Assembly: GCA_963758155.1 (NCBI GenBank)
Contig: CAVWUP010000019.1
Span: 6,720 to 70,719, forward strand
From: an uncultured delta proteobacterium
GTDB lineage: Bacteria > Myxococcota_A > Polyangia > Fen-1088
Direction of reading: 5' to 3'
Length of the DNA stretch: 64,000 nt
Shown here: positions 1-64,000 of the stretch, in pieces
Layout: every line of letters starts with the position of its first letter
Position numbering within the stretch: the stretch's first letter is position 1
Position numbers and translations under genes: made by a program
Notes under the pieces: generated by a model
Told to the model about the DNA's origin: nothing
What the model saw: the letters and a program-made list of their open reading frames with translations, nothing else
Database searches by the model: none

Positions 1-791
1 TGACCTTGTTCCTGGCTGGGGTCGTCGCGCTTTTCGTGGGACTGGCTGACGCCTTGATCGGGCAGACGCGGGCCTTGGTTGCCAGCTACGACGAACTCTT
101 GCAGACCTCGGTCAAGCAGGCTGACTTGGCTCGCGTCACGCAGGTCGACTTCAAGAAGCAGGTGCAAGAGTGGAAGGACGTCCTTTTGCGCGGCCACAAC
201 CCGGAAGACCTGGCGAAGTACACCAGGCAATTCCACGAAGCCGAGGCAAGGGTCAACGAGAATTCCCTCGCACTCAGCAAACAGCTGCAAGACCAGGCGG
301 CAATTCGGCTTCTGGCTGAATTCGTCGTGCGGCACGAAGCTTTGGGCAAGAAGTACCAGGAGGCCTACAGCACGTATGTAGGAAGCGGCTTCGATTTCAA
401 GGCGGCAGACAAGATCGTACGTGGCATGGATCGACCACCGACCAACCTGTTCGACCAGGTTGTGGCGCGGCTGGCAGCGCAAACCGAGCAGTCGGTGAAG
501 GCACAGCAGAAGGTCGCGGCGCACAAGCAGATCCTGGCCCTGGCGATTGCAGCGGGCGGCTTGCTGCTCCTCACCGTGGCCGGCCTGCTCGTGGTCCATA
601 ACGTGACGTCGCGCCTTGCTTGTCTCAAGCTGATCTCGGACCGGCTGGCGCAAGGTGAAATTGCTGGCTTGGCCATCGAAATCGGTGGCAACGACGAGGT
701 TAGCGAATTCGGCCAAAGCCTCAAGGGCGTCCAAGCCGAAATCGAGGAGCTAGCCACGGCGAAGGCGGGCTCCTCGACGATACCATCCTAG
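1..791 (+). CDS. HAMP-domain membrane sensor (periplasmic 4-helix-bundle sensor, two TM segments, C-terminal HAMP; no output domain); 5'-partial at window edge
   Basis: The frame is open from the window start. The N-terminal hydrophobic stretch FLAGVVALFVGLADALI is TM1. A helical periplasmic region follows, then a second TM (ILALAIAAGGLLLLTVAGLLVV) and a HAMP-like sequence (ISDRLAQGEIAGLAIEIGGNDEVSEFGQSLKGVQ). The stop is at 789-791 and overlaps the neighbouring gene end. Confidence 0.5.
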   Translation, partial: TLFLAGVVALFVGLADALIGQTRALVASYDELLQTSVKQADLARVTQVDFKKQVQEWKDVLLRGHNPEDLAKYTRQFHEAEARVNENSLALSKQLQDQAAIRLLAEFVVRHEALGKKYQEAYSTYVGSGFDFKAADKIVRGMDRPPTNLFDQVVARLAAQTEQSVKAQQKVAAHKQILALAIAAGGLLLLTVAGLLVVHNVTSRLACLKLISDRLAQGEIAGLAIEIGGNDEVSEFGQSLKGVQAEIEELATAKAGSSTIPS

Positions 792-2293
792 CCCCGTCCT
801 TCGCGCACGCGGCGCTGCAGCTCGACGGGATCGCGGGCAGCGGCCACCGCGACTTCGCGGCTGATGCGCCCGGCGCGCGCCAGATCGAGCAGCGAGGCAT
901 CCATGGCGACCATCCCGTCGTCGCGGCCGGTTTGGATCTGGGTGTTCAGCTGGTGGGTCTTGCCTTCGCGAATGAGCGCCCCGACCGCGTAGTTGACCAT
1001 GAGGATTTCCAGCGCGGGATAGCGTGTGCCGGGCAGCGCTCCTTCCAGCAGCTGCTGCGTGACCACCGCGCGCAGCGAGCCGGCCACCTGCTGCCGGATC
1101 TGCGCCTGCTGGTGCTCGGGAAAGATGTCCACGATGCGGTCGATGGCCATGGACGCGCTTCCACTGTGCAACGTCGACAGCACCAGGTGCCCGGTCTCGG
1201 CTGCGGTCAAGGCCAGGGCCACCGTCTCGCGGTCGCGCATTTCGCCCACCAAAATGATGTCAGGACACTCGCGCAAAGCCGCGCGCAGACCGGCGGCAAA
1301 GCTTTCCACATGGGTGCCGACCTCGCGCTGGTGAATCAGGCAGCGCCGGGGCTGGTGCACGAATTCGACGGGATCTTCCAGGGTGATGACGTGGCGGGCG
1401 CGGGTTCGGTTCACCAGTTCAACCATGGCGGCCAGAGTGGTCGACTTGCCCGACCCGGTGGTGCCCACCACCAGCACCATGCCGCCCGTCAGATTCCCCA
1501 GCGCGCCCACGCTGTCAGGCAGGTTCAGTTCGGCCAGTGTCGGGGCGTGGCGGTTCACCGGCCGCAGCGCCAGGGCCAGGCCGTGTGCCTGCCTGAATAC
1601 GTTGACCCTCATTCGTTGCGGCCCGGCCGCGTCCAGCGCTGGCGCTTCCCAGGCCAGATCCGCGCTGCCGCTTTGCTCAAGACAGCGGCGACGCGGCGGA
1701 TCGAGCAGCGAATCGACGAAGCCCTGGATTTCTTGCTGATCGATGGCCTCGCCCGAGGCGGCCAGGCCATCGGCTGTGCGGATCCACAGGGGCTGTCCTG
1801 CGGACACGATGATGTCGGACACGGTTTCGTCGACCGCGCGTGCGATCAAGCCGGCCAGGCGGGAGGACGTGGCTGCGACCGCCCCGGCGGGCGGACTGAC
1901 GGTTGGTGCAGTCACAGCCGCGACACTTGGGGCACGCGTGTCGGCTGGGCGCGGGCTGGCGACTGCGGGCGGCGCGGGCTTTGCCAAAACATTACCTGTG
2001 CGGCGCAGCTTCAGTGACAGCTTGTCAGCGTCCTTGCGCGCCTCCACGGCAAAGGCGCCGTGTCGTTCAGAGCGGTAGACTGTGTCGCACGCGCCCGAGG
2101 CGCGCAGCCGGTCAAGCTCTGCCGGGGCGAGCGCCTCGGCCGCGAAAGTCTCGAGTATTTGAGCGTCGAGCGGGGGCATGGTCAGACCGCGGCCCTGGGC
2201 GCCAACGAGCACCGGCGGCTCGCGCGCCCGCAACACGATCCCGGTGGCCTTCTGTGCGTCAATCAGGGCGAGCAGAGAATCGATGGCTGCCAT
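788..2293 (-). CDS. PilT/PilU-family type IV pilus retraction ATPase paralog with an extra (duplicated-looking) N-terminal domain and a Pro/Ala-rich linker
   Basis: Walker A motif GTTGSGKSTTLAAMVELVN followed by EDPVEF and the PilT-type motifs LRAALRECPDIILVGEMRD and HLVLSTLH. The protein is 501 aa versus about 345 aa for canonical PilT; the additional ~200 aa are N-terminal. Confidence 0.8.
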   Translation of the reverse strand: MAAIDSLLALIDAQKATGIVLRAREPPVLVGAQGRGLTMPPLDAQILETFAAEALAPAELDRLRASGACDTVYRSERHGAFAVEARKDADKLSLKLRRTGNVLAKPAPPAVASPRPADTRAPSVAAVTAPTVSPPAGAVAATSSRLAGLIARAVDETVSDIIVSAGQPLWIRTADGLAASGEAIDQQEIQGFVDSLLDPPRRRCLEQSGSADLAWEAPALDAAGPQRMRVNVFRQAHGLALALRPVNRHAPTLAELNLPDSVGALGNLTGGMVLVVGTTGSGKSTTLAAMVELVNRTRARHVITLEDPVEFVHQPRRCLIHQREVGTHVESFAAGLRAALRECPDIILVGEMRDRETVALALTAAETGHLVLSTLHSGSASMAIDRIVDIFPEHQQAQIRQQVAGSLRAVVTQQLLEGALPGTRYPALEILMVNYAVGALIREGKTHQLNTQIQTGRDDGMVAMDASLLDLARAGRISREVAVAAARDPVELQRRVREGRG

Positions 2294-2417
2294 GTCTCAA
2301 CAGCCTAGCAAGACTTGCGCCGGGACTCCCGATGCGATTGCTTGCTGTCGTCGGTTCGCGGTGGCGGTGACAGGGACCGACGCAGCGACTGTGGCCCGGG
2401 GGGTTCTACTAGTTTCG

Positions 2418-2447
2418 TTGACAGGATTCGCGGGCAGCCGGTAGAAA
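2418..2447 (+). promoter_or_regulatory. sigma70-like promoter candidate upstream of the small lipoprotein gene
   Basis: TTGACA (2418-2423), an 18-nt spacer, then TAGAAA (2442-2447), ~55 nt upstream of ATG 2506. Confidence 0.3.
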
Positions 2448-2505
2448 GGCGGCTTCGGTGGGTGGGAGCTTCCTACCCTCTGCCCTCTTCGACAAGGAGA
2501 TGACC

Positions 2506-2832
2506 ATGACTCGAACGATGGGGTTGCTTTCGCTGCTGGTTCTTGGTGGGGCACTTGCTGCCACGGGTTGCGAGGACAAAGTCTGCAAGGAGGCTCTCAG
2601 CAAGGCGACCACTGCCAAGGCCGAGATCCTGCAGTCGGCGGAGGCCCTGCACAATGAGGTCACCGATCTGAAGGCCAAGCTGGCCGCCACCGAAAAGAAT
2701 CTTGAGGCGGCAGAGAAAGCCGTGGACGAAGCCAAGGAGGCTGCGGCCAAGGCCGAGGAGAAGCAGCCGGCCAAGACCAAGGGCAAGAAAGCCAAGAAGG
2801 CCAAGAAGGCCAAGAAGGGCAAGCGGAAGTAG
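2506..2832 (+). CDS. small coiled-coil lipoprotein with a Lys-rich C-terminal tail (KKAKKAKKAKKGKRK)
   Basis: RBS AAGGAG lies 6 nt upstream of ATG 2506. Signal peptide MTRTMGLLSLLVLGGALAATGC has a lipobox (LAATGC). An Ala/Lys/Glu heptad-like sequence follows. Confidence 0.6.
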   Translation: MTRTMGLLSLLVLGGALAATGCEDKVCKEALSKATTAKAEILQSAEALHNEVTDLKAKLAATEKNLEAAEKAVDEAKEAAAKAEEKQPAKTKGKKAKKAKKAKKGKRK

Positions 2833-2897
2833 TCGATCACCCGAAGATTGCCATCTGACTACAATCACGATTTCGTCATCCTCTTGGCGGGATCGCT

Positions 2898-4376
2898 GTG
2901 CCAGGGCCCATGATTCCGCGCGAGCAGACTGCGGTTCGCAACATCGGCCTGCTGCTGATACTGCGGGGCCTGCTGGTCGCCGGCGGTGTGGTGGTCGCTG
3001 CGGTGGTTCCGCGTCTGATGGGGCCGACCGGCTACGGCCAGGTGGCGCTGTTGGTGGCCCTGAGTTTTTGGTTCACGCTGGCGGCCAGTCTGGGCTTCAC
3101 CCAGGTCATGGGCCGGCACCTGCCGGGATTCAGCCAGACCGGCGACGAGGATGGCCTGCGCAGCTTGTTTGGTCGCCTGCTGGCCATTCGCATCGGGGCC
3201 GGCTTCTTGGCGGCGGCGCTGTACTTCGTCGTCACTGTCACCTGGCTGCGGGATCTGGATGCAGTGGCCATGGCCATTTTGGCGGTGGCCGTGTTCGTGC
3301 GCGCGCCTGCGGGTTTGTATTTTTCTCTGCACCTCGGGCTCAATCAGGCGGCGCGCTGGGGCGTGGCCGATATCTTGCGCCAGTGGGGGACGCTGGCATT
3401 CATGCTGCCTGGGTATCTGCTGGCCGGGCTGCGAGGCGCTGCCCTGGGCGTATTGTTGGCCGAGCTGGTGGTGCTGCTGGTCGGTCACATCGGGGCGCGG
3501 CCCTATCTGCGCTGGGCGGCCTTTCGCCTCGATGTGCGCGGCATGGGTTCCTATTTGCGCTTCGGATTGATCTTCTACATCAGCGATTTGGTTCTTTCGG
3601 GATTCGAGCGCAGCGGCGAGGCGTTGGTGCGCGCCCGCTGTGGCGACTACGCGCAGGTGGGATTCTTTGGCGTGGCCTACTCGGTTTTTCTGGTAGGGGC
3701 CGTGGGGCTTCCACAGATCGCGCTGGCGTTTGCCCCGCTGCTGACCGTGCTGCGCCTGGAAGGCGACCAGGCCGCGCTGCGCTTGTGGATCGAGCGCTTG
3801 TTGAAATGGCTGGCCCTGGGCAGCGTGGTGGTGGTGCTGGCAGCCGTGCTGGTCGGCAAAGATCTCGTGCCCCTGGTGCTGGGCGGCGCTTATGGTCCAG
3901 TGGCCGCGAATCTGGTTCCACTGGCCATCGGGCTGGTGGCCCTGTCGCTCACCAGTGTGGCCAATTTGTCGGCGCTCACGCACGACCGGCCCGGGGTGGC
4001 CTTGACCGCTGCGGTGTTTCGGCTGGGGACATTCTGGGCGCTGGGCCTGTCGCTCGTCGGCCGCTGGGGAAGCTTGGGTGCAAGCCTGGCCGTGCTGGGC
4101 GCCTTGATTGCACAGTCCATCTTCTTCACCTGGCGCATGCGTCGGGTGGTGGGGTATTCGTTGCGCCGATGGGTCGGCGTGGTGGGGCTGGGGGCGATCT
4201 TTCTGCCTCTGGCTTTTCTGCGCTCGTCGCCCGCGATCGACGCAGCCTTGTTCGGCGCCTTCGTGGTGGGTTACGGCGGTCTGCTTTTCTTGCTTGGTTT
4301 GGTCACTCTCGGCGAGCTGGGTGTCATGTGGCGGGCGGTGACAGGGGCGCGCCCGCCGGCACTGAATAGCGGCTAA
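2898..4376 (+). CDS. polysaccharide biosynthesis/export flippase (MOP superfamily, Wzx-like)
   Basis: A 492-aa strongly hydrophobic polytopic protein with about 12-14 predicted TM segments. The overlapping 555-aa ORF in the other frame is Arg/Gly-rich nonsense. Confidence 0.7.
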   Translation: MPGPMIPREQTAVRNIGLLLILRGLLVAGGVVVAAVVPRLMGPTGYGQVALLVALSFWFTLAASLGFTQVMGRHLPGFSQTGDEDGLRSLFGRLLAIRIGAGFLAAALYFVVTVTWLRDLDAVAMAILAVAVFVRAPAGLYFSLHLGLNQAARWGVADILRQWGTLAFMLPGYLLAGLRGAALGVLLAELVVLLVGHIGARPYLRWAAFRLDVRGMGSYLRFGLIFYISDLVLSGFERSGEALVRARCGDYAQVGFFGVAYSVFLVGAVGLPQIALAFAPLLTVLRLEGDQAALRLWIERLLKWLALGSVVVVLAAVLVGKDLVPLVLGGAYGPVAANLVPLAIGLVALSLTSVANLSALTHDRPGVALTAAVFRLGTFWALGLSLVGRWGSLGASLAVLGALIAQSIFFTWRMRRVVGYSLRRWVGVVGLGAIFLPLAFLRSSPAIDAALFGAFVVGYGGLLFLLGLVTLGELGVMWRAVTGARPPALNSG

Positions 4377-5389
4377 TCCTTCTTGCGCAGAGACTTGCCT
4401 GGAAAGGCCGGCGTGATCGTGCGCAGGTCCACGCCCATGGCTTGCAGGACGGTGGGCGTGATGTCTCGTTGCTCGCCGGCTGAGGTCACCTGCGCATCGT
4501 TGCTGGCCAGGAAGATGTGGGTCGCCTTGCTGTGGTGGGTGGTTCCCACGTCGAAGCCATGGTCAGCGGTGATGTACACGGCGGTGCGGTCGTAGAGTCC
4601 GTCGGTCTTGAGTTGAGCCACGATTCGCCCCAGCCAGGTGTCGAGAGCCACCAGGGCGTCGTTGTATTCCTGCGAACCCTCGCCGTACTTGTGGCCGTTG
4701 ACGTCGGCATCGCCAAAGTGGAGGAACAGGAAGAAACGTCCCTTGGGGCCGAACTTGTCAATCATCGCCAGGGCTTTCTGCCCCACGCCGCGCGCGTCGC
4801 GGGGCATGTCGCCATCCCACGCCGTCAGCGTGCTCTTGGTCAGGTGAAAGGGCTGACCCAGCACGTTCTGTTCGCCAGCCAGACGCATCTTTTCCACCCG
4901 GCGCGTCTGCTTGTCCTCCTCATCGCTCGGCTGGTTCGGGCTGGCCGCCTCTGCCTCGGCGGGAATTTTGGGTCCGCCGGGGCCGAGACCCATGGCCTTG
5001 CCGGTCACCATGATGGTGGCAATGTCTTTCTTGCCGAAGGCTTGCTGTAACCGCTCGAAGATGGAAAGGCCGAGCGGGATGGGACGAAAGATCGCGTTGG
5101 AAACCACCCCCGTGACGCTGGGATCGTAACCGGTCAGCATCTGCGCGTGGCCGGCCCTGGTGTCGGTGACGTGGTCCGACACCTCGATGTCCACCATCCC
5201 GCCTTCCTTGATCAGCTGCGCCAGGTTGGGCATCTGGTTGCGCTTCAGGCAGTCGTTGACGTGCTCGCGCAAGGCCCCATCCCACGAGATGAGAATGGCG
5301 CTGCGCTGCCGCGGCGGCGTCGACGGTTTGAACGCGGCCGCGCTGAAAAGCAGGAGGAGCGCGACCAGGAGACGGGGGCGGGCGAGCAT
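4373..5389 (-). CDS. secreted alkaline-phosphatase-superfamily enzyme (type I phosphodiesterase/nucleotide pyrophosphatase-like)
   Basis: Signal peptide MLARPRLLVALLLLFSAAAF. Motifs ILISWDGALREH (NPP-type metal site), TDTRAGHAQMLTG and ITADHGFD. The stop overlaps the flippase stop region (convergent genes). Confidence 0.7.
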   Translation of the reverse strand: MLARPRLLVALLLLFSAAAFKPSTPPRQRSAILISWDGALREHVNDCLKRNQMPNLAQLIKEGGMVDIEVSDHVTDTRAGHAQMLTGYDPSVTGVVSNAIFRPIPLGLSIFERLQQAFGKKDIATIMVTGKAMGLGPGGPKIPAEAEAASPNQPSDEEDKQTRRVEKMRLAGEQNVLGQPFHLTKSTLTAWDGDMPRDARGVGQKALAMIDKFGPKGRFFLFLHFGDADVNGHKYGEGSQEYNDALVALDTWLGRIVAQLKTDGLYDRTAVYITADHGFDVGTTHHSKATHIFLASNDAQVTSAGEQRDITPTVLQAMGVDLRTITPAFPGKSLRKKD

Positions 5390-5459
5390 CGTAGGGATCT
5401 TTTAGCACCGAAACGCTCATGACTTGCACTCGCACTTTGCCAGGCGCTATCGTTTGTCC

Positions 5460-5990
5460 ATGACAACCACGCGAATGACATGGACCCTGGCCGTTGCAAT
5501 ATTGATGATCGCTCCGTCGGCCCTGGCGCTGGACATGGGCAGCCTGACCAAGAAAGCCGCGGGCGGCGCGGCCACAGCGGCGCGCGACAAAGCCGCCAAG
5601 GAAGTGAATGCCAAGCTCCTGGCCGAGGGGCGCAAGAACCAGTGCAGCTTCAAGACCGACAGCGACGAGCTGGCTGCCGGCTGTGACAAGAAACTCAAGA
5701 AACTGGCCGATGCGCTGGTCGAGGCCAAGAAGCGGCTGAGCGTGGCGGGCGTGACCAGTTTCAAATTCGAGGTTTCCGGACACACCGATTCAAGCGGCAA
5801 GGCCGAGCACAACAAGGAACTGTCGGGCAAGCGCGCCGCCGTGATCGAGCGCGAATTGGTGGCGCGCGGGATCGCCAAGAGCGAGATCGTGGCCATTGGC
5901 ATGGGCTCGGAACGCCCGCTGGTCACGCCCGACAACACGCCAGCCAAGAAGGCGAAGAACCGTCGCTACGAGATCCAGGTGCGTTTCTAG
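5460..5990 (+). CDS. OmpA-family (OmpA/MotB C-terminal domain) peptidoglycan-associated protein
   Basis: N-terminal signal TWTLAVAILMIAPSALA. The C-terminal OmpA-like region is FEVSGHTDSSGKAEHNKELSGKRAAVIERELVARGI...NRRYEIQV. Confidence 0.75.
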   Translation: MTTTRMTWTLAVAILMIAPSALALDMGSLTKKAAGGAATAARDKAAKEVNAKLLAEGRKNQCSFKTDSDELAAGCDKKLKKLADALVEAKKRLSVAGVTSFKFEVSGHTDSSGKAEHNKELSGKRAAVIERELVARGIAKSEIVAIGMGSERPLVTPDNTPAKKAKNRRYEIQVRF

Positions 5991-7801
5991 TTAGTTTTGG
6001 GCTCAGTCAAGCACTCTGCTACCAGAAACGCACCGGGGTGCGCCACCGTTCCGGACGCCGGCAAGTAGGAAATCCGTTGGCCGTTGTATGAGCGCGCGCA
6101 CCCCAGAGCGGTGTTGTCGTACGAGAAATACCAGCAGGGTCGCAAGTCTTCAGGCACAGTCGAGAGATCGGGACTGGCGGGGTCGAGCACGTTCCCTTGG
6201 CTGTCTCTGCACTCTGGGCGGCCACTCTCCACCCAGCCCGTGTCCAGACAGCCGTTTGTACCCACGGCCGTGCACGGACTTCTGTAGACAACCTGGCATT
6301 CGGGTTGGACCCCGGGCGCGTTGGGGTCAGTGTCGATCAACGGGGCATTGATGCAGCCGCCACCAAACACGTCGTCGTTCCAAAGATAGCCAACCTGGAT
6401 CATCGCATTGGTGAAATCGGAGTTGCAGATGCTGAACAATTGCCCCAGGCTGCCAAAGGAGCCGATGAACTTGCTTAGGCGCAGGCCGCCGTAGGCTTTG
6501 TAGATGTTGCCATCAGCAGATCTCTGGTTGGGATCCCAGCATACTGGCATGTAGTCCCACAAATCCTGCTGCGAAGCCGGAAGCGAGGTGGCGTCCTTGC
6601 CAATCTGGTATTGATTGCTGGTTTGAAGCGTGGCCGGCAAATTCGTGTCGACGGTCGGATCCGGGGGCCAGCCGATGACTCCCGACACGATGATCGGGGG
6701 CGAAGCAGGCCCCTTGACCTGGTTGACGCTGTCGATCATCTCCTGAACGTCGATGAGCGGCATGTAGGTGTAGTCAGGGTTGTTGGGATCAAGCTGCTCC
6801 TTGGCTGTGCAGTCGGAGAAGTCGTGGGTGAACCCTGAACCTGTGTATCCCACTGCCGGGTCGTAGTCAGGAATGGGCTGACCGCCACAGAGATGGCCGC
6901 GAGCCGCGCATCGCAGGGTAATGGTGTCGCCCGGATCAAGCTTGGTCACCAAATTGAACATGTCATCGTTCTTCTTGTTGTCGTTGCTGGCCGAGCAGTC
7001 GTCCTGGTCGGTGACGAGAACTATGAAGAGATAGGCGTCCCGACGCACAAAGCCTTGGTTTGCATCGTTGATGCCGGGCTGGGGAATGAGGGCAACGCGA
7101 GTCGCTTGCAATAGGTGCTGTTCTTCGCAGCCTTTGCTTCCAACGGCCGTGGCGAGGCAAGTGAACACATCCTCAAGAGATCGGCCGGAGTAGTTCCGTT
7201 GTCGGCTATCTGTCCCGTCAGGGCTTGCGATATCCTCGATCCAGCGCGCGCCTGGCGCCAGGCCGCAGCCGTCGGCGATCGGGTTATTCGGATCTGTCGC
7301 GGCAATACTTCCCGCCGCAACCGAGGCAGTCAGATCGTTGGGATCGTTTCCCCAAAGAAGGCCTCTGTCGCCCAGCCCATCGCCGCAACGGCCGCCCAGA
7401 GCGCCCATACCGGCCCCCATGTTGCTGCTGACCACGCCGACGTGCACCTCGGGCAAGCCGGCAGGAAGCCTTTCCAGCGAGGCGATCATCTTGCGAAAGT
7501 TTTGAGCCAGGAGAGTCTGTTTGGGCGCCATGGACGGCGAATTGCCGATCACGAACAGGATGTCGACTTGGCGCTCGGGTCCGCCAACCAGGACAGTGAC
7601 GTCGGTTTGTGCTCCGTCGTGCGGCCCGGGCCAATCCGGCGCGCGGGACGTGCAGGTGCAAAGAACCAAGGCAAGAACGGAGGCCAATCGCTCGCGCAAG
7701 TGTTGGCAATGGCTATGGGAAAAGAACCGTGAAGTGAGACGCGCCACGAAGACCCTCCGTGCAGCCCACAGCAAGACGCGTGCCGCGAAGAAGTCCAGCA
7801 T
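5987..7801 (-). CDS. secreted Cys-containing protein with a vWA-like (MIDAS-like) N-terminal domain; start codon uncertain
   Basis: The beta-strand plus DxSxS-like motif VDILFVIGNSPSM, followed by helical segments, is typical of von Willebrand A folds. It sits downstream of the Kelch gene on the same strand. ATG 7801 has no RBS at proper spacing; GTG 7747 is preceded by GGAGGG at 5 nt and is an alternative start. Confidence 0.45.
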   Translation of the reverse strand: MLDFFAARVLLWAARRVFVARLTSRFFSHSHCQHLRERLASVLALVLCTCTSRAPDWPGPHDGAQTDVTVLVGGPERQVDILFVIGNSPSMAPKQTLLAQNFRKMIASLERLPAGLPEVHVGVVSSNMGAGMGALGGRCGDGLGDRGLLWGNDPNDLTASVAAGSIAATDPNNPIADGCGLAPGARWIEDIASPDGTDSRQRNYSGRSLEDVFTCLATAVGSKGCEEQHLLQATRVALIPQPGINDANQGFVRRDAYLFIVLVTDQDDCSASNDNKKNDDMFNLVTKLDPGDTITLRCAARGHLCGGQPIPDYDPAVGYTGSGFTHDFSDCTAKEQLDPNNPDYTYMPLIDVQEMIDSVNQVKGPASPPIIVSGVIGWPPDPTVDTNLPATLQTSNQYQIGKDATSLPASQQDLWDYMPVCWDPNQRSADGNIYKAYGGLRLSKFIGSFGSLGQLFSICNSDFTNAMIQVGYLWNDDVFGGGCINAPLIDTDPNAPGVQPECQVVYRSPCTAVGTNGCLDTGWVESGRPECRDSQGNVLDPASPDLSTVPEDLRPCWYFSYDNTALGCARSYNGQRISYLPASGTVAHPGAFLVAECLTEPKTN

Positions 7802-7914
7802 TCATCGCCACAAGTCCTCCTTCCCGCCAACATGGGTGGCATCTTGGCCAACTTGGTATCGCAACCGGGCCTGTATAGTTTCCATGGCCCCCAGCGGGTT
7901 CGGCGCTACCGCCG

Positions 7915-10900
7915 TCAGCGCCGTCTTCGAATCCTGCGCAAGAAGACAGCCACCCCGGCAAGGAAGAAGAGCTTTGCCGGACCAAAGCCGGGAGTTGCTG
8001 CGTTTCCCAATGCACAAGTGCAACCCGCACGGCTTAGGTGTCCGGTGTTGCTCTGGGAACCGGAATTGGTTGCTTCGCCGCTTGCGCCACCAGATGAGCC
8101 AGAAGCTCCGCCGTAGCCGGTCGCTCCGGCGTAACCACTGACGCCGCCGTAGCCGGTCACTCCGGCGTAACCACTGACGCCGCCGTAGCCGGTCGCACCC
8201 GCGTAACCAGTGACACCGCCGGAACCGGTCGCGCCGCCGTAGCCAGTGACGCCGCCGTAGCCAGTGACGCCACCGTAGCCAGTGACGCCGCCGGAGCCGG
8301 TGATTCCGCCGGAGCCGGTCGTTCCTCCGCGAGCTGTGGTTCCGCCGTAGCTGGTCGATCCGCCGCGGCTGGTGGTTCCGCCGAAGCCGCCGTAACCGGT
8401 CGATCCGCCATAGCCGCCATAGCCGGTCGATCCGCTATAGCCGCTGTAGCCGCCGTAGCCGGTCGATCCGCCGTAGCCGTAGCACGACGGATCCGACATG
8501 TCACACGAGCCCGCGCCGTCGCAGAGTAGGCAGGAACCACAGCTCGTTCCCTGCGCTGGGAACGCGCAGGCCCCGACCCCGTCACAAGTGGACTTGCAGG
8601 CTCCAGAGCCCTTGCCGCATTCCTTCTCCGGGTCGCTCCCGACTGCGTAGGGGCTGCATTTTCCGGCAAGCCCGGCCTGGTTGCAGGACACACATGTGCC
8701 ATTGCAGGCACTGTTGCAACACACGCCATCCACGCAGAAGCCCGAGGCGCATGCACTGGCACTGCTACACGCTTGACCATTGTTGGTCTTGCAATTCCCG
8801 GTAGCGTCACAGGCTTGTCCGCTCGAACAACTGCCGGCAACCTCTGTTCCGGCCTGGGCGAGAACGCAGCTGCCTTCTTGGCCGCTTACGTTGCATGACT
8901 TGCAGGGACCCGCGCAGGAAGCGCTCTCGCAGCACACGCCATCGACACAGTTGCCGGATGCGCAGGACGAGGCGGTGCTGGCGGAGCAACCCTCGCCATT
9001 GCCCAGGCCGGTCACGCTGTATTCCCAGGTTTCGTCCAGCGGGGTGCCGTTGGCATTGCCGCCGAAGAGAACCACCACCGCGCGCGCGGAGTCGAAGGCC
9101 ATGGCAATACCGTAGCCCGCAGAGGGCGAGTCGACGATCGAACGCACGTACCAGGTCGGGCCCTTGGCGTCGAGCTCCCAGGTCTCGTGGTTACCCGTGG
9201 TCTGGCTCCAGACATCGCCAAAGATGACTTCGCGCCGTCGTGTGGAATCGTAGGCAGCACAGTAGGGCGTGCCGTAGTCGAGATAGTCGCTGGTGGTGTG
9301 CATGGCCCATCCCGCCGAGACTGGATCCCACTCCCAGAAGGTGCTGTTGCTGCTACCGCCATAGTAGCCGAACGTGGAGGTCTCCTCGACGAAGAGCTTC
9401 TGGCGAGCCGAATCGTAGGCAAGGATGGGATACTGACGAGGACTCGGCGCGCTTGCGCCGACAACCAACGTGCGCTTGGTCCAGGTCATCTTGCTGCCGT
9501 CCCACTCCCAGACATCGTTGCGCATCGGATCCTGGTAGCCACTCGGCATATTCGGATCCGGCGGGAGTATATAGTCGCTGTAGTTGCTCATCCCGGCGAA
9601 GAGGAGGATCTTGTTGCGGGTGGTGTCTGTGACCATGCCATGTGAATAGAGCGGGTCGGGGCTGGAATTCGGATAAAGCTGCGTCCACTGTCGCGTGGTG
9701 CTGCTCCACTCCCAGGTATCGCCCAGGGCTGTTTGATAATACATACCCCCCATTGAATAGCTTTGGCCCCCGTAGAGAATCAGGGATTTCCTGACTGGAT
9801 CGTAGGCCAGTCCCGCGTCGGAGCGGGCGGAAGGACTCACACTGGTGACAACCTCGGTCCAAGTCGTGCCATCCCACTCCCACAGATCGTCGAAAGCATT
9901 TTGCATCGAATCTATCCCGCCGAAGACGTAGGTCTTCCCTGTGGACGGGTTGTATGCCAAAGCGTGATTTGAACGGGGCAGCGGCGTATTGGATGGGGCT
10001 GAGCGATCCTGGCAGGCGTACGTTGCCGTATCGATCTCCCAAACTTCTCTGGTGCCCTGCCAGCCATAGGGCGAGGGCATGCCAGGCGGGCTCACGGGTA
10101 TGGGTACGCCACCCATGCCTCCCATCCCGTAATACCCATTGGATGTCGTAGCGCCGGCTATCAGTTCAAGCCGCGCCTTCGTGTCGTCCGAGACCAGGGA
10201 GGCATACATGCGCGCCGACGGAGTGTTGGTTTCGGTCCCGGTCCAGCGCGAAGTCCACGCGCCACTGACCGGATCCCACTCCCACAAATCGTTCAGGCTG
10301 CCTCCGCTCACGATGTCCCAACCGCCGAAGACAATGGCCTTCTTGATAGCCCCGGCGAAAGCCATCGCGTGGGCGTAGCGAGGGGATGGTTTGGCCCCTT
10401 GGGTGGTTCGCTCGGTCCAGATGCCAGCCGTGGGATCCCACTCCCATGTGTCCTGCATGGGAGTTCCGTCGACTCCCACTGTGTCCTTCTGCATGCCGCC
10501 GAAAAGCACGGCCTTGTTGCGCGAGGAATCCCAGACCAATCCCAGATCATGTCGAACCCCTGGACTGGCGGTTGGTTGCAGCTGGCTCCAGCTTTGCGTC
10601 CCCGTATCCCACTCCCATGTGTCGCCGTACGAAACCGTGATGCCCGTCCCATCGTAAGAGGTGGAGTCGCTGCGTCCGCCTCCGAAGAGCAAGATCTTCC
10701 CGGTTGATTTCTCGTAGACCATGGCGTGCTGGCTGCGTCCGCTGGGGCGGCTGCCTGACGTGGTCAGGTCCGTCCAGGTTCCGCTCGTTGGATCCCACTG
10801 CCAGGTGTCTTGGTAGTTGAATCCGCTGCCCGCACGGCCGCCAAAGAGGACGATTTTGTTGTGCTGAGAATCGAACGCCATGGCCGCACCGGAGCGCGCC

Positions 10901-11232
10901 GCTGGCGCCGTTCCGGTTGCCGTGCGATTGGTCCATTCGCCCGTTGTGAGACTCCACTCCCAGGTCTCCTGGCTGGCGGAGAGACTGTTGGTGGAAGTGG
11001 CCGTGGTCAGCCCTCCGAACATCACGGCTACCCTGCGGGTCTCGTCAAAGGCCACGGCCTGCAAATAGCGGCCGTCGGGCAGGGTGCTGCCTCCGACCTT
11101 TCGCCAGGTGGCCACTTCGCTTGAGGGAGTCTTGCCCAGTGCTTGAGTTGAGGATTCGACGTTCGCCGTTTCAGTTTCGTTGCACGTAGTGAGCAAGAAC
11201 AGAGCGGCGATGGCGCTATTGCGCAGCTTCAT
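7915..11232 (-). CDS. Kelch-repeat beta-propeller surface protein with myxobacterial Cys-rich repeats, a Gly/Tyr-rich low-complexity region and a MYXO-CTERM sorting signal
   Basis: RBS AAGGAGG sits 6 nt before ATG 11232. The signal peptide is MKLRNSAIAALFLLTTC. There are at least 10 Kelch-like units with the pattern (L/V)FGG...TWEWD. Cys-rich units of the form CxSGxCVDGVCC follow, then GYGG/TGYGG repeats. The C-terminus is GCTCALG...LFFLAGVAVFLRRIRRRR (Cys + TM + Arg tail). Confidence 0.8.
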   Translation of the reverse strand: MKLRNSAIAALFLLTTCNETETANVESSTQALGKTPSSEVATWRKVGGSTLPDGRYLQAVAFDETRRVAVMFGGLTTATSTNSLSASQETWEWSLTTGEWTNRTATGTAPAARSGAAMAFDSQHNKIVLFGGRAGSGFNYQDTWQWDPTSGTWTDLTTSGSRPSGRSQHAMVYEKSTGKILLFGGGRSDSTSYDGTGITVSYGDTWEWDTGTQSWSQLQPTASPGVRHDLGLVWDSSRNKAVLFGGMQKDTVGVDGTPMQDTWEWDPTAGIWTERTTQGAKPSPRYAHAMAFAGAIKKAIVFGGWDIVSGGSLNDLWEWDPVSGAWTSRWTGTETNTPSARMYASLVSDDTKARLELIAGATTSNGYYGMGGMGGVPIPVSPPGMPSPYGWQGTREVWEIDTATYACQDRSAPSNTPLPRSNHALAYNPSTGKTYVFGGIDSMQNAFDDLWEWDGTTWTEVVTSVSPSARSDAGLAYDPVRKSLILYGGQSYSMGGMYYQTALGDTWEWSSTTRQWTQLYPNSSPDPLYSHGMVTDTTRNKILLFAGMSNYSDYILPPDPNMPSGYQDPMRNDVWEWDGSKMTWTKRTLVVGASAPSPRQYPILAYDSARQKLFVEETSTFGYYGGSSNSTFWEWDPVSAGWAMHTTSDYLDYGTPYCAAYDSTRRREVIFGDVWSQTTGNHETWELDAKGPTWYVRSIVDSPSAGYGIAMAFDSARAVVVLFGGNANGTPLDETWEYSVTGLGNGEGCSASTASSCASGNCVDGVCCESASCAGPCKSCNVSGQEGSCVLAQAGTEVAGSCSSGQACDATGNCKTNNGQACSSASACASGFCVDGVCCNSACNGTCVSCNQAGLAGKCSPYAVGSDPEKECGKGSGACKSTCDGVGACAFPAQGTSCGSCLLCDGAGSCDMSDPSCYGYGGSTGYGGYSGYSGSTGYGGYGGSTGYGGFGGTTSRGGSTSYGGTTARGGTTGSGGITGSGGVTGYGGVTGYGGVTGYGGATGSGGVTGYAGATGYGGVSGYAGVTGYGGVSGYAGATGYGGASGSSGGASGEATNSGSQSNTGHLSRAGCTCALGNAATPGFGPAKLFFLAGVAVFLRRIRRRR
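8108..8330 (-). repeat. degenerate 36-bp (and 18-bp) tandem repeats encoding the (V/A)TGYGG array of the Kelch/MYXO-CTERM protein
   Basis: 8108-8143 and 8144-8179 differ at one base. Further diverged copies follow. Confidence 0.6.
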
Positions 11233-11404
11233 GGCTGGCCTCCTTGAGGAAAGGGATCGTTGCGGAGGAAACCTTGACACGACCGGGCAAATTCGGAACA
11301 TTCTTCTAGTGACTTGGGGACGTCTTTCTAGTCACAAGATCGACTAACAGATGCGTAATTTTCGGGAAGGCGTGTCCACACTGATCTGAAACCCGTCCCA
11401 GGCA

Positions 11405-11420
11405 CGCAAGGCCCGTGCCA
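11405..11420 (-). promoter_or_regulatory. sigma54-type -24/-12 promoter element upstream of the Kelch/MYXO-CTERM gene
   Basis: The minus strand reads TGGCAC-GGGCC-TTGC, a perfect GG-N10-GC match to TGGCAC-N5-TTGCW. It lies in the AT-richer 313-bp gap, ~170 nt upstream of ATG 11232. Confidence 0.35.
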
Positions 11421-11545
11421 TGCCCGGGAGACGCCAACTGTCCAGAATCTGGGACGCTTGCCATGGATAACTACGAGTGGCCGGACACCAATGTCGCGAT
11501 TATGTCGGCCCGCCAGCCAAGGCAGAGGCGCGCAGCACTTGCCGG

Positions 11546-13894
11546 CTACTCGACCACAAGCGCATTGAACGCGACTACAAGCTGGCGATAGGCTGCCGAC
11601 GCCGCGTCGCCGTCTTGTCTCTTGCCGGTTTGGCCGCGCGCGAGAGTGACGACGTCTTTGGCGGCCTTCATGAACTCGTCGGCGGCCGAGACTTGCGCCA
11701 TCTTCGTCGGGGAATGTTGGGTGAAGTTCAGGAGGGCTTGGTGGTATTCGTCGAGCTGGGCCCGCCGATCTGTCGCACCTCGTGCCAGGGCCGGTGGAGC
11801 CTTGCCTTGGCGCAACCAGGCCTGCGCCGCTAGGGCCACCCGACGCATGTGCCAGGCGGCTGTCTGTCCTTCGTCGGTTTCTTGGCGCGACAGCTCTTCC
11901 ATCTGCCAGGCCGTTCGAACCGCCAGAAACTCTGCGCGAAAAGCCGAGGCCAGCCTGTGGAGTGCGCCAGGCTCACCCCTGGCCGCGCTCTGTAAATACG
12001 CCCCGCCCGCGGCATGAAGCTGAGGCATCTCCGGTCGCAAGCCGGCGGCTTCTTGGAGAAGCTGGATGCACCGTCCGATTTCCGCTCCGCTGGGGCCGGC
12101 GCGATTGGCGTCCTTGCGCGCATCTCCGTCGGTGTATCCGACCAGAGCCAGGCACCGGGCGTAGCGGTCGAGCTTGGCGAAAGCGCGAGCGATCTCCTCA
12201 CTGGAAGCTGGATTATTGGGATAGCTCGTCGCCAATTCAGCGCGCGATGGTTCGGGATCCGTTGCTGAAGGAAGGGGGAGAACGCGGCCGAGGTGAACGG
12301 AAAGTTCGAGGCCGGGCTTGGCCTGGAAGGAGAAACTGCGCGTGATTCGCCCCGGCGCCGCGACGTGGAGCACGTGGGACGTGCCTTCGTCGAGAAGCAA
12401 GTCGTCTCTGGTCACGGGAAGGTGGTCGGCGTGCACGGTTGCTTCGCTGGGCTCGACCGCAAGAACGACCTGGCATTGCGTGCGATGCTCGGTCAGCGCA
12501 TTTACTCGGCGGGTGGTGCGAAAATGGCGATAGGCGAAGAGGGCCACCATGAGCAACGCGAGCAGGCCGAGGGCTTTCCCCATGCGCGAGAGGTTGCGCG
12601 GGGAGAGAATGCCATCATGCGCCTCCGCCTTACGGGCGGCGTCGGATCTTGGCCACGATCGCCCGAACCGATCGATCGGCTCGGCGGCCGGCGGGCGCGG
12701 CGCACGACCCCGATCCTCGGCCAACAGGGGCACGCTGGCCTGGTCGGGCAAGGCTGCAGACCCATCCGCTGCGGCATCGTCCCTCGACGGTCGGATTGCG
12801 AAATAGGCTTGCGTGGACCCGGGTTCCGGCCGCAGCCATATCGAGGGCGGTCCGTCACCCGCTTGGGATTCTGGCGCCAACACCGAGAATCCCCCGAACG
12901 AAGCCGAAACAAGCTCGGGCGAGGGGGTGAGATCGCCGCTTCTCCCTGTCACCGCCTCGCGCATGGCCACCGCCGTCGGGAAGCGCTTCTCCATGTCGCG
13001 GTCGATTGCGCGCACGACGGTCGCTTCCAAGGCGGGTGGAATCTCGGGCCGCAGGTGGCGCGGCAGGATATACCTGCCATCGAGGATGTGGGTGAAGACC
13101 TGCGCCGGGCTCTCGTCCTCGAACGGAGTGCGACCGCACAACATCTCGTACAGGACCACCCCCGTCGAGTAGATGTCGGTGCGATGGTCGATGACTGCGA
13201 CTTGCCCCAGCACCTGCTCGGGGGACATGTACAGCGGGGTTCCCATCACCGTTCCCACGACCGTCCCGCTGCCTTTGCTGACGGCGCCCTGTCCGGGCGC
13301 CGAGCGGACCAGCATCTTCGAAATGCCAAAGTCGACAATTTTGACGAAATTGGGCCTGTCTTCGGTGTTGAGGATGAAGATGTTGTCCGGCTTGAGATCG
13401 CGATGAACGATTCCGTTCTTGTGCGCGGCCGCCAGCCCGCCAAGAACTTGGCCGATCAAATCAATAGCGAGCGGAAGCGGCAAGCAGGGCGTCTTGGCCA
13501 GCAGCGACGCCAACGACTGGCCATCCAGCAGCTCCATCGCCATGAAGAGCAAGCCTTCCGGCGTGCGACCGAGGTCAAAGACATCGACGATGTGAGGATG
13601 ACCGATGGCGCTAGCGGCGATGGCTTCGCGCTCGAAGCGAGCCGCGAGTTGGGGATCCTGGCTGGTCTCGGCCAGCAAGGTCTTCACCGCGACCCGGCGC
13701 CCGAGCGTCACGTGCAACGCCTCGTGGACCACGCCCATGGCGCCACGGCCGATCTCACGAACGATCTGATACTTTCCCTGGAGGATCTGTCCAGGTCGCA
13801 AAGACGCCGGCGGCGGTTTGTCGCCGGACTGGCCCGGTCCCATACAGCCTCCGCTTTCCGAGGAATGATATCGACCGCAACGCGGACAGACCAC
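11546..13894 (-). CDS. Ser/Thr protein kinase, single-pass membrane protein with an extracytoplasmic C-terminal domain
   Basis: Kinase subdomains GRGAMGVV, VAVK, HRDLKPDNIFI, DFGIS and SPEQ are present. A TM segment ALGLLALLMVALFAY follows, then an ~330-aa C-terminal domain. The N-terminus has a CPRCG zinc-ribbon-like start. The GTG start at 13894 is uncertain. Confidence 0.85.
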   Translation of the reverse strand: MVCPRCGRYHSSESGGCMGPGQSGDKPPPASLRPGQILQGKYQIVREIGRGAMGVVHEALHVTLGRRVAVKTLLAETSQDPQLAARFEREAIAASAIGHPHIVDVFDLGRTPEGLLFMAMELLDGQSLASLLAKTPCLPLPLAIDLIGQVLGGLAAAHKNGIVHRDLKPDNIFILNTEDRPNFVKIVDFGISKMLVRSAPGQGAVSKGSGTVVGTVMGTPLYMSPEQVLGQVAVIDHRTDIYSTGVVLYEMLCGRTPFEDESPAQVFTHILDGRYILPRHLRPEIPPALEATVVRAIDRDMEKRFPTAVAMREAVTGRSGDLTPSPELVSASFGGFSVLAPESQAGDGPPSIWLRPEPGSTQAYFAIRPSRDDAAADGSAALPDQASVPLLAEDRGRAPRPPAAEPIDRFGRSWPRSDAARKAEAHDGILSPRNLSRMGKALGLLALLMVALFAYRHFRTTRRVNALTEHRTQCQVVLAVEPSEATVHADHLPVTRDDLLLDEGTSHVLHVAAPGRITRSFSFQAKPGLELSVHLGRVLPLPSATDPEPSRAELATSYPNNPASSEEIARAFAKLDRYARCLALVGYTDGDARKDANRAGPSGAEIGRCIQLLQEAAGLRPEMPQLHAAGGAYLQSAARGEPGALHRLASAFRAEFLAVRTAWQMEELSRQETDEGQTAAWHMRRVALAAQAWLRQGKAPPALARGATDRRAQLDEYHQALLNFTQHSPTKMAQVSAADEFMKAAKDVVTLARGQTGKRQDGDAASAAYRQLVVAFNALVVE

Positions 13895-13948
13895 CCGGTG
13901 AGGATATCATCAAACCCGGCAGTGCCGAGAAAGCCCCCTTGCACACGG

Positions 13949-14112
13949 TTAACACTACTGATTGAAATTTGGACCGAGCCGGCGCGTCGCGAGGAGGCCC
14001 GGCCGCGACGAGCGCCGAGGGAAGATACTCGACGTATCTGACCGAGAAGCGAGAAAGCGGACGGGCCCCGCAGCAGCGACGGCGACGGGAGAATTTCAAT
14101 CAGTAGTGTTAA
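13949..14112. repeat. perfect 21-bp inverted repeat pair (TTAACACTACTGATTGAAATT / AATTTCAATCAGTAGTGTTAA) flanking a 122-bp GC-rich core; MITE-like or structured RNA element
   Basis: Arms at 13949-13969 and 14092-14112 are exact reverse complements. The arms are AT-rich (~30% GC) in a 70% GC genome. The core contains a nested palindrome GATAC-TCGAC-GTATC. It lies between the kinase start and the GH2 start. Confidence 0.6.
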
Positions 14113-14300
14113 GCTCCGGTAGCCTCGTGCGGGCGGTTCCGGAGTGCAGCCATGGGGAACCGCAGGGCATTGCAAGCCTGGTGATGGTACCGGACATTCC
14201 CGGGGTGCAGAGCCGGTCTGCTCCTGAGCAACTTTTGACGCGGGCAAGAATGACCCTTCTTGCCGTGTCGCTGCCCCCTATACCTCACAGGGGGGCCTCC

Positions 14301-17240
14301 ATGACGTGCACACGCGCCTTTTCGATCGTTTTCTTCTCAGCGACGCTCGTCGCTTTCGCTTGTTCATCAAGCTCGCCAAAACCGACCGGCGGTACCGGCG
14401 GTGGGGCGCCGAATTCTGGCGGCTCCGTGGGGAGCAGCGGGACCGAGGCTGGCGGGGCTGGACAGACCGCGCTTGGCTCGGGCGGGAGTGAGTCTGGCGG
14501 TCAAACCGTGACCCCAAGTGCTGGCAGCGTGGCGGGCGGCCAAGCTGGGCAAGCCGGCGGCGGCGTGGCCACCGGCGGCCAGACAGTTCCGGTCACCGGC
14601 GGCAAGACAGTTCCGGCCACGGGCGGTCAAACGAGTCCGGCCACCGGCGGGCAGACGAGTCCGGCTACCGGAGGCAAGACAAGTCCGGCTACCGGCGGTG
14701 CTGTCGCGGGCCAGACCGGCTCGAACCCGCCTGGCACTGGTGGGTTCATCCCATCCACTGCCAGCGGTGGGAGTTACGTTGCTTCGGGCGAAGCCGACTA
14801 CAGCATGGATCCAGGCTGGATGTTCATCAAGCAGGACCAAAGCGGAGCCCAGGCTACAATGGCCAGCGAGACTGGTTGGACTTCGGTCAGCACGCCGCAC
14901 ACCTACAACGACGTCGATTCCTTCCGAGGCCTCATCTCCCACAGCGGTGGCGACCACGGCTTGTACCAAGGAACGACCTGGTACCGCAAGCATTTCAAGG
15001 TTCCTGCCACATTCGCTGGCAACAAGTTCATCGTCGAGTTCGAACGGATCCGGCAAACCGCCACGTTCTATATCAACGGAACACAGGTTGGAACCTACTC
15101 CGACGGTGTCTCAGCGGTCGGCATTGATATCACTGCGAATGTCAAAGCTGACGGGACCACCGACAACGTTCTGGCGGTTCAGGTCGACAACAGCGGCGGC
15201 GGTGAGTACTGGAACGCGAATGCCACCAACCCGGACTTTGGTGGCTTGGTGGGGCATGTCTGGCTGCACGTGCCGGGCAAGATTTATCAAACCTATCCGC
15301 TCTATCAGAACCTGAAAACGACGGGCATTTACATCTACGGAACTGGCTACGCCAATATCACCAACAACACGCCCAAGGGTGACACGGGCGATCTGACCCT
15401 GAATGTGGAAGCCGAGGTGAGCAACGAATCCGGGAGTGCGGCCAGTGCCACATTGGGCGTCAAGGTGATCGATCCCGCCGACGGCTCGACCCTCGCAACA
15501 TTCTCAGGCACTGCCGCCTCGCTGTCCACCACTGCGACAACTGTGCTCAAGGCGACTGGGCCTTTGACCGGCGCCAAGTTGTGGAGCGACCTCTTTCCCA
15601 ATCTTTACAATGTCGTCACCACGCTCACTGTGGGTGGGACAGTGGTCAACTCACGCAGCACGGTCACGGGGTTCCGGCAGACTGCCTTCAAGGGCGGCGC
15701 TGGCACGGGCGGCGTCTATGTCAATGGGCGCTTTGTTTATCTTCTCGGCTTCGCCCAGCGCTCGACCAATGAATGGGCCGGACCGGGCCAGGCCGTGCCG
15801 GACTGGATGCACGACTACACGGCCAATCTGATTAGGGGCGCCAACGCGAACTACATTCGCTGGATGCACGTGACCCCGCAGAAGGTTGACCTTCAGTCTT
15901 TTGACAGATACGGCGTGATTAACATTGTGCCGGCCGCCGATAAGGAGGTGAACAATCCGACGGATGCCCAGTGGCAGGCGAGGATGACTGTCATGCAATG
16001 CGCTATGATCTACGTGAGGAACAATCCGAGCGCTTTCTTCTATGAGGCGGGCAACGGTCCCGTATCCGCTGCCCAGATGCAGCAGTTGCAGACTCTCAGA
16101 AACACTTGGGATCCAAACGGCGGCCGCGGTGTGGGTGACCGCACCCCGAGCGACACTGGTGTGATACCCTATTCCGATTGGTTCGGCACGATGGTCGGCT
16201 CCGGGTATCAGGACGCTTATCGGGACCAAGGGCCTGAGCTTGAAGAAGAAGACTACCGCGACGAAGCGCTGCGTGGCATTTGGGACGACTATTCGCCTCC
16301 ACACGTGGGCGGCTTCATTCCGGGGACTCTCGACACCTACAACGAGACATCGGAAAGCTTCGACACAGGGCAGATCGGCCGGCTCAATACCTGGTTGATA
16401 ACCGATACAATCCGGAACACCTCTGCGGGCAGTTCCAAATACGCGGGCTACGGCTCGATCTACTTTTCGGACGCCGATGCGGACGGGCGCTTGCAGAGCA
16501 GTTGCGTCTGTCGTGTGAGCGGCAAGGTCGACGTCAACCGTATCCCCAAGGAGGCCTACTACTCCTTCCGCGTGGCCGGGAACACCAAACCGGACATTCA
16601 CATCATCGGGCACTGGACCTATCCGGCGGGAACGACGAAGACCATGTACGTGGTGGCCAACAACGTCTCGTCGGTGGACCTGCTGGTCAACGGCAAGTCA
16701 CAAGGAAAGGTGACCAAAGCGACCAACGGCTATCAGTACAGTTGGGCGAACGTCGCCTTCGCCTCGGGCACCATCCAGGCCATAGGGTACGACGCCAGCG
16801 GCACGCAAGTCTGCCAGCATACCTTGACCACCGCTGGGGCGGCCGCCGCCATCAAGCTGACCAGGACAGTGGGGCCCAACGGTCTGCAGGCCAATGGTGC
16901 GGACTTTGTCATGTACGACGTTGAGGTCGTGGATGCGAGCGGAAACCGGGTTCCCACCTACGGGCCCACCACCAAACCAACGGACAACACACCAGTCAAC
17001 GAGCCCAAGATTACTTTCAGCGTGAGTGGTCCCGGAACCTGGCGCGGCGGGGTCAACGAAAGCATGACCAATTCGACCAACAACCTCTATCTGTACACCG
17101 AGGGCGGAATCAATCGCGTCTTCATTCGTTCGCAAATGACAGCCGGAGACATCACACTGACTGCCACCAGCCCCGGCTTGACCCAGGCCACGGACACGGT
17201 GACGTCCAAGACGGTCAACGTCGTGAACGGCCTTCTCTAG
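14301..17240 (+). CDS. glycoside hydrolase family 2 lipoprotein (beta-galactosidase/mannosidase-type) with a Gly/Thr/Pro-rich repeat linker
   Basis: Signal MTCTRAFSIVFFSATLVAFAC with lipobox. The GH2 sugar-binding jelly-roll region is WYRKHFKVPATFAGNKFIVEFERIRQTATFYINGTQVG...VLAVQVDNS, with TIM-barrel-like sequence after it. The ORF upstream extension (13962-14300) is Arg-rich nonsense. Confidence 0.75.
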   Translation: MTCTRAFSIVFFSATLVAFACSSSSPKPTGGTGGGAPNSGGSVGSSGTEAGGAGQTALGSGGSESGGQTVTPSAGSVAGGQAGQAGGGVATGGQTVPVTGGKTVPATGGQTSPATGGQTSPATGGKTSPATGGAVAGQTGSNPPGTGGFIPSTASGGSYVASGEADYSMDPGWMFIKQDQSGAQATMASETGWTSVSTPHTYNDVDSFRGLISHSGGDHGLYQGTTWYRKHFKVPATFAGNKFIVEFERIRQTATFYINGTQVGTYSDGVSAVGIDITANVKADGTTDNVLAVQVDNSGGGEYWNANATNPDFGGLVGHVWLHVPGKIYQTYPLYQNLKTTGIYIYGTGYANITNNTPKGDTGDLTLNVEAEVSNESGSAASATLGVKVIDPADGSTLATFSGTAASLSTTATTVLKATGPLTGAKLWSDLFPNLYNVVTTLTVGGTVVNSRSTVTGFRQTAFKGGAGTGGVYVNGRFVYLLGFAQRSTNEWAGPGQAVPDWMHDYTANLIRGANANYIRWMHVTPQKVDLQSFDRYGVINIVPAADKEVNNPTDAQWQARMTVMQCAMIYVRNNPSAFFYEAGNGPVSAAQMQQLQTLRNTWDPNGGRGVGDRTPSDTGVIPYSDWFGTMVGSGYQDAYRDQGPELEEEDYRDEALRGIWDDYSPPHVGGFIPGTLDTYNETSESFDTGQIGRLNTWLITDTIRNTSAGSSKYAGYGSIYFSDADADGRLQSSCVCRVSGKVDVNRIPKEAYYSFRVAGNTKPDIHIIGHWTYPAGTTKTMYVVANNVSSVDLLVNGKSQGKVTKATNGYQYSWANVAFASGTIQAIGYDASGTQVCQHTLTTAGAAAAIKLTRTVGPNGLQANGADFVMYDVEVVDASGNRVPTYGPTTKPTDNTPVNEPKITFSVSGPGTWRGGVNESMTNSTNNLYLYTEGGINRVFIRSQMTAGDITLTATSPGLTQATDTVTSKTVNVVNGLL

Positions 17241-17872
17241 GGAGCCGAATCGGCAAGGACCGCGCGGAAGCAAACCGGACCGCATGCTTCCCCGTTGGGC
17301 GTGTACGTCTCGTACGTCGCAACCTTCGTGATCGAGGCGACGGAGGCGCCAGACGGATCGGTGACGTCGAGGAGGAAGACGTCACCATCGGCATGGGTGG
17401 AAAGCTCGGCGTCCCAGGTGGCTTCTACCTGGAAGGCTCCGCTTTCGTTCCACAAGGTGATCGAAACACGATCGTCGCCACCCGGAGCGGGCAATGAGAG
17501 CGAGAGACCGACGCCGCCCCCCCATGACAGCAAGGATGTATCGAGGTTCGCGAGAGCTGCCGTGCCGCAGTTTTGGTTTCTGCAGAAGCGAACTTCGTAG
17601 ATTCGCGCTTGATCGAGACTGGTCGTCAGCGATTGCGTGCGCAACTCCGCGACCGTGCTGCACCCAACATTGGGGCAGGCGATAACACCGGATGGTTGCC
17701 CACCCGCGTCCAAGCCGGATGACCGCTCACCCGGATCCGAGGCATCTCGTCCATTGCCGCCGCAACCCAATCCTGCCGCGACAAGTGCGCAGAGAAGTCC
17801 GTGAGCAGATTGGGGGATCATGGCGAATTGGCTGCGCCCTTCGAATAGATGACGGTGGGTTTTCGGGGTCAT
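17237..17872 (-). CDS. hypothetical lipoprotein
   Basis: The signal peptide has a Cys-containing signal (LLCALVAAGLGCGGNG). There are no recognisable catalytic motifs. The start 17872 (MTPK...) is preceded by a weak AGGA; 17821 is an alternative. Confidence 0.5.
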   Translation of the reverse strand: MTPKTHRHLFEGRSQFAMIPQSAHGLLCALVAAGLGCGGNGRDASDPGERSSGLDAGGQPSGVIACPNVGCSTVAELRTQSLTTSLDQARIYEVRFCRNQNCGTAALANLDTSLLSWGGGVGLSLSLPAPGGDDRVSITLWNESGAFQVEATWDAELSTHADGDVFLLDVTDPSGASVASITKVATYETYTPNGEACGPVCFRAVLADSAP

Positions 17873-18261
17873 GTTGGGTCCTGAGGAAGCGAATGCCACA
17901 ACTGTCGATGTGGTCGAAACAGATCGGCCTCGACGTCTCCCAAGAGAAGCAAGAAGCAGTCCAGGTGGAGGAGTGGCTGCTCGGCCGCTAGATCTTCGCT
18001 CAAACGACGGGGCGTCGCCGCTGCCCGCGCCGTCATCGTCTCGGGCTTTGGTCTTTGGCGCGACAGAATTGTCCGACTCCCGTCGTGCGGTTGGAGGCCG
18101 AATGCAGCTCAGCCGCGGGTATGCTACTTGGGCAGCATGAGAATGGGAGCAATCTCGCTGTTCGCATGCGGCTGGCTCGCTGGTTGCGGTCAAACGCTGC
18201 TCGATCAGCTGACCAGCGGCTGCTGCTGCAGCACACTTACAACAAGCGGCGACCTACGGCT

Positions 18262-18996
18262 TCACAACGGCTGCGTCCGGCTGGCTGGCTCTCGGCACGC
18301 TTGATCGTCCTGAGCCGGCGAGATTGGTCCCGCCAGGTAGGGCGCGTCGAAGCGGCGGTGGTAGGCGCCATGCTTCTTGAGCTGGTGATTCCAGTAGTAA
18401 TTGATCAGCCCGAGGCCGCTGAGAAGGTGAATGATCGCACACGCCGTCCATCCGAAGGTTCTCGGGCTGGCCATGGTGCGAATCAATTCCGGCGAAAATC
18501 TTCCCTCTTGACCCAATCCCCTGCCGGCTTCGACGAAGAGGGCTTGGATTTTGGCGACTCTCTTGGGCGGCAACATCCGAATGCTTTCCACGCCCCCTTT
18601 GCGCAGGGTTCCCAGGTGAATGAACCCCAGGCGCTCGCACACGCGCGCCAAATACGCGCCTAAGGCTTCGGTGTGAATGCCCTCGGGGAACCCCGACTGG
18701 ATGACGAAGGCCACGCGCTTGCCTTGCAGCCGAGTCTTGTCCGCCAGGGCGATGGCTTCCAAGAATCCTTTCACCAGACCCGGCATGGAATCGGTGTACA
18801 GCGGGAAAGCGAACACCACCTCGTCGGCAGCGAGAAAGGCCTGGATGTTCGCCCCGCGCATAGGATCCGGCGCGACATCGACGATGGCTGGCGGGTCGAT
18901 GCCGGCTTGCTCCAGCCCTTGCGCGATCCACGACAGGATCTTGCGGGAATTGGCATCCTTGCCGCGGGGAGAGCCATTAAGCAGCAAGCGCGTCAC
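18262..18996 (-). CDS. NAD(P)H-dependent FMN reductase-like flavodoxin-fold oxidoreductase
   Basis: The N-terminal LLLNGSPRGKDANSRKIL is the typical FMN-reductase phosphate-binding loop. The GTG 18996 start is preceded by GAGGAGG at 6 nt and overlaps the upstream gene's stop by about 20 nt (translational coupling). Confidence 0.7.
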   Translation of the reverse strand: MTRLLLNGSPRGKDANSRKILSWIAQGLEQAGIDPPAIVDVAPDPMRGANIQAFLAADEVVFAFPLYTDSMPGLVKGFLEAIALADKTRLQGKRVAFVIQSGFPEGIHTEALGAYLARVCERLGFIHLGTLRKGGVESIRMLPPKRVAKIQALFVEAGRGLGQEGRFSPELIRTMASPRTFGWTACAIIHLLSGLGLINYYWNHQLKKHGAYHRRFDAPYLAGPISPAQDDQACREPASRTQPL

Positions 18997-19522
18997 GGGC
19001 GGCCTCCTCGACGGGGGTGGCGGTGGTTGCGAACAAACGGAACCGCGTGCGCGTGTTTCTGGAGAAGCGCTCGAAGAGTTCAAGCGTGAGGGCGAGATCC
19101 GCGTCGCTGTCTTCGGCCGTCGGCTCGACGATCACGCCCACATCGGCGTTGTACGGGTAGCGATGCCGGTGGTGGCATTCCCCATCCACCAGCTCGACGT
19201 AGGGGTGGGCGATGGGAATGAAGCGATCCTGCACTTTCTTGAGAAGCGCGCTGACGGTGCCCACCACCAGGGGACTGGCCCACAGTACGAGATCCGCGCG
19301 GACCATCTTGGGATAGATGTCGGCCATGTCGTCCCTGTGCGCGCACAGGCCGGGGGTTTTCCACCAACAGCTCCAGCAGCCGACACAGTAGCGCAGGTTC
19401 AGATCGCGCAAGTCGATGCGCTCGGCCGCGTGGCCCTGCAGGCGCAAGGCCTGTGTGAATCGAGCGAGGTAGTCGTCGAAGCCTGATGGCTTGGGATTTC
19501 CGTTCAGGATCAAACAGTGCAT
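18977..19522 (-). CDS. flavodoxin-fold NAD(P)H-dependent oxidoreductase (iron-sulfur flavoprotein-like, Cys cluster CVGCWSCWWKTPGLC)
   Basis: The N-terminal MHCLILNGNPKPSG loop and the Cys cluster in place of the usual redox-partner loop identify the family. It is the first gene of a 2-gene operon divergent from a TetR. Confidence 0.65.
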   Translation of the reverse strand: MHCLILNGNPKPSGFDDYLARFTQALRLQGHAAERIDLRDLNLRYCVGCWSCWWKTPGLCAHRDDMADIYPKMVRADLVLWASPLVVGTVSALLKKVQDRFIPIAHPYVELVDGECHHRHRYPYNADVGVIVEPTAEDSDADLALTLELFERFSRNTRTRFRLFATTATPVEEAARDALAA

Positions 19523-19540
19523 GGCAACCTCCCTGGCATG

Positions 19541-19600
19541 GAACCAATGTTGACAGTGTCTACATTGATGTAGATCTGAATGTTGACGGTGTCAACATAA
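19541..19600. promoter_or_regulatory. putative TetR operator: two 19-bp direct repeats containing short inverted repeats, in the divergent TetR/flavodoxin-pair intergenic region
   Basis: The repeats AATGTTGACAGTGTCTACAT and AATGTTGACGGTGTCAACAT have 2 mismatches and start 33 bp apart. The inner palindromes are TCTACATTGATGTAGA and TGTTGAC-GGT-GTCAACA. Confidence 0.4.
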
Positions 19601-19616
19601 AAGCTACAATGGCCGT

Positions 19617-20246
19617 GTGCCCAAGAAACGGAGCTACCACCATCCCGATTTGCGACAGGCGCTCCTCGACGGCGCGGTGCGCCTGATCAAGGAGGAAGGG
19701 ATGCGCGATTTTTCCTTGCGCAGGCTCGCCGCCCAGGTCGGGGTCAGCCACGCCGCCCCCTATCGGCATTTCGACAACAAGGAAGCCATCCTGGCCACCT
19801 TGATGCTGGAGGGGCACAAGCGGCTGAGGACCAGCCTGCTCGACGCGCGGGCGCGGTGCTCGGACAAGGCCATCGACCGGTTGATCGCGCTCGCCCAGGC
19901 CTACATGGAATTCGCGCGCAAGAACGCGGAATACCTCACCGTGATGTTCTCCAAGGAGGGGATGGCCGCGGCCATGGCCGTCGGGGAGAAGCTGGAATTC
20001 CACCAGGAGGACTACGATTCCTTCGGCGTGCTGGAGACCACGGTGTCGGAGTGCCAGGCCGAGGGCTCGATGGATCCCCACGCGGACAGGGGCGCGCTCA
20101 GCCTGCACGCCTGGGCCGAGGTGCACGGCCTGGCCCTGCTGCGCAACGAAGGCATGATTGCACTCATGTCCGAGATGCGCGGGGGAAAAGAGTCGAGCAC
20201 GCTCGACGCGATCTTCGCGATCATACGGGCGCGATTCAAGCGATGA
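19617..20246 (+). CDS. TetR/AcrR-family transcriptional regulator
   Basis: The N-terminal HTH is LRQALLDGAVRLIKEEGMRDFSLRRLAAQVGVSHAAPYRHFDNKEAIL. It is transcribed divergently from the flavodoxin-fold pair, with two 19-bp direct repeats in the shared intergenic region. Confidence 0.85.
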   Translation: MPKKRSYHHPDLRQALLDGAVRLIKEEGMRDFSLRRLAAQVGVSHAAPYRHFDNKEAILATLMLEGHKRLRTSLLDARARCSDKAIDRLIALAQAYMEFARKNAEYLTVMFSKEGMAAAMAVGEKLEFHQEDYDSFGVLETTVSECQAEGSMDPHADRGALSLHAWAEVHGLALLRNEGMIALMSEMRGGKESSTLDAIFAIIRARFKR

Positions 20247-20250
20247 GGGA

Positions 20251-23382
<3,132 letters not shown>

Positions 23383-23385
23383 TGA

Positions 23386-24411
23386 CTAGTCCTTGGGCGA
23401 GCGCACGTGCTTCTTGATCTTGCCGGTGTCGGTGGTCGTGAGGGCTGCGGCGCCGCGCGGGCGCAAGGTGACCTCGGCATAGAGGCCGGAGCGCAGGCTG
23501 TGATCGCGGTTGGGGATCTCCACGATGGCGGAGAAGGTGCGGGTGTGCGGATCGGACGATGGCACCACGCGGGTCAGGCGCAGATCCAGCTCCTGGCCCG
23601 TGGCGGGCAGGCGCACGTGTACGGGCGAGCCCGCTGCGACCTGGGCCATATCAGTCGAGGGCACCTGGATGCGCAGGTCGACCGGATCGATCTCCTCAAT
23701 GGTGACAAGCGGCGTGGCTGGCATGACCGAGGCGTATTCGCCCTCGTTGACGAAACGTTTGACCACCAGGCCATCAAAGGGCGCGCGTACCACCGAGTCG
23801 TTCAAGGCCTTTCTGGCCATGGCCACCGCGGTCTCGGCCGCAGCCAGCCCGGCCTTGGCGCCCTTGTAGCGGGCATCGATCATGTCGAACTGGCTCTGCG
23901 GGACAGCCTTTTCCGCCAACAACGACTTGAGGCGATCCCAGTCCAGCTTGGCCGCGTCGAGCTGGACCTTGGCGCCGTCGCGCGCGGCATTGGCCTGCTG
24001 CGCGCGCAGGAGAAAGTCGCGCGTGTCGAGTGTCACCAGGGGCTGGTTTTGCTTGACCACGTCGCCCTCGCGCACGTGCACGTGCGTGACCGCACTCGAC
24101 ACCTTGGGCGTTAGAGTGCTCTTGCGGTGGGCCTCGGTCGTGCCGGACAGGAAGGGGCTGGCACTTCCCGCCGAAGACGCGGACGGATCCGCAGCGGGCG
24201 CTGGCGCGGACGCAGGAGCGGGTGTCGCGGGGGCAGGCGTCGCGGGCTTGGGCGCGGCTGGTTGGGCTGCACTCGGCTGGGGCAGACGAGCCACATCGGA
24301 ATTGCCCTGGCACGAGACCGTGGCCAGAACGAAGAACACAACGAAGAGTGGGCGAGCGGTCATGAGGAACCTCGGTTGTGGGGTGGGGCGAAGGGAAACT
24401 GTGCGAGTCAT
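23386..24411 (-). CDS. RND efflux periplasmic adaptor (membrane fusion protein, HlyD/AcrA family) lipoprotein
   Basis: Lipoprotein signal FVVFFVLATVSC, coiled-coil hairpin and beta-barrel segments. ATG 24411 overlaps the TolC-like stop (ATGA); internal ATG 24363 with GAGG RBS is an alternative start. Confidence 0.85.
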   Translation of the reverse strand: MTRTVSLRPTPQPRFLMTARPLFVVFFVLATVSCQGNSDVARLPQPSAAQPAAPKPATPAPATPAPASAPAPAADPSASSAGSASPFLSGTTEAHRKSTLTPKVSSAVTHVHVREGDVVKQNQPLVTLDTRDFLLRAQQANAARDGAKVQLDAAKLDWDRLKSLLAEKAVPQSQFDMIDARYKGAKAGLAAAETAVAMARKALNDSVVRAPFDGLVVKRFVNEGEYASVMPATPLVTIEEIDPVDLRIQVPSTDMAQVAAGSPVHVRLPATGQELDLRLTRVVPSSDPHTRTFSAIVEIPNRDHSLRSGLYAEVTLRPRGAAALTTTDTGKIKKHVRSPKD

Positions 24412-25811
24412 AGGGCGCGGCCTTCGAGAGGGTTTTGCTGGCCGATGGCGCGGGCCAGGTTGGACTGGGCGATGAGGTAGTCGTAGCTGGCGGCCTGCAA
24501 CTGGCCGCGCGCGGTGGTGAGCTGGTTTTCCGCGTCGAGCACGTCGAACGAAGTGTTGTCCGTGCTTTCGTAGCGTTTCTGTTCGATGCGGAAGTTTTCT
24601 TCGGCCTGCTCGACGGCATGGCGGGCGACCGCCAGGGCTTCAGCCGCCGTGGTCACGTTGACGTGGGCGCTGCGCGTTTCCAGGCGGATGGCATTTTCGG
24701 CCTTGCGCCGGGCGGCCAGGGCCTGGGCCAGGCGCGCCTTGGCTTCGTCGATTCCATAATAGGTACCGCCGCCTTCCCAGATGTCCCAGGACGCGGTGGC
24801 GCCGATGAACCAGATGTCCTGCTTGGGGGCGAAAATCGTGGCCGGCGACGAGTGGGTGTAGTTCGCCACAGCGTTCACCTGGGGCAGCATCTTCGACTTG
24901 GCCAGGCTCTCGGCTGCGCGGGCCTGCTCGGTCTGGGCCGCGATTTCCTTCATCTCCAATCGGTCAGCCACAGCGCGATCTTCGGCTTGCGCGGCGGGAA
25001 TCACGGGCCCGATGGTCACGTCCGCGATCGAATCCGTGGGCTCGATGGCCGCGTCGGGGGCCAGTCCCATCAGCGTCGCCAGGCGGCCACGCGCCAGAAC
25101 CACGGCGCCGTTGGCCTGGATGAGGCGCTGCTGGGCCGCGGCCAGGCCGAGTTCGGCGCGGAGCACATCGTTGCGGCCCACGGTTCCTGCTCGGTAGAAA
25201 GATTGCGCGCGCTTGACCTGCGCGTCGATGTTCTCGACCGACTTTTGCGCCACATCGACCAGACGCATGGCCTGCAGAACGCGGTAGTAGGCCTCGGTCA
25301 CCTGGAAGGCGACGTCGCGGCGGGTGGCTTTGCGTTGCAGCCCAGCCAGGTCCACGCCCATCTTGCGCAGGGCATAGCCCTCATTGATGGTCCACAGCGA
25401 GGCGATCGGTTGCGCGACTGTGAAAGATGCCGACCAGGTGGTTTGCGCGCGGAATTCAATAGTCTTGTCGAGGTCCGACTGGATCGGCAGTTGCGGATTG
25501 TTCGGGTCGCGAATAGTTCTCCACCCACACGTCGGGCAAACTTGGAACACAGGACCGAACAGGTTCGCACCGAGCGGACTGTCCCATCTCTGGATGCCCG
25601 CATCGAGGTGCAGCCGCGGTCCGAAGGCGCCGCGCGCGCTATTCTTCTGCGCGGTCGTCGCGTCCACCTCCAGGTTTGCGCTGGCGATGTCGGGATTGCC
25701 CTGCAAGGCCACATCAATACACTTGGCCAGGGTCATGGGTTCAGCGGCCGCAGTCCCGACTGCCAACAGCGACAGCGCGAACACCGTGATGGTAATCTTT
25801 GTGGCCCTCAT
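24408..25811 (-). CDS. TolC-like outer membrane efflux protein (OMF family)
   Basis: Signal MRATKITITVFALSLLAVGTAAA. Tandem coiled-coil/beta-barrel repeats characteristic of OMF. Overlaps the TetR stop (coupled). Confidence 0.85.
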   Translation of the reverse strand: MRATKITITVFALSLLAVGTAAAEPMTLAKCIDVALQGNPDIASANLEVDATTAQKNSARGAFGPRLHLDAGIQRWDSPLGANLFGPVFQVCPTCGWRTIRDPNNPQLPIQSDLDKTIEFRAQTTWSASFTVAQPIASLWTINEGYALRKMGVDLAGLQRKATRRDVAFQVTEAYYRVLQAMRLVDVAQKSVENIDAQVKRAQSFYRAGTVGRNDVLRAELGLAAAQQRLIQANGAVVLARGRLATLMGLAPDAAIEPTDSIADVTIGPVIPAAQAEDRAVADRLEMKEIAAQTEQARAAESLAKSKMLPQVNAVANYTHSSPATIFAPKQDIWFIGATASWDIWEGGGTYYGIDEAKARLAQALAARRKAENAIRLETRSAHVNVTTAAEALAVARHAVEQAEENFRIEQKRYESTDNTSFDVLDAENQLTTARGQLQAASYDYLIAQSNLARAIGQQNPLEGRAL

Positions 25812-26446
25812 TTCTTCTTGCCTCCCGCTTTGGAATTTCCCGACACGCCATGAAAAAAGAAGTCGCGCACCAGGGGCGCGCGGTCGGCCAGACTGCCCTG
25901 CTCTGACCGGGCCACCCAGCCGTGCAGCAGGCCGAATACCATGCCGACCAGCAGGCGCGCCACCAGCTCTGGATCGTGACCGCCCAGCTCCTCGGGCTTG
26001 GCGTTCCTCTTTATCCAGTCAGCCAGGCCGAGGATGCGACGCTCGAAGTTTTCATGAAAGGATTGACCGTGGCTGTCGCCCGGACAATGGCCGCTCTCGG
26101 CCTCGGCGGAGTGAAAGGTGAGCATCAACGCACGCCGCTTCTCGATCAATTCAAGGTGTCGCACCAGCAGGATCTCGAAGCGCTGCGGGAAGGTCAGATT
26201 GCTGGGCAACGGCTGCTCGAACACCTGCAGGAACTCGGTCGTGAGTTGGTCGAGCACGGCCTCCACGATCTCCTGTTTGCTGCGAAAATAGGTGTAGAGC
26301 GAGGCCGCCGTGTAGCCAGCCTCGGCCGCGATGTCCTGCATGGTGGCGTCGTGCACGCCGATTTGCACGAAGGCCCGGCTGGCCGCCTCCACAATGTCCT
26401 CGCGCGTGCGCGCGATCTCCCGTTCACGTCTTTGGGGTGCCTTCAT
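25808..26446 (-). CDS. TetR/AcrR-family transcriptional regulator, first gene of the efflux operon
   Basis: HTH IVEAASRAFVQIGVHDATMQDIAAEAGYTAASLYTYFRSKQEIV. The palindrome CCGAATGACCATTCGG lies in its upstream region. Confidence 0.85.
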   Translation of the reverse strand: MKAPQRREREIARTREDIVEAASRAFVQIGVHDATMQDIAAEAGYTAASLYTYFRSKQEIVEAVLDQLTTEFLQVFEQPLPSNLTFPQRFEILLVRHLELIEKRRALMLTFHSAEAESGHCPGDSHGQSFHENFERRILGLADWIKRNAKPEELGGHDPELVARLLVGMVFGLLHGWVARSEQGSLADRAPLVRDFFFHGVSGNSKAGGKKK

Positions 26447-26490
26447 CTTTGTTGCCCTTAGCTCGCGCCGGCGAACTTGTATTCAGTGTG

Positions 26491-26506
26491 CCGAATGACC
26501 ATTCGG
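26491..26506. promoter_or_regulatory. palindrome CCGAATGACCATTCGG upstream of the efflux-operon TetR (candidate autoregulatory operator) in the divergent promoter region with the cytochrome operon
   Basis: 7-bp arms with a 2-nt spacer. A second palindrome CTGAATGTCAGTTCAG lies ~30 bp downstream. Confidence 0.35.
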
Positions 26507-26549
26507 CTGTCAATCTGAATTATTCGGTCTCCTGAATGTCAGTTCAGAC

Positions 26550-27110
26550 GTGCCGGGCCACCCAATCGGCCGCCGACGTTGTAAAGTGCGGACGTCCGCC
26601 GTGTCATGCGCTCGCCGAAGATCCGTCCTGCTCATCGCCGCCGTGGCTTTGTTCTCCGGCGTCGCGGCTGCGCGTCGTGGTCCCGCCGTGGGCACGCGAC
26701 CGCCCCTGCCCATGAGCCACAAGCGCCACATGGAAAAGGATATGAGGTGCCGAGCCTGCCACCAGGGCGTGGAGGGCGAGGCCATGGCGTCGTTTCCGAC
26801 GCTGGCCGATTGCATGGACTGCCACAAGACGCCGCAGGGCCAGGAGCCCGCCGAGCCCGAGGTGCGCGCCCTGGCGGCCCACGGGCAAGAAGTCTTGTGG
26901 GTGCGACGCAACCACTTGGCCGGGCATGTGTACTTTTCGCACGCGGCGCACGTGACCTTGGCTCACATGAAATGCGAGGATTGTCATCGCGACATGCGCA
27001 CGATGGATCGCGCCTTGACCGAGCCCGACGTACACCAGGACATGCGGGCCTGCGTCGCCTGTCATCGCGCCAAACACGCCAGCCTGGACTGCCTGGCCTG
27101 CCACAAGTGA
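26550..27110 (+). CDS. periplasmic pentaheme c-type cytochrome (ActA/NrfB-like size class)
   Basis: Five CxxCH motifs: CRACH, CMDCH, CEDCH, CVACH, CLACH. The signal peptide is RRRSVLLIAAVALFSGVAAA. The start is ATG 26550 or one of two in-frame GTGs. Confidence 0.8.
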   Translation: MPGHPIGRRRCKVRTSAVSCARRRSVLLIAAVALFSGVAAARRGPAVGTRPPLPMSHKRHMEKDMRCRACHQGVEGEAMASFPTLADCMDCHKTPQGQEPAEPEVRALAAHGQEVLWVRRNHLAGHVYFSHAAHVTLAHMKCEDCHRDMRTMDRALTEPDVHQDMRACVACHRAKHASLDCLACHK

Positions 27111-27113
27111 TGC

Positions 27114-29342
27114 ATGAGTCGATTCGGCCGACGTGAACTTCTGGGTGGCGCTGCGCTGGCGGGCGCCGCGGCTTGGGGCTGTCGCCCGGGCAAGGATCGC
27201 TACCGCATCGACAAGCCGCCGCTGCCAGGCAGCCGTCCCGGCGAGGAGCGCTGGGTTCTCTCCACCTGCGCCCTGTGCAACGCGGGTTGCGGGATCAAGG
27301 TGCGCGTGGTGGAGGGCAGGGCGGTCAAGATCGAAGGCAACCCGGATCACCCGGTGAACCGCGGCGGTCTGTGCAGCCGCGGCCAGGCGGCGCTGCAGGC
27401 GCTGTACAACTCGCAGCGCGTGCATGCGCCCCTGCGGCGGCTGGGCGATCGCGGTGACGGTTCGTGGAAGCTGATTTCGTGGGACGAAGCCATCGGTGAA
27501 ATCGTGACCAAGCTGGGCAAGCTGCGCGCCGCTGGCCATCCCGAACGGCTGGTGTTGATCGACGGCGAAGCAGGCACGTTCACCCACGTGCTTTGGACGC
27601 GTTTCCTGTCGGCGTTCGGCAGCCCGAACCACATTGGAATGGGATCGGCTCGCGCCGCGGGCGTCAAGTTGGCCAGCCTCTACACGACGGGCAGTTACGG
27701 TCTGCCCGCGCACGATCTGGCCCGGGCGCGGGTCGTGCTGGCCTTTGGTGCGGAACAGATCGAATCGTCGGGCCAGACCATGCAGTTCATGCGCGCGGCC
27801 AGCGCGTTTGAGCGCCCACGCGTGATCTGCGTGTCGCCGCGCCGGCCGAGCTGCCGTTGCGATGAATGGATCCCGATTGCGCCCGGAACCTACGGCGCGC
27901 TGGCGTTGTCACTGACCCATGTGCTGGTTCGCGATGGCCTCATCGACCGGGACTTCGTCCGCGATTTCGTCTCAGGCTTTTCCACGGGGCGCGACCGAGC
28001 CGGTGTCGAGCAGCCAGGATTCGAGGCGTTGGTTCGCGCGGGGTATGCGCCGGACAGGACACAAGAAGTGACGGGCATTCCGGCAGCCACAGTCGAGCGG
28101 CTGGCGCACGATCTCGCAAAACAGCGCCCCGTGGTAGTTACCGGCGACGGTAGCGCAACGGCGGCGAGCAATGGACTGGCCACGGGTATGTCCATCGCTG
28201 CGCTCAATGTGCTGCTGGGAAACTCGGACCAAGGCGGAGTCGCGGGACCGCGTGAGATCGCTGTTCCGAAATGGGAGGCGCCCATTGTCGATGCGGTCGC
28301 AGCCGCCGGCAGCTCGGCCCCACGCATCGACGGCGCAGGCACGGCGGCTTGCCCGCTGGGGCGCGGTCGCGTGCAAGCCGTTCCCGCGGCCATCACACAG
28401 TCCAGTCCCTATCCCGTCGAGGCGCTGTTTCTGCACGGCACAGATCCGCTGGCCGCGCTGCCAGGACGGAAGGCCTGGCATACGGCGCTCCAGCGAGTGC
28501 CTTTCTTGGTGCGATTCGCCTCGTGGCTCGACGACAGCGCCCGCGGGGCGGACCTGGTGTTGCCCGAGTCTCTGCCTCTCGAGGCATTGGACATAGTCCA
28601 GCTCGCGGCGGATTCGGGCGAGCCCATGCTCAGCTTGCGCCAGCCCGTGGTGGCGCCCTTGTCAGGCACGCGGCAGGCGGGCGACGTCATTGTCGCTCTT
28701 GCTGCTGGACTTGGCGGATCAGTCGGCCGCTCGCTGCCGTGGAAGAGCTACGCAGACGCTGTGGCAAAATCGCTGTCAGCGGAAACCTTGGCTGACATGA
28801 AAGGAAAGGGCGGCCAGTGGAACGAGGCCAAGACCGACCTGCCTCCGCGCAAGTTCGAGATCGGCTCGCAGGCGATCGCGTCGCGCATGGCCGGCTTTCC
28901 CGACGCTGCGATGGCAGCACAGGCCTGGCCGTGCAAGGGATTGCCCCCCTGGGAGCCGCCCCGATTTTCCGGCGACCCGCGAAGGTTCCCCTTGCAACTT
29001 GTCCCTTACCGGCCGGTTCAGTTTGTCGAAGATGGCGGGCCGTTTTTGTCTTGGCTAGGTGAGCTGCCGCTGGTCTCGGGCAATCCATGGCCGCTGCGCG
29101 CGGAGATCAATCCTGCCGATGCTGCGCGCCTCGGTGTGGCCGACGGAGACCAGGTGCTGGTTCAATCTTCGATTGGCACCTGCCCGGCCATCGCGCAGGT
29201 CAGCGACGGTGTCTGCGTGGGCGCGGTGGCCATGGCCTTGGGCCCGGGCGGGGTTGCCGATCTGGTGGTGTCCGACGAAGACCGCTGGTCAGGCGTGCTG
29301 GCCTGGCAAGGCACGCGCGTGCGCGTGAAGAAGATGTCATGA
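27114..29342 (+). CDS. TAT-exported molybdopterin (Mo/W-bisPGD) oxidoreductase-family large subunit (PsrA/QrcB/ActB1-like)
   Basis: Twin-arginine signal MSRFGRRELLGGAALAGAAAWG. N-terminal 4Fe-4S motif CALCNAGC...C. 742 aa. The stop overlaps the next ATG (ATGA). Confidence 0.85.
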   Translation: MSRFGRRELLGGAALAGAAAWGCRPGKDRYRIDKPPLPGSRPGEERWVLSTCALCNAGCGIKVRVVEGRAVKIEGNPDHPVNRGGLCSRGQAALQALYNSQRVHAPLRRLGDRGDGSWKLISWDEAIGEIVTKLGKLRAAGHPERLVLIDGEAGTFTHVLWTRFLSAFGSPNHIGMGSARAAGVKLASLYTTGSYGLPAHDLARARVVLAFGAEQIESSGQTMQFMRAASAFERPRVICVSPRRPSCRCDEWIPIAPGTYGALALSLTHVLVRDGLIDRDFVRDFVSGFSTGRDRAGVEQPGFEALVRAGYAPDRTQEVTGIPAATVERLAHDLAKQRPVVVTGDGSATAASNGLATGMSIAALNVLLGNSDQGGVAGPREIAVPKWEAPIVDAVAAAGSSAPRIDGAGTAACPLGRGRVQAVPAAITQSSPYPVEALFLHGTDPLAALPGRKAWHTALQRVPFLVRFASWLDDSARGADLVLPESLPLEALDIVQLAADSGEPMLSLRQPVVAPLSGTRQAGDVIVALAAGLGGSVGRSLPWKSYADAVAKSLSAETLADMKGKGGQWNEAKTDLPPRKFEIGSQAIASRMAGFPDAAMAAQAWPCKGLPPWEPPRFSGDPRRFPLQLVPYRPVQFVEDGGPFLSWLGELPLVSGNPWPLRAEINPADAARLGVADGDQVLVQSSIGTCPAIAQVSDGVCVGAVAMALGPGGVADLVVSDEDRWSGVLAWQGTRVRVKKMS

Positions 29343-30164
29343 AGCGCGGCCCATCCGACGACGACATGCGCGACTCGCGACGCAAGCTCTTGGCAGGGCT
29401 GGCCGCCTCGGCCGCGGGCGCAATGGTGGGTTGCGCGCGCGCGGTGGCTGCAGCCGAGCGCACTGCCGGTTCACGCGGCCGACGGACATCGCCGCCAGTG
29501 GGGCCTGGTCATCGATCTCGACCGCTGCGCCCGTTGTGCCGGGTGCGTGGTGGCTTGCCAGCAAGAGAACAACGTCGCGCCCGCTGGCCCGCGCGTCGCG
29601 GCCCGCACGCGCCCGATCCACTGGATGGATTTTTTGCCGCCCGCGCCGGGAAGCTGTGCCGCCACTCCCATTCCCTGCATGCACTGCCAGGACCCGCCCT
29701 GCGTGAAGGTTTGCCCGGTGGGCGCGACCTACCAGACCGACGAAGGAATCACAGCGCAGGTCTGGGACCGTTGTATTGGCTGTCGCTATTGCATGGTGGC
29801 CTGTCCCTATGCGCGCCGCTATTTCAATTGGAGCGAGCCCGACTGGCCCGGCCAAGATCTGAGCAGCCTCAATCCCGACGTGGCCCCGCGGCCGCGCGGC
29901 GTGGTGGAAAAGTGCACCTTGTGCCACCACCGCATTCGCGCTGCGCTCGAGCGCGCGCGTCTCGACGAGGAACCGCTCACCGACGAAGCCTTGCACCGGC
30001 TGCCGGCTTGCGCCCAGTCCTGTCCGACCCAGGCCATCACTTTCGGTGACTTGGCTGAGCCCACATCCGAGGTGGCACGCCTGGCCGTGAGTCCGCGCGC
30101 CATGCGACTGCTTCCCGAGGCTGGCACGCGGCCCAAGGTCATCTACTTGCGGGAGAGCACGTGA
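29339..30164 (+). CDS. 4Fe-4S ferredoxin-type electron-transfer subunit (NrfC/PsrB/QrcC/ActB2-like) with an apparent +1 frame discontinuity near 29465-29490
   Basis: Frame 2 from ATG 29339 gives a TAT-type signal MKRGPSDDDMRDSRRKLLAGLAASAAGAMVGCARAVAAAER. Frame 0 from ~29487 gives HRRQWGLVIDLDRCARCAGCVVAC plus three more Cys clusters (CMHCQDPPCVKVCP, CIGCRYCMVACP, CTLCHHRIRA...C). Frame 0 has no start codon before the first ferredoxin motif. Confidence 0.7.
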
Positions 30165-31603
30165 AGGTTCGACAATCCCTTTTGCTTCTCACGGCGCTGT
30201 TCACCGTCGGCGCCTACGCCTGGGTTCAGCAGGTCCTTCAGGGCGGCGATGTGGTCATGGACCTGCACACCATCGGGGCGGGCGGCGTGGCGTGGGGCTT
30301 GTATGTCGTGGGCGATGGCTTCTTCGCCAGCACGGCGCTGGCCATCTTGGCCGTGGCGTGCGTGTTGCGCGTGCTGCGACTGCGGGGCATGGAAAACGTC
30401 TCGCGGATGGCGCTGTCTCTCGGGATCGCGGGCCTCGTGGCCTCGCTCGGCTGCGTGCTGGCTGATCTCGGCCGCCCGGAGGCCGCCATAATGAATCTGC
30501 CGCTGGTGGGGCGCCCACGCTCGCCGTTCTTCGGGACCTTCACCGCGGTGGCAGGCGCGTCGCTCTTCGCGACGGTGGTGCACCTGGCGCTGACCAGCCG
30601 GCCGGCCTGGGCACAGCGGGCACAAAAAGGCGAGCGATGGGCGTGGGTGTGGCGGCTGCTGGCCTGCGGCTGGCACGAGACGGCGTCGGCGAAACAGCGT
30701 CGAGAGAGCGTCGACTTCTGGCTGTCGCTTGTCCTGCTGCCCTTTCTGTTGGCTGGCCTTGTGATTTTGGGGATCGTGTTTGGCGTGAGGGCTGCACGTC
30801 CGACGTGGCAAAGCGTATTCGAAGTTGTCACCTTCGTCGTGTCAGGGGGCGCGGCTGGGTGCAGTCTGTTGTTGCTGGCTGCGCACGGGTCCGGGCGGGC
30901 AAGCGTGTTCACGGCGCGCATGCTGGCGGTGTTCATTGGCGTGAGCGCGCTTCTCGTGGTCACGGGACAGATCCTGGCGCTGCGTACACCATATTTGTCC
31001 GTACATCGCTACGCACGGGCGCTGCTCGACGGGCCGTGGAGCAGGCTGTTCTGGGCGGAGGTGATTCTTCTCTTTTTGGCGGGGATCGTGAGTCTGGCCA
31101 TGGCCTGGCGGAAGAAGGTCCCATTGATTTTGGCGGCAACAACCGCACTGCTGGTGTGCGCGGCCGTGGCGCTTGAACGTTTTCTGGTGTTGGTGGCCTG
31201 GCAGACGCACGGTCTGGGGCTGTCTTGGCCGGCTGGCAAGTACAACCCGACATCGATCGAATGGTCGGTGCTGGTCGGGGTAGCAGCCGGATCTGCGCTC
31301 GTCTTTCTGTTTCTGATCAAGGTTTGTCGCGCCGAAACCGGCGACGCGGCCGAGCCCGCCAGCCCCGAGCCCGCTGGCCGCCGACTTCGCTGGCTCGTCA
31401 CCGTGGCCTGCCTGATTCTGGGCTTCGCCGTCGCCGCTTCGGGTTTGGCATTGTCCGCCGGTTTCGCCAGCGCGCCATTCCTCGATCCGATCTTGCCCGG
31501 CGGCCCGCTGGTTTTCCTCGCCGGTCTGTTCCTGATGGGCCTGGCCGCAGTCGCCTACGAACTGATTCCGGATGGGGAAGTCGCTAGCGGCGCCAAGATC
31601 TGA
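30161..31603 (+). CDS. NrfD/PsrC-family polytopic membrane quinone-interacting subunit (ActC/QrcD-like)
   Basis: GTG 30161 overlaps the FeS gene stop (GTGA). A 480-aa protein with about 10-12 TM segments and the usual position in Mo/FeS/NrfD operons. Confidence 0.8.
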   Translation: MKVRQSLLLLTALFTVGAYAWVQQVLQGGDVVMDLHTIGAGGVAWGLYVVGDGFFASTALAILAVACVLRVLRLRGMENVSRMALSLGIAGLVASLGCVLADLGRPEAAIMNLPLVGRPRSPFFGTFTAVAGASLFATVVHLALTSRPAWAQRAQKGERWAWVWRLLACGWHETASAKQRRESVDFWLSLVLLPFLLAGLVILGIVFGVRAARPTWQSVFEVVTFVVSGGAAGCSLLLLAAHGSGRASVFTARMLAVFIGVSALLVVTGQILALRTPYLSVHRYARALLDGPWSRLFWAEVILLFLAGIVSLAMAWRKKVPLILAATTALLVCAAVALERFLVLVAWQTHGLGLSWPAGKYNPTSIEWSVLVGVAAGSALVFLFLIKVCRAETGDAAEPASPEPAGRRLRWLVTVACLILGFAVAASGLALSAGFASAPFLDPILPGGPLVFLAGLFLMGLAAVAYELIPDGEVASGAKI

Positions 31604-31716
31604 GCCTCACGAGGTCACCCTGCTTGATGCTCTTGACGGTCCCCTTGAGCTGGTTTCTTGCGCTGATGGTCATGCTGGCTGCCATTCCTTGAAGAGTGTC
31701 GAAGCACACGCGCCCG

Positions 31717-32934
31717 TCACCGCGCTCGGATCTCGCCGACCTGCTGCCCTGATTCGTGCGTGATGTACCCGCCCACGGTGTCGAGTTCGCGCCGAAAAGT
31801 TCTGCCGCCCAGCATATCGACCAGGCGCTCGACTCTCGGGTCGGTCGCCAAGGTACGGGGGATCACGAGGTCGAAGCGTTCCACGGCGAGCGGAATGAAT
31901 CCCAGCCCAAAGGCCGCCGCAGCGCTGCGAATGGCGATTCCCGCGTCGGCTGCGCCCATGGCAATCGCTTGTGCGACCTCCATGTGTCCAAGGGCCACGC
32001 CCGCGCTGCCGGGCACGGATGCGGGAGGTACTTTTCTTGATCTCATCGCTTGTTCGAGCAGCTTGTTCGCTCCTGCGCCGGGCTCGCGTTGGATCAGGCG
32101 GATTCTACGATGGATAAGATCTTCCGCGCCTCGGATTCCCAGCGGATTGCCAGGTCGAACGACGATTCCCTGTTCCCAGGATGCGAAGTTGACGAACAGC
32201 ATCGCGCGGCCTGGCAGCGCGCGCCGAACGAACGGGATATTGAATTCCTTCGTCGCCTCGTCGCACAGGTGAAGGCCGGCGACATGGACCTCGCCTCGCG
32301 CGAGGGCCTCGAGCGCGGCCATGCTTGAGCCTTGAACCCAGGAGATGTGAATCCCTGCCGGCTCCTGGCCGAGCCTTGCCGCCAGCATCCCCAGCGCCGG
32401 CGCGCATCCCATGACGACCAGTCGCCGGCGGACAGTCTCGATGTCACCCAGGGGCTCGACTCGCACCGTTCGCGGGCTGGCACGGCGCCGTGGCCAAGGA
32501 ACCACCAGGCCATCGGCGGCGCGGGAAGATGACTCGCTGCGCCGCGGGTCGATGGGATGCGCGATCAAGCGCCCGTCTATCTCGGCCAGGGAAACCCGGG
32601 GGCTGTTCGACTCAAACGCCCAGAGGCTTTCAGCCAAAGTTGCATCGAGCGGCTCCGGCGGAACGTTGAGACAAAAGAGAGACTCGATCCGACAGCCGAG
32701 AACATGGGCGAGGCGGAGTGCAACGTCGGTGCCAGGGACCACGCGGCCACTCTCCAAGCCGCACAGACTTTGTCGTGACAGGCCGACCTTCTTCGCGAGC
32801 TGAAGCTGGCTCAGCCCGCGGGCCAGCCGGAACTCCTTCAGCGAGGAGCGAAGCGCGGGAGGCCTGACCGCGGGGCATGTGTCGCGCCGACCTGACACCA
32901 AGTCAAAGATGCTTGCGCCGTGGCGAAACGTCAA
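31717..32934 (-). CDS. transcriptional regulator with N-terminal XRE-type HTH and C-terminal periplasmic-binding-protein-like (PBP-like, TunR/ModE-like oxyanion-sensing) domain
   Basis: HTH LKEFRLARGLSQLQLAKKVGLSRQSLCGLESGRVVPGTDVALRLAHVLGCRIESLF. The C-terminal domain resembles ModA-like binding folds. It is convergent with the Mo-enzyme operon. Confidence 0.7.
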   Translation of the reverse strand: MTFRHGASIFDLVSGRRDTCPAVRPPALRSSLKEFRLARGLSQLQLAKKVGLSRQSLCGLESGRVVPGTDVALRLAHVLGCRIESLFCLNVPPEPLDATLAESLWAFESNSPRVSLAEIDGRLIAHPIDPRRSESSSRAADGLVVPWPRRRASPRTVRVEPLGDIETVRRRLVVMGCAPALGMLAARLGQEPAGIHISWVQGSSMAALEALARGEVHVAGLHLCDEATKEFNIPFVRRALPGRAMLFVNFASWEQGIVVRPGNPLGIRGAEDLIHRRIRLIQREPGAGANKLLEQAMRSRKVPPASVPGSAGVALGHMEVAQAIAMGAADAGIAIRSAAAAFGLGFIPLAVERFDLVIPRTLATDPRVERLVDMLGGRTFRRELDTVGGYITHESGQQVGEIRAR

Positions 32935-33115
32935 CTACTTTTGTTAGCACAGACTTGGCACCATGCCCCGGGTTGCAACGTTTGGGACGAAAGATGAGCC
33001 GCCTCGGTGGATTCCCGTCACTACAAGGGAGAGGCTTCCACCCGAGACTTGACCCACCCGGCACTCAGCCATGAATAGGTTCGGTCAGCCGTCCGCTTGC
33101 TAGAAGGAGTATTTC

Positions 33116-34885
33116 ATGAAGAACCAACGACGGGATTTCCTCAAGATCACGGCCGCGGGGGCGGCGGGATTGGCGCTGGCACGAGCGGACAAAGTATTCG
33201 CGGCATGGCCGACCACCGGCACCTTGGCGGTGAATCCCACCATCGACAACATGCGCGTCGTGGCCTGCGTCGACACGAAGATGCTGAAGACCGCCCTGAC
33301 CTCGATGACCTTCGCCGCGGAAAACGCGGCTGTTGACACGGCCCGCGTGCAGGCGAACATGGACGCCATGGCCATGCAACTGGCCAACCAGACCACCGCC
33401 GATGCGGCGTGGAAAGCCATTTTCAGGTCAAGCAAGGCGTGGAATGCCACGAAGGTCGCCATCAAGATAAATACAATTGAGCCCAAGAACCAGGCACGCA
33501 TAGCGGTCGTTCAGAAATTCTGTGAGCTCTTCTTGGGCTTTGGCGTGCTGCCGGCAAACATCATCGTCTATGACGGAAATACGACCTATGCCAAGCAGAT
33601 GGTCACTGATTACTCTCCGTATTTCAGCCTGACCGACACCACCAAGATCCAGGCCGTGGTCAGCAGTTTCAATGATTCACTGGGGGGCACGATAAACGCT
33701 GCCATTCCGGGCGGGAATCCCGCAACCGCGGCCTGCACTGCGGACATCGCCAATGGCACGATCGACATTCTGGTCAACATCGCAAACAACAAGGGCCACA
33801 CTGAAATGGGTGGGGCCACGCTGAGCATGAAGAACCACTTTGGCACTTTTGCTCCCAATCACGGTGCCAGCCCGGCCTATATCTTCAACATCAACAAGAG
33901 CGACGCCATTCTCGGGGGAACCCCCGTGCGGCAGCAATTGTGCTTTATCGATTCGATCGTCGCCAACAAGGCCTCGAATACGGGAACTCCAGAAGTGGCG
34001 CCCTGCTATCTCATCATGGGCGTGTTCGGTCCCGCGGTGGACTATCTGACCGTCAAGAAGGTCCGCGAGGCGGTCATGAATTGCACCCATGATGAGACGA
34101 TCATCAGCTCGTACATGACGACCTTCGGGTACGCGACAACCGACCCGGTGTGGGTTGTGGCGCCGCCCGCTGATGGCACAACCAGCGCCGATGCAGGCGC
34201 AGGCGGGGCAGGAGGCTCGGGCGGCGCGGGCGGCAGTGGCGGGACCAGCGGATCCGGCGGAGCGAGCGGTGGCGGGAGCAGCGGGGCCGGAGGAACGCGC
34301 ACCGGCGGGACCAGTGGGTCTGCCGGCGCCAGTGGCGGCGGGACCAGCGGGAGCGGGGGAGCACGCCCTGGCGGATCCAGCGGGTCGGGCGGCGCAGGCA
34401 ATGGCGGCAACAGCGCGACCGGTGGTGCGAGCGCAGGCGGCGGCAGCAGCGCGACCGGCGGTGCGACCGCAGGCGGCGGCGGCAGTGGGGCTGGAGGCGT
34501 GGCCAGCGGCGGGACGAGCGCGCCGGGGAGCACAGGCAGCGGAGGTGCCATTGCCACCGGCGGCGCGAACGCCAGCTCTGGCGCGTCGGGCGGCGGTGCC
34601 GGCGGCGGCGCCACCAGCGCTCCGCTGGCGTCCGGGGGCTCGACCGCGACAGGCGGGACGAAGGCCGCGGGCGGGACGACGGTGAGCGCGCTGGGCGGCA
34701 GTGGCGGCAGCCGCGAAACTGCCGGGGCGGGCACGACCAATGTCACCGGCGGCAACTCGTCAGGCGGCTGCAGTGTGGCCGGCGCCGAGAGCAGGACCAC
34801 CCGCTGGGGGGCGATGCTGGCGCTCGGCACAGTGGTGGCGGCCAAACTTCGGCGTCTGGTGGGCGGCGACGATCAGTCGTCGTGA
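33116..34885 (+). CDS. TAT-signal secreted protein of unknown function (possibly DUF362-like) with a long Gly/Ser/Ala linker and a MYXO-CTERM-type C-terminal anchor
   Basis: MKNQRRDFLKITAAGAAGLALARA twin-arginine signal. A ~330-aa globular domain is followed by a ~190-aa (S/T)GG(A/S)G repeat region. The C-terminus is GGCSVAGAE...AMLALGTVVAAKLRRLVGG. Confidence 0.65.
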   Translation: MKNQRRDFLKITAAGAAGLALARADKVFAAWPTTGTLAVNPTIDNMRVVACVDTKMLKTALTSMTFAAENAAVDTARVQANMDAMAMQLANQTTADAAWKAIFRSSKAWNATKVAIKINTIEPKNQARIAVVQKFCELFLGFGVLPANIIVYDGNTTYAKQMVTDYSPYFSLTDTTKIQAVVSSFNDSLGGTINAAIPGGNPATAACTADIANGTIDILVNIANNKGHTEMGGATLSMKNHFGTFAPNHGASPAYIFNINKSDAILGGTPVRQQLCFIDSIVANKASNTGTPEVAPCYLIMGVFGPAVDYLTVKKVREAVMNCTHDETIISSYMTTFGYATTDPVWVVAPPADGTTSADAGAGGAGGSGGAGGSGGTSGSGGASGGGSSGAGGTRTGGTSGSAGASGGGTSGSGGARPGGSSGSGGAGNGGNSATGGASAGGGSSATGGATAGGGGSGAGGVASGGTSAPGSTGSGGAIATGGANASSGASGGGAGGGATSAPLASGGSTATGGTKAAGGTTVSALGGSGGSRETAGAGTTNVTGGNSSGGCSVAGAESRTTRWGAMLALGTVVAAKLRRLVGGDDQSS

Positions 34886-35051
34886 CGGGCTCAAGTAGGC
34901 GGCGGGAGAAGCCAGGGTGTTTGACGGATTTCCGTTGGGCGTCCTGGGAACTCCTGCGGTATCCGCCTGCCAGCCAGGATTCTTGCCGTGGCCCGGAGGT
35001 CGTCGTCTGTTAGTATCCGTGTCAATCTCTGACGTTCAAAGGATCATTCCC

Positions 35052-35621
35052 ATGCAAATCAGAACCTCGATCGCTTTCTTTGTTTTTGGATGTCTGTTCT
35101 TGGTTGCAGGCAGCTCAGGCTGCGGCAGCAGTCCCAGCAGCCCCGCCGTCGATCCGGCGGCCTTTGCCAAGAAATACAAAATTGCCGACAATCAAATTCA
35201 GAACTGGACGCAGGATCCGAGCACGGATCCAAGCGCCAACTGGAGCGGCACGGACCTGGTTTCGTCGGGGATCGACGGCGGCAACGAGCGCTATGACAGC
35301 AGGGGGTTCAAGCAGGGACTGTTCCAGACTCTCGATGGTCCGAGTCAGCAACAATGCAACTTCCGCGCGATGGATTTCGGCACCGATGCCAACGCCACCA
35401 CCATGTTCACGTATTCTGTGCAGGGCGCTGGTGCCACTGTTCCCGTTCCACCTTTCGACATATCGGTTGCGGCTGGGGAGGCGGTGATGGGTGGCGCCAC
35501 GGTGTTTGCCCATTTCAAGGCATCGTACTTCGAGGTGTACATGACAGGGTATGCTGATACCGCTTCGGCAATCGCAGACTCAGCGCCATTCCTGACAGTG
35601 TTTCAGACAGATACCAACTAG
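35052..35621 (+). CDS. hypothetical lipoprotein
   Basis: ATG 35052 follows AAAGGA. The signal MQIRTSIAFFVFGCLFLVAGSSGC has a lipobox. Confidence 0.5.
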   Translation: MQIRTSIAFFVFGCLFLVAGSSGCGSSPSSPAVDPAAFAKKYKIADNQIQNWTQDPSTDPSANWSGTDLVSSGIDGGNERYDSRGFKQGLFQTLDGPSQQQCNFRAMDFGTDANATTMFTYSVQGAGATVPVPPFDISVAAGEAVMGGATVFAHFKASYFEVYMTGYADTASAIADSAPFLTVFQTDTN

Positions 35622-35762
35622 GAAGACGCACAATCGGGCTGCGCCGAACGGGCGGCCGTCAGGCGGACAAACCATGGCCCGAGAGGCGCGGGTGGAACCG
35701 CGGGGTAGCGACGCGGTAGCCAGCGGGTAAACTTTGCTACACTCCCGTCGCGTCAGGTTGAC

Positions 35763-36930
35763 ATGACGGCTGGGTTCGGGAATGCTTCCGGCATGGACAC
35801 CCGGGTTCGAACCGCGGTCAAGGCCATGCGGCTTAGGCTCGAGATGCAGCAGCGGGATTTGGCCAAGGCTGTTGCCGTCAGTCGACAGACGCTCAGTTCG
35901 ATCGAGGCGGGCGAGACGGTTCCATCCACGCAGATCGCCCTGGCGCTGGCGCGCGAGCTGCGCTGCCGAGTAGAGGATCTCTTCAGTCTGCGTGGCGATG
36001 GACAGGTGCTCGAAGCCGAGTTCGTGCCTGAGGCGGATCGCAGTCCCGGCGATGGGCACAAGACGCGGGTGTCGCTGGGCTGGGTGGGTGAGCGCTGGGT
36101 CGCACGCTTGCTGGAAACCGACGAGGCTTTGGCGCTTGGCACTCCGGCCGACGGAATCGCGACGCTGTCAAAGGGAAAGGGCAAGTGGACCAAGCGCGCG
36201 TCCGTCCCCTTCGCGATCTGGAATCTCTTCATCGCAATCTTCTGGTCGCGGGCTGCGATCCCGCGCTCGGCTTGCTGGGGCGCCATCTGGAGGAGCGTTT
36301 CCACGGTCCTCGGTTGCATTGGATCGAGAAGGCAAGTCGGCCCGCGCTGGAGGAACTGGCGTTGGGGCGGGTGCACTTCGCCGGGATGCACCTTCTGGGC
36401 GAGGGCGGGGTGGGCGAGAACGTGGTTGCCGTTCGTGAAAGGTTTGGCAGCGAGCCCATGGTGCTGGTGACGCTGGCTTCATGGGAACAGGGCTTCGTCA
36501 GTCGGCCGGGATATCGGTACAAGAGCGCGGCGGACTTGGAACGGAAAGGCACGCGTGTAATCGCGCGAGAAGCGGGCGCGGGCGCGCAGGAGCTGCTGGA
36601 AAGCGTCTGTTTCGCAAGGCGGGCCGAAAGTTCAAGAACGTGGCGCCGGTGGCGATGGCGCGCGGGCATCGCGCGGTGGCGCAGATGGTGGCCATGGGGG
36701 TGGGCGACGTCGGCGTGGCCACGCGCTCGGCGGCGGCGAGCTTTGGCTTGCACTTCGAGCCGCTGGCAGAGGCTTGCTTTGATTTGGTCTTTCCGGCGGC
36801 GCTCGCCTCGGACGGTCGCGTGCAGGCGTTGCTCGATTGTCTGTCTGATGGGCGTTTTCGCCAGGATCTGGGGGGCATGACCGGCTATCGAACCGTACGC
36901 ACAGGACAGGCTTTCACAGGGCGCACAAGC
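35763..36930 (+). pseudogene. frame-disrupted paralog of the HTH-XRE + PBP-like regulator at 31717-32934
   Basis: Homology to the intact regulator continues across three reading frames. The HTH part is in frame 0 (35763-~36200), the middle part in frame 2 (~36200-36600) and the C-terminal part in frame 1 (~36600-36930). The junctions fall in GC-rich/homopolymer tracts. Confidence 0.55.
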
Positions 36931-37732
36931 ATGAATCGTCGCGGGCTCGTTCTCGCAGGCATGGTGGCCGTCTGTCTCAATGCACGCCGTTCCTTGCAAT
37001 GCAGCGCGCGAGGCAAGTCGAGCGCAGGAACTGGTGGTGTTTGCGGCGGCATCGCTGCGTGAGGTCTTTCAGAGCGTCGCACTGATTTTCGAGAAGCAAC
37101 ACCCGAATACGAAGGTCCGTTTCAACTTCGCGGGCAGCCAGGACCTACGCGTGCAGATCGAGCAAGGCGCCAAGGTTGACGTGTTCGCCTCGGCCGACTG
37201 GAAGCACATGAAGCTTCTGGCAACCCAGAAACTGGTCAGCGGCCCCGCGGTCTTTGCGCGCAATTTGCCGGTGTTGGTCGTGCCCAAGAACAACCCCGCC
37301 CAGGTGCGCAGCTTTGCGGATCTACCAACAGTCGCGCACCTGGTGATCGGCGCGCCCGAGGTGCCGATCGGTGCCTACACTGAAACGATTTTCGCAGCGG
37401 CGGAAAAGCTTTACGGCAAGGCCTTCCACGAACGGATCCTGGCGCGGGTGCGCTCGCGCGAGCTGAATGTGCGCCAGGTATTGACCAAGGTCGCGCTGGG
37501 CGAGGCCGACGCGGGCATCGTGTACAAGACCGATGCGCTGACCATGCCCGACAAGGTCCAGATCATCGAGATTCCCACTGAGATCAACCTGGTGGCCGAG
37601 TATCCCATCGCGGTCTTGAGCGCGGCGCCTCACTCCGAGCAGGCGCGCGCGTTCGTGAAACTGGTCTTGTCCAAGGAAGGGCAGAAGACGTTGGCCGCGG
37701 CGGGCTTCAGCAAAGTCGACGGAGCGAAGTGA
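36931..37732 (+). CDS. modA: molybdate/tungstate ABC transporter periplasmic substrate-binding protein ModA (signal peptide and mature domain in different frames)
   Basis: The mature domain carries ModA motifs ELVVFAAASL, VDVFASAD, GEADAGIVYKTDA and YPIAVLSAAPHSEQARAFVKLVLS. The signal peptide MNRRGLVLAGMVAVCL starts at ATG 36931 and is in another frame, so there is a +1 discontinuity near 36990-37020. Confidence 0.75.
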
Positions 37733-37747
37733 GGCAAGCGACTTCTT

Positions 37748-38560
37748 ATGCCAGAAGTCGTCGTCTCTACGACGCGGCCATGGTCGGGACTGGGCGGCGT
37801 GCTGTTGCTGTTTCTCGTGCTGCCCTTCGTGGCCCTGGTTTTCGATGGCGGACCCGAGGCCATCTGGCGCGGTCTCGGCTGCTCTTTGACCTGGCCCGCA
37901 CTGCGACTCAGCCTTGGGACGACGCTGGTATCGGTTGTGCTGGTGGTCGTGGGAGGCACGCCGCTGGCTTGGTGGCTGGCGCGTTCGCGCTGGCGTTCGG
38001 CGCGTTGGCTGGAGATCCTATTGCAGCTTCCGGTGGTGATTCCGCCGGCGGTGGGCGGCATCGCGCTGCTGCTGGCGTTTGGTCGGCGCGGGCTGTTTGG
38101 CGGAACCCTGGAGCGTCTCGGCTGGACGCCGGCCTTCAGCGCCGTCGCAGTTGTCATGGCCCAGGTCTTCGTGTCGGCCCCGTTCTACTTGCAAGCTGCG
38201 GTACAGGCCTTTGGCCCGTTGAACCCCAATTTGCTGGCCGTGGCGCGCAGCCTGGGCGCTTCGCCGCCGCGCCTGCTTTTGCGGGTGGCCTTGCCCCTGG
38301 CGCGCCCCTGGCTGATTGGTGGGGCCGCCATGAGCTGGGCACGCGCATTGGGGGAATTCGGTGCCACCTTGATGTTCGCCGGGAACATGACGGGCAAGAC
38401 CCAGACTCTGCCCCTGGCCATTTACACCGCATTGGAACTCGACATTCACACCGCGCAGGCCTTGTCGCTCTTATTGGTTTCGTTTGCCTTTGCCCTGTTG
38501 CTCTTTCTCCGGCGCTTTAATCGCGATCCCGAGGTCGCGCGCAGGCTGGCCACGCAATGA
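37748..38560 (+). CDS. modB: molybdate ABC transporter permease ModB
   Basis: CysTW-family signature RSLGASPPRLLLRVALPLARPWLIGGAAMSWARALGEFGATLMFAGN, with six TM segments. Confidence 0.85.
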   Translation: MPEVVVSTTRPWSGLGGVLLLFLVLPFVALVFDGGPEAIWRGLGCSLTWPALRLSLGTTLVSVVLVVVGGTPLAWWLARSRWRSARWLEILLQLPVVIPPAVGGIALLLAFGRRGLFGGTLERLGWTPAFSAVAVVMAQVFVSAPFYLQAAVQAFGPLNPNLLAVARSLGASPPRLLLRVALPLARPWLIGGAAMSWARALGEFGATLMFAGNMTGKTQTLPLAIYTALELDIHTAQALSLLLVSFAFALLLFLRRFNRDPEVARRLATQ

Positions 38561-39357
38561 CCGGCGCCTCAGTTGCGCGATTGTCTGTCGCGGTTGAAGC
38601 CGTGTTGGGAACATTTGTGCTCCAGGTCTCACTCGAGGTTGGTGCTGAGCCGCTGGCCCTGGTTGGTACCAACGGTTCGGGCAAGACCAGCTTGCTTCTG
38701 ACTATCTTGGGGCTGCGCAATCCCGCGCGCGGCCGCATCGTGCTTTGCGACGAGGTTCTTTTCGACGCCGAGACGGCCGTCGACCTTCCCACAGAAGAAC
38801 GCCACTTGGCATATTTGCCGCAGGACTTTGGCTTGTTTCCCCACCTGAGTGCGGTCGAAAACGTGGCCTTTGCCCTGGCATGCCGGTCACAGCGGCTGAG
38901 CGCAAGACAACGTCGCGACGAGGCCATGACCTGGCTGGAGCGCTTTGGAATCGGCCAGCTGGCGAAGCGAAACCCGGCGCGACTCTCCGGCGGCGAACGG
39001 CAGCGGGTCGCGCTGGCACGGGCTTTGGCGTCGTCTCCCAAGGCGCTTCTGCTCGACGAGCCCACGGCATCGCTGGACGTCGAGGCCCGTGTCGAGGTGC
39101 GCGCCTTTTTGGCTGAATCCATCCGCGCGCTCGGCTTGCCCACCATCCTGGTCACCCACGACGCCAAGGATGTCGAGGCCCTGGCCAGCCGCGTGGCGGT
39201 GCTCGAGAACGGGCGGGTTGCCGGTTGCGGCGTGCTGGGCGACATCCGGCAAAACCCACCGACGTCGTTTGCCAGCAAGCTGTTCGACTCGTCGAGAGTT
39301 CCGGGCGTAGGCGCAATCGCCAGCCCCTCTTGTGGTGGAGACGTTTCTCACAACTGA
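38557..39357 (+). CDS. modC: ABC transporter ATP-binding protein of the mod operon (ModC-like, no C-terminal TOBE domain)
   Basis: Walker A GTNGSGKTSLL, signature LSGGERQRVALARAL and Walker B LLLDEPTASLD. The start overlaps the modB stop. Confidence 0.8.
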   Translation: MTGASVARLSVAVEAVLGTFVLQVSLEVGAEPLALVGTNGSGKTSLLLTILGLRNPARGRIVLCDEVLFDAETAVDLPTEERHLAYLPQDFGLFPHLSAVENVAFALACRSQRLSARQRRDEAMTWLERFGIGQLAKRNPARLSGGERQRVALARALASSPKALLLDEPTASLDVEARVEVRAFLAESIRALGLPTILVTHDAKDVEALASRVAVLENGRVAGCGVLGDIRQNPPTSFASKLFDSSRVPGVGAIASPSCGGDVSHN

Positions 39358-39374
39358 AATAGGAGGTTCCTGCC

Positions 39375-41063
39375 ATGGCAACGTGCTTCGTCCTTAGAAT
39401 TCGATCCGCTCTTGCCTGTTTGTCTTCTTTGGCCTTCGCGGCCGCCCTGTCTGGATGCGGGAGTTCATCGGTATCCAAACCCGCAGATGCCGCCACGGAC
39501 ACATTGGCCATTGCCGACACAGCCAATCCCAACCTGGGCCGGGACACTGCCCAACCCGACACCGCAGTCGACATGGCGCTCTCTCCCGATACTGTTTCCA
39601 GTCCGGGGTTGGACGCATCCGACACCGGCGGCACAGTCGACGCGGGAGGCGTTGTCGACGCGCCCATCGCCACTGGCGGATTGGACGCGCCCACCGCGGA
39701 CGTCCCGGCCGACGGAGTCGGTGATGGCGGCGACGGAGGCAGCGACAGCGGCTCGTTGGCGGACGGCGGGGGCGGCGACGCCGGTCCTACCACCGCTTGT
39801 TCGTCGCTCGTGAATCCGCTGTACATAATGACGGGCGACACGCAGGTGCCAGTGCTGAAGACCCTGGGCAAAGCCTTGCGGCAAAACTCAGCGAATCCCA
39901 TCACGCTGGTTTGGTTCGCAACTGGCTCTTGCACCATCATCGACGCTGTCTACAACGGCACTCCGCTGACCCAGATCCCGTCCTACATCCCGAGCGATCC
40001 CACCTGGGATGACACCACGGGCGCAGTACCGACCTGTGCCTTGGAAAGCGGCGGGCGCAGCGTGGACATCGGCATTCCCATCGTGTTCCCCGCAGCCTGC
40101 TCGACCGCCACTCCGCCTGCCAACTTGGGCGCATTCAAGGGTCCGGTGCAGTCGATGCTCTTCGTGGTGCCCAAGTCGGCTTCGCCCATGGCCATCAGCT
40201 CACAACAGGCAGCCCTGGTCTTCGGTACAGGCGCCACGGCCAACATCGCGCCCTGGACCGACGAGAATTTCTACTTCATTCGCCCACCCACCAAGGGCGT
40301 GGAGGTGAGCCTTGGCGCCCTGATCGGTGTGGCACCGGCGCTGTGGCATGGGAAGCAAATCAGCGCTTCCAACGATGTCGCCACCGACGTGGCCACCTCG
40401 GTGCAGCCTGACAAGACCATCGGAATTCTTGGCAGCGAGACATACGACAGCACAACCAACCGGGCCAATCTCAAGGCGCTGGCTTTCCAGGCCGTGAATC
40501 AGACCAACGGCTATCTTCCCGATTCCACCGCAACGGCCTTCGACAAGCGAAGTCTTCGCGAGGGGCACTATGTCGCCTGGGCGCATGTCTTCTACTTGAC
40601 CAAGGTGACCTCAACCGACGCAGGCGTGTCCGTTCCAGTCAACGCCAACGCCAAGCTGTTCATCGACATTCTCACCAACACAGCCGATTCCGGCATTCCG
40701 TCCACGCTGGATCCAGTGGCGCTCGTGGCGAAGAAAGGAATCGTTCCTCTGTGCGCCATGACGGTGACCCGCTCCGTCGAAGGTGGCCCTCTTTCACTCT
40801 CCGCGCCGCCTGATCCTTGCGGCTGCTACTTCGAGAAAACGCTCGGCACCGGTACGGTTCCCACGTCCTGCGTGGCCTGTACCACAAGCGCGTCTTGCAC
40901 GGGTGGCACCACCTGCCGCCATGGCTACTGCGAAGCTGACGATGGCCGCACCTCACTCAGCGATTGCAGCGCTCTCGCCAGCGGCGCCACGTACGCTCAG
41001 ATCATCAACAATACCTGCACCGCTGGGGCGCGCTTTCAGGCCGACAACATTCCCAATCCGTGA
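39375..41063 (+). CDS. lipoprotein with Asp/Gly/Thr-rich linker, a possible periplasmic-binding-like domain and a Cys-rich C-terminus
   Basis: Signal with lipobox AAALSGC. The central region ITLVWFATGSCTIIDAVYNG resembles a binding-protein fold. The C-terminus is a myxobacterial-type Cys cluster SCVACTTSASCTGGTTCRHGYC. Confidence 0.55.
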   Translation: MATCFVLRIRSALACLSSLAFAAALSGCGSSSVSKPADAATDTLAIADTANPNLGRDTAQPDTAVDMALSPDTVSSPGLDASDTGGTVDAGGVVDAPIATGGLDAPTADVPADGVGDGGDGGSDSGSLADGGGGDAGPTTACSSLVNPLYIMTGDTQVPVLKTLGKALRQNSANPITLVWFATGSCTIIDAVYNGTPLTQIPSYIPSDPTWDDTTGAVPTCALESGGRSVDIGIPIVFPAACSTATPPANLGAFKGPVQSMLFVVPKSASPMAISSQQAALVFGTGATANIAPWTDENFYFIRPPTKGVEVSLGALIGVAPALWHGKQISASNDVATDVATSVQPDKTIGILGSETYDSTTNRANLKALAFQAVNQTNGYLPDSTATAFDKRSLREGHYVAWAHVFYLTKVTSTDAGVSVPVNANAKLFIDILTNTADSGIPSTLDPVALVAKKGIVPLCAMTVTRSVEGGPLSLSAPPDPCGCYFEKTLGTGTVPTSCVACTTSASCTGGTTCRHGYCEADDGRTSLSDCSALASGATYAQIINNTCTAGARFQADNIPNP

Positions 41064-42357
41064 AGACGCGCATTGGCCGGTTGAGTTTGGGCGGGCTCTT
41101 TTTGGTCGGGGCGGTGCACACTGCCCTGGCCGAGGAGGCGCCTGCGCCAGCTCAACCGGCGGTGGCGACCAGTTCGGCGGGCCGTCTGAGTGTAGGAGAG
41201 ACCACTCTGACGGTTGGAGGGTTTGTGCAAGCAGACGCCGTGCTGATGGACCAGTCCTCGCAGGATCAGCTCTCCCCCTCTGGGGGCGAGCCTCTCAATA
41301 CGGAACGGCTTCTCATTCGCCGTGGACACCTCTTCGTCGAAGCCAGCCGAAGAATTCCTTCGCGCGGCGGTCGAGCTGGACGCGAATACGGTCAAAGGCA
41401 TGGCGGTCGGATTGGCGCGGGCCGAGCTGGCCGCGGGCCAGACGCGGCCGCAGTGGAACTGGGAACTTGCCCTTGGCCTCGTTCGCATTCCATTCGGACT
41501 TGAAGTTCAGGAATGGGATCCCGATCGTTTCTTTCTGGAGCGCAGCAACGTCAGCCGCGCGCTCTTTCCCGGCACATTTGACTTGGGTGCGCGCGCACAA
41601 ATTGGCTGGCGATTCTTGCGTGCGCAAATGGCGGTCATGAATGGCAACCCACTGGGGGACGCATCTTTCCCGGCCCGCGATCCCAATGCGGCCAAGGATT
41701 TTGTGGGAAGGATGGGAATGGATGCCACCATCGCGGCCAAGGTCCATGTCACCGCTGGCGTTTCTTCGCTGAAGGGCACCGGGATTTCATCCCGGCACGC
41801 CCGCGACCAAGAACGTCCTGGTGTGGAACGACCAGAACGAAGACGGTATTGTCCAACTCAGCGAGATCCAGATCATTCCCGGCCGCGCGGCCACGCCATC
41901 GCAGAATTTCTCGCGCTTCGCCGTGGGGGCAGACAGTCGCATCAGCTTCGCGATTCCCCGCTTGGGTACCTCGGTGGTCTTCGGCGAAGTGGTTTGGGGC
42001 GCCAATCTGGATCGCGGGCTGCAGCCCGCCGATCCCGTTGCATCTGGTCGCGACTTGCGGGAATTCGGCTGGGTTGTGGGTGTCAGCCAGGAATTCACGC
42101 CATGGGTTGGGTTCGGCGCTCGCTACGACTTCTACAACCCGGACGTGGATGCCTCTCGGCAAACACCCACGGTTCTGGTGCCCAAAGATGTGTCCTTTCG
42201 CACCTGGACCTTCACGCTCTCGTTGGGCGGCTTTGCTCACAATCGTTTGGCTCTCGAATTCCAACATAATCGCAATGCGCTGGGCGTGGCTTCCGATGGA
42301 TCGCCGACGACCCTGGCCGCGGACACGCTGACCTTGCGCGGGCAGATGGTCTTCTGA
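41060..42357 (+). CDS. outer-membrane beta-barrel porin (phosphate-selective porin O/P-like) interrupted by two frame discontinuities
   Basis: GTG 41060 overlaps the upstream stop (GTGA). The signal is MKTRIGRLSLGGLFLVGAVHTALA. Beta-strand-rich sequence continues in frame 2 (to ~41330), frame 0 (~41330-41790) and frame 1 (~41790-42357), ending in the OMP-typical C-terminal TLRGQMVF. Confidence 0.55.
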
Positions 42358-43262
42358 TGAAGGGCAGGTCCGCCACATGGCTTTTGCCCCTCGCCGTGGC
42401 CGCGTGCGGCGGCGCGACCAGTGACACCGGCGTGGAGGCTGTCGTGCGCGTGGCCGGCGGTCAGTTCTATCGCGGCTCGATCGACAAGCTGGTCAGCGTG
42501 CGGACAGCCCCAACCGTCGTGGACGTGTTGAATAGCCAAAACGTGATCACGCCCGGCCTGGAAAACAAGCAGATCTCTGGCCGCTTGGATCCAGGGAGCA
42601 CGGCGGTGGCCATCGGTTTGGCTGGCGATATCGGCTACTGGATTCTTGCGGCTGACGTGCCTGACATGGACAGCCCAACCCAACCGACCTTCCATGCCAG
42701 CCTGTCGTTTTCACCGTCGCTGCCAAAAACGTCCTACGATCTACTGGTTCGTGCGGCGGCCCCGCCCAACAGCATGGGGCCCGCGACGCATGTGCCTCTG
42801 GACGTGGAGCAGAGCTTGCCCCCGACCGGGGCGTTGGTTGTCTCATTGTGGTGGGACACGGAGTCCGATCTCGATCTGCACGTGGTCGACCCTTCTGGGG
42901 TCGAGGTGTGGGCCGGCAACATCAACTCCTACGATCGATATTCGACGTTGCCGATGCCCGATGCTGGAGCCATGAGTGAAGCTGGCATTCTCGACTTCGA
43001 CTCCAACGCTGGGTGCGTGATCGATGGCCGTTGCAATGAGAACGTGGTTTGGGCAGTGACCGCGCCAGTCGGTGACTATGTGGCTCGCGTGGACACATTC
43101 TCGCTTTGTGGGAATTCGGCTGCACGCTGGACTGTAGAGGCACTGCTCAATGGGGTTTCGCTGGGCAAGGCAAAGGGCGAGGCACTTCCCGCCAGTCAGC
43201 GTTTCAGCAAAGGCAAAGGTAGTGGACTCACGGTCCTGACATTCACTGTTCCATCCCCATGA
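42357..43262 (+). CDS. hypothetical lipoprotein (operon member)
   Basis: The ATG overlaps the porin stop (TGATG). The signal MKGRSATWLLPLAVAACGG has a lipobox. Confidence 0.55.
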   Translation: MKGRSATWLLPLAVAACGGATSDTGVEAVVRVAGGQFYRGSIDKLVSVRTAPTVVDVLNSQNVITPGLENKQISGRLDPGSTAVAIGLAGDIGYWILAADVPDMDSPTQPTFHASLSFSPSLPKTSYDLLVRAAAPPNSMGPATHVPLDVEQSLPPTGALVVSLWWDTESDLDLHVVDPSGVEVWAGNINSYDRYSTLPMPDAGAMSEAGILDFDSNAGCVIDGRCNENVVWAVTAPVGDYVARVDTFSLCGNSAARWTVEALLNGVSLGKAKGEALPASQRFSKGKGSGLTVLTFTVPSP

Positions 43263-45301
43263 AAGCGCAGGCGAGCGTCTTCACGCTGGCAATGCTTGCG
43301 GGCGAGCCCGAAGCGCTGGCGAGCGACGCCAACGAGACCGTGGTGATTGCGCCGCCGTCGAAGACCGTAGGCGAGTCTGGCTTTTCCACGTCTGAGTTGC
43401 GCCAGCTTCCCGGAGCGCAGGGCGATGCGGGCAAGGCCCTGGAAAACCTGCCCGGTGTGGCACGGCCGGGACTGGCGGGTGGCGAACTGGTGGTGTGGGG
43501 CGCAGCGCCTACCGAGACACGCGTGGTGGTCGACGGCATGGAGATTCCAGCGCTGTATCACTTGGGTGGACTACGTTCGGTGGTTCACAGCGGCTTCTTG
43601 CGCACGCTGACCCTGGTGCCTGGCGGCTATGGTCCGGAGTACGGCCGCGGCCTGGGCGGACTGGTTCAAATGGCCAGCCGGGGGGGGCCGATCGAACGCT
43701 ACCAAGGAGAGGTGGATGTGGATGTCCTCGATGCGTCGTTTTGTGCGGGCGCGGCCACAGAAAAAGGCGCTGGCGTTCTGGCCGCCGGCCGCATCGGCTA
43801 TCTGGATCGTATCATGAACGGCGCCCTATCATCCGACACCCGGCGCTTGTTTCCCCTTGCGCGCTATCGCGACTTTCAGGGCAAGGCCGTTTTCCCTTTG
43901 CGCGATGACGAAAGAGTCGAGGTGATCTTCCTGACCTCTGCCGATGCCAGCTCGATCTCTGGTAGCACTACGATTCCTTCCTCGTTTGCCGAGCAAGATC
44001 GGACGCAATCCTTTTCCCGTCTCGGGTTCAGATACCTGCGCGCGTTTCCCGATGGTGCAAGCGCATCGCTGACTCCCTTTGTTGGCTGGGACCAAACGCG
44101 CCGGCAGGAAATCGCGGGGCAGGGCAGGGCGGACGAATCGATGGCCTCGACCGTGCTGGGTCTGCGCGGAGAGTACGGGGCGCCGCTTTCTCCGAGGCTG
44201 ACTCTGGTCGCGGGGTTTGATGGACTGCTTACGCTGTCGAACGTCGAGCGCTCCGGATCACCGACGCTGCCGCCCAGAGAAGGCGACATAGTCGCTTTTG
44301 GCCAGCCGATGTCGGGAGGAGCGAGTGCTGACACGTGGAGCGCCTCGGTGGGAAATCTGGCTCCCTACACCACATTGGAGATCACGCGAGGGCGTTGGCG
44401 CTTGCTTCCGTCGCTGCGGCTTGACGGATTCGTCATCTCACCCGATCGCAGCACCCCCGAGAATGGCGTCACGCCGCGAGCGGGATCTGCGCGTTTGTCC
44501 TGGTCGCCAGCTCCGCGTCTGGCCGTCGCACACCAGACCCGTTCTTGGCTGCGCGAAAACCTGTCGCTGGGGCTGTACCACCAGGCTCCCGCGCCGAGCG
44601 ACCTGAGTGCAGTCTTTGGTTCGCCCAGCCTGGGGGTTGCCCACGCTGTGCACGTTGTGGCTGGGACAGACATGGATGTCGGTCAGCACCTGAACGTGCA
44701 GCCCACTTTGTTCTACCGCTATATGTGGGATCTGGTGATGCGCAATCCCGACGCAAGCCCTGCCTTGGCGCACGCTCTGGTTCAAGATGGCGTGGGCCGC
44801 GCCTATGGCGCCCAGATCCTATTGCGCTTCTCGCCTCACGCGGGGCTTTCTGGTTGGCTGGCCTACACGCTCAGCCGCAGCGAGCGCAGGCACGCCTCCG
44901 ATCCATCCTACCGACTGCTCGATCAGGACCAAACCCATCTTCTCACCTTCGCTGCCCATGCTTCGCGCCGCGGGTTCGTCCTGGGTCTGCGATTTCGCTT
45001 GGCCAGCGGAATGCCACGAACGCCAGTGATTGGCAGCTACCTGGACGCGACCACAGGACAGTACCAGCCCATCTTCGGCCCACAGAACAGCATTCGCCTG
45101 CCTGTCTTTTACGCGCTCGATCTTCGCGTCGAGAAGCACTTTCGCAGACGCTCGCTGGACATCGTTCCTTACCTGGAAATTCTCAACCTTACCAATCACG
45201 CGAACGTCGAGGAATTCGCCTACGACGAACAATTCGCCTCGCGCTCGAACATCACGGGCCTGCCCATTCTCGCCGTGGCCGGAGTGTCAGTGAGGTTCTG
45301 A
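43259..45301 (+). CDS. TonB-dependent receptor-like outer membrane transporter (plug + 22-strand barrel)
   Basis: The signal peptide is followed by a plug-like region (ETVVIAPPSKTVGESGFSTSELRQLPG...ALENLPGV), a long beta-barrel region and a C-terminal aromatic residue (...VSVRF). The start overlaps the previous stop. Confidence 0.7.
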   Translation: MKAQASVFTLAMLAGEPEALASDANETVVIAPPSKTVGESGFSTSELRQLPGAQGDAGKALENLPGVARPGLAGGELVVWGAAPTETRVVVDGMEIPALYHLGGLRSVVHSGFLRTLTLVPGGYGPEYGRGLGGLVQMASRGGPIERYQGEVDVDVLDASFCAGAATEKGAGVLAAGRIGYLDRIMNGALSSDTRRLFPLARYRDFQGKAVFPLRDDERVEVIFLTSADASSISGSTTIPSSFAEQDRTQSFSRLGFRYLRAFPDGASASLTPFVGWDQTRRQEIAGQGRADESMASTVLGLRGEYGAPLSPRLTLVAGFDGLLTLSNVERSGSPTLPPREGDIVAFGQPMSGGASADTWSASVGNLAPYTTLEITRGRWRLLPSLRLDGFVISPDRSTPENGVTPRAGSARLSWSPAPRLAVAHQTRSWLRENLSLGLYHQAPAPSDLSAVFGSPSLGVAHAVHVVAGTDMDVGQHLNVQPTLFYRYMWDLVMRNPDASPALAHALVQDGVGRAYGAQILLRFSPHAGLSGWLAYTLSRSERRHASDPSYRLLDQDQTHLLTFAAHASRRGFVLGLRFRLASGMPRTPVIGSYLDATTGQYQPIFGPQNSIRLPVFYALDLRVEKHFRRRSLDIVPYLEILNLTNHANVEEFAYDEQFASRSNITGLPILAVAGVSVRF

Positions 45302-46200
45302 TGCGTGGACTTGCACTTCCTGCGTTTCTGTTGCTGGCCAATTGCGCGCCGAAAATGGGCAATCCTGCTTCGCTCATCACGCAGGAACGGATCATCGGCG
45401 TGCGCGGCGATCCTGCTGAAGCGGCGCCTGGAGATCTGGTCAAGTACTCCAGTTTGGTGGCTTCTCCCTCGGGAACCGTGCAGGCCCAGCAACTGTCGTG
45501 GAGTCTGTGCAAACTGCGCAAGCCGGTTGCCGAGAACACCCCAGTGAGCCAGGCCTGCCTGACCGACGATCTGGCGCAGTCGGCACAGGGCGGATCGGTC
45601 TCGATTCAGACGCCCAGCTCCGCGTGTTCGAATTTTGGGCCGTTGGCGCCAGCCTCAAGCGGTGGAACCCTTCGACCCTCCGACCCGGACGCGACCGGTG
45701 GCTACTACCAACCCCTGCGGCTTGATCTCGACGCGGCGCAGGCCATTTTTCGCGAGCGGCTGAGCTGCGGGCTCGCGGGCGCGTCGCTGGCCATGGCCCA
45801 GGAATTCCGCGCGAGCTACACCCCCAACCAGAATCCCACGCTGGTGTCCCTGTCGGCCCTGGTGGACGGGACGTCGGTGTCGCTCGATGCGCTGCCGGCC
45901 AGTCAGCGCGTTGGCCTGGTCGCGACCTGGGCGCCCGACTCGGCTGAATCCTATCCCGTCTTCGATTCTGCCTCGCAGACGATCGTGGACCAGTCTGAGG
46001 ATCTTTGGCTCTCTTGGTTCGCCACGGCCGGCGCTTTCGACAAGTCGCTGACTGCGCGCCCGGAAGGCGATACGGCGGCCGCGAACGAAAACACTTGGGA
46101 GTCCCCCGCAGGGGCTGCGGTCGTCTTCCTATGGCTCGTCCTGCACGATAGCCGCGGGGGCGCTGACTTCGCCGCCTACACGCTGACGGTTGTGCCGTGA
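45300..46200 (+). CDS. hypothetical lipoprotein (last gene of the mod/receptor operon)
   Basis: The ATG overlaps the receptor stop (TGATG). The signal MRGLALPAFLLLANC has a lipobox. Confidence 0.55.
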
Positions 46201-46204
46201 CTAT

Positions 46205-46693
46205 TCATGACTGCTTCAGGTCCTTGGCCATCTCGACCACGGTCGGCCTGAAGCCGAGCGCGCGGATGAGAGCGTGCGATGTCTCGTTCTGCCAGGCGGC
46301 GGTGGCAACCGCGAAGGGGGCGCCGAGGGCGGTCAGCCGATTGAGGCACTCGCGCAGCATGGCGGCGGCCAGGCCTTGGCGGCGAGCGCGGTCGACGACG
46401 AAGACGTCGTGCAGCCGGCCACAGTCATCGCGCAGCTCGGCCCAGTTGCGGTCTTCCAGGCTGGCGTAGGCGTACCCCACTATCTCGCGACTGTCTTCGT
46501 CCTCGGCCACCAAGATGATGGTGCCGTGGTTGCCGAGCTGACTGGCGAAGTACCGCGCGTAGCCGGCCTCGACCCGCTCGGGAAGCATCCAGCGCCCCGG
46601 ATCGAAGCCGTGGTGCTGGCGCACGAGTTGGCCCGCCAAGCTGCCCACGGCCGGCAAGTCTTCAGGCAAGGCATCGCGAATGCGGAATCCCAC
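46205..46693 (-). CDS. GNAT-family N-acetyltransferase
   Basis: Acetyl-CoA binding motifs VFVVDRARRQGLAAAML (Q/RxxGxG/A) and GFRP. Confidence 0.8.
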   Translation of the reverse strand: MGFRIRDALPEDLPAVGSLAGQLVRQHHGFDPGRWMLPERVEAGYARYFASQLGNHGTIILVAEDEDSREIVGYAYASLEDRNWAELRDDCGRLHDVFVVDRARRQGLAAAMLRECLNRLTALGAPFAVATAAWQNETSHALIRALGFRPTVVEMAKDLKQS

Positions 46694-46728
46694 GGCGAAG
46701 TCGTAGCACGAACCGATCCCTCAAGCTT

Positions 46729-46801
46729 GAGCGCGAGACGGGGCTCGGACCCGCGACCCTCGGCTTGGGAAGCCGATGCTCTACCAACTGAGCTACTCGC
46801 G
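46729..46801 (-). tRNA. tRNA-Gly (anticodon CCC)
   Basis: Reverse complement GCGCGAGTAGCTCAGTTGGTAGAGCATCGGCTTCCCAAGCCGAGGGTCGCGGGTCCGAGCCCCGTCTCGCGCT folds as a cloverleaf. It has a 7-bp acceptor stem, D-arm GCTC/GAGC, anticodon stem TCGGC/GCCGA with loop TTCCCAA, and a T-arm. The T-loop reads TCCGAGC, unusual at position 55. Confidence 0.7.
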
Positions 46802-46863
46802 CAAACGGACCTCTCATAGATACCACTTCTGCGGGCAGGTGGGGAGGGTTGTTCGACGCTTCG

Positions 46864-47586
46864 TCAGCCTAGATCCAAGATCCACGGGTTGACCCCGGCT
46901 TGTGCGACCACCGCATCCGGCAGACACACCCAGTGCGGACAGTTGTCGAGCAGCCAGGCGTCGCTGGAAGCAGCGACCCAACCTGTGGCAGCGATGGCGC
47001 GATCGGGATTGTCGGCCAGCTCGACTTGCCAGGGCCAGCCCGCTGCCTGGGCCATCGCTTCGATCAAGCCGCGCAGCCGGCCGCTGTTGGACACGGGACG
47101 GTCGAGAAACCAGCGCACCTCGGTCGGGGCAGCGCCCACGATGACATTGCCGAGAAGTTGCAGGGCGCGTTCGGTCTCCTGCACCTGGCGGTAGCTGCCG
47201 TGAACACTCGAAAGATCGCGCAGGGCCCGATCGCGGCCGCGAAGCAAGACGCCTCCGGAAAGGGCCGCTTCGACTGTGATGAGACAATTGAAGCCGTCCA
47301 CGGCCAGGCGCAAACCATGCAGCTTGCTAACCGTCAGTCGCCGCTGGCCGCGCTCGGTGGCCGCGCTCGTGCCACAGGAGCTGCGCAGGACCGCCAGACG
47401 CTGTCGTTCGCGCAGGGCAAAGTGATCGCCCACCAGCTTCAAGGCCGCAGTCTGGCTGTACCTGTGCTGGAAAAGCCAAGACAGCTCCTCGGTCGCCTGG
47501 CGCAGGACTGGCACCGCGACACCGTCGAAAAGCCGGCTGTCAGCTGGATGCCGTCCGCGATGCTGGCGCTGGTCGGTCATGGCCAA
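46864..47586 (-). CDS. conserved hypothetical protein (no recognisable motifs)
   Basis: A 240-aa ORF with protein-like composition, divergent from the GT39 gene. Confidence 0.5.
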   Translation of the reverse strand: MAMTDQRQHRGRHPADSRLFDGVAVPVLRQATEELSWLFQHRYSQTAALKLVGDHFALRERQRLAVLRSSCGTSAATERGQRRLTVSKLHGLRLAVDGFNCLITVEAALSGGVLLRGRDRALRDLSSVHGSYRQVQETERALQLLGNVIVGAAPTEVRWFLDRPVSNSGRLRGLIEAMAQAAGWPWQVELADNPDRAIAATGWVAASSDAWLLDNCPHWVCLPDAVVAQAGVNPWILDLG

Positions 47587-49342
47587 AACCTCATTTCGTG
47601 CCCTGGCTCGCGCGGTCTTTGGCTCAGGCTATCATCGAGCGACGCCGATTTGGGGTATCGTCTCTAGTGGTCGCGATGGGTCGCTCAATTTCAGCAGGGG
47701 ACTACTAGGTCGCGTGTCAAGCGCTGAGCCATCGGTTTCCAGGCCTGCGCTGACGGGTCTGTCCGGCCGCACGCTGGGCTTGCTGTTTGGCCTGGACCTG
47801 GTGTTGCGCTTGGCGCACGAGCTGGCCATGGGCGCCAGCCTCTACTTCGACAACCCCGTCATCGACGCCGGCACCTACGAAGAGCTGGCCACCTCGATCG
47901 CAGCCGGCCGGGGTCACCCCGAGGCTGTGTTCTGGCACCCGCCGGGCTATCCGTATTTTCTTGGCGTGATCTGGCGGCTCGGGGGCAAATCGTTTCTCTG
48001 GCCGCGCCTGGTGCAGGCCCTGCTGGGCGCGCTGGTGGTGGTGCTGACCGCGTGGATCGGGGCGCGACTTTTCGGACCGCGCGTGGGGCTGGGCGCTGGC
48101 GTCGCTGCGGCCTGCTACAGCACGCTCATCTACTTCGACGGCGAGTTGCTGCCACCCACGCTGGCCATTTTTTTTCTCTTGCTGGCCGTGGCGGTTGCGA
48201 TCGCGTGCCGGAATCGCCCGGGCCGGTGGCGCTGGCTGGCCGCCGGGGCAGTGGGTGGCATGGCCGCCACGGTCGTCGCGACGTTGCTCGTGGTGCCGCT
48301 GGTGATCGCCGGCTTCGCCCGTCGCAAGGCGGGCTGGGTGTTGCTGGGTACGGCCCTCGCCATTGCGCCGGTCACGCTTCGCAATGCCGTTCGCGGCCAC
48401 GAGTTCGTTCTCATTTCGGCCAATGGCGGGGTGAACTTCTGGATCGGCAACAATCCGCAATACCAGAAGATGGTCGACTTGCGGCCGGACTTGGGCTGGA
48501 AACGCCTGGTCCAGGAGCCTGGTCGCGCGGGCGTTCACGGCCTGGCCAATTCGTCCCGCTACTTTGCCAGAAAGGCGTGGACTTGGGCGGCGCACAACCC
48601 TTCGGCCTTCGCGCGCTTGCAATTGCACAAGCTGCGCCTCTTCGTCGGCGGTGACGAAATCTACCGCAACCAAGCCATTTATCCGGCGCGCATGGATTCG
48701 CCGGTGCTGCGTCTGTTGTTGTGGAAGATTCCTGGTCTCGCATTCCCCTTTGGCCTGCTCTTGCCTTTGTCGGCGCTGGGTCTGTGGGTCGGGGCCCGGC
48801 GCGCGCCTCTGCTGGCGGCGCTGGTCGCGGCGCTGTCTTTGTCAGCGGTCGGGTTCTTCATTACGGCGCGCTACCGGGTGGTGGTCGTGCCCTTCCTCCT
48901 GATCTTCGCCGGTCAAGCAGTGGCCTGGTTGGCTGGTCAGTCCTCGTGGCGGCCGCGTCTGATCGCTGCCGCGGCTGTGGCAGGGCTTTCTCTCGTCGCC
49001 AATCTGGGCCAGGGGCGCATGGAAAGCAGAATGAACGCCGACGCCGAGTACAGCCTAGGCGTCAGGCTGGGCGAGAAGGGCCAAATCAAGCGAGCGGCCG
49101 CCCTGTTTGAGTCGGCCCTGGCCAGCAAGCCCGACTACACCGAGGCGTGGCTCAATCTCAGCGTGTGCTACGACGTTTTCGGCCGGCACGAGGATGCGCG
49201 CCAGGCCTTTGCCCGCGCCTTTGCCCTCGACCGCGAGGCCACCATCGGAATGGTGCGCGACTTTCTTTCTGCGGGAAAACGCGACGCCGCGCAAGCTCTG
49301 CTCGGGCACATGGCCGCCGTGCGCGCCACGCGCGCCGAATGA
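47579..49342 (+). CDS. glycosyltransferase family 39 (ArnT/PMT-like GT-C membrane glycosyltransferase) with C-terminal TPR repeats
   Basis: Multiple TM segments. The PMT_2-like region is HPPGYPYFLGVIWRLGG. The C-terminal TPR-like sequence is AEYSLGVRLGEKGQIKRAAALFESALASKPDYTEAWLNLSVCYDVFGRHEDA. Confidence 0.75.
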   Translation: MAKTSFRALARAVFGSGYHRATPIWGIVSSGRDGSLNFSRGLLGRVSSAEPSVSRPALTGLSGRTLGLLFGLDLVLRLAHELAMGASLYFDNPVIDAGTYEELATSIAAGRGHPEAVFWHPPGYPYFLGVIWRLGGKSFLWPRLVQALLGALVVVLTAWIGARLFGPRVGLGAGVAAACYSTLIYFDGELLPPTLAIFFLLLAVAVAIACRNRPGRWRWLAAGAVGGMAATVVATLLVVPLVIAGFARRKAGWVLLGTALAIAPVTLRNAVRGHEFVLISANGGVNFWIGNNPQYQKMVDLRPDLGWKRLVQEPGRAGVHGLANSSRYFARKAWTWAAHNPSAFARLQLHKLRLFVGGDEIYRNQAIYPARMDSPVLRLLLWKIPGLAFPFGLLLPLSALGLWVGARRAPLLAALVAALSLSAVGFFITARYRVVVVPFLLIFAGQAVAWLAGQSSWRPRLIAAAAVAGLSLVANLGQGRMESRMNADAEYSLGVRLGEKGQIKRAAALFESALASKPDYTEAWLNLSVCYDVFGRHEDARQAFARAFALDREATIGMVRDFLSAGKRDAAQALLGHMAAVRATRAE

Positions 49343-50205
49343 CTGCCTCATGCTATCGTCGCGCCGTGAAATCGCCGCTGGCCCTTCTTTGCCTGACACT
49401 GGCCACGCTTGCGGCGTGCAAGACGTCGCAAGTTCCCGTTGCGCCCTCCTGGATTCGCGACGGCATGGTCGAGATTCCGGGCGGCATGTTCGCCATGGGC
49501 AGTGACGGCCGGGACACCAACGAAAATGAAAAGCCGGTGCATTCGGTGACCGTGAGAAGCTTTCGCCTCGATCGGACGGAAGTGACGGTGCAGGCCTTTG
49601 CCGAATGCGTGCGCGCCGGCGCCTGCAGCGAGCCGGATGCCTTTCGCAACGAACGGGGCAATTTCCACATCTCTTGCAACTGGAAGAACCCACAGGACCG
49701 TTCCTCGCACCCAATCAATTGCGTCGACTTTCAGCAGGCCACCACGTTCTGCGCCTGGGCCAACAAGCGTTTGCCGACCGAGGAGGAATGGGAATATGCA
49801 GCCCGCGCTGGCTCCGAAGGTCGCACGTACCCCTGGGGAAACGACAAGCTGGACCAGACGCGGTTGAATGCCTGCGGAAAGGAATGCCCCGCCAACCTCG
49901 TGGCCAAAGGCTTTCCTCGGTGGGAGCCGCTCTATGAAGTGGACGATGGCTGGCCCGAGACGGCTCCGGTGGGCAGTTTTCCCGCCGGCGCGTCGAAACA
50001 CGGCGTTCTCGATCTGCTCGGCAATGTTTGGGAATGGACGTCCTCCGAGTACGCGTTCTTTGATGGCAGCCACGCCGAGAAGAAGCGGATTCTGCGTGGG
50101 GGAAGTTGGGGCGGCGGCGATCCGCGGACCGAGCGGAGCGGCAATCGCTTTCGCCTGGTTCCGACGAGCCGCGCGCAATTCTTAGGCTTCCGCTGCGCCC
50201 GATAG
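49339..50205 (+). CDS. formylglycine-generating-enzyme (FGE-sulfatase/SUMF1) family lipoprotein
   Basis: The ATG overlaps the GT39 stop (ATGA). The signal ...LALLCLTLATLAAC has a lipobox. Family motifs are present: PVHSVTVRSFRLDRTEVT, NCVDFQQATTFCAWANKRLPTEEEWEYAARAG, RGGSWGGG and RSGNRFR. Confidence 0.8.
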   Translation: MTASCYRRAVKSPLALLCLTLATLAACKTSQVPVAPSWIRDGMVEIPGGMFAMGSDGRDTNENEKPVHSVTVRSFRLDRTEVTVQAFAECVRAGACSEPDAFRNERGNFHISCNWKNPQDRSSHPINCVDFQQATTFCAWANKRLPTEEEWEYAARAGSEGRTYPWGNDKLDQTRLNACGKECPANLVAKGFPRWEPLYEVDDGWPETAPVGSFPAGASKHGVLDLLGNVWEWTSSEYAFFDGSHAEKKRILRGGSWGGGDPRTERSGNRFRLVPTSRAQFLGFRCAR

Positions 50206-50275
50206 ACATTGCGAATTTGCGCCGGCAGAGAAAGTCAGGCGCGGGCGCGGCGAGATTGGTACACAATAGCCCGAC

Positions 50276-52078
50276 ATGCGGCCGGTCCCGTGCTCCATCT
50301 CTCGTGCCATGGGCAGCTACCTGCGGCGCATCGTCGTGTACCGGCGTCCCTTGGCCAAGATCTTGATCCTCTTTCCCCTCAAGCACTCGGCCTATCTCTT
50401 CTATCCCATCCTGATCAAGCTGATCATCGACCGCTTCATTCCGGCGCGCCGGCTTGACTTGATATTCGGCACCCTGGGTGTGGTGGCCCTGCTGGGTGTG
50501 CTCAACTTCTTTTGCCATCGCGCCTACACCGTGTGCGAGACCGTCATCACCAAGGGCGTGTCGCGCGACCTGCGCAATCAGATCATCGAGAAGCTTCAGA
50601 TCCTGTCGCTGCAGTATCACGTCAGCCATGAGAGCGGGCGCTTCGTCTCGAAGCTGCTGGTCGACGTAGAGCGCACCGAGCGCTTTGCCGAGCTGCTCTT
50701 CAATACCCTGTTGGCCTCCGTGTTCACAGTCGCGTTTTCAGTAGCCGTCTTGGCGGCCGACAACTGGAAGATGCTGTTGTTCTACTTGCTGTGCATTCCC
50801 TTCTACTTGTTGGTCTACCGCTATTTCAACGTCCGCTTCGGGCGCTTGCAACACGCGGCCCGCATGGCCAACGAGGATCTCAGTCAGTCCATCAGCCAGT
50901 TCATCCAGACCTCGTTTCTCAGCAAACTGCACGGCGAGGAGGAATTCGAGCGCAGACGTATCGATGAACGCAGTGTCGACATCATCCAACGGCAGAAATC
51001 CATCCGCAAGACCATCGCTTCGTTCGGCATCATTACCGTGACCTTCTCGCAGGTGTTCACCATGCTGATCGTCGCGGTGTGTGCGACCCTGGTGATTCGG
51101 GGCGAAATGCTGATTGGCTCACTGGTGCTGTTTTTGACCTACATCACCCAGCTTACCAATACAGTCACCAACATCATCAATCAGTTTCCCACCGTCACGG
51201 AATTCGCCGAGTCGGTCTATTCCATCCGCGAAGTACTCAATGCTGCGGAGGAGGAGCAGAATCAGGGGAAAGAGAAGCCCGCCACCATTGTTGGGGAGCT
51301 GGAATTTCAGGACGTGGATTTTGCCTACGTCGGCGGAACGCCAGTTTTCGCCGGCCTTTCCGTGGCGCTAGTGCGGGCTGCCACGGTCGCGTTGGTGGGC
51401 GCCTCCGGTTCGGGCAAGACCACCTTCGTGAATCTGGCCCTGGGCCTGGTGCGGCCGCAGCGCGGGCGCATCTTGCTCGACGGGCGCGACCTGCAAAGCT
51501 TGGACATGCGGCATGTGCGCAAGCAGGTCGGCGTGGTCACGCAAGAGCCCATCATCTTTCGCGGCACGGTCTACGAGAACATCGCGCACGGGCGCGAGGA
51601 CTACGACAAGCAGGCTGTGCAAGAGGCGGCCCGGCGGGCCAATGCGCACGACTTCATCGCGGCATTGCCCGACGGGTACGACACCGTGGTGGGCGAGCGC
51701 GGGGCCACGCTGTCAGGCGGTCAGAAGCAGCGCATCGCTATTGCACGCACCATTTTCCGTCGGCCGGCCATTCTGGTGCTCGACGAGGCCACATCGGCCC
51801 TCGATGCCGAATCAGAGCGCGAGGTGCAGAAAGGCATCGACGGCTTGCTCGGCGGCCAGACCACCATCGTGATCGCACACCGACTGAGCACCATCTTCAA
51901 GGCGGACCGAATCCTGGTCTTCGATAAAGGAAAGATCGCGGAATCCGGCACACACGACCAGCTGATTGACCGGCGCGGCCTCTATGCCAGCCTGCTGCAG
52001 GTACAGATGGGGCTGGACGAGCATAGTATCGGAGTTCTGAAACAGACAGGGCATCGCGGGGCTGGCGGGGTCGCTTGA
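50276..52078 (+). CDS. ABC exporter, fused permease/ATPase (MsbA-like)
   Basis: The N-terminal 6-TM domain is followed by Walker A GASGSGKTT, signature LSGGQKQRIAIAR, Walker B ILVLDEATSALD and the H-loop IAHRL. Confidence 0.85.
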   Translation: MRPVPCSISRAMGSYLRRIVVYRRPLAKILILFPLKHSAYLFYPILIKLIIDRFIPARRLDLIFGTLGVVALLGVLNFFCHRAYTVCETVITKGVSRDLRNQIIEKLQILSLQYHVSHESGRFVSKLLVDVERTERFAELLFNTLLASVFTVAFSVAVLAADNWKMLLFYLLCIPFYLLVYRYFNVRFGRLQHAARMANEDLSQSISQFIQTSFLSKLHGEEEFERRRIDERSVDIIQRQKSIRKTIASFGIITVTFSQVFTMLIVAVCATLVIRGEMLIGSLVLFLTYITQLTNTVTNIINQFPTVTEFAESVYSIREVLNAAEEEQNQGKEKPATIVGELEFQDVDFAYVGGTPVFAGLSVALVRAATVALVGASGSGKTTFVNLALGLVRPQRGRILLDGRDLQSLDMRHVRKQVGVVTQEPIIFRGTVYENIAHGREDYDKQAVQEAARRANAHDFIAALPDGYDTVVGERGATLSGGQKQRIAIARTIFRRPAILVLDEATSALDAESEREVQKGIDGLLGGQTTIVIAHRLSTIFKADRILVFDKGKIAESGTHDQLIDRRGLYASLLQVQMGLDEHSIGVLKQTGHRGAGGVA

Positions 52079-52264
52079 ATTCTGACCGGGCCTGCCGGTA
52101 TTGACCGCGGTTCAGCGCGGCATTGGCTGCTGCCAATACATTCTTGACGCTGCCCTGCCTGTTCTGGGACACTGCACACGTCCGGCTTGTCACGCCAATG
52201 GTCCGCACACAGGGATGGGGCGGAGCAGGTACGGGCGCCGTCACTCAGAAAGGAGCCGATACCT

Positions 52265-52855
52265 ATGTCACAGCAGAATTTCTTTGGTCTTCTCTCCCGT
52301 GGAACCCTGTCTCTGGCGCTGCTAGGGGTGGTGATTGGATGCGGCAGCTCGCCTCCCAAGCCACAGAATGCACTCCAGGCCGAGATGGTCGGCGCTCCCA
52401 AGTGGGCGCAGGGTAGCTGTCAGATGGGTTTGCAGAACAAGAAGGCCATCTGTGGCACCGGCAGCGTATCCGGCATGACCAACGTGGCCTTGGCCCGCTC
52501 GGCGGCCGAGGGTCGCGCGCGCACCGAACTGGCGCGCAGCCTGCAGACGCGGGTCAAGGCCATGCTCAAGGACTATCAGGCAGCCACCCAGGGCGGCCCC
52601 GCGAATCAGACCGCCAGCGAGCAGCACATCGAAGACGTGTCCAAGCAGATCACCGACACCTCGCTCTCGGGCACGCGTCTGGAAGACACCTGGATTTCCA
52701 ACGCCGGCACCTTCTGGGCCCTGGTCGTGCTGGACACCGATGCCTTCAAGGACTCGATGAACAACATGAAGCAGCTCGACGACCATATTCGCGCTGCCAT
52801 CGTCAAGAGGGCTGACAAGGCGTTCTCCGAACTCGACGACGCCACGGCTCAGTAG
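52265..52855 (+). CDS. LPP20-family-like lipoprotein
   Basis: AGGAG ~10 nt upstream of ATG 52265. The signal MSQQNFFGLLSRGTLSLALLGVVIGCGSS has a lipobox. The following domain resembles the LPP20/FlgP fold (SVSGMTNVALARSAAEGRARTELARSLQTRVKAM). Confidence 0.6.
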   Translation: MSQQNFFGLLSRGTLSLALLGVVIGCGSSPPKPQNALQAEMVGAPKWAQGSCQMGLQNKKAICGTGSVSGMTNVALARSAAEGRARTELARSLQTRVKAMLKDYQAATQGGPANQTASEQHIEDVSKQITDTSLSGTRLEDTWISNAGTFWALVVLDTDAFKDSMNNMKQLDDHIRAAIVKRADKAFSELDDATAQ

Positions 52856-52889
52856 CCCGCGCGCGACTTATACCAGGGAACCCCCCCCC

Positions 52890-53921
52890 ATGAAGACAAC
52901 AGTCTACCGTCATTCTCTACTCGCGACTGTATCGTTCACTTCGATCCTTGCTGTTGGCTGTGCCAGCAGCATCACGGTTACCCGCTTGGCGCCGGCCGAG
53001 GTCAACTTGGCCGGGATCAAGCGCGTGGCCATCACCAACGTCGACGGCCCTGACGGCGAGACTTTTTCCACCCTGGTCAGCCAACGCATACTCGATTCCA
53101 AGCGCTACGAGCTGGTTGAGCGCGCCGAGATGGACAAGATCGCGGCCGAGCATCGCGGCGCGCTCGATGCAGCCTTCGAACAGAATCAGGGCGTGGAGAT
53201 TGGCAAGTTGTTGCCCGCGGCGGCGCTCATCGCCGGCAAGGTCAACGAATCCAAGGCCAGCGACAATGTGACCAGCCGTTCTGATACCTGTACGCGCTAT
53301 GACAGCGGCAAGCTGTTTCGCTACCCGTGCACCCGCTACACCCGCTTGGTCAAGGCGCGCTTCGTGACCAACGTGCGCGTCTTCGACACCAACACCAGCA
53401 GGGTGCTGGTCAGCCGACGCCTGGTCGCGGAACACAAGAAGGAGACCACGGCCACCGACGGCGATCCCGCGACCGTGGACAGCGACGGGATGCTGGATCA
53501 GTGCCGCAACGAGGTGGCCGACCAGTTCCTCAAGATGATCGCGCCGCACCCCGTGCAGGAACGTGTGGATCTGGAGGCGGACGGCGCCTTGCCCGAGCTG
53601 AAGCAAGGCAACGACTACCTGAAACGCGGCGATCCGGGCACCGCGGTGGAGTTCTTTGCTCGCGCCGTGGCCAAAGCGGACGCCAACCCATCGCTCAAGC
53701 CGGATGTCAAAGGCCGCGCTCACTATAGCTACGGTTTGGGCAAGGCCATGGTGGGTGACTACGACGTCGCCCTGGCCGAGCTCCACATGGCGCAAACTCT
53801 GAAGGCGCAACCGGCGTGGATGGATCTGGAAATGCGCGTGAAGGCCTGGAAGAAAGACGCGGACAAGGTCAGCCAGCAGATGAAAGACGGCGTGGCCGAG
53901 GCCCAGCCGCAGCAACAATAG
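52890..53921 (+). CDS. CsgG/LpoB-fold-like lipoprotein with C-terminal TPR-like repeats
   Basis: Lipobox ILAVGCASS. The N-terminal region IKRVAITNVDGPDGETFSTLVSQRILDSKRYELVERAEMDKIAAE matches the CsgG-type beta-alpha pattern. The C-terminus is TPR-like (GNDYLKRGDPGTAVEFFARAVAKAD...). Confidence 0.5.
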   Translation: MKTTVYRHSLLATVSFTSILAVGCASSITVTRLAPAEVNLAGIKRVAITNVDGPDGETFSTLVSQRILDSKRYELVERAEMDKIAAEHRGALDAAFEQNQGVEIGKLLPAAALIAGKVNESKASDNVTSRSDTCTRYDSGKLFRYPCTRYTRLVKARFVTNVRVFDTNTSRVLVSRRLVAEHKKETTATDGDPATVDSDGMLDQCRNEVADQFLKMIAPHPVQERVDLEADGALPELKQGNDYLKRGDPGTAVEFFARAVAKADANPSLKPDVKGRAHYSYGLGKAMVGDYDVALAELHMAQTLKAQPAWMDLEMRVKAWKKDADKVSQQMKDGVAEAQPQQQ

Positions 53922-53954
53922 GGCACGGGCACCGCCCGGAAGCGGAGGCAGAGC

Positions 53955-55004
53955 GTGATCACGAAGAACTATTTGACCCTGGCCGTTCTGGGTTCCAGCC
54001 TGCTGCTGGTTTCCACAAGGGCCAACGCCGGGTGCCCTGATTGGACTCGCAGCGGCCAGAGTCCGGAATATCCGCGGTCCCGCTATCTGGTCGGACTGGG
54101 CGTGGCTGGTGCCGTGCCCAGTCAGGCTGCCGGCGAAGAGCCGGCCAAGACCTCGGCCCTGGCCGACATGTCCAAGCAGATCGTGGCGTCGATCTCGTCG
54201 ACCACCACGGTCGAGGCTTCGGGCAGCTCCAGCGGCGGCGCGCAATTTTCCATCAAGGACAAGTCGACCATCAAGAGCGCCATCAAGCTGCCCGACGCGC
54301 AGATCGTCGCGCGTTGCTTTGATCCGCAGCAGGCCACCATGTACGCGCTGGCAGCGGTGGACAAGGCGGTGGCGCAGCAGCGCATCAGCGCGGCCGTGGA
54401 TATCGGCGCTGACAAGGCCTCGCGCGAGATGAAGGCCATCGAGGCGGCCATGAAGAAGCGGGCGCCCATGGACGCCCTGCCGCACGTGCAGCCCGCGCGC
54501 GAGGGCATCGACGAGGTGGAGACGCAACTCATCGTCCTGCGTGCCATCGGCGGCAACTACAAGGGCACGGCCCCCACGCGCAGTCAGTTCAAGGATCTGG
54601 CGCGTTCCCTGCGTTCCAAATTGCGCGTGACCGTGATCGCCACAGGCGATGGCAGCAAGCAGGTGGCTGCTGGCGTGGTTGAACGATTGACCAAGCTAGG
54701 CGTCGAGGTGCAGACCGCCGACAGGGCCGGGGGAGCTGTCGTCATCACGCTCGAAGTTTCCGAAAAGGCCCTGGTGCCGTCTGCCATCGCGGCCGGCATG
54801 GCGGCGCAAGAAGCGGCCAACGTGGAGGTCAAGCGCACCGACACCGACGCGGTCATTGCCGGGTTCCAGAAAGAGGGTCGTGGCGTGGGCCGCGCCGAAT
54901 CCGATGCGCGCAGCCGCGCCTTCACCAGTCTGGCCGGACTCATCGGACCCGCGGTCGAGAACGCGCTCAAGGGTCCGCTGGCCCTGGGCGCCGAAGGCGA
55001 GTAA
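53955..55004 (+). CDS. LPP20-like lipoprotein with additional C-terminal domain
   Basis: The signal peptide ends in a Cys-containing ANAGC sequence. The N-terminal domain is an LPP20-like repeat of the first lipoprotein (KTSALADMSKQIVASISS...). Confidence 0.5.
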   Translation: MITKNYLTLAVLGSSLLLVSTRANAGCPDWTRSGQSPEYPRSRYLVGLGVAGAVPSQAAGEEPAKTSALADMSKQIVASISSTTTVEASGSSSGGAQFSIKDKSTIKSAIKLPDAQIVARCFDPQQATMYALAAVDKAVAQQRISAAVDIGADKASREMKAIEAAMKKRAPMDALPHVQPAREGIDEVETQLIVLRAIGGNYKGTAPTRSQFKDLARSLRSKLRVTVIATGDGSKQVAAGVVERLTKLGVEVQTADRAGGAVVITLEVSEKALVPSAIAAGMAAQEAANVEVKRTDTDAVIAGFQKEGRGVGRAESDARSRAFTSLAGLIGPAVENALKGPLALGAEGE

Positions 55005-55083
55005 GGTCGACGATTTCGCCACAGTGGAAAAATGGCTGCTCAAGCCCTACCTCGCGCCGATGATGGGAAAGTAGGCTCTCGTC

Positions 55084-55716
55084 TCAGCGATCGCGCCGTC
55101 TCTCCTGGCGCTCGACGTGATCTTCCAGCTTGCGCGTGGCGATCTTGAGCAAGGCCGCCACCCCGGATTGCACCGCCGTCTCGAATTCCTTCGCCCCCTG
55201 AGCCACGGAGTCGCCGCCCTCAAGAAACTTCTGCTGCCACGCCGCGCGCGCAGCCCGGCGGCGCTCGCGCTCGCGCCGCTTCTCTTCGCGGCGTCGCTGT
55301 CGCAGAACCTTGTCATAGGGAAAGATCACGTTGCGCACTTGCATGGCCAGCAGCGCCCCGCTGCCCAGCAGGGGCCAGACGTACCAGTTGCCGCCGGTGA
55401 AGCGCGTGGCAATGAAGTAGAGAAACACATTGAGAACGGAGTAGCTGACCGCCGAGGATGCGAAGCGTTTGAGCTGCACGGCCCGCTCGGCCGCCAGCTC
55501 GTGCGCGGCAACCTGTCGCGCCTGGTTCTGCGTGCGCGCCTGCGCCAGTTCCGCGGTGGCGCGTTCCACGGCATCGCGCTCGATGCCCGCCTCGGACGCA
55601 ATCTCGATCAGCTCGGCATGGCTGAGCGCACGCTCACGGCTCGCCGGCTCGCTCAGGGCGCGCCTGATGATCTCGTTGATCTCTTCCTGCGTGTAGCGGG
55701 CCTGCGGATCGCTCAT
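55084..55716 (-). CDS. hypothetical membrane protein with charged helical N-terminus, two TM segments and an Arg/Glu-rich tail
   Basis: Start MSDPQARYTQEEINEIIRRAL. TM segments YSVLNVFLYFIATRF and YVWPLLGSGALLAM, followed by RRREEKRRERERRRAARAAW. Confidence 0.5.
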   Translation of the reverse strand: MSDPQARYTQEEINEIIRRALSEPASRERALSHAELIEIASEAGIERDAVERATAELAQARTQNQARQVAAHELAAERAVQLKRFASSAVSYSVLNVFLYFIATRFTGGNWYVWPLLGSGALLAMQVRNVIFPYDKVLRQRRREEKRRERERRRAARAAWQQKFLEGGDSVAQGAKEFETAVQSGVAALLKIATRKLEDHVERQERRRDR

Positions 55717-55799
55717 GAATTTCCGCCATTGTGCCCCCGGAAAGCGCCGTTGTCAGTAGTGTACAATCTCCTGATTCCCATCCAGCCACTGGAGACGAC

Positions 55800-57335
55800 A
55801 TGAACAAGGCCAAGATCGTTTGGGCACTGGGCTTCGTGGTTTTCGGATTTGCGGCCTGTGACAACGGGGGTGGCTCAAGTGGCAAGGCCGGCGGGGCAGG
55901 GGGCGCAGGCGGAGCCACCGGTAGGGCAGGCGCCACGCGTGCGGGCGGCACGACCGGCGCTGGCGGCAACGCCACGGGCGGCGCAACCAGCGCGGGCGGC
56001 ACGACCGGCGCTGGCGGCAACGCCACGGGCGGCGCAACCAGCGCAGGGGTGACGAGTGGCGGCAGCGCTGTGGGCGGTACGACCGTCGCCGGTGGCGCAC
56101 CAGGTGGCACGACTGGCGCAAGCGGTGGTTCGCCGGCCAACGCAGGCATCGACGCCCCGATTGACTCGCCCGATGTCGGTCGCGACGCATCCACCGCGCG
56201 CGATGAGACCGGCGAGATAAAGGTCAATCCAGACGCCGCGTCCGACATGGGCGACAGTGCCACGGACAGCGGCGAGGGTTCCGGGCTGTGGTCCATGGGT
56301 TACTACGCCGGCTACGACAGCACGTCGTATCCGGTCAGCGCCATCGAATGGGCAGGGATGACCCACATCGCGGTCGCGTTCTACTCGCCCACGGCTACCG
56401 GCGCTTTTGACGAGAGCCTGTCCCAGGGCAGCGCCGCGCAGGGCGCGACCCTGGGCCACGCCATCGTGACGGCCGCACACGCTCATGGCGTCAAGGCCGT
56501 GGCGTCTCTGGGCGGCGCTGACTCGCGCACCCAGTTTCTGGCCGCGACGGCCAGTGGCGTGCGCGACACCTTCGTCGGCAGCATCGTGAAGCTGGCAACC
56601 GACTACGGGTACGACGGGATGGATTTCGACTGGGAATCGCTCGATACAGCCGACGAGCCAGTGCTTGTGGATGTGATGCAGAAGGTGCGCCAGCGTGCGC
56701 CCGGGTTGCTGCTCACCATCCCGGTGGGGATTATCAACGTCAACATGCCCGGCGATCTTTTTGGGTACGCGGCCCTGGCCGCTGCCGCGGACCAAATCAA
56801 CATCATGTCCTACGGCGCAGCCGGGGCCTGGCAGGGCTGGAAGAGCTGGCATTCCAGCGCGCTCTACCAGCAAGACAGCGCGACGCCCACGTCGGTCGAT
56901 TCGTCGGTCAAGGCCTATGTCGGCGCGGGGGTGCCCAAGGCCAGGCTGGGCATCGGCATCGGCTTCTACGGGCTGTGCTACACCCCGCCGGTGACCGGTC
57001 CTGACCAGGCACTGAACGGCTCCACCGTGGCTGCCGGCGACGTCGACATTTCCTACGCCAACATCATGACCTCGTACTACTCGGCCTCGGCGGCCGAGTG
57101 GGATGCCTTTGCCCGCGTGCCCTATCTCTCTTTTGCCAAGGCCACCGGGCCGATGGGCTGTGGGTACATCTCCTACGACGACGATCGCTCGATCGGGGAG
57201 AAAGGCGCGTACCTGAAGGCGCAGGGTCTGGGCGGCGTCATCATGTGGGAGATCAACGAGGGCTACATCGCCACGGCGTCCGCGGGCCAACGCAACCCGC
57301 TGCTCACATCCATCCAGCAGCATGTGCTGCAGTGA
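55800..57335 (+). CDS. glycoside hydrolase family 18 (chitinase-like) lipoprotein with Gly/Thr/Ala-rich linker
   Basis: GGAGA 5 nt before ATG 55800. The signal MNKAKIVWALGFVVFGFAAC has a lipobox. The GH18 catalytic motif is DGMDFDWE, with SxGG (ASLGGA) upstream. Confidence 0.8.
   Translation: MNKAKIVWALGFVVFGFAACDNGGGSSGKAGGAGGAGGATGRAGATRAGGTTGAGGNATGGATSAGGTTGAGGNATGGATSAGVTSGGSAVGGTTVAGGAPGGTTGASGGSPANAGIDAPIDSPDVGRDASTARDETGEIKVNPDAASDMGDSATDSGEGSGLWSMGYYAGYDSTSYPVSAIEWAGMTHIAVAFYSPTATGAFDESLSQGSAAQGATLGHAIVTAAHAHGVKAVASLGGADSRTQFLAATASGVRDTFVGSIVKLATDYGYDGMDFDWESLDTADEPVLVDVMQKVRQRAPGLLLTIPVGIINVNMPGDLFGYAALAAAADQINIMSYGAAGAWQGWKSWHSSALYQQDSATPTSVDSSVKAYVGAGVPKARLGIGIGFYGLCYTPPVTGPDQALNGSTVAAGDVDISYANIMTSYYSASAAEWDAFARVPYLSFAKATGPMGCGYISYDDDRSIGEKGAYLKAQGLGGVIMWEINEGYIATASAGQRNPLLTSIQQHVLQ
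55941..56042 (+). repeat. perfect 51-bp tandem duplication (x2) inside the GH18 lipoprotein linker (17-aa unit AGGTTGAGGNATGGATS)
   Basis: 55941-55991 and 55992-56042 are identical base for base. Confidence 0.9.
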
Positions 57336-57446
57336 CGCGGTTCGGACTTGACGATGGTCGTCTCGCCCTGGGATGCTTGAGTTTGTGGATGACGGAATAT
57401 AGAAGATTCCCATCACGTCGAGACCCTGTTGTAGTGTAGGAAAAAC

Positions 57447-58562
57447 GTGACTCGCCCGTTGACACAGGCCCTGCTGGCAGTTGCCGCGACCCTGGCGCTG
57501 GTGGCTTGTGTGAACCTCACCCAACCCTTGGTGTTGCAGCAGGATGCCGACCAGGGGGGCACCACCGCGGCAACAGGGGGCAGCGGCGGAACTACGCTGG
57601 CGAGCGGCGGTTCACGAGGCGGCACCGCGGCCGGCGGCACAGCGACAGGCGGCACAACTGGAACGGGTGGGGCAGGGGGAAGCGCTGCCCCGGACGCAGC
57701 CCGGGACGCGACCGTGACCCCAGATGCCGCGATTGACGCTCCCTACGTCCCTGATGCCATCCCACCGTCGGACCTCGGCACAGGCGGAAGCGCTGCTGGT
57801 GCCTCTGGATCGGGCGGCGCCGGCGGAGCGGCGGGACAGGCGAGCGGCGGCCAGACCAGCGCCGGCGGCACAGCCGTGGCCGGCTCGGGCGGCAGCACGG
57901 GTGGCACGACGGGGCCGGCCGGTAGCTCAGGCGGCAGCACGGGCGGCGCAAGCAGCAGCGCCACTGGCGGCGCAGGGGCGACCGGTGGAACGACCACGGC
58001 CACAGGCGGGGTGACGGCCACTTGCACGCCTGTGCCCAAGAGCACGGGCGGCCTCTCCTGTCCCAACGGCCTTTGCACGGTCCAGGCTTATAGTGGCTAC
58101 GATTTCACATTCAGTGACAAGATAGCTTCTTCCGTCTGCATGTTGCCGAACAGTCTCTGTGGGGCGGGCACCGTGGGCGCGCAGAATCCGGCCGGCGGAT
58201 ACACGGTTTGGGGGGCTGGCTTCGGATTTAGTTTGTCGCCACAAACCACGCTCACCAGTGAGGTGCCAGTTCAGCTCACGGGAACGGGTGTGAGGGTCAC
58301 GGTCACCAGCCTCCCCACCAACGCGGACATGCGCCTGCAGGTGAAGCACTACGTAGGCACCACGCCAACAACATATTGTGCAGTAATGACCACGGCCACC
58401 CAGACCATTCCTTGGACCAGTTTCAATACGATGTGTTGGGCCCCGGCTAGCGGTGTTGCGCTCACGGGTCCGCCCAACACCTCGAACATCCAGTTCCAGG
58501 CCAGCTCGCGTCCCACGGCTGGCTCATTCGATTTCTGCGTGACAGCTCTTTCGTTCCAGTAG
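57447..58562 (+). CDS. Gly/Thr/Ala-rich secreted lipoprotein with C-terminal beta-sandwich domain (putative carbohydrate-binding module)
   Basis: Signal MTRPLTQALLAVAATLALVAC. A ~200-aa low-complexity linker precedes a C-terminal ~170-aa domain with conserved Cys pairs and aromatic residues. Confidence 0.55.
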   Translation: MTRPLTQALLAVAATLALVACVNLTQPLVLQQDADQGGTTAATGGSGGTTLASGGSRGGTAAGGTATGGTTGTGGAGGSAAPDAARDATVTPDAAIDAPYVPDAIPPSDLGTGGSAAGASGSGGAGGAAGQASGGQTSAGGTAVAGSGGSTGGTTGPAGSSGGSTGGASSSATGGAGATGGTTTATGGVTATCTPVPKSTGGLSCPNGLCTVQAYSGYDFTFSDKIASSVCMLPNSLCGAGTVGAQNPAGGYTVWGAGFGFSLSPQTTLTSEVPVQLTGTGVRVTVTSLPTNADMRLQVKHYVGTTPTTYCAVMTTATQTIPWTSFNTMCWAPASGVALTGPPNTSNIQFQASSRPTAGSFDFCVTALSFQ

Positions 58563-58717
58563 GTGCTACCAGACCCGCGGAACCTGCCAGCCCCTCCCCG
58601 GCTGACCCGGTCGCGCGTGCCCGCACTCGCAAGCCTGCCGCCCGATAGCGATCTGTTGCACGATTGCAGCTTGCCGATTCAGGCGCGCAAGGCAGGATTC
58701 CCGCTGCGGAGGGCTCC

Positions 58718-60034
58718 ATGTCGAACATTCGTCTGTGCCGGCTTGTCTGTTTGTGCGGCCTTGTCGCGCCCGCTTGCGACGGCAGCCACAGCCCGCCTGT
58801 GGTCCCGACTCCGACCGTCAAGCTGATGGTTTTCTCTGACCCGCACTACTACGATCCCTCGCTGGGAACGACCGGCGCGGCGTTTGACAACTACGTGGCC
58901 CACGATCGCAAGCTCATTGCGGAAAGCGATGCCATCATGCGGGCTCTGGTTTTGGCCGTGAACGCCGAGAATCCGGACGTCGTGCTCATCCCTGGCGATC
59001 TGACAAAGGACGGCGAGCAGATCTCACACACCTCCGCGGCCAGCTACCTTGGGCAGATGAAGGCGCAGGGTCGCAGGATCTTTGTCGTGCCCGGCAACCA
59101 CGACATTCAGAACGCAGGAGCCGCCAGCTACTCCGGCGATACCACAACGCCGGTGTCGTCGATTGCGCCCGCCGATTTTGCGACGATTTACCAGGATTTC
59201 GGCTTTGGCGACGCCATTTCGCGCGATGCCGATTCACTCAGCTATGTGGCCGAATTGGTGCCTGGGCTGTGGCTCTTGGCACTCGACTCTTGCATCTACG
59301 GGCCCAACCCCGGCGACTCGCAGAGTGCGGGCCGCTTTCTCGCCACCACCCAGGCCTGGATCAAAGCCCGGCTCGACCAGGCCAAGGCAAACCAGATTCG
59401 CGTGATCGGGATGATGCACCATGGAGTGATCGAACACTTCACCGACCAGGCCTTGGTCTTCCCCGAATATCTGGTGAACGACCGCGACACAATCGGCGGC
59501 CTGTTCTCCGACGGTGGAATGGGTGCGGTGTTCACCGGACACTTTCACGCCAACGACATCACCCAGGGAACGCCCAGCGGAGCGACCCTGTCGCTCTTCG
59601 ATATCGAGACCGGTTCAGCCGTGACCTATCCTTGTCCCTATCGCATCGTGGATGTCGCGGGTGACACACTCACCATCACGACCCAACACATTACCTCAAT
59701 TGACTACGACCTCCAGGGCGCTGCCGACTTTCAGACCTACGCCCACGACAAGCTCTTGGCCGGCCTCGATCAATACATCGCCAGCCTCATCACGGCGCCT
59801 CCCTACTCCATCGATGCCGCCGAGGCCCAGCAGATTTCGCCCTGGATGGCCGAGGGATTGGTCGCGCACTACGCTGGCGACGAGGTTATGCCTGCGGACG
59901 CCCAGGCCGACATCCAGAGCCTGAGTGCAGCTCCCGGTATTTCAATCCAACTTGCCGCCACCATGCTGCAAAGTATCTGGACCGACCTGCCTCCGCCCGA
60001 CAACAACCTGACCTTGGATCTCGCGACCAGGTAG
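58718..60034 (+). CDS. calcineurin-like metallophosphoesterase lipoprotein
   Basis: The signal peptide has a Cys-containing signal (LCGLVAPAC). Motifs are VFSDPHY, IPGDLTKDG, VVPGNHD and GMMHHG (the GNH[DE] phosphoesterase signature). Confidence 0.75.
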   Translation: MSNIRLCRLVCLCGLVAPACDGSHSPPVVPTPTVKLMVFSDPHYYDPSLGTTGAAFDNYVAHDRKLIAESDAIMRALVLAVNAENPDVVLIPGDLTKDGEQISHTSAASYLGQMKAQGRRIFVVPGNHDIQNAGAASYSGDTTTPVSSIAPADFATIYQDFGFGDAISRDADSLSYVAELVPGLWLLALDSCIYGPNPGDSQSAGRFLATTQAWIKARLDQAKANQIRVIGMMHHGVIEHFTDQALVFPEYLVNDRDTIGGLFSDGGMGAVFTGHFHANDITQGTPSGATLSLFDIETGSAVTYPCPYRIVDVAGDTLTITTQHITSIDYDLQGAADFQTYAHDKLLAGLDQYIASLITAPPYSIDAAEAQQISPWMAEGLVAHYAGDEVMPADAQADIQSLSAAPGISIQLAATMLQSIWTDLPPPDNNLTLDLATR

Positions 60035-60078
60035 ACGCGCGCCCTGGCGAGCGCGTAGAGTCCCTATGCGCAATTGAA

Positions 60079-61700
60079 ATGAAACGCCAACGGCTAGCAC
60101 TCTCCTTCGCCGCTCTCTGCATTGTGTTGGCAGCTTTCTTTGAAAGCTACCTGCCCTACTATCTTGCCGATCACAACAAGCCGCCGTCAGCGACCTTCCT
60201 TGGCCAGGTGGCCCACACCACCGACCAGAACATGTATTTCTCGTTCATCCGCCAGGCGTATGACGGAAATATCCTCTTCAACAATCGCCTGACCGCCACG
60301 CCCAATCAGGGCGCCTTTGTCAATCTTCAGTTTCTCGCCGTGGGGCGAGTCATGCGCCTGTTTCATCTGTCGGCCAACGCCGTCTATCAGGTGTGGCGTC
60401 TGGCCGGAGTCTGCTTCTTGGTCTTCGGTTTCACGCTGCTTTCCCTGGTGGCCTTGCCGACCTTTTCCAAGCGTCTGGCCTCTCTTTGCGTCTTCATTTT
60501 CTGCAGCGGGTTCGGAACCTTCATCTTCTTGGCGGCGCGCGCAGAGGCTTCGTATCCCACGACACCCTCGTCGGACTGGCGCCCGACCTCTGGTCAGGCC
60601 AGCTGCCCTTTCCGCAACTCATGCTCAACCCGCACTTTTCCCTCCCCCACGGCCTCATGCTTATCGGCGGCGCTCTGTTTCTCATGGCCGAAATGCGCAA
60701 CCAATCCCCGTGGCTCTATGTGGCCTCCGGGGCCGTGTTTCTCATCAATGGCTTCGTCCGCCCCTACGATCTCATCTCGCTGGCGGTGGTGATCCCGGCC
60801 TTCATTGCCAGCGAGGCCATCCGGCGCCGCGACTGGCGCAGCAGTGCCCTGCGCGCGATTCCGCTTGCCATGTCGTTGCCGGCGCTCGCGTACTCAATCT
60901 GGCTCTTCGAGTTCCATCCCATCTTCAAATACTGGTCGCAGCAAGGACACAACATCACGTTCATGCCTTCGCCGCAGGTTCAGTTGTTCGCATACGGCAG
61001 CATTGGCCTGCTTGCCATGGCTAGACTGCTGCAGTTCAAAAGCAATCCGCTTTCCTTGGTCGAGCGGTTTCTGCTGGTATGGTTCGTCGGAATCTTCGCT
61101 TGCGTCCATCTGGGCAGCCTGATACCGGCGCTCGGGTTCAGCCCGCAGAACGCCATTCCGCTCTTTGCGCCGTTGGTTGTGCTGGCCTTTTCTCTCCGCC
61201 TGGGCCTGCGACCCTTGCGTCGCTGGCTCTTTCTTTCAGGGGTGGCTGCCCTGCTGGTCATCGGCAACCTCGGCGGCGTGGCCTATTCTTCGCAGCCATT
61301 CATGGGCGGGCGCGAAGCCCACAAGTACTACGCCACGGCCGACGAAATGGCGGCCCTGGACTGGCTGGACAAGAACCTGCGGCCCGGCGCCGTGGTGTTG
61401 GCCCTGCCGCCGGTGGCAAGCCGCATCGGCAAATACACCAGCGCCTCGTCGCTGGTCGGACACTACAGCGTGACCCCGAAATACAATTCCACCATGGCCC
61501 GGGTACGGCGCCTGTTGGCGGTCCAGGAGTTCACGCCCGCCGAGTTGCACCGGCTGCGCCACCTGGGGGCCGACTATCTCTTCGTCGGCCCGCAGGAGCA
61601 GCATTTGCTCGGCTTTGATCCAGATGCGGCGTCTGGGCTGACGCGAGTTTTCGCTCAGGGAAGCGTGGCCATCTACAACGTGGAGTCCCTGCCGCAATAA
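60079..61700 (+). CDS. polytopic membrane protein with C-terminal soluble domain (GT-C-fold glycosyltransferase-like), one frame discontinuity near 60535-60550
   Basis: Frame 1 (60079-~60540) and frame 0 (~60545-61700) both encode hydrophobic TM-rich sequence. Together they give a ~540-aa protein. The junction lies in gcggcgcgcgcag. Confidence 0.55.
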
Positions 61701-61708
61701 AGCTGTCT

Positions 61709-61784
61709 TGGTCGGGGCGGCCGGATTTGAACCGACGACATCCTGCACCCAAAGCAGGCGCGCTACCAACTGCGCTACGCCCCG
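61709..61784 (-). tRNA. tRNA-Pro (anticodon TGG), CCA encoded
   Basis: Reverse complement CGGGGCGTAGCGCAGTTGGTAGCGCGCCTGCTTTGGGTGCAGGATGTCGTCGGTTCAAATCCGGCCGCCCCGACCA forms a canonical cloverleaf. T-loop is TTCAAAT; anticodon stem CCTGC/GCAGG with loop TTTGGGT. Confidence 0.8.
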
Positions 61785-62011
61785 TCTCCCGCCGCAAGCG
61801 ACGGAAGGCGACCGATGATAGCAGAAAGTCGGTGTTCGCCACGCATGAACGTGCGGGACCTGATGCCATGGCCTGCCGCGCCAGAGGCACCTGAGCCGTG
61901 GCTGGTCACGACAAGGCCGTCACTTGAGCGACAGCTTGCCCCGCGGCTCGATGTGCTGGGCCGACGAGCCGACCAGGACATCGAAATCGCCCGACCGGCG
62001 CGCCCGGTGGC

Positions 62012-63469
62012 TCAGTTGACGGTAACAGCGAAGTCGGTCGTTTCCAGGCCGACGCCGCCGTTCCAGATCTCGAACCCGGCGAAAACGTTGGTCAAACCCC
62101 ACGTGTTCTGGATATAGCCGCGCGACACGGCATCTTTGATGAACAGGTTGAGATCGAATGACAACGAGTTTAGGTTCTCTTGCGCCACGTATGAGTAGCA
62201 CGGCACGCCGTTCGAGGTCCCGACCCAGAGGTTCCAGTTCTTGCCCGCTATGGTGACCGAAGAGGTGCTGTTGCCGTTGGGCTGGTTATCGCTGGGCTTG
62301 TAGAACCAGACCATGAGATAAGCCCCGCTCGGACTCTTTCGATCCGGCTCGGCCTGGCCAGTATTACTGAACCAAACGTCGTAGGTGGCGTTGTAGGATC
62401 CCGTCGCGTTGTTGGAAGCCCAGGTCCAGGCAGTCTGCACCGTGTTGAGCGAGCTCACCACTCTAGTGAGCTCGTTCCCCGTAGTGATGTGGCTATTATT
62501 GGCGCCCAGGAAGATGGAGGGGAACGACGAAGGGTTGTAGTTGACCCCGGTTCCGTTCTGCACGGTCACCTTGAACTTCGTTCCAGGGCCGTAGGTCAGG
62601 GTCTGGCCCGCGGTCGATCCCCATTGATTGCTCTGGACGATGTAGTCCTGCCCATTGCACTGCACATGGGCCGTGCCGCCGGCCGCGTCGGTGATGGTTC
62701 CCTGGCCAGCGACCGTGCTGCAGCTATCGGTGGTGCCGGTGCTGCCGGGGTCGATCACCGGCGATATCTTGCTCACGCATACGTTGAACGCGCCGACCGA
62801 GGCTGGCGTGCTGCCCGCAGCCACCTGGATCTGCAGATCGTAGGGCTGGCCAGGGTCGCCTACCGCCTTGGTGCAACCCTGCGTGGCCGCCCAGGTGGGG
62901 CACTGAGCGTCGGTGAAGCACACCCGCCCGCTCCATCCATTGGTGAACGCAGCGACCGACACGAACGGCGAGACCGTGTTGGTTGTGTTCGTGCTTTGGG
63001 TGAAGTTGATACGCACCTCGTTGCCGCCGCTGCTCCCGATCAGATCGATGTCGAAGCACTTGACCGGGCCGCTGTAGACGGCCTTTGTGCCGGTGTCGTT
63101 CAGTTCCATGCCCAGGCCGCAGCCCCATTTCTTGTAGGTGAGGTCAACCACCGTGGTGCCGGTCATGCAGCAACCTGACGACGCATAGCAAAGCGGCTTT
63201 AGCACCTGGCATGATGATCCGTCGGTGTACCCGTAGAATGCACCCTGGATCGCGACAGGCGTGCTCGCGGCGCAGACGTACCCGCTGGCAGACACCAGGT
63301 TGGACGTGTCGGTCATGGGAGTGCAGGCCACGGGCTTGGCGCCACCGCCGCTGCCGCCAGCCGATTGCGGCGTTCCGCCAGCCCCGCCAGTCCCACCCGA
63401 CTCCAGTCCGGCGCCGCACGCCCCCACGAACAGGAAAATGAAGAGCGCGCATCGAGACAGGCTAAGCAT
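62012..63469 (-). CDS. glycoside hydrolase family 12 endoglucanase lipoprotein with Cys-rich N-terminal module
   Basis: AGGAGG 6 nt before ATG 63469. The signal MLSLSRCALFIFLFVGACGAG has a lipobox. The C-terminal ~220 aa match the GH12 pattern (YLMVWFYKP...GKNWNLWVGTSNG..YSYVAQ...FDLNLFIKDAVSRGYIQ...GFEIWNGG). Confidence 0.7.
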   Translation of the reverse strand: MLSLSRCALFIFLFVGACGAGLESGGTGGAGGTPQSAGGSGGGAKPVACTPMTDTSNLVSASGYVCAASTPVAIQGAFYGYTDGSSCQVLKPLCYASSGCCMTGTTVVDLTYKKWGCGLGMELNDTGTKAVYSGPVKCFDIDLIGSSGGNEVRINFTQSTNTTNTVSPFVSVAAFTNGWSGRVCFTDAQCPTWAATQGCTKAVGDPGQPYDLQIQVAAGSTPASVGAFNVCVSKISPVIDPGSTGTTDSCSTVAGQGTITDAAGGTAHVQCNGQDYIVQSNQWGSTAGQTLTYGPGTKFKVTVQNGTGVNYNPSSFPSIFLGANNSHITTGNELTRVVSSLNTVQTAWTWASNNATGSYNATYDVWFSNTGQAEPDRKSPSGAYLMVWFYKPSDNQPNGNSTSSVTIAGKNWNLWVGTSNGVPCYSYVAQENLNSLSFDLNLFIKDAVSRGYIQNTWGLTNVFAGFEIWNGGVGLETTDFAVTVN

Positions 63470-63564
63470 AGAGAACCTCCTGAGAATTACGACTCTGGCG
63501 AGTCCGGATCGAATCATTGAAGGATGCCACAGCCTGCCGGCCAAGCCAACGGCCGGTGGCGGTT

Positions 63565-64000
63565 TCATGGGTACGTCGTGTAGTCGAGGAAATTGGCCGT
63601 CATCATCAAGAGCGACATGACCATCCATGAATCATCGTAGTAGGTGCCGCCCACCAGGGCCTTGCCGGTGATGAGAACGCCGTAGGCGTCATTCACGAAA
63701 CTCTGATAGCTGGAGCTGCTCATGGCCCCCACGCCGGCTGGACCAATGAAGGCACAGGATTGAATTTGGGCGCTGGCCCCGGTCTGCCACTGGGCGTGCG
63801 GGTTTCCATTCAGGTCGTAGCCGTCGACCATCTTGGCCACGGTGATGCCGCTGAAGAACTGGCTGGTCTTGGCGACATAGGCCTGGGCGCGCGTCTCGCC
63901 GTTCCAGCACCAATCCAGGCCGATGCGGAAGGGCGTGCGGCAGGAATCATATTGATAGTTGGTGGGCGCGGTCTGTCCCGGTCCAAAGGCACCGCCGTTG
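63565..64000 (-). CDS. glycoside hydrolase family 8 (endoglucanase/chitosanase-type), C-terminal part; 5' end beyond window
   Basis: Frame open to window end. GH8 motifs YQYDSCRTPFRIGLDW and C-terminal YYDDSWMVMSLLMMTANF. Stop at ~63565, directly upstream of the GH12 gene on the same strand. Confidence 0.6.
   Translation of the reverse strand, partial: NGGAFGPGQTAPTNYQYDSCRTPFRIGLDWCWNGETRAQAYVAKTSQFFSGITVAKMVDGYDLNGNPHAQWQTGASAQIQSCAFIGPAGVGAMSSSSYQSFVNDAYGVLITGKALVGGTYYDDSWMVMSLLMMTANFLDYTTYP

Follow-up and report, generated by a model that had tools for sequence, protein, structure and literature searches.

The spacer between a Ser/Thr kinase gene and a divergent GH2 gene holds a perfect inverted repeat around a GC-rich core, and it raises the question whether this structure is a mobile element, the remnant of one, or a regulatory device serving the adjacent genes. 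The original prediction had listed a MITE, an orphan terminal-repeat remnant and an RNA structure or attenuator in the GH2 leader as candidates. The locus, part of a Polyangia (Myxococcota) MAG, was analysed within a window of 64 kb, the whole stretch of DNA under study, to which all positions refer unless a locus is named.

The inverted repeat and its surroundings

The two arms (13949-13969, TTAACACTACTGATTGAAATT, and 14092-14112) are 21 nt long each, 100% complementary and spaced by 122 nt, which confirms the predicted repeat and its GC-rich core. Their base composition was less accurately foreseen: arms of about 30% GC in a 70% GC genome had been expected, and the measured values were 24% (5/21) for the arms and 63.7% for the window. 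Nor did the AT-rich arms hold up as a sign of foreign origin, since the low GC content belongs to the terminal repeats and the core has 72% GC. Each 21-nt repeat has two components: TTAA, a palindromic target-site duplication of 4 bp, and a terminal inverted repeat of 17 bp. Without the duplications the non-coding element measures 156 bp (13953-14108), or 164 nt with both TTAA flanks. The features of the locus are:

11546-13843, minus strand: Ser/Thr kinase gene, divergent from GH2, with GGAGG before its ATG
13949-13952, no strand: left copy of the target-site duplication, TTAA, from the flank table and the comparison of flanks with sequence clusters
13953-13969, plus strand: left terminal inverted repeat, 17 bp, CACTACTGATTGAAATT, nearly invariant across copies and pairing perfectly with 14092-14108
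13970-14091, plus strand: internal core, 122 bp, 72% GC, a long imperfect hairpin on the purine-rich strand, from covariance model and pairing
14006-14056, plus strand: apical domain with four 2x2 internal loops between covarying Watson-Crick pairs, from loop conservation, and common to family 2 (see below)
14024-14038, plus strand: hairpin tip GATAC-TCGAC-GTATC (5-bp stem, 5-nt loop), from sequence and fold
14092-14108, minus strand: right terminal inverted repeat, 17 bp, reading AATTTCAATCAGTAGTG on the plus strand, the complement of the left repeat
14109-14112, no strand: right copy of the target-site duplication, TTAA, from the flank table
14301-17240, plus strand: GH2 gene, with ATG at 14301 followed by a lipoprotein-type signal peptide (...LVAFAC...)

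Within the 64 kb the element is present once, as judged by arm, profile and covariance-model searches. The arm 21-mer had no second match in the window when up to 3 mismatches were allowed, and none of 100 dinucleotide-preserving shuffles gave one. The element has no coding capacity; the sole ORF that crosses it runs into GH2 and is open by chance. Indeed, the GH2 frame is open upstream as far as a TTG within the left arm (13962-17240), most likely by chance in GC-rich DNA, with the ATG at 14301 as the true start. The exact sequence of the kinase protein is on record from a Polyangia MAG. The kinase leader (13844-13925) is kept in two orthologues (L134 and L135); within it the 7-nt sequences TGATATC (13866-13872) and GATATCA (13903-13909) form an inverted pair and, judging by sequence, a possible operator. 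The only sigma-70-like match in the region (13883-13910, plus strand) overlaps this pair and lies outside the element.

The element belongs to a dispersed family

The arm 21-mer was found at 6 loci in three Myxococcales MAGs. These loci carry full homologous copies of ~163 bp with unrelated flanks and in both orientations. A degenerate arm pattern matched at least 120 metagenome stretches, and an nhmmer search of the fetched DNA yielded 61 full-length copies with ~55 distinct flank pairs. The copy count and search for target-site duplications that the original prediction had proposed thus returned 61 full copies at ~55 sites, with 4-bp YTAR duplications, and the recurrence of the repeats at many unrelated sites bears out its MITE candidate. 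We conclude that the element is very probably a MITE copy, an element of an ordinary kind, and a member of a new family dispersed in uncultured wetland Polyangia. It shows every feature on which the MITE literature relies except a known partner IS (PMC3184786). Most copies come from metagenome assemblies, in which repeats may collapse and chimeras may form.

In the profile search of the fetched DNA, dozens more copies were cut ~100-125 nt from contig ends, as is usual for repeats that break assemblies. In two other assemblies of the same population as the window, with 99.9-100% identity to it, contigs break off within the element (at 14079 and 14074 of the window). These two breaks are indirect evidence that the element is multi-copy in the window's own genome.

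Gene context was scored for 39 copies (tandem-same 10, tandem-opposite 8, convergent 9, divergent 8). Placement is mostly intergenic, with at most 4 of the 39 inside ORFs by a crude gene call. The copies fall into at least five subfamilies. The 17-bp terminal repeats are perfect in the window copy and nearly invariant in more than 50 copies. The window copy is complete and ~99% identical to its subfamily consensus (~2 differing positions), so its insertion is probably recent, and the idea of an orphan terminal-repeat remnant fails.

Several irregular copies were also seen. At L022 and L063, two inverted copies each have identical flanks; the contigs are palindromic, probably assembly artefacts, and the duplicates were entered once in the counts. 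Mini derivatives made up of the two terminal repeats with hardly any core between them (L012 4610-4657, L019 3403-3449, L120 295-355) are either true deletion derivatives or the result of assembly collapse across the hairpin. At L094 (11100-11316) a copy of this family is broken, ~30 nt from one end, by ~95 nt of unrelated sequence, which looks like a nested insertion. At L011 (~12150-12340) 11-nt periodic CTGAT/CCGAT repeats adjoin a one-ended element fragment. In AT-rich DNA of an unrelated organism (L081 2715-2790 and 3528-3603), TTAACACTACTGATTGAAATT occurs with a 15/17 inverted partner 38 nt off, both pairs sitting at the inner edges of a large inverted duplication; either an assembly artefact or a remote kinship with the terminal repeat could account for this. 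Arm matches at L015, L020, L056, L109 and L124 are single arms in unrelated AT-rich DNA and were taken as chance.

Orthologous neighbours lack the element

The position of the element, 189 nt upstream of the GH2 start, its very stable fold and the one promoter-like site (13883-13910), which points into it, would suit a locus-specific cis-regulatory structure, be it a GH2 5' leader RNA, a riboswitch, an attenuator or an operator pair in the divergent promoter region. We consider such a structure extremely improbable, given that the same sequence lies beside unrelated genes at ~55 unrelated sites and that orthologues of both neighbours occur without it. Five GH2 orthologues (84-92% protein identity), each with a different upstream neighbour, have no element upstream, and similarity to the window begins at ~14235. 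At two kinase orthologues (75-80% identity) the element is likewise missing, and the conserved leader stops at ~13922-13925, ~25 nt short of it. These loci exclude a conserved leader RNA or attenuator of GH2. Moreover, no T-tract follows the hairpin and no terminator-like site was found, and an Rfam scan of window positions 13000-15000 with E up to 10 gave only a chance miRNA match outside the element. The predicted GH2 leader RNA or attenuator therefore has to be given up on the strength of the five GH2 and two kinase orthologues, the absent T-tract and the Rfam result.

No clean empty site at the window locus was found via the GH2 and kinase orthologues, as the neighbours differ in every relative and homology ends ~25 nt to the left and ~120 nt to the right of the element. 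Under the MITE interpretation, the element would probably be a recent arrival in the DNA that separates the promoter regions of the kinase and GH2 genes, with no dedicated function there. An incidental effect of the insertion on the expression of GH2 or the kinase is possible.

Insertion duplicates a 4-bp YTAR target

The tetranucleotides at both ends were compared in ~54 distinct copies. Identical flanks were present in 37 of the 54, namely CTAG/CTAG in 28, TTAA/TTAA in 7, and CTAA/CTAA and TTAG/TTAG in 1 each; ~12 of the 54 have mixed, non-matching flanks. The two flanks of a copy are not independent of each other (Fisher p = 7e-6), and the non-palindromic matched flanks are direct repeats, with no inverted case. 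The TTAA/TTAA copies are spread over four internal-sequence clusters, every one of which also has CTAG/CTAG copies. Since both flank types occur within single subfamilies, the tetranucleotide comes from the target and not from the element. The flanking tetranucleotide is a 4-bp YTAR duplication. Further support is provided by a filled and an empty site (L005 and L091, respectively), which are colinear to the base once the element and one tetranucleotide are removed; this is the one clean pair found, and its flanks are 82% identical.

The original prediction had read TTAA as a signature of IS630/Tc1-mariner or piggyBac-like elements. A MITE of the IS630/Tc1-mariner type would duplicate TA in an NTAN target. 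TA is indeed central in every flank, IS630 prefers CTAG, and a TA model explains the mixed flanks with fewer substitutions. Against this, the inner flank bases would have to switch from G..C to A..T independently in four subfamilies, each time together with the outer bases. In addition, CTAA/CTAA and TTAG/TTAG are direct and never inverted, so that the bases beside TA behave as part of the duplication. The piggyBac-like variant, which would require TTAA only, is at odds with 28 CTAG/CTAG copies vs 7 TTAA/TTAA copies. We regard the IS630/Tc1-mariner type, its TTAA variant included, as very unlikely: CTAG flanks are the commonest, the duplication is a direct 4-bp YTAR, and flanks are mixed within subfamilies. 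Four-base-pair YTAR duplications point instead to a DDE transposase of the IS5 or IS701 type (PMC5009759, PMC2266710).

All four YTAR tetranucleotides are depleted in the 64-kb window, 5- to 20-fold, as the following counts show:

CTAG: 27 observed vs ~213 expected
TTAA: 5 observed vs ~69 expected, two of the five being the element's own flanks
CTAA: 5 observed vs ~114 expected
TTAG: 16 observed vs ~129 expected

Several CTAG sites of the window lie at gene ends. In 15 of the 54 copies a long coding-like ORF has its TAG or TAA stop in the duplicated tetranucleotide. Insertions thus often hit a stop codon, which the duplication restores; the target tetranucleotide is rare and frequently found at stop codons.

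The hairpin is preserved by compensatory changes

Folding, also suggested in the original prediction, placed the 164 nt in a single long imperfect hairpin (-96.9 kcal/mol, z = -8.1). The nested GATAC-N5-GTATC palindrome noticed earlier is real and constitutes the tip of this hairpin (14024-14038). A covariance model of the core scored 130.7 bits on the window, on the plus strand only. The consensus hairpin of 41 distinct copies has 50 pairs, the fold-back as a whole 60, and 98.4% of the alignment cells are paired. Compensatory double changes were found at 14 pairs in this alignment (13 internal pairs and the duplication pair itself). When partners were slid by 1-3 columns as a control, 23-47% of cells paired and 1-4 pairs had double changes, and none of 500 shuffles reached the observed pairing and covariation. 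Covariation is shared within subfamilies, so the cell counts overstate the number of independent events: about twelve pair positions in ~6 lineages are involved, and not 93 independent events.

Singleton substitutions were equally frequent per column in paired and unpaired positions (0.27 vs 0.29), which indicates that inserted copies decay neutrally. The structural constraint acts only on the lineages that propagate. Judging from the aligned copies, the hairpin is maintained between subfamilies by compensatory changes and is unusually well preserved.

The two strands are not equivalent. In 52 of 53 copies the purine-rich strand (the plus strand of the window copy) gives a fold ~10 kcal/mol more stable than that of its complement, and unpaired internal columns are 87% purine vs 50% in paired columns. 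An asymmetry of G-U vs A-C wobbles was tried as a test for RNA and was unsupported, the strand asymmetry coming from purine-purine loops instead. The G-U counts (1.6 in the plus-strand fold, 3.0 in the minus-strand fold) favour neither strand, so that RNA and single-stranded DNA are not distinguishable on this basis.

Four 2x2 loops lie in the apical domain of the window copy, at the following positions:

14010-11 opposite 14051-52
14014-15 opposite 14047-48
14017-18 opposite 14044-45
14021-22 opposite 14040-41

They consist of GA opposite GA, except that the second loop of the window copy is GC/AA. GA/GA is conserved in 41, 38, 35 and 28 of the 41 copies, respectively. Only one other reading recurs, GC/AA; it has two independent origins, each in a different subfamily, and the window copy belongs to one of these subfamilies. 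Tandem G.A pairs are known to stabilise helices of RNA as well as of single-stranded DNA, and a swap of A.G for C.A would fit sheared-pair geometry. At the tip, the ATAC...GTAT pairs are invariant in 41 of 41 copies and the closing pair covaries (GC in 26 copies, AU in 15).

A strand-asymmetric hairpin whose structure is conserved more than its sequence, with a GTAG tetranucleotide inside each arm (CAGTAGTG), also recalls a REP/REPIN-like palindrome moved as single-stranded DNA by a RAYT (HUH) enzyme. Direct 4-bp duplications and a colinear filled/empty pair are not HUH products, and here the inverted repeats lie at the very termini. Furthermore, GTAG reads outward in the arms, whereas in REPIN architecture it faces inward. 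A REP/REPIN-like origin is consequently highly improbable.

The fold-back itself would be needed for the element's own spread, or would be an RNA or single-stranded-DNA product of the element, rather than being needed by neighbouring host genes. A proposal that overlaps with the MITE reading goes further: the hairpin core would be a mobile structured-RNA or single-stranded-DNA module and the functional unit, with the terminal repeats only as its vehicle. Such a module might act as a small RNA, as a processing or stability element, or as a cis-acting single-stranded intermediate needed for spread. The compensatory changes at the 13 internal pairs, the conserved GA/GA loops between covarying pairs, the same coordinated change from GA/GA to GC/AA occurring twice and the strong strand asymmetry are in favour of it, as is the precedent of bcr1 (PMC3184786). 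The copies have no preferred orientation with respect to adjacent genes, a recognisable internal promoter and a terminator are both missing, and Rfam gave no match, all of which weigh against the module. So do the equal substitution rates of paired and unpaired positions in inserted copies, which the host does not appear to maintain. On balance we think a functional module of this kind possible, if somewhat doubtful.

A second family shares the core

A second family (family 2) of ~155 bp with CTAG flanks has terminal repeats unrelated to those of the family described above, family 1 (AGCGCCGAACGGTTTG...CAAACCGTTCGGCGCT). Both families have in common GGACCGAG, the whole apical domain and GACGGGAG, and family 2 contributes additional compensatory pairs. 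The copies of family 2 are:

L027 2365-2519
L047 10352-10506 (the same site as L067 6295-6449)
L025 1311-1465
L100 2587-2741
L069, partial, near 43

At L027, a family-1 and a family-2 copy abut with one CTAG in common. In the fetched loci, the core covariance model found no carriers beyond the two families and one contig-end fragment (L053 1-79, minus strand). This fragment has the apical core (GGGCGCATACTCGACGTATGTAACCGAGGAGC) behind a different putative end, after CTAG, and may represent a third family.

A core common to two families with unrelated termini again favours the structured module. In this form the proposal, which we advance tentatively, is that the core is a single-stranded module, needed in cis for propagation or expressed as a small structured RNA, that has been captured by at least two sets of transposon ends. 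If true, a requirement for RNA or single-stranded DNA would be an unusual constraint for an otherwise cut-and-paste DDE passenger, and an expressed core would be in effect a mobile structured-RNA gene.

Parent element and transposase

An autonomous element with matching ends, or a transposase beside any arm, was not found in ~900 kb of related DNA, in viral contigs or in a plasmid collection, and the element sequence itself had no match in plasmids or viral contigs. As no autonomous partner was found, mobilisation and the transposase family are inferred. Candidates for a parent with arms 600-3500 bp apart and matching YTAR flanks (L022, L063, L081) were all palindromic assembly artefacts, and ORFs just inside 15 one-ended arms were ordinary host genes. 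An ORF of L091 that ends within an arm resembled a transposase C-terminus and is in fact a relic ORF from a family of small proteins. Since the relic is truncated by a 48-nt right-end MITE fragment, it is not a parent. The proteins of this family (L091 1-413; L136 4935-5630, with the same gene in L137-L140) have ~164 aa and a winged-helix-like C-terminus (...RLLRRLHAHGLIAKIPRSRRWRVSL...), and gave no Pfam or NCBIfam match. They are mostly encoded on contigs below 3 kb, so the family is probably multi-copy itself.

By our model, a DDE transposase of the IS4/IS5 superfamily would move the element in trans, making 4-bp staggered cuts at YTAR. IS5 uses a YTAR target and duplicates all 4 bp (PMC5009759), while IS711, of the same family, targets YTAR and duplicates the central TA (PMC2266754). 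Target duplications in the IS701 family are exactly 4 bp, with the end consensus ---YACT-Y--YR, which according to its authors does not represent the whole family; IS4Sa has the consensus end CACTAGTG and 8-10-bp duplications (De Palmenaer et al. 2008; PMC2266710). The element thus shares the target and the 4-bp duplication with IS5 (IS5 group, IS5 family), and the target with IS711 (IS427 group), which differs in duplicating only TA. Both are autonomous and carry a transposase gene, unlike the element. IS5-family ends typically start with GG or GA, and the end of the element, CACTACTG, which starts with CA, would not resemble them.

Relatives of IS4 typically begin with 5'-CA, as the element does. 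It agrees with the IS4Sa end CACTAGTG at 7 of its first 8 bases, with duplications of 8-10 bp in IS4Sa vs 4 here. With the IS701 family the element has in common the exact 4-bp duplication and a YACT block at the right offset in CAC-TACT-GATTGA. When the IS701 consensus, which is not family-wide, was compared with CACTACTGATTGA, YACT at 4-7 and R at 13 matched and Y at 9 and 12 did not. No IS701-type transposase was found beside these ends in the DNA searched, and the consensus does not fit the family-2 ends (AGCGCCGAACGG). Going by the ends and duplications, an IS701-like member of the IS4/IS5 superfamily would be our first guess for the transposase, with about an even chance of being right, and the IS5 group our second.

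Significance and comparison with known MITEs

For annotation, the 164-bp feature should be recorded as a MITE insertion and not as a regulatory RNA of GH2. The family accounts for the fragmentation of wetland Polyangia assemblies at such sites and provides a starting point for studying how mobile elements behave in an uncultured clade with large genomes. Its chief interest is evolutionary and lies in compensatory upkeep restricted to spreading lineages and in the same core on two sets of termini. The literature searched contained no MITE description for Myxococcota or uncultured Polyangia.

The defining features of bacterial MITEs have been listed, and Correia/NEMIS of Neisseria, ERIC, RUP and Nezha reviewed (PMC3184786). 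The element resembles them in its size range (~100-200 bp), terminal inverted repeats, short target-site duplication and lack of a transposase gene, as well as in its many intergenic copies, filled/empty polymorphism and long stem-loop fold. It is unrelated in sequence to Correia/NEMIS, ERIC, RUP and Nezha. Unlike in known bacterial MITEs, its duplication is a 4-bp YTAR rather than TA, and Nezha has a partner, ISNpu3, whereas none was found for the element in the DNA searched. A further relevant case is bcr1 of the Bacillus cereus group, a transcribed element of ~155 bp with 5-bp direct repeats and compensatory changes (Klevan et al. 2007, summarised in PMC3184786). There is no sequence similarity to the element, and bcr1 has a cruciform-like fold with two stem-loops, in contrast to the single long hairpin, tandem GA/GA loops and 4-bp YTAR seen here. 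It shares with the element its length of ~155 bp, short direct-repeat flanks, a non-conserved genomic distribution and compensatory changes that keep the structure.

Follow-up and report, generated by a model that had tools for sequence, protein, structure and literature searches.

The four-gene operon described here probably encodes a periplasm-facing, membrane-anchored electron-transfer complex of the type represented by alternative complex III (ACIII) and Qrc, rather than a substrate-reducing molybdoenzyme. Judged from its sequences, the cassette belongs to a widespread sister group of ACIII and Qrc, and it is unlike both. This reading is built on gene content, cofactor-binding motifs, fold relationships and distribution, which were observed directly. 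The original prediction of an ACIII/Qrc-type quinone-interacting core is supported: ActA, the C-terminal domain of ActB, and ActC are the best solved relatives, and QrcA, QrcB and QrcC are the top NCBIfam matches. The predicted cofactor signature, five haems and five [4Fe-4S] clusters with no [3Fe-4S] cluster and no Mo ligand, is intermediate between those of the catalytic Psr/Arr enzymes and of ACIII/Qrc. This makes the complex useful for testing how the module lost catalysis and what purpose is served by the 'useless' FeS side branch in ACIII.

The cassette consists of four genes on the + strand, in the order pentahaem cytochrome c, Mo-pterin-family protein, FeS protein and NrfD-family membrane protein. 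All four had been predicted to be translationally coupled. Four genes are indeed present, with an ATGA overlap at 29339 and a GTGA overlap at 30161 (both checked in the sequence), but the cytochrome and Mo-pterin-family genes do not overlap and are separated by a gap of 3 nt. The operon is followed, as predicted, by a convergent regulator gene (31717-32934), which carries a molybdate/tungstate-type binding domain. The regulator is not conserved with the cassette, a toxin-antitoxin pair being found at its place in the related loci L003 and L008. It was rejected as a sign of a Mo enzyme because it is non-syntenic in relatives and faces a different gene. Upstream, an inverted-repeat search located a perfect palindrome, GCCGAATG-AC-CATTCGGC (26490..26507, unstranded), in the intergenic region common to a divergent TetR-RND efflux operon and the cytochrome gene. 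The palindrome is kept in L003, L008, L010 and L011, and is a candidate TetR operator. In the window, ie the whole 64-kb stretch of DNA that was analysed, there is only one c-type cytochrome gene, and no gene for a TorD/NarJ-type chaperone, a hydrogenase, a formate dehydrogenase or a cytochrome c3. Redox partner genes of the cassette are likewise absent from the window, which counts against the preferred reading.

The FeS subunit gene (ActB2/QrcC-like, 29339..30164) had been taken to be intact, but its frame is broken in the window by a single inserted A (29452..29452), which causes a +1 shift after codon 38. The N-terminus with the TAT signal (from 29339) and the ferredoxin domain (ending at 30164) lie in different frames. 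There is no intact FeS ORF, and in the ferredoxin frame the earliest canonical start codon, GTG 29547, is already within the first CxxCxxCxxxC motif. The extra A is the only indel relative to two 99.9%-identical assemblies (L001 and L002) over 13.25 kb; in both of these the gene is an intact ORF of 274 aa. The 84%-identical L003 also lacks the extra base. A programmed frameshift was rejected because no relative has the extra base and the sequence at this point is not slippery. It is possible, but on the whole unlikely, that the frameshift is biological and that the operon has recently decayed into a cluster of pseudogenes in this strain. The insertion is present in the window sequence itself and lies outside any homopolymer (GCTGC[A]GCCG). 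Against this, the two assemblies without it are independent, it is the sole indel in 13 kb, the other three genes are intact, and the split MopB genes in MAG loci L013, L054 and L086 indicate that such errors are common in these assemblies. An assembly error is thus more likely than real inactivation. If real, the frameshift would render the complex inactive in this strain, and it would then also weigh against an electron-transfer function.

When intact, the FeS subunit (274 aa) carries a TAT signal of its own, and its 16 cluster Cys would suffice for four [4Fe-4S] clusters. Group III keeps its fourth Cys and does not show the Cys-to-Thr change known from ActB2 and loci L078-L088. With all 16 Cys retained, the subunit is expected to hold four [4Fe-4S] clusters and no [3Fe-4S] cluster. 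Among PDB entries the C-terminal domain of ActB (6f0k_B) scored highest (189 bits, 7e-55), with ArrB at 126 and PsrB at 114 bits, and the top NCBIfam match was QrcC, at 245 bits against a cut-off of 400. A Tyr between two Cys of the proximal cluster (CRYC), which is essential in QrcC (PMC13059093), is present.

The cytochrome (ActA/QrcA-like, 26601..27110) had been described as a pentahaem protein of 186 aa. It does contain five CxxCH motifs, but its likely length is 169 aa; the longest ORF begins at GTG 26550, and the gene callers applied to L001 use the equivalent of GTG 26601. The N-terminus is a hydrophobic anchor or signal. The five CxxCH motifs, five further His and one Met are invariant, and ActA has four of these further His as well as the Met. 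The protein falls in the Cytochrome_C7 family. The earlier view that the cytochrome is not QrcA-like had to be abandoned, in that QrcA is its best NCBIfam match (69 bits, with a cut-off of 180 for the 174-position model). ActA is the best PDB match (6f0k_A, 1.5e-16), with the five haem motifs and the axial ligands aligned.

The NrfD-family membrane subunit (30161..31603) is 480 aa long and has 12 predicted transmembrane helices, including an ActC-like core of 10. It matches Pfam NrfD with 53 bits. A phmmer search of the PDB with the single protein found nothing, and the relationship to ActC is visible only with a family profile (6f0k_C at 5e-82, with no PsrC match) and with an AF2 model (pLDDT 82.5), whose best folds are the ActC subunits of four ACIII structures (TM 0.67-0.72). 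The NCBIfam QrcD model gave no match at E<0.01. The quinone-site residues of ActC, His139, Asp169 and Asp253 (PMC5928083), align with Asp102, Thr126 and Val206, and the quinone site of the membrane subunit is therefore not demonstrably conserved, a further point against the preferred reading. The two remaining helices form a C-terminal extension (31343..31603) with the motifs DP..P..P..F..G and YE..P. The extension is conserved, has been seen only fused to the 'long' type of membrane subunit and never as a separate ORF, and its profile has no match in the PDB. The idea that it is a fused ActD is structurally still possible but is unsupported by sequence, as hhalign against ActD of four split-ACIII loci returned a probability of 1.7%.

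The large, MopB-like subunit of the Mo-bisPGD family (27114..29342, 742 aa) has a TAT signal with an RRELL motif and an invariant lipobox Cys23 (27129-27182). It also retains the FS0 motif, C52-x2-C55-x3-C59-x27-C87 (27267-27374), and the complete CX2CX3CX27C pattern is invariant in the close clade. Comparison with ArrA and PsrA, a check on the Mo ligand suggested with the original prediction, found no ligand Cys; in two independent pairwise alignments its position is taken by Arg180 (27651-27653). Across the clade this column contains R, G, T, S, D, N and other residues, ie it is under no constraint. The pterin-site motifs are altered (DPR to SPR and PGTD to PGTY), and 88 of the 168 columns that are invariant in Cys-ligand relatives have been lost, leaving 80; the split ActB1 of true ACIII keeps 96. 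A deletion of approximately 17 aa in domain IV takes out further catalytic-invariant columns. By these residues the large subunit has lost its catalytic hallmarks, and most likely it would carry no Mo/W-pterin and act as a scaffold holding FS0.

Three points go against this interpretation and against an ACIII/Qrc-type function. The full four-domain fold is kept, and the closest proteins in both sequence and fold are the catalytic ArrA (8e-65, TM 0.82) and PsrA, ActB not being among the top 50 fold matches. The Pfam domain scores fail to tell the window type, split ActB1 and Cys-ligand relatives apart, and were therefore set aside as a gauge of cofactor-site decay. Finally, arsenite oxidase is a Mo-bisPGD enzyme without a protein ligand to the metal, and loss of the ligand Cys is therefore no proof, on its own, of lost catalysis. 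The original prediction overlooked the FeS frameshift, the retained FS0, the 16-Cys FeS subunit, the lipobox and the 12-helix membrane subunit.

The four-gene arrangement is far beyond chance. About 55 of 80 related loci show the same order, and they come from many phyla, among them Myxococcota, Planctomycetota and Acidobacteriota; the window-type clade also includes Fibrobacterota. All carriers in this search are MAGs, and the cassette is common in uncultured bacteria of soil, peat and groundwater. Many Polyangia, Kofleriaceae and Anaeromyxobacteraceae MAGs have it, and the description of the module as atypical for a myxobacterium does not apply. Recurrent neighbours are multihaem cytochromes, cytochrome c maturation genes, Rieske/cytochrome b and two-component regulators. 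Among the related loci, loss of the ligand Cys accompanies a pentahaem gene upstream; relatives without the cytochrome retain the Cys and have a gene for a TorD/NarJ-like chaperone. The cassette is annotated KEGG-style as 'Qrc' and by NCBI as 'molybdopterin-dependent oxidoreductase'. Such labels can mislead metabolic reconstruction, towards hydrogen/formate metabolism of the sulfate-reducer type or towards oxyanion reduction.

The assembled complex would most likely transfer electrons between the quinone pool of the membrane and cytochromes in the periplasm. From homology to ACIII structures and Qrc biochemistry, we infer a path in which the ActC-like subunit has a putative menaquinone/menaquinol site on its periplasmic side, in electron exchange with the FeS subunit's proximal cluster; this cluster in turn would be connected through the five-haem ActA-like wire to redox partners in the periplasm. 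The remaining three [4Fe-4S] clusters, together with a fifth (FS0) in the large lipoprotein subunit, would form a side branch. Flow could be in the direction of quinol oxidation, to periplasmic or extracellular cytochromes as in ACIII, or of cytochrome-driven quinone reduction as in Qrc, and we lean slightly towards a reversible or quinol-oxidising role.

To our knowledge, no characterised complex other than ACIII and Qrc has turned a molybdoenzyme scaffold to the sole task of moving electrons between quinones and cytochromes. Whether the clade of the window is a functionally distinct third family beside them, with a MopB-like lipoprotein that is not a dead scaffold, is doubtful. If it were, FS0 would be the terminus of a five-cluster FeS wire and would serve as a second electron port or host an unknown reaction; the complex would be a hub with two ports, linking the quinone pool to redox partners in the periplasm, and it would represent a living intermediate on the way from catalytic Psr/Arr-type enzymes to the cofactor-less ACIII/Qrc.

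Compared to QrcABCD of sulfate-reducing Desulfobacterota, on the basis of NCBIfam models and statements in later papers, the cassette has the same four genes in the same order and nothing else. It also shares a periplasmic head on a membrane subunit of the 10-TMH NrfD group (ActC, QrcD, DsrP, HybB), and like Qrc it has no Mo ligand. A true QrcABCD orthologue, in which cytochrome c3 reduced by soluble hydrogenase or formate dehydrogenase would drive electrogenic reduction of menaquinone, is nevertheless improbable. The gene order, the best NCBIfam matches of three subunits to QrcA/B/C, the CRYC Tyr and the naming by JGI of several homologues as 'menaquinone reductase, molybdopterin-binding-like subunit' all agree with it. 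However, the three scores are below the equivalog cut-offs (69 against 180, 262 against 440 and 245 against 400 bits for QrcA, QrcB and QrcC, respectively), and the membrane subunit, with 12 helices rather than 10, has no match to the QrcD model. The cytochrome has five haems, whereas QrcA binds six (PMC8076601); the large subunit has an FS0 motif, whereas QrcB is without any redox cofactor (PMC13059093); and the 16-Cys FeS subunit has no [3Fe-4S] signature, whereas QrcC contains one [3Fe-4S] and three [4Fe-4S] clusters (PMC8076601, PMC13059093). The hosts are Polyangia and other lineages that do not reduce sulfate, and the c3, hydrogenase or formate dehydrogenase partners of Qrc are neither adjacent nor known here, their genes being absent from the window.

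The cassette resembles the catalytic PsrABC, ArrAB(C) and PhsABC enzymes in its large subunit, which is nearest to theirs in sequence and fold, in the FS0 motif, in TAT export and in an FeS subunit with 16 Cys for four clusters. The original prediction held a catalytic chalcogen oxyanion reductase of Psr/Ttr/Srr type to be equally likely. A Mo/W-bisPGD oxidoreductase (Psr/Arr/Phs/Ttr-like) with a pentahaem wire, and with a metal ligand that is absent or unconventional, now appears distinctly improbable. Such an enzyme would account for the complete MopB fold closest to ArrA and PsrA, for PhsA (256 bits) and ArrA (236 bits) scores nearly level with that of QrcB, and for retention of FS0, which normally feeds the Mo site. 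The architecture does exist, as L031 and L032 combine the ligand Cys with a pentahaem cytochrome, and a regulator with a molybdate/tungstate-type domain adjoins the cassette. It would not account for Arg in an unconstrained ligand column, for the loss of DPR, PGTD and many catalytic-invariant residues, or for the deletion in domain IV. Moreover, the chaperone gene for maturation is missing, unlike in Cys-ligand relatives, and the regulator is replaced in L003 and L008. The additional pentahaem cytochrome is a further difference, as is the membrane anchor, which has 10 helices of ActC type plus two, compared to 8 in PsrC (8 or 9 in the PsrC/TtrC type).

The comparison with ACIII was made with the structures from Rhodothermus marinus (6F0K), Flavobacterium johnsoniae (6BTM), Roseiflexus (6LOD) and Chloroflexus (8K9E). 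That the cassette is an ordinary ACIII with actDEF elsewhere in the genome is very improbable indeed, for although its nearest solved relatives are ActA, ActB2 and ActC, and a split ActB with FS0 is already known in ACIII clusters of Fe-oxidisers (PMC4643136), the true split ACIII loci (L078, L079, L084 and L085) form a separate clade with contiguous actAB1B2CDEF, the Cys-to-Thr [3Fe-4S] signature, no lipobox and no TAT signal on B2, tblastn with ActD/E/F of L078 and L084 found no match in the 64-kb window, in line with the predicted lack of ActDEF, and there is no ActD/E/F-like family among the annotated recurrent neighbours of window-clade cassettes, ActDEF-type gene orders occurring only in the split-ACIII loci of the search. 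Unlike ACIII, the cassette is without ActD, the monohaem ActE and ActF. Its FeS subunit carries a separate TAT signal and retains a Cys where ActB, with one [3Fe-4S] and three [4Fe-4S] clusters, has Thr. The large subunit, a lipoprotein in which the ArrA/PsrA-like fold is nearly complete, keeps FS0, in contrast to the cofactor-less B1 domain of ACIII; the membrane subunit has two extra C-terminal helices and does not conserve His139, Asp169 and Asp253 of ActC. The ActB1-like and ActB2-like genes are separate, as predicted. In common with ACIII, the cassette has a pentahaem cytochrome of ActA type with matching haem ligands, an FeS module nearest to the C-terminal domain of ActB, a membrane subunit with a 10-helix ActC-like core, and a TAT-exported, MopB-derived large subunit without a Mo ligand.

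The four genes of the original prediction were all found at its positions and on the same strand. The first, which is the only c-type cytochrome gene within the 64-kb window, encodes a pentahaem cytochrome c (26550/26601-27110, five CxxCH motifs). It is followed by the gene for a 742-aa protein (27114-29342) with a twin-arginine motif and all three Pfam domains of Mo-bisPGD enzymes, by an FeS gene starting at 29339, and by the gene for a 480-aa NrfD-family membrane protein (30161-31603). Overlaps had been expected to couple all four; they do so at 29339 (ATGA) and 30161 (GTGA), but the cytochrome and large-subunit genes are separated by a 3-nt gap. The FeS gene is present from 29339 but is not intact: the ferredoxin domain is out of frame with the TAT-signal N-terminus, and the earliest canonical start codon of the ferredoxin frame sits within the first Cys motif. 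The window was compared over 13.25 kb with two 99.9%-identical loci from public assemblies, L001 (NCBI GCA_049690695.1, 'MAG: Polyangia bacterium') and L002 (Logan assembly of ERR11571142). There were ten substitutions and a single indel, an extra A at 29452. In both of these loci, and in the 84%-identical L003, the FeS gene is an intact 274-aa ORF. A programmed frameshift at 29452 was ruled out, because no relative has the insertion and the sequence there is not a slippery one. An assembly error is a good deal more probable than a real pseudogene. Frameshifts, real or artefactual, are common in MAG data of this type. MopB-like genes in two ORFs were also seen in three MAG loci (L013 5299-7307, L054 7001-9234 and L086 6896-9323).

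The subunits were compared with NCBIfam profiles and with solved structures. The top-ranked NCBIfam models for the cytochrome, the large subunit and the FeS protein were those of the menaquinone reductase Qrc, ie QrcA, QrcB and QrcC, respectively, with scores well short of the equivalog cut-offs (69 vs 180, 262 vs 440 and 245 vs 400). PhsA (256) and ArrA (236) came close to QrcB in their scores for the large subunit, and the membrane subunit gave no match to the QrcD model. The nearest solved structure to the cytochrome was ActA of alternative complex III (ACIII; 1.5e-16), and the nearest solved relative of the intact FeS protein was the C-terminal domain of ActB (189 bits, vs 126 for ArrB and 114 for PsrB). 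The single membrane-protein sequence found no match in the PDB. A profile of 20 family members matched ActC in all four ACIII structures (5e-82 to 2e-73) and ActF weakly, and did not match PsrC. Modelled with AF2 (pLDDT 82.5, pTM 0.85), the membrane protein has 12 transmembrane helices and superposed best on ActC (TM 0.67-0.72, ~408 columns), next on ActF and then on PsrC.

At least 298 relatives were returned when one genome per GTDB species was scanned, and the best 80 are all from MAGs. On the Myxococcota side these 80 include Myxococcales fen MAGs, Kofleriaceae and Anaeromyxobacteraceae; they also include members of Planctomycetota, Vicinamibacterales and other Acidobacteriota, Fibrobacterota, Chloroflexota, Methylomirabilota, Binatia, Bacteroidota/Ignavibacteriales, Gemmatimonadota, Nitrospinota, Gammaproteobacteria and two archaea. 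The order cytochrome, MopB-like, FeS, NrfD-like is found in about 55 of the 80 best loci, in which the cassette cytochromes nearly always have exactly five CxxCH motifs in 160-190 residues. Three locus types separated in a neighbour-joining tree, built without support values or a bona fide QrcB. Type (i) loci, chiefly from Chloroflexota, Methylomirabilota, archaea and a Firmicute, have no cytochrome and contain a TorD/NarJ-like chaperone gene, and many have the Mo-ligand Cys, DPR/DTR and PGTD still in place. The enzymes they encode are ordinary catalytic ones of the Psr/Arr kind. Type (ii) comprises six loci with a contiguous actA-B1-B2-C-D-E-F (L078, L079, L084, L085 and others), no lipobox and a B2 without a TAT signal. 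Their FeS subunit shares a Cys-to-Thr change, the [3Fe-4S] signature, with ActB of 6F0K. Type (ii) is the ACIII with a split ActB known from Fe-oxidisers, in which FS0, the [4Fe-4S] cluster motif of the large subunit, is likewise present (PMC4643136). The four named loci are from Gammaproteobacteria and Desulfobacterota-like MAGs, and their ActB1 carries the FS0 motif.

Type (iii) is the window's clade. Behind the TAT h-region its large subunit has an invariant Cys in a lipobox, which in many members is the canonical L-A-G-C, and a conserved DPYxxxKPxVPG linker comes next. The ligand Cys is absent. The FeS subunit retains all 16 Cys and carries a TAT signal of its own. ActD, ActE and ActF are absent from type (iii) loci. 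FS0 reads CCCC, except in the subclades of Planctomycetota, Acidobacteriota and Kofleriaceae, where it reads CCCG, a pattern that points to a cluster site of three Cys or to a different ligand. The change of the fourth Cys to Gly was observed in the MopB-like genes of L006, L015-L024, L028, L043-L048, L052, L062, L067, L070-L073 and L080. The membrane subunit occurs in a short form of ~440 aa and 10 helices, which keeps the SPLLWD motif of ActC, and in a long form, present in the window, to which two conserved helices are added at the C-terminus (motifs DP..P..P..F..G and YE..P); this extension was seen solely as a fusion to this subunit. Among the relatives, two loci from Anaeromyxobacteraceae and Acidobacteria (L031 1147-3576 and L032 6617-9430) keep the Mo-ligand Cys and have a pentahaem cytochrome upstream, so a variant consisting of a catalytic enzyme plus a pentahaem wire exists in nature.

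The nearest solved relatives of the window's large subunit are the catalytic ArrA (8e-65) and PsrA (3e-43), with ActB of ACIII giving weak N-terminal matches. That it is itself a catalytic Mo/W-bisPGD enzyme is favoured by the overall fold of its AF2 model (pLDDT 82.4), which matches ArrA with a TM of 0.82 and PsrA with 0.76; ActB was not among the top 50 fold matches. The Mo ligand sought in the original prediction is missing, however, as Arg180 lies opposite the ligand Cys of ArrA (SSVCAEA) and PsrA (SLCTA) in both phmmer alignments. Across 20 diverse homologues that were aligned, and also in the best 80 of at least 298 relatives' loci, this column contains R/G/T/S/D/N/A/H/Q/E/Y and is therefore unconstrained. 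Loss of the Cys is no proof by itself, since Mo has no protein ligand in arsenite oxidase, and Pfam domain scores do not discriminate between the locus types. Further changes count against catalysis. The window protein has SPR and PGTY in place of the DPR and PGTD of catalytic relatives, and of 168 columns unchanged across eight Cys-ligand relatives, 80 are still found in the window's clade, compared to 96 in the split ActB1 of true ACIII. C180, D260, R346 and P221 are gone from both, and D495, W559 and R641 are additional losses in the window's clade alone. A domain IV deletion of ~17 aa in the window's Polyangia subclade takes out further invariant columns. We consider it quite likely that the large subunit binds no Mo/W-pterin. 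Its FS0 motif (C52-x2-C55-x3-C59-x27-C87) is complete, so an FeS cluster is probably still bound there even if Mo is not.

Only one neighbour is conserved in the window's Polyangia subclade, a TetR-RND efflux operon in divergent orientation. Between it and the cytochrome gene is a perfect 8+8 palindrome, GCCGAATG-AC-CATTCGGC (core 26490-26507), within a larger imperfect inverted repeat (region 26473-26545), and it is kept in the loci of related Polyangia. Conservation is higher for the TetR protein (79-96% identity) than for the cytochrome (73-78%). L003 has a GC-rich insertion of ~300 bp with internal repeats between the palindrome and the cytochrome start (approximately 5200-5480), which is not in the window or other relatives. 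Convergent to the cassette is the gene for an XRE HTH regulator with a binding domain (31717-32934, minus strand), divergently paired with that for a 589-aa TAT-signal DUF362 protein (33116-34885, plus strand). The C-terminal domain of the regulator matches the last 290 residues of PRK14498 ('molybdopterin biosynthesis protein') with 184 bits, and we read it as a putative molybdate/tungstate-type binding domain. The regulator was rejected as a sign of Mo because it and the DUF362 gene were found in the same strain only, and an MNT/HepT toxin-antitoxin pair replaces them in L003 and L008. The remainder of the window consists of ordinary myxobacterial genes, none of which, within the 64 kb, encodes a hydrogenase, a formate dehydrogenase, an oxidase or another cytochrome. 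No ActD/E/F or chaperone homologues were detected by tblastn of the window, which for ActD/E/F is what had been predicted.

Elsewhere, the neighbours of type (iii) cassettes include large MtrC/c554-like multihaem cytochromes, ResB/CcsA maturation genes, and histidine kinase and sigma-54 regulator pairs; Bacteroidota-type relatives have Rieske/cytochrome b genes beside the cassette. Such surroundings are those of respiratory electron transfer and not of an oxyanion reductase. In a sister Myxococcota clade (L007, L025, L029, L039, L054 and L072) a TPR protein whose TPR domain is CcmH/CycH-like (PF23914, 50 bits) is encoded immediately 5' of the cytochrome gene.

By homology to ACIII structures (PMC5928083) and Qrc biochemistry (PMC6303296, PMC13059093), the cassette complex would most likely pass electrons between periplasmic partners and menaquinone/menaquinol, with the quinone presumably bound at the periplasmic face of the ActC-like subunit. 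The three distal clusters and FS0 would form a five-cluster side branch; the role of the equivalent four-cluster branch of ACIII is not known (PMC5928083). The proposed electron path is supported by the FeS subunit's Tyr flanked by two proximal-cluster Cys (CRYC), at a position essential in QrcC (PMC13059093), and by the SP motif, the D of LADLGRP and the ERF arginine conserved in the membrane subunit. The LADLGRP Asp aligns with His139 of ActC, and probably also with Asp120 of QrcD, and the ERF arginine corresponds to ActC Arg395. Asp169 and Asp253 of ActC are not conserved, and therefore details of the quinone site are uncertain. Bis-His haems and a wire of [4Fe-4S] clusters only are well matched to menaquinone chemistry at low potential, whichever way the electrons run. 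Oxidation of quinol, with acceptors in the periplasm or outside the cell, is hinted at by the multihaem cytochromes encoded beside the cassette in relatives, and a Qrc-like architecture would allow the reverse flow.

A split ActB that carries FS0 is already known, as are MAGs from outside Desulfobacterota with 'Qrc' annotations (PMC4643136, PMC10564751); a literature search found no description of the window's clade as such. The clade is of moderate interest to bioenergetics and to the metabolic annotation of MAGs. The cassette combines the Qrc gene set with ACIII-like sequences, yet departs from each of them in defining features. Compared to Qrc, its cytochrome has five haems where QrcA has six (PMC8076601), its large subunit has the FS0 motif whereas QrcB is cofactor-less (PMC13059093), its FeS subunit has no [3Fe-4S] signature, and its subunits score under the NCBIfam cut-offs, with QrcD unmatched. 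Compared to ACIII, it is without both ActDEF and the [3Fe-4S] signature. It differs from the catalytic Psr/Arr enzymes in having a large subunit without the Mo ligand, an extra cytochrome, and a membrane anchor of the ActC type.

Follow-up and report, generated by a model that had tools for sequence, protein, structure and literature searches.

Two paralogous XRE-type regulators with a binding-protein-like sensor at the modABC locus of an uncultured myxobacterium

Two paralogous regulators and their genomic surroundings

The window analysed here, a stretch of 64,000 nt from contig CAVWUP010000019.1 (assembly GCA_963758155.1) whose positions serve as coordinates throughout, contains two paralogous regulator genes, hereafter reg1 and reg2, together with the transporter genes modABC (Table 1). 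The source organism is an uncultured soil myxobacterium. The product of reg1 consists of an XRE HTH, a beta-rich linker and a PBP_like sensor (HTH_3, E 1.4e-12; PBP_like, PF12727, E 7.7e-64), and its AlphaFold2 model has a mean pLDDT of 90.4. The reading frame of reg1 reaches upstream to a TTG at 32934, and the resulting 405-aa ORF differs by one amino acid from that of the sister genome GCA_049690695.1, which is 99.9% identical to the window over 12.6 kb. Translation probably begins at the GTG at 32898, which yields the 393 aa seen in the orthologs, and the resulting product is identical to protein P0001 (393 aa). The second regulator, reg2, is 38-41% identical to reg1 over approximately 375 aa (tblastn E 1e-65 to 1e-71) and has an alternative upstream ATG at 35763. 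Its HTH_3 match (E 2.4e-12) and the two pieces of its PBP_like match (profile positions 2-113 and 114-192; E 2.2e-22 and 5.7e-15) occupy one frame each in the raw sequence. The preliminary description of this DNA had proposed two paralogous XRE-HTH and PBP-like regulators, and this was borne out by HTH_3 and PF12727 in both proteins.

Table 1. Coordinates of the features at the locus (positions in the 64,000-nt window)
Feature	Position	Strand	Basis or remark
Fe-S subunit (QrcC/DsrO-like) of the oxidoreductase operon	29339..30164	+	one-base insertion (A) at 29452
TOBE (Mop-like) gene remnant	31608..31673	-	alignment with L008 and L003
reg1, one-component regulator, intact, 393 aa	31717..32898	-	Pfam HTH_3 and PF12727
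Divergent intergenic region, reg1 / 589-aa gene	32899..33115	.	alignment across lineages
589-aa exported protein gene	33116..34885	+	Pfam, translation, synteny
189-aa predicted lipoprotein gene	35052..35621	+	cysteine-containing signal sequence in translation; synteny
Conserved block upstream of reg2	35722..35792	+	alignment of four lineages
reg2, reg1 paralog heading the modABC operon	35793..36934	+	HTH_3 and PBP_like over three frames
modA, molybdate-binding protein	36931..37732	+	NCBIfam TIGR01256, 141 bits vs cut-off 62.5
modB, permease	37729..38560	+	one-base insertion (C) at 37785
modC, ATPase, intact	38557..39357	+	Pfam ABC_tran
Downstream conserved cluster	39375..46200	+	synteny in L007, L008, L010, L018, L027

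Comparison of gene order across relatives revealed that at least three species-level lineages of Polyangia keep both paralogs intact and in synteny. The conserved operon opens with reg2, which overlaps modA in every relative compared and is followed by modABC and a five-gene cluster encoding proteins of 562, 431 (41060-42356), 300, 680 and 299 aa. The 680-aa protein is TonB-dependent-receptor-like, although its matches to the receptor barrel and to the Plug domain are both weak. The same cluster adjoins a member of the regulator family in a Myxococcaceae genome, at a place from which modABC is absent, and a family member in Firmicutes is located upstream of a tupABC-like transporter. In the conserved order, reg1 is followed by a small, separate TOBE (Mop-like) gene of 67-102 aa (Pfam TOBE, E 2.5e-17), and in L016 modABC is directly adjoined by reg1 and this TOBE gene. 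In every close relative, reg1 diverges from the gene for the 589-aa exported protein, which carries a TAT signal, a DUF362-like domain, a Gly/Ser/Ala-rich stretch and a MYXO-CTERM-like tail. The 189-aa predicted lipoprotein, for which profile searches found no family match, is also encoded between the two regulators in relatives.

On its other side, reg1 is convergent with an NrfD gene ending at 31603. An oxidoreductase operon adjoins reg1 in this species only and truncates the TOBE gene, of which the first 22 codons remain and whose cut point is the end of the NrfD gene. This junction is also spanned by the independent Logan contig L001 and the sister contig L028. The operon scores highest against QrcB, named a molybdopterin-binding-like subunit in NCBIfam, yet it remains under every family cut-off. 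Of the earlier statement that reg1 is intact and convergent with a molybdenum-enzyme operon, the intactness and the convergence with NrfD stand, and the enzyme assignment falls below the family cut-offs. The description of the two regulators as bracketing a molybdenum-themed region is likewise weakened, as the operon beside reg1 is specific to this species and neither of the two genes separating reg1 from reg2 has a Mo-related annotation.

Promoter-like elements precede both regulators. Upstream of reg1, TTGACG (32929-32934, minus strand), a 17-nt spacer, CATCTT and approximately 7 nt lead to the GTG start; this block is kept in seven lineages and may be the promoter of a leaderless transcript. 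The block upstream of reg2 contains GTAAACTTTGCTA, then GTCA-N3-TGACA overlapping TTGACA (35758-35763), followed by a 17-nt spacer, AATGCT and 6 nt before the ATG, and it might act as a promoter or operator. As candidate palindromes occur at chance frequency within the window, with no enrichment found, an operator could not be shown, and the proposed search for a shared inverted-repeat operator came to nothing.

The sensor domain and its likely ligand

Several lines of comparison support a relationship, at the superfamily level, between the sensor of reg1 and reg2 and the ModA-type oxyanion binders. The reg1 protein scores 26.2 bits against Pfam SBP_bac_11 (cut-off 25); alignment of the sensor with the local ModA by hhalign gave E 7.7e-5 and a probability of 62%, in the C-lobe only; and Foldseek matched it to anion-binding class-II PBPs, ModA/WtpA entries 3cfx, 1wod and 1atg among them. 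The similarity to ModA/PBP-like binders suggested earlier was recovered by profile search. A motif is also shared, reading ADAGIA-R in the regulators and ADAGIVYK in ModA.

The genomic context suggests that reg1 and reg2 are molybdate- or tungstate-responsive. Both paralogs are cytoplasmic one-component regulators in which an XRE HTH is joined through a small beta-rich linker to a class-II PBP fold at the C-terminus. In the mechanism that we propose, molybdate or tungstate would bind in the sensor cleft and alter DNA binding by the HTH, so that an ample supply of the metal would switch off the uptake genes along with reg2 itself. ModE shuts down modABC under such conditions, and TaoR, as Rajeev et al. 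reportedly described in 2019, does the same to tupABC.

An alternative hypothesis, which we consider unlikely, is that the regulators are real but sense another anion, such as phosphate, phosphonate, sulfate or thiosulfate, and that their adjacency to modABC reflects cross-regulation. Where ModA has the tyrosine of the GIVY motif, which we take to be a molybdate ligand, the aligned residue of the regulators is an isoleucine. Foldseek returned phosphate, sulfate, Peb3 and LysR-type binders no less than ModA, reg1 has a weak Pfam match to Phosphonate-bd, and the two solved PF12727 structures are listed with bound phosphate (PMC10443332). However, the linkage of the family to modABC, to a TOBE/Mop gene and to a tupABC-like transporter is repeated and independent in different phyla, and PF12727 is also carried by TaoR and by the MoeA protein DVU0951, which together argue for molybdate or tungstate.

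Frame disruption of reg2 and neighbouring genes

In the raw sequence, reg2 contains three frame-breaking insertions (GG at 36179-80, AA at 36600-01 and C at 36922), the third of which puts the TGA in the reg2-modA ATGA overlap out of frame. Removal of the 5 bases restores a 378/388-aa ORF whose terminal TGA overlaps the modA ATG, so that the reported position of reg2 upstream of modA with an ATGA overlap holds once the sequence is corrected. The earlier reading of reg2 across three frames was also accurate as far as it went, and the disruption proved wider, with three events instead of two in reg2 and shifts in four neighbouring genes as well. These are modA, with insertions at 36979-80, 37005 and 37015 in the signal-peptide region (net +1); modB; the 431-aa gene, shifted by insertions at 41350 and 41784; and the gene for the Fe-S subunit, in which the insertion splits the TAT signal from the cluster-binding domain. 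No internal frame switch was found in the other ~51 kb of the window; a candidate near 18998 was rejected as two separate genes.

The comparison with other assemblies, on which our reading of these shifts rests, indicates that the disruption of reg2 is very probably a consensus or assembly artefact. All 13 indel events counted between the window and the sister genome are insertions of 1-2 bases in the window, with flanks that are 99.9-100% identical. The lesions of reg2 are absent from the sister genome, in which all five affected genes are intact, and deletion of 13 bases from the window returns the five to ortholog length (modA 265 aa, modB 276 aa, Fe-S subunit 274 aa, the last as in the sister genome). 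Measured against a near-identical genome without a single broken copy of these genes, the shifts are all insertions, and they are therefore most likely absent from the organism. At least 10 small insertion errors would then lie between 29.4 and 41.8 kb, the breakage of reg2 among them, and a consensus built over co-occurring strain haplotypes would be their most probable source. At insertion sites 36600 and 37785 the sequence is exactly the union of two co-occurring haplotypes, and the first indel of reg2 lies 52 nt past a strain breakpoint (36127/36128), at which one independent contig stops (36127) and another begins to diverge. Against an artefact, the sister genome comes from a separate assembly and might represent another strain, the errors are clustered within 12 kb and not spread over the window, and some sites (41784) are matched by no available haplotype.

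The competing view is that the frameshifts are real and record a very recent loss of reg2-modAB uptake with damage to neighbouring Mo-related genes, that is, a coherent decay of molybdate homeostasis. In favour of this view, the affected genes are functionally related (reg2, modA, modB, the 431-aa operon gene and the Fe-S subunit of a molybdopterin-type complex), the remainder of the window is free of frameshifts, and the TOBE gene beside reg1 is truly truncated, its junction being present in independent assemblies. Nevertheless, we regard it as quite improbable. Every indel event is an insertion, while bacterial mutation is biased towards deletions, and indels are as numerous as substitutions against a near-identical genome (6 of each in 36600-39399, with zero mismatches across 37200-39399). 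Although reg2 was struck three times, its nonsynonymous (N) and synonymous (S) substitutions number 6 N : 23 S on the window branch (4 N : 19 S on the L007 branch), and the summed N:S ratios on the window branch are 0.51 for the disrupted genes and 0.52 for their intact neighbours, so that relaxed selection after inactivation was not seen in this comparison. In addition, modC and the 562-aa gene are untouched in mid-operon, two sites are haplotype unions, and a genome of the same species has all of the genes intact. The interpretation of reg2 as a pseudogene is not supported, given that its shifts resemble an assembly artefact, and a broken regulator before modABC should not be taken here for gene loss.

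Expression of reg2 through programmed ribosomal frameshifting or transcriptional slippage, for which one site within an A-run (GGAAAG) and otherwise only the shifts themselves could be cited, is effectively refuted by the intact orthologs (96-97% identical), every one of which, including one at 97%, is a single ORF, and is further opposed by the need for three shifts in one gene, by sites lacking common slippery motifs and by like insertions in unrelated neighbouring genes.

Overall, we estimate a probability of roughly 0.7 that the whole explanation holds, namely paired XRE and PBP_like regulators that would respond to molybdate or tungstate, with artefactual frameshifts.

A widespread architecture and its relation to known systems

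The combination of XRE HTH and PBP_like sensor is widespread, comprising 730 clusters at 50% identity, and no characterised member with this architecture was found in the literature. Only XRE-type models match the DNA-binding domain (HTH_3, HTH_31, HTH_19 and HTH_26), whose closest solved relatives in a PDB profile search are PbsX-family, CylR2 and 434 repressor proteins; the family profile matches PDB entry 9k3w with E 2.5e-15. The remaining interest of the locus lies in this architecture, which couples an XRE DNA-binding domain with the sensor of the tungsten regulator TaoR and whose linkage to genes for Mo/W transport is consistent. A bolder proposal, tentative and on balance doubtful, is that these proteins form a large family of Mo/W one-component sensors, a counterpart of TaoR, which in Myxococcota would control modABC together with the TonB-receptor cluster. 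If so, the family would supply a candidate regulator of molybdenum metabolism in Myxococcota, and the co-conserved cluster could carry molybdate or tungstate across the outer membrane, implying energised uptake of either oxyanion or of a metal-chelate. The paralogs might then divide the work, with reg2 serving uptake and reg1, with its Mop/TOBE partner, serving storage or a second metal.

Compared with the binding proteins ModA and WtpA, the regulators have the same class-II fold and shared motifs, but they lack a signal peptide, as expected of cytoplasmic proteins, and are fused to a DNA-binding domain. The same sensor also occurs in Mo/W-cofactor proteins of the MoeA + PBP_like type, such as DVU0951 (NCBIfam NF011068); residues 113-399 of reg1 align to the C-terminal part of this family (profile positions 358-644) with E 3.4e-54. 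However, reg1 is without the MoeA catalytic domain and scores 184 bits against a cut-off of 534; the label 'putative molybdopterin biosynthesis protein', under which some sources list family members, is therefore misleading.

TunR, to which the regulators had been likened in the preliminary description, shares with them a link to Mo/W homeostasis. According to Kazakov et al. in 2013, it is said to combine a XerC/XerD-like DNA-binding domain with ModE-like (Mop) effector domains, neither of which is an XRE HTH or a PBP fold, and the comparison therefore names the wrong family. Neither an integrase/recombinase domain nor a TOBE domain was matched in reg1 or reg2 with Pfam or NCBIfam. ModE, which represses modABC in response to molybdate in E. 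coli and other Proteobacteria and binds DNA with a winged helix, resembles the regulators in its expected logic, that of a cytoplasmic oxyanion-sensing transcription factor beside modABC. It differs in sensing through tandem Mop/TOBE domains (PMC11980592), which are fused in ModE and encoded by a separate gene in the relatives of this locus.

The relative that shares the PF12727 sensor is TaoR (DVU3193, also called tupR), a characterised regulator whose DNA-binding domain is of the excisionase-type HTH_17 (PMC11980592). Both TaoR and the present regulators carry the PBP_like sensor at the C-terminus and are linked in the genome to Mo/W ABC transporters, whereas the HTH of reg1 and reg2 is XRE-type HTH_3, with no Pfam match to HTH_17. 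'TaoR-like' proteins carry an added TOBE domain (PMC11980592), which parallels the separate TOBE gene that follows reg1.

The paralogous regulators and their sensor domain

The window encodes two paralogous regulators, reg1 and reg2, each combining an XRE helix-turn-helix with a PBP_like sensor domain, as the preliminary description had recognised, and they share 38-41% identity across ~375 residues. The reg1 ORF is unbroken and matches HTH_3 (E 1.4e-12) and PBP_like (PF12727, E 7.7e-64) in Pfam; since its orthologs are 393 aa long, translation probably begins at the GTG at 32898. In the given sequence, reading reg2 takes three frames, one each for HTH_3, the initial 113 positions of PBP_like and its final 79, as reported earlier. 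A database search with the repaired reg2 retrieved single-ORF orthologs by the hundreds, the best being 96% identical; MGB8295139.1 is one such intact ortholog. At E<=1e-10 the family counts 2484 representatives, of which 730 are retained at E<=1e-30; most are full-length proteins of 360-400 aa, and in some sources they already go by the name 'molybdate-binding protein/DNA-binding XRE family transcriptional regulator'; no experimental work on the XRE + PBP_like family was found in the literature.

In the AlphaFold2 model of reg1 (pLDDT 90.4), a helix-turn-helix at residues ~20-77 is joined by a small linker rich in beta structure (84-150) to a binding-protein fold of two lobes (160-390). Foldseek against the PDB returned class-II anion binders and LysR effector domains with target-normalised TM scores of 0.5-0.7, none clearly closest; these included Peb3, phosphate and phosphonate binders, sulfate binders and ModA/WtpA (3cfx, 1wod, 1atg). 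Sequence searches against solved structures matched the helix-turn-helix only, never the sensor domain. The match of reg1 to SBP_bac_11 (ModA family) is marginal (26.2 bits, cut-off 25), and in a profile comparison with the local ModA the C-terminal lobe alone aligns (E 7.7e-5, probability 62%). Taken together, these matches bear out the proposed similarity of the sensor to ModA/PBP-like binders at superfamily level. Within this alignment, ADAGIAIR of the regulator faces ADAGIVYK of ModA, so the ModA tyrosine is replaced. The residues invariant in 53 family members (G164-C165-x-P167, S192, H210, W241, R271, A277, G304-H305 and D318) are placed by the model after strands or at helix starts, the usual anion-holding places of binding-protein folds, and the corrected reg2 keeps the motifs holding most of them, as judged by eye. 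In the likely mechanism, an oxyanion bound in the cleft of the sensor domain would alter operator binding by the XRE domain.

Coordinates of the features discussed (positions within the window unless a contig is named)
Feature	Position	Strand	Remark
reg1 ORF	31717-32934	minus
reg2 start	35763 or 35793	plus
Promoter-like block, reg1	32890-32934	minus	near-consensus -35 box
Promoter-like block, reg2	35758-35795	plus	near-consensus -35 box
Oxidoreductase operon	26650-31603		convergent with reg1
TOBE gene remnant	31584-31673	minus	cut after codon 22
589-aa protein gene	33116-34885		divergent from reg1
Five-gene cluster	39375-46200; L025:142-5934		562, 431, 300, 680, 299 aa
Flavodoxin-like gene pair	18262-19522	minus	overlapping, different frames
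Insertions in window relative to L027	GG 36179; AA 36600; C 36922; AA 36979; C 37005; A 37015; C 37785; A 41350; A 41784; T, G, A at 42499-42512
Extra bases removed for repair (13)	29452; 36179-80; 36600-01; 36922; 36979-80; 37005; 37015; 37785; 41350; 41784

Extent and origin of the frame disruption

Frames were mapped with a six-frame Viterbi model for which confident genes served as the training set; the signals of a GC3 frame plot and of an initial scan of codon usage were too noisy for this purpose. The disruption extends beyond what was first reported. The last segment of the raw reg2 runs stop-free until 37062, the signal peptide and mature part of modA lie in separate frames, as do the N-terminus and body of modB, and the 431-aa gene, which lies downstream in the same operon, is spread over three frames. 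In the adjoining oxidoreductase operon, the Fe-S subunit gene has its TAT signal in one frame and its first cluster motif in another, where there is no usable start codon. No further internal frame switches were found by the model in the remaining ~51 kb; the only suspected extra shift, near 18998, reflects two separate genes, an adjoining flavodoxin-like/NAD(P)H-oxidoreductase-like pair.

A sister genome, GCA_049690695.1, was reached via cluster members of the orthologs. Against window 21716-34367, its contig L028 shows 10 substitutions and a single indel: the window has one more A, at 29452. This base falls within the stretch already predicted to hold the Fe-S gene shift and parts the TAT signal of the encoded QrcC/DsrO-like subunit from the domain that binds the cluster; in the sister genome the gene is an unbroken ORF of 274 aa. 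The second contig, L027, matches window 34523-44563, with zero mismatches in 34523-35999 and 37200-39399, and carries reg2, modA, modB, modC and the 562-, 431- and 300-aa genes all intact. All 12 indels between the two are insertions in the window, and within 36600-39399 six insertion events stand against six substitutions. Removal of 13 bases repairs five genes, each at exact ortholog length (Fe-S gene, 274 aa; reg2, 378/388 aa; modA, 265 aa; modB, 276 aa; and the 431-aa gene). The ATGA overlap of reg2 with modA that had been described is present in the corrected sequence and in relatives, the reg2 TGA overlapping the modA ATG, but in the raw sequence that TGA lies in another frame. In a 14-nt stretch of the 300-aa gene, three insertions of one base each lengthen the gene by one codon and keep the frame, although the peptide is locally scrambled (VSVRTAPT vs ASGDSPA); they probably share their origin with the other insertions.

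At two sites the window reads as a union of the two haplotypes of its relatives: GGAAAGCGTCTGTTT at 36600 unites GGAGCGTCTGTTT and GGAAAGCCTGTTT, and GGTCGGGACTGG at 37785 unites GGTGGGACTGG and GGTCGGGCTGG. A sharp branch point of strain variation appears to lie at 36127/36128, 52 nt before the first insertion: contig L007 has a single mismatch over the 1261 nt that end at 36127 and diverges by 5-8% beyond it, and the independent Logan contig L013, 100% identical to the window, stops exactly there. Polarised substitution counts on the window branch give 6 nonsynonymous and 23 synonymous changes for reg2, and N/S summed over the disrupted genes is 0.51, against 0.52 in intact neighbours; selection on this branch is not relaxed. 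The all-insertion spectrum, the parity of indels and substitutions, the haplotype unions and the unrelaxed selection together argue for a consensus error over mixed strains, that is, an assembly artefact, to which we assign a probability of roughly 0.85. Thus, the shifts of the broken reg2 noted in the preliminary description are present in the sequence, but most probably do not reflect a broken gene.

The less probable alternative is that the shifts are real and represent very recent decay. The independent same-strain contigs L001, L002 and L013 end short of the shifted sites, and the look-ups of window modA, modC and the reg2 fragment, which gave no exact-protein match, carry little weight, because the modC call in the sister genome begins later (251 aa) and frameshifted genes presumably yield no protein records. 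Homopolymer errors are rejected as a general cause, as most sites lie outside homopolymers, and evenly spread errors are ruled out: upstream, long ORFs run without a break for ~24 kb, which excludes a uniform 0.5 per kb.

Gene order, promoters and the neighbouring operon

In several species-level lineages of uncultured Polyangia/Myxococcales, the order is a TOBE gene, reg1, a divergent gene for a 584-599-aa exported protein, a 189-192-aa lipoprotein gene, reg2, modA (ATGA overlap), modB, modC, and genes of 562, 431, 300, 680 (TonB-dependent-receptor-like) and 299 aa; the closest named relatives in the genome collection are 'Myxococcales bacterium' MAGs from Stordalen fen (81-84% identity). Single-ORF orthologs and this conserved order indicate that both paralogs are maintained as functional genes across the clade. 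In L016:7301-11498 (MFD02138.bin.2.6), reg1 and TOBE lie directly beside modABC and reg2 is absent, so one paralog may suffice to control the transporter. The five-gene cluster, nearly without family annotation, always follows modABC in the clade. A homologous TonB-receptor cluster adjoins an XRE-PBP_like regulator in a 9-Mb Myxococcaceae genome (L025) with no modABC nearby, which ties it to the regulator family; the cluster is a candidate for uptake across the outer membrane, controlled along with modABC. The 589-aa protein has a TAT signal, a DUF362-like domain, ~200 Gly/Ser/Ala-rich residues (local G + C up to 0.73-0.74) and a tail resembling a MYXO-CTERM sorting signal; in L003-L006, two paralogs of it flank reg1.

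Both regulator genes are preceded by a conserved promoter-like block, TTGAC(A/G), a 17-nt spacer and a weak -10 element 6-7 nt from the start codon, which suggests leaderless mRNAs. Small palindromes lie over these blocks (GTCA-N3-TGAC at reg2, TGAC-N5-GTCA at reg1). The shared inverted-repeat operator envisaged earlier was not recovered: the four promoter regions yielded no strong inverted repeats, and the frequencies of TGTCA-N3-TGACA and TTGAC-N5-GTCAA in the window do not exceed chance. As the latter also overlaps the reg1 start codon, its conservation may be due to coding, and we claim no operator.

Convergent with reg1 lies an operon for a five-haem cytochrome c, a molybdopterin-type subunit that carries a TAT signal, an Fe-S subunit and a membrane subunit of the NrfD type. 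Its top family matches are QrcB/QrcC (menaquinone reductase) and PhsA, all under cut-off, the large subunit scoring 262 bits for QrcB (cut-off 440) and 256 bits for PhsA (cut-off 694). No other relative fetched carries it within ~10 kb of reg1. In this species it abuts reg1, and the TOBE gene is cut where the NrfD gene ends; since an independent Logan contig and the sister genome share this junction, the truncation, unlike the frameshifts, looks like a real rearrangement. The adjacency is thus a rearrangement specific to this lineage and lies outside the conserved regulon. The 'Mo-themed' surroundings originally proposed hold insofar as the operon is convergent with reg1, but they are qualified by this adjacency and by the sub-threshold molybdopterin-type subunit.

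Comparison with known molybdenum and tungsten regulators

The case for a molybdenum/tungsten role of the regulators is contextual. In every relative reg2 is joined by overlap to modABC, in relatives reg1 is followed by the TOBE protein gene, and a Firmicutes family member lies upstream of a tupABC-like transporter; the PBP_like domain also occurs in TaoR and the MoeA protein DVU0951. The two paralogs are genuine and, as a variant of Mo/W-linked regulators that is still uncharacterised, moderately interesting. The analogy first drawn was with TunR, which reportedly has an XerC/D-like domain and ModE-like Mop domains; this analogy is not supported. Among characterised regulators, it is TaoR that has a PF12727 sensor, and its DNA-binding domain is HTH_17 (PMC11980592). 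The regulators described here share this sensor with TaoR but carry an XRE DNA-binding domain instead, and because they lack a TOBE domain they are not members of ModE. By analogy, they may work like TaoR or ModE while belonging to neither family, representing a variant with an XRE DNA-binding domain.

Follow-up and report, generated by a model that had tools for sequence, protein, structure and literature searches.

A DUF362-like protein with a predicted Tat signal, a glycine-rich stalk and a MYXO-CTERM-like tail: the probable precursor of a surface-displayed, enzyme-like protein

The gene analyzed here probably encodes the precursor of an enzyme-like protein that is displayed on the cell surface. 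The precursor has four parts: a Tat signal peptide, a globular DUF362-like domain, a glycine-rich stalk and a C-terminal sorting tail. It would be exported in folded form through Tat, tethered by the MYXO-CTERM-type tail, and joined by a partner lipoprotein encoded by the adjacent gene. The features on which this reading rests are listed in Table 1, in which the window is the whole 64-kb stretch of DNA that was analyzed.

Table 1. Features of the gene, its predicted product and its surroundings in the window
Feature	Position	Strand	Description and evidence
Open reading frame	33116..34885	+	589 aa, ATG start
Shine-Dalgarno AGGAG	33105..33109	+	6 nt before the ATG, read from the sequence
Predicted Tat signal peptide, aa 1-29	33116..33202	+	RRDFLK; predicted cleavage VFA/A
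Globular DUF362-like (LarA-clan) domain, aa 30-356 (about 325 aa)	33203..34183	+	PF04015, AF2, Foldseek, hhalign, conservation
Gly/Ser/Thr/Ala-rich low-complexity stalk, aa 357-545	34184..34750	+	Composition, Tandem Repeats Finder
MYXO-CTERM-like sorting tail, aa 546-589 plus stop	34751..34885	+	Sub-cutoff TIGR03901 match, hydropathy, conservation
Partner gene	35052..35621	+	189-aa predicted lipoprotein, lipobox ..SSGC/GS; distant DUF6599
Mo-oxidoreductase operon	26550-31603		Flanks the gene
HTH_3 + PBP_like (TunR-type) regulator	31717-32934		Divergent from the gene
Second HTH_3 + PBP_like regulator, then modABC	modABC 36980-39357		After the gene
Kelch protein	7915-11301		Matching Gly-rich linker and tail
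T2SSE-family ATPase	788-2293		Sole secretion-related match in the window (Pfam)

With 509 homologues that share its layout, the reading frame is a genuine gene rather than an ORF that arose by chance. For the same reason we rejected two antisense ORFs, 33100-33501 and 34042-34845, that GC3-based gene calling favored over the plus-strand gene. The second of these is the proline-rich complement of the glycine-rich linker. An earlier note on this DNA had read the same Tat signal, globular part, linker and tail from the sequence, and its gene boundaries match ours exactly. A tblastn search of the window with the globular domain returned the gene itself and no second copy.

In the N-terminus (MKNQRRDFLKITAAGAAGLALARADKVFA/AW), the consensus RRxFLK is followed by an h-region of mild hydrophobicity (ITAAGAAGLALA), a basic c-region (RADK) and a VFA/A cleavage site. 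The Pfam TAT_signal model (PF10518) scored 24.1 bits, above its cutoff of 22.7, and TIGR01409 scored 13.8 bits, below its cutoff of 16.7, which 5 of 10 homologues tested passed. The twin arginines are present in 92% of the 142 family members compared, R5/R6 are invariant in family alignment A1, and the AF2 model has a pLDDT below 50 over this stretch, as expected of a signal peptide. The consensus motif and the match to a curated model make the protein a predicted Tat substrate, as the earlier note had proposed. Tat can also be used by fast-folding or oligomerizing proteins.

The globular domain is assigned to a divergent DUF362 subfamily of Pfam clan CL0471. Its PF04015 (DUF362) match scores 37 bits (cutoff 24) and covers aa 114-248 and only positions 1-130 of the 200 in the profile, and most homologues have a precomputed PF04015 match. 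What had been a guess of DUF362 likeness is therefore an above-cutoff hit. The AF2 model of the domain is confident (pLDDT 88.7, pTM 0.88). Conserved residues among 142 sequences include K117, N119, D153, D217, K226, H228, K239, N240, H241, Q273, Q274, D279 and D309. At about 18 positions a polar residue (Asp, Lys, His, Asn or Gln) is conserved to 90% or more in the two phyla of the family, a constellation that, as a sequence pattern, is characteristic of catalytic or cofactor-binding sites. When the family alignment was compared with an alignment of canonical Tat-DUF362 proteins (A3), hhalign gave a probability of 50.6% and E = 1.6e-4 over 64 columns, and paired D217, K226, H228, K239, H249 and D279 with the invariant D180, K189, H191, K201, H220 and D238 of the canonical proteins. 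Against the PDB, phmmer and two profile searches returned noise or low-complexity matches, with no DUF362 structure found, and the literature that we found on DUF362/PF04015 consists of passing mentions. To our knowledge, DUF362 is a widespread family without a known function.

Comparison of folds gives a tentative lead to LarA. The top five Foldseek matches of the AF2 model in the PDB all belong to the LarA family (E = 2e-4 to 0.18, probability 1.0 to 0.47, about 230 columns) at low TM-scores of 0.32-0.34, and LarA-type nickel-pincer enzymes are the sole PDB fold matches at E <= 0.01. DUF362 and DUF2088/LarA are placed in one Pfam clan, CL0471 (PMC11770544). The annotated ORFs of the window include no LarB, LarC or LarE gene. 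The description of the domain as redox-type in the earlier note is not supported: Asp, Lys, His, Asn and Gln make up the invariant residues, and its relatives by fold, the LarA enzymes, are racemases/epimerases. Nor does cysteine conservation support an obligate Fe-S or redox center: the three most conserved Cys positions, C136, C207 and C276, reach no more than about 80-83% of the 142 sequences, and C51 is at 65%.

The linker that follows is 189 aa long and 42% glycine (80 Gly, 35 Ala, 34 Ser, 21 Thr), and its DNA contains imperfect 33/66-nt repeats. Among 56 homologues its length varies from 80 to 206 aa, and proteins that are nearly identical have linkers that differ in length by 22-44 aa. 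The 190-aa (S/T)GGxG linker of the earlier note is thus real, but the literal motif occurs only twice and the repeat is better written as GG[AST] (21 occurrences) or [ST]GG (17). The Kelch protein in the window has a matching linker and a Cys/hydrophobic/RRIRRRR tail. The stalk and MYXO-CTERM-like tail are thus a general cassette of the host organism and no peculiarity of this one protein.

The tail itself (aa 546-589) runs from GNSSGG-C552 through an 11-aa spacer, a 13-aa hydrophobic segment (W564-A576) and K577-L-R-R580 to 9 more, acidic residues ending in DDQSS. In outline this is the tripartite MYXO-CTERM layout of Cys motif, hydrophobic segment and Arg cluster, in a Myxococcota host that its nearest genomes place in Myxococcales/Polyangia. 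TIGR03901 (MYXO-CTERM), the only sorting-signal model to match the tail, covered positions 2-31 of its 34 on the isolated tail, scoring 16.9 bits (E = 0.006) against a cutoff of 20 bits; a scan of the whole protein gave no match. The layout and the near-full-profile match speak for the anchor proposed in the earlier note, but the score falls below the cutoff, and the HMM match by which that proposal was to stand or fall is borderline. None of 10 homologue tails tested reached the cutoff (range 7-18.5 bits). The textbook-looking tail of the Kelch protein also stayed below it at 16.5 bits, about the same score, and TIGR03901 therefore under-scores this lineage, its cutoff being conservative. Nearly all tail-bearing members examined have a Gly-Cys or GCGC motif 10-15 residues ahead of the hydrophobic segment, and about 100 clusters retain the Tat signal, the domain, the linker and a 'GC..hydrophobic..RRL' tail. 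The hydrophilic extension past the Arg pair, 9 aa here and up to 45 aa in relatives, is absent from canonical tags.

Independent support for surface display comes from the second phylum. The family, 318 clusters at 50% identity, occurs in Polyangia-type Myxococcota and in Fibrobacterota. Orthologues from Fibrobacterota/Chitinivibrionales keep the RR signal, and in them the linker and tail are replaced by a T9SS type A / FlgD-Ig C-terminal domain; one such orthologue (P0055) scored 25.6 bits with TIGR04183, above the cutoff of 23. The same passenger therefore takes the outer-membrane sorting tag of its host. Because these members keep the Tat signal while swapping the tail for a T9SS domain, an outer-surface destination is favored, in agreement with the surface-display reading of the earlier note. 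For a combination of Tat and T9SS, we found only a generic mention in the literature.

The adjacent lipoprotein gene is the most informative part of the genomic context; the earlier note had not pointed it out, and it was newly seen here. Of 85 loci, 44 have it directly beside the DUF362-like gene, and these come from both phyla. Its product has 34 homologues, and the signal peptide and lipobox are conserved in alignment A2. The two genes are probably co-transcribed; no terminator-like site was found between them. PF20244 (DUF6599, cutoff 27 bits) did not match the partner protein of the window, and was passed by two homologues (P0297, 34.2 bits; P0295, 29.3 bits) and failed by a third (P0289, 21.8 bits). 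The relation to DUF6599 is distant, since it is only transitive, through the homologues that pass. We found no paper on DUF6599. The AF2 model of the partner (pLDDT 85) has its best fold matches, at a moderate TM of 0.47, in the PknH extracellular sensor domain and TiME.

A plausible route to the surface can be drawn from these parts. The domain would reach its folded state in the cytoplasm, probably with a bound metal or organic cofactor, and then pass the inner membrane via Tat. The C-terminal hydrophobic segment would then hold the protein in the inner membrane with its Arg pair in the cytoplasm, after which Cys552 would be lipidated and the tail cut off by a myxosortase (an MrtX-type CPBP protease). 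MYXO-CTERM proteins are predicted to be lipidated on Cys; they are cleaved by MrtX and carried to the surface by the T2SS (PMC11980579). The stalk may allow the catalytic domain to extend outward from the cell, and the partner lipoprotein, with its PknH-sensor-like ligand-binding fold, may work with the enzyme, for example in substrate binding or docking. Our best guess for the substrate is a small hydroxy-acid or sugar-type compound from extracellular polymers. This guess is made because the hosts degrade polysaccharides, GH8 recurs near the gene (6 loci, both phyla), and DUF362-CBM9-dockerin fusions have been reported, one of them in Sorangium (PMC5742341). GH18, GH12 and GH2 are present in the window.

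Alternatives to surface display of an enzyme can be weighed against the same data. It is unlikely that the protein is instead a Tat-dependent, tail-anchored periplasmic protein, fixed to the inner membrane, with the linker letting the domain roam the periplasm and the outer membrane never crossed. Tail-anchored Tat substrates of this kind exist in E. coli, the small subunits of hydrogenases and formate dehydrogenases. A hydrophobic segment followed by a basic pair suits such an anchor, as does the sub-cutoff MYXO-CTERM score, and the 9-45 aa extension, which would be cytoplasmic and is conserved within subgroups, is unusual for a cleaved tag. The window also yielded no sorting enzyme: a motif scan (a weak test) found no CPBP-like ORF as a myxosortase candidate, and no Tat, sorting, secretion or cofactor genes were identified, with Pfam searches of 10 more ORFs adding only the T2SSE-family ATPase. 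However, a plain anchor has no need of the Gly-Cys or GCGC motif that nearly all examined tails keep, the Kelch protein shares the cassette, and the Fibrobacterota orthologues bear an outer-membrane export domain. The hydrophobic run, at only 13 residues, is about as short as that in the cleaved tag of TraA (PMC11980579). Surface display of a protein that has lost its enzymatic role, leaving the stalked DUF362-like domain to serve in adhesion or ligand binding, is very unlikely in our view. It would fit the partial profile match and the strong divergence from canonical DUF362, and M. xanthus MYXO-CTERM proteins are mostly predicted adhesins or hydrolases (PMC11980579). Against it are the highly conserved polar residues, which include those common with canonical DUF362 and are typical of catalysis or cofactor binding, and the strict retention of the RR pair, which argues that something is assembled before export.

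The position of the gene between a Mo-enzyme operon and a mod locus, pointed out in the earlier note, is confirmed, and invites a further explanation: that the gene belongs to the regulon of the flanking TunR-type regulators and serves Mo/W acquisition or the maturation of the neighboring exported molybdoenzyme. The gene is divergent from one such regulator and followed by another and modABC. Among related loci, 12 also have the regulator and 7 have modABC, and even after a rearrangement in one locus (L004) the link persists, with the regulator and a TOBE protein at a distance of 3-4 kb. The association is confined, though, to Myxococcales relatives at least 68% identical, being absent from more distant Myxococcota loci and from all Fibrobacterota loci, and lineage synteny accounts for it equally well. 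In the loci compared, no gene of the Mo-oxidoreductase operon recurs beside homologues, and the 181-bp upstream region contains no operator-like inverted repeat. We therefore rejected a Mo/W link as the main explanation and regard it as highly improbable; the Mo neighborhood is probably coincidental.

A more ambitious version of the preferred reading, surface display of an enzyme, is quite unlikely but worth stating. In Fibrobacterota the gene often lies in a larger cluster that also encodes a membrane polyferredoxin, a canonical Tat-DUF362 protein and a protein of about 1180 aa. The DUF362-like protein could be the outermost part of a so far undescribed envelope-spanning enzyme system in anaerobic polymer degraders, its LarA-clan domain loaded in the cytoplasm with a cofactor (nickel-pincer-like or a different metal center) and displayed beside the ligand-binding lipoprotein. 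Assembly of the cofactor in the cytoplasm would then explain the strict retention of Tat. In the more complete form found in Fibrobacterota, as well as at one locus of Polyangiaceae (L021), the system would be wired to the polyferredoxin, the periplasmic canonical Tat-DUF362 protein and the 1180-aa protein, a putative outer-membrane protein, giving a heme-free redox or hydride route acting on extracellular substrates.

The subfamily gives DUF362 a probable address outside the cell, a likely strict requirement for folded export, a fixed partner and about 18 polar residues, which together make its function experimentally approachable. If the cofactor is LarA-like, this would be the first extracellular member of the clan. 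The activity may also play a part in the carbon turnover of peat and fen, where the hosts are abundant degraders. One passenger domain has passed between Myxococcota and Fibrobacterota, trading a MYXO-CTERM-type tag for a T9SS-type one while its Tat signal stayed in place. This neatly illustrates, from nature, that surface-sorting signals are modular, and it suggests that cargo anchored by a lipid or a C-terminal domain can travel by Tat-to-T2SS and Tat-to-T9SS routes.

Several known systems resemble parts of this protein. Like TraA and MepA of Myxococcus xanthus, it has a Gly-Cys motif, a spacer, a short hydrophobic segment and an Arg pair, with a disordered stretch before the tag; MYXO-CTERM proteins have a disordered region beside the tag, and that of TraA has a 13-aa spacer and a hydrophobic run of 12 aa (PMC11980579). 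It differs in its sub-cutoff tail, in the 9 residues after the basic ones, and in its Tat signal, as the M. xanthus set is described only with N-terminal signal peptides (PMC11980579). The T9SS cargo of Fibrobacterota shares the Tat signal and the globular domain (identity up to about 70-74%), and its gene adjoins that of the same partner lipoprotein, but it uses another outer-membrane route and tag and has no Gly-rich stalk. Some enzymes pass through Tat and then T2SS, such as the Pseudomonas aeruginosa phospholipase PlcH. PlcH-type enzymes share the two-step route and cytoplasmic folding, but they are released, lack a C-terminal lipid anchoring tag and belong to unrelated enzyme families.

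In LarA, Arg75, Lys184 and His200 bind NPN and His108 and His174 are catalytic. An unverified lead is the distance between H228 and K239, 11 residues against 10 between H174 and K184 of LarA, a resemblance of spacing only. Identity between the domains is just 8-14%, with the low TM-scores given above, and LarA enzymes are cytoplasmic whereas the present protein is predicted to be exported. Finally, canonical Tat-DUF362 proteins share with it the Tat signal, a K-x-N strand motif, a 'K-G/S-H' motif, the next Lys and two Asp. The subfamily is nevertheless a compact group of its own, and its member here differs from the canonical proteins in lacking a ferredoxin domain and in combining a predicted outer-surface sorting module with a DUF6599-like lipoprotein partner.

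The gene, preceded by the Shine-Dalgarno sequence AGGAG at a spacing of 6 nt from its ATG, encodes a probably exported, four-part protein (see table). The twin-arginine signal read by eye in the earlier note is confirmed: the N-terminus scores 24.1 bits against Pfam TAT_signal (gathering score 22.7), while TIGR01409 gives 13.8 bits, below its cutoff of 16.7, and is passed by five of the ten homologues tested. The (S/T)GGxG linker described in that note is a real stretch of 189 residues, but the literal motif occurs only twice and 'GG[AST]' fits better. Its DNA consists of imperfect 33/66-nt repeats, and its length, 80-206 residues across the family, differs by 22-44 residues between near-identical homologues (P0007/P0008, P0012/P0013, P0040/P0041). 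This variation and these repeats indicate that the stalk is expanding and contracting. Two antisense ORFs were rejected as compositional artefacts, as the plus-strand gene has 509 homologues. Both have high GC3, and a GC3-based gene caller would wrongly favor them.

Features of the window discussed here, by position
Feature	Window position	Strand	Description
Kelch protein	7915-11301	-	1128-aa beta-propeller protein; C-terminal Gly-rich repeat linker GGVTGYGGATGSGG...
GH2	13962-17240	+	glycoside hydrolase
RND efflux operon	20251-25811		with divergent TetR gene
Oxidoreductase operon	26550-31603	+	cytochrome c7-like protein, Tat-signal molybdopterin oxidoreductase (742 aa), probable Fe-S subunit, NrfD-type membrane subunit
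Antisense ORF	33100-33501	-	artefact
Target gene	33116-34885	+	589 aa
Tat signal	N-terminus	+	MKNQRRDFLKITAAGAAGLALARADKVFA, cleavage before AW; near-perfect twin-arginine signal
Antisense ORF	34042-34845	-	artefact; Pro-rich translation of the Gly-codon complement
Linker	34184-34750 (aa 357-545)	+	low complexity, 189 aa: 80 Gly, 35 Ala, 34 Ser, 21 Thr
Tail	aa 546-589	+	last 44 residues: GNSSGG-C552, 11-residue spacer, hydrophobic W564-A576 (13), K-L-R-R, nine more
Partner lipoprotein gene	35052-35621	+	189 aa; true start 35052
TunR-like regulator	35763-36880	+	HTH_3 in 35763-36470, PBP_like in overlapping 36185-36880
Genes downstream of modABC	39375-45301	+	562-aa secreted protein without Pfam match, two ORFs, TonB-dependent receptor (43259-45301)
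GH18	55731-57335	+	glycoside hydrolase
GH12	62012-63628	-	glycoside hydrolase

The globular domain scores 37 bits against Pfam DUF362 (PF04015; cutoff 24), covering only profile positions 1-130 of 200, which bears out the DUF362-like guess for which the earlier note had suggested an HMM search. NCBIfam has no model for this domain. A confident AlphaFold2 model from 63 sequences (pLDDT 88.7, pTM 0.88) is disordered only in the signal peptide. The top five Foldseek matches in the PDB are all LarA-family nickel-pincer-nucleotide enzymes (9q3k, 9eia, 9eid, 7s91), the best with E = 2e-4 and probability 1.0, at low top-match TM-scores of 0.32-0.34. These matches agree with the Pfam clan CL0471 that DUF362 shares with DUF2088/LarA (PMC11770544). 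The PDB, searched by sequence and by profile for a solved DUF362 structure, yielded nothing meaningful.

Residues conserved in at least 90% of 142 subfamily members from two phyla include D53, D83, K107, K117, N119, K134, D153, D217, N221, K226, H228, K239, N240, H241, Q273, Q274, D279 and D309. In a profile-profile comparison, D217, K226, H228, K239, H249 and D279 align with invariant residues of the canonical Tat-DUF362 proteins, which lie outside this divergent subfamily. The conserved set resembles a site for catalysis or cofactor binding. An obligate Fe-S center was rejected, as even the best-kept cysteines (C136, C207, C276) are retained in only about 80-83% of members. The suggestion of a redox-type domain is thus not established.

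Assigning the tail is less straightforward. TIGR03901 (MYXO-CTERM) matches it over profile positions 2-31 of 34, as expected from the anchor proposed earlier, but at 16.9 bits (E = 0.006), below the cutoff of 20. The whole protein gives no match to this model, and the tails of ten diverse homologues score 7-18.5 bits or not at all, so by the formal cutoff none is a MYXO-CTERM tag. These scores are weak negative evidence, because the Kelch protein, whose extreme C-terminus has the textbook layout (GCTC, hydrophobic run, RRIRRRR), also falls short at 16.5 bits, and because the experimentally studied TraA tag is similar. TIGR03901 therefore under-scores this lineage. In the TraA tag the spacer is 13 residues long and the hydrophobic run 12 (PMC11980579), much like the 11 and 13 residues of the target. 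The target departs from MYXO-CTERM in a hydrophilic extension past the Arg pair, which is nine residues long and in relatives reaches about 45. Since the Kelch protein carries both elements, the host organism evidently uses the Gly-rich stalk with a MYXO-CTERM-like tail as a general cassette; MYXO-CTERM tags usually adjoin a disordered region (PMC11980579).

Only 318 clusters came up at E <= 1e-3 when 1.84 billion representatives were searched exhaustively, which makes this a compact subfamily. Public databases name its proteins hypothetical or 'DUF362 domain-containing'. The RR motif is present in 121 of the 147 best representatives, the remainder being mostly truncated. Loci from named genomes form two groups. 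Members from Myxococcota belong to Myxococcales/Polyangia MAGs, of which many derive from fen and peat, and show the Gly-rich linker together with a Cys/hydrophobic/RRL tail. Fibrobacterota members (Chitinivibrionales, Chitinispirillaceae, Fibrobacter) are proteins of about 460-490 residues ending in a FlgD-Ig/T9SS type A C-terminal domain; TIGR04183 gives P0055 25.6 bits, above its cutoff of 23, and gives others 19-21. Planctomycetota and Desulfobacterota contribute a few members. The Fibrobacterota combination of Tat signal and T9SS type A/FlgD-Ig domain is seen in P0055, P0061 and P0122-P0264 (loci L015, L005, L027-L076), and no discussion of Tat-exported T9SS cargo was found in the literature searched. 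Tandem or nearby DUF362-like paralogues, two to four copies per locus, are common (L001-L003, L012; L007; many Fibrobacterota loci). The P0049-type loci (L001-L003, L012) carry the gene twice in tandem and lack a partner lipoprotein within 10 kb.

We compared identity and GC across phyla using L015 and L005 against L007, L023 and window 33116-35621. Some T9SS-tailed proteins on Chitinivibrionales contigs of about 50% GC are about 70% identical to the Myxococcota domain, and in Myxococcales loci the domain is poorer in GC than its locus by 4-7 points (for the window, 0.582 in the domain, 0.567 in the partner gene and 0.637 for the locus). Together, these observations suggest cross-phylum transfer with exchange of sorting tags, the passenger apparently retaining its Tat signal while taking the outer-membrane tag of each host.

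The partner has a signal peptide and lipobox (..SGC|GS), both conserved. Two of its homologues pass PF20244 (DUF6599) but the window copy fails; through these homologues it is a distant DUF6599 relative. Its model (pLDDT 85, confident) best matches the mycobacterial PknH extracellular sensor domain and the TiME lipoprotein (probability 0.96-1.0, TM 0.38-0.47). A partner HMM finds a copy a few hundred bp from the DUF362-like gene in 44 of 85 loci, in both phyla and nearly always on the same strand, and no terminator-like site was found between the two genes in the window. The two genes form a conserved module.

In Fibrobacterota the pair often lies in a larger, uncharacterized cluster with a membrane polyferredoxin of about 500 residues (many Fer4 domains, including Fer4_5), a canonical Tat-DUF362 (313 aa, 131.7 bits) and a protein of about 1180 residues. 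The last has no Pfam match and ends in an aromatic residue; it is possibly an outer-membrane protein. These loci (L005, L028, L030-L032, L034, L047, L055, L060, L076) also hold the DUF6599-like lipoprotein and one to three copies of the surface-directed protein. A polyferredoxin and canonical DUF362 are also near the module in L021 (Polyangiaceae), and none of the three genes is in the window. A heme-free enzyme system that spans the envelope, with an extracellular LarA-clan cofactor enzyme at its end, is conceivable, although we consider it quite unlikely.

We favor, as reasonably probable, a route in which the globular domain would fold in the cytoplasm, probably around a cofactor, and pass through Tat; the C-terminal segment would hold it in the inner membrane, C552 would be lipidated and the tail trimmed by a myxosortase, and the T2SS would carry it to the outer leaflet of the outer membrane. 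There, a stalk of about 190 residues could give the domain reach to substrates, acting with the neighboring lipoprotein. A pre-folded Tat passenger would fit the route proposed for MYXO-CTERM proteins, namely Cys lipidation, cleavage by the CPBP protease MrtX and T2SS transport once folded (PMC11980579). The protein could instead be a Tat-dependent periplasmic protein, tail-anchored in the inner membrane. The sub-cutoff tail scores sit easily with this, but we consider it unlikely: the strongest, if indirect, evidence for a surface destination is that the passenger keeps Tat and takes each host's outer-membrane tag. A non-catalytic binder would equally be displayed at the surface, and is decidedly improbable given the conserved, catalytic-looking residues. 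Our best guess at a substrate, held with low confidence, is a carbohydrate-derived small molecule. Six loci from both phyla have GH8 genes close to the module, and the GH2, GH18 and GH12 genes of the window fit a polysaccharide-degrading lifestyle of the host.

A role tied to Mo/W would match the gene's placement between a Mo-enzyme operon and the mod locus, which the earlier note had described correctly. Upstream is the cytochrome c7/molybdopterin oxidoreductase/NrfD operon, downstream is modABC, and the gene is flanked by two HTH_3 + PBP_like regulators. However, recurrence is limited to 12 loci for the regulator and seven for modABC, all from Myxococcales relatives at least 68% identical; the oxidoreductase genes recur beside no homologue, and no operator-like repeat was found upstream of the target. 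Such a role is highly improbable, and we treat this context as lineage synteny. The oxidoreductase operon itself probably encodes a Psr/Phs-like complex, and the TetR and RND efflux genes upstream of it do not recur beside homologues either. The downstream TunR-like regulator is seemingly split by a frameshift; its counterparts in L001 and L004 are intact at 378 aa, and either pseudogenization or a misassembly may explain the split copy. Relatives (L001, L007, L012, L017) keep the first three genes downstream of modABC in synteny with the mod locus; together with the TonB-dependent receptor, these genes may encode an outer-membrane Mo/W uptake system.

Finally, the elements of this protein are all of known kinds: a Tat signal, DUF362, a Gly-rich stalk and a MYXO-CTERM-type tag. 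Its His-x(10-11)-Lys spacing resembles H174...K184 of LarA, a candidate parallel, and DUF362-CBM9-dockerin fusions have been reported, one of them in Sorangium (PMC5742341). The novelty lies in defining a surface-directed DUF362 subfamily with a strict Tat signal, a fixed lipoprotein partner, a cross-phylum swap of tags and a larger cluster in Fibrobacterota.
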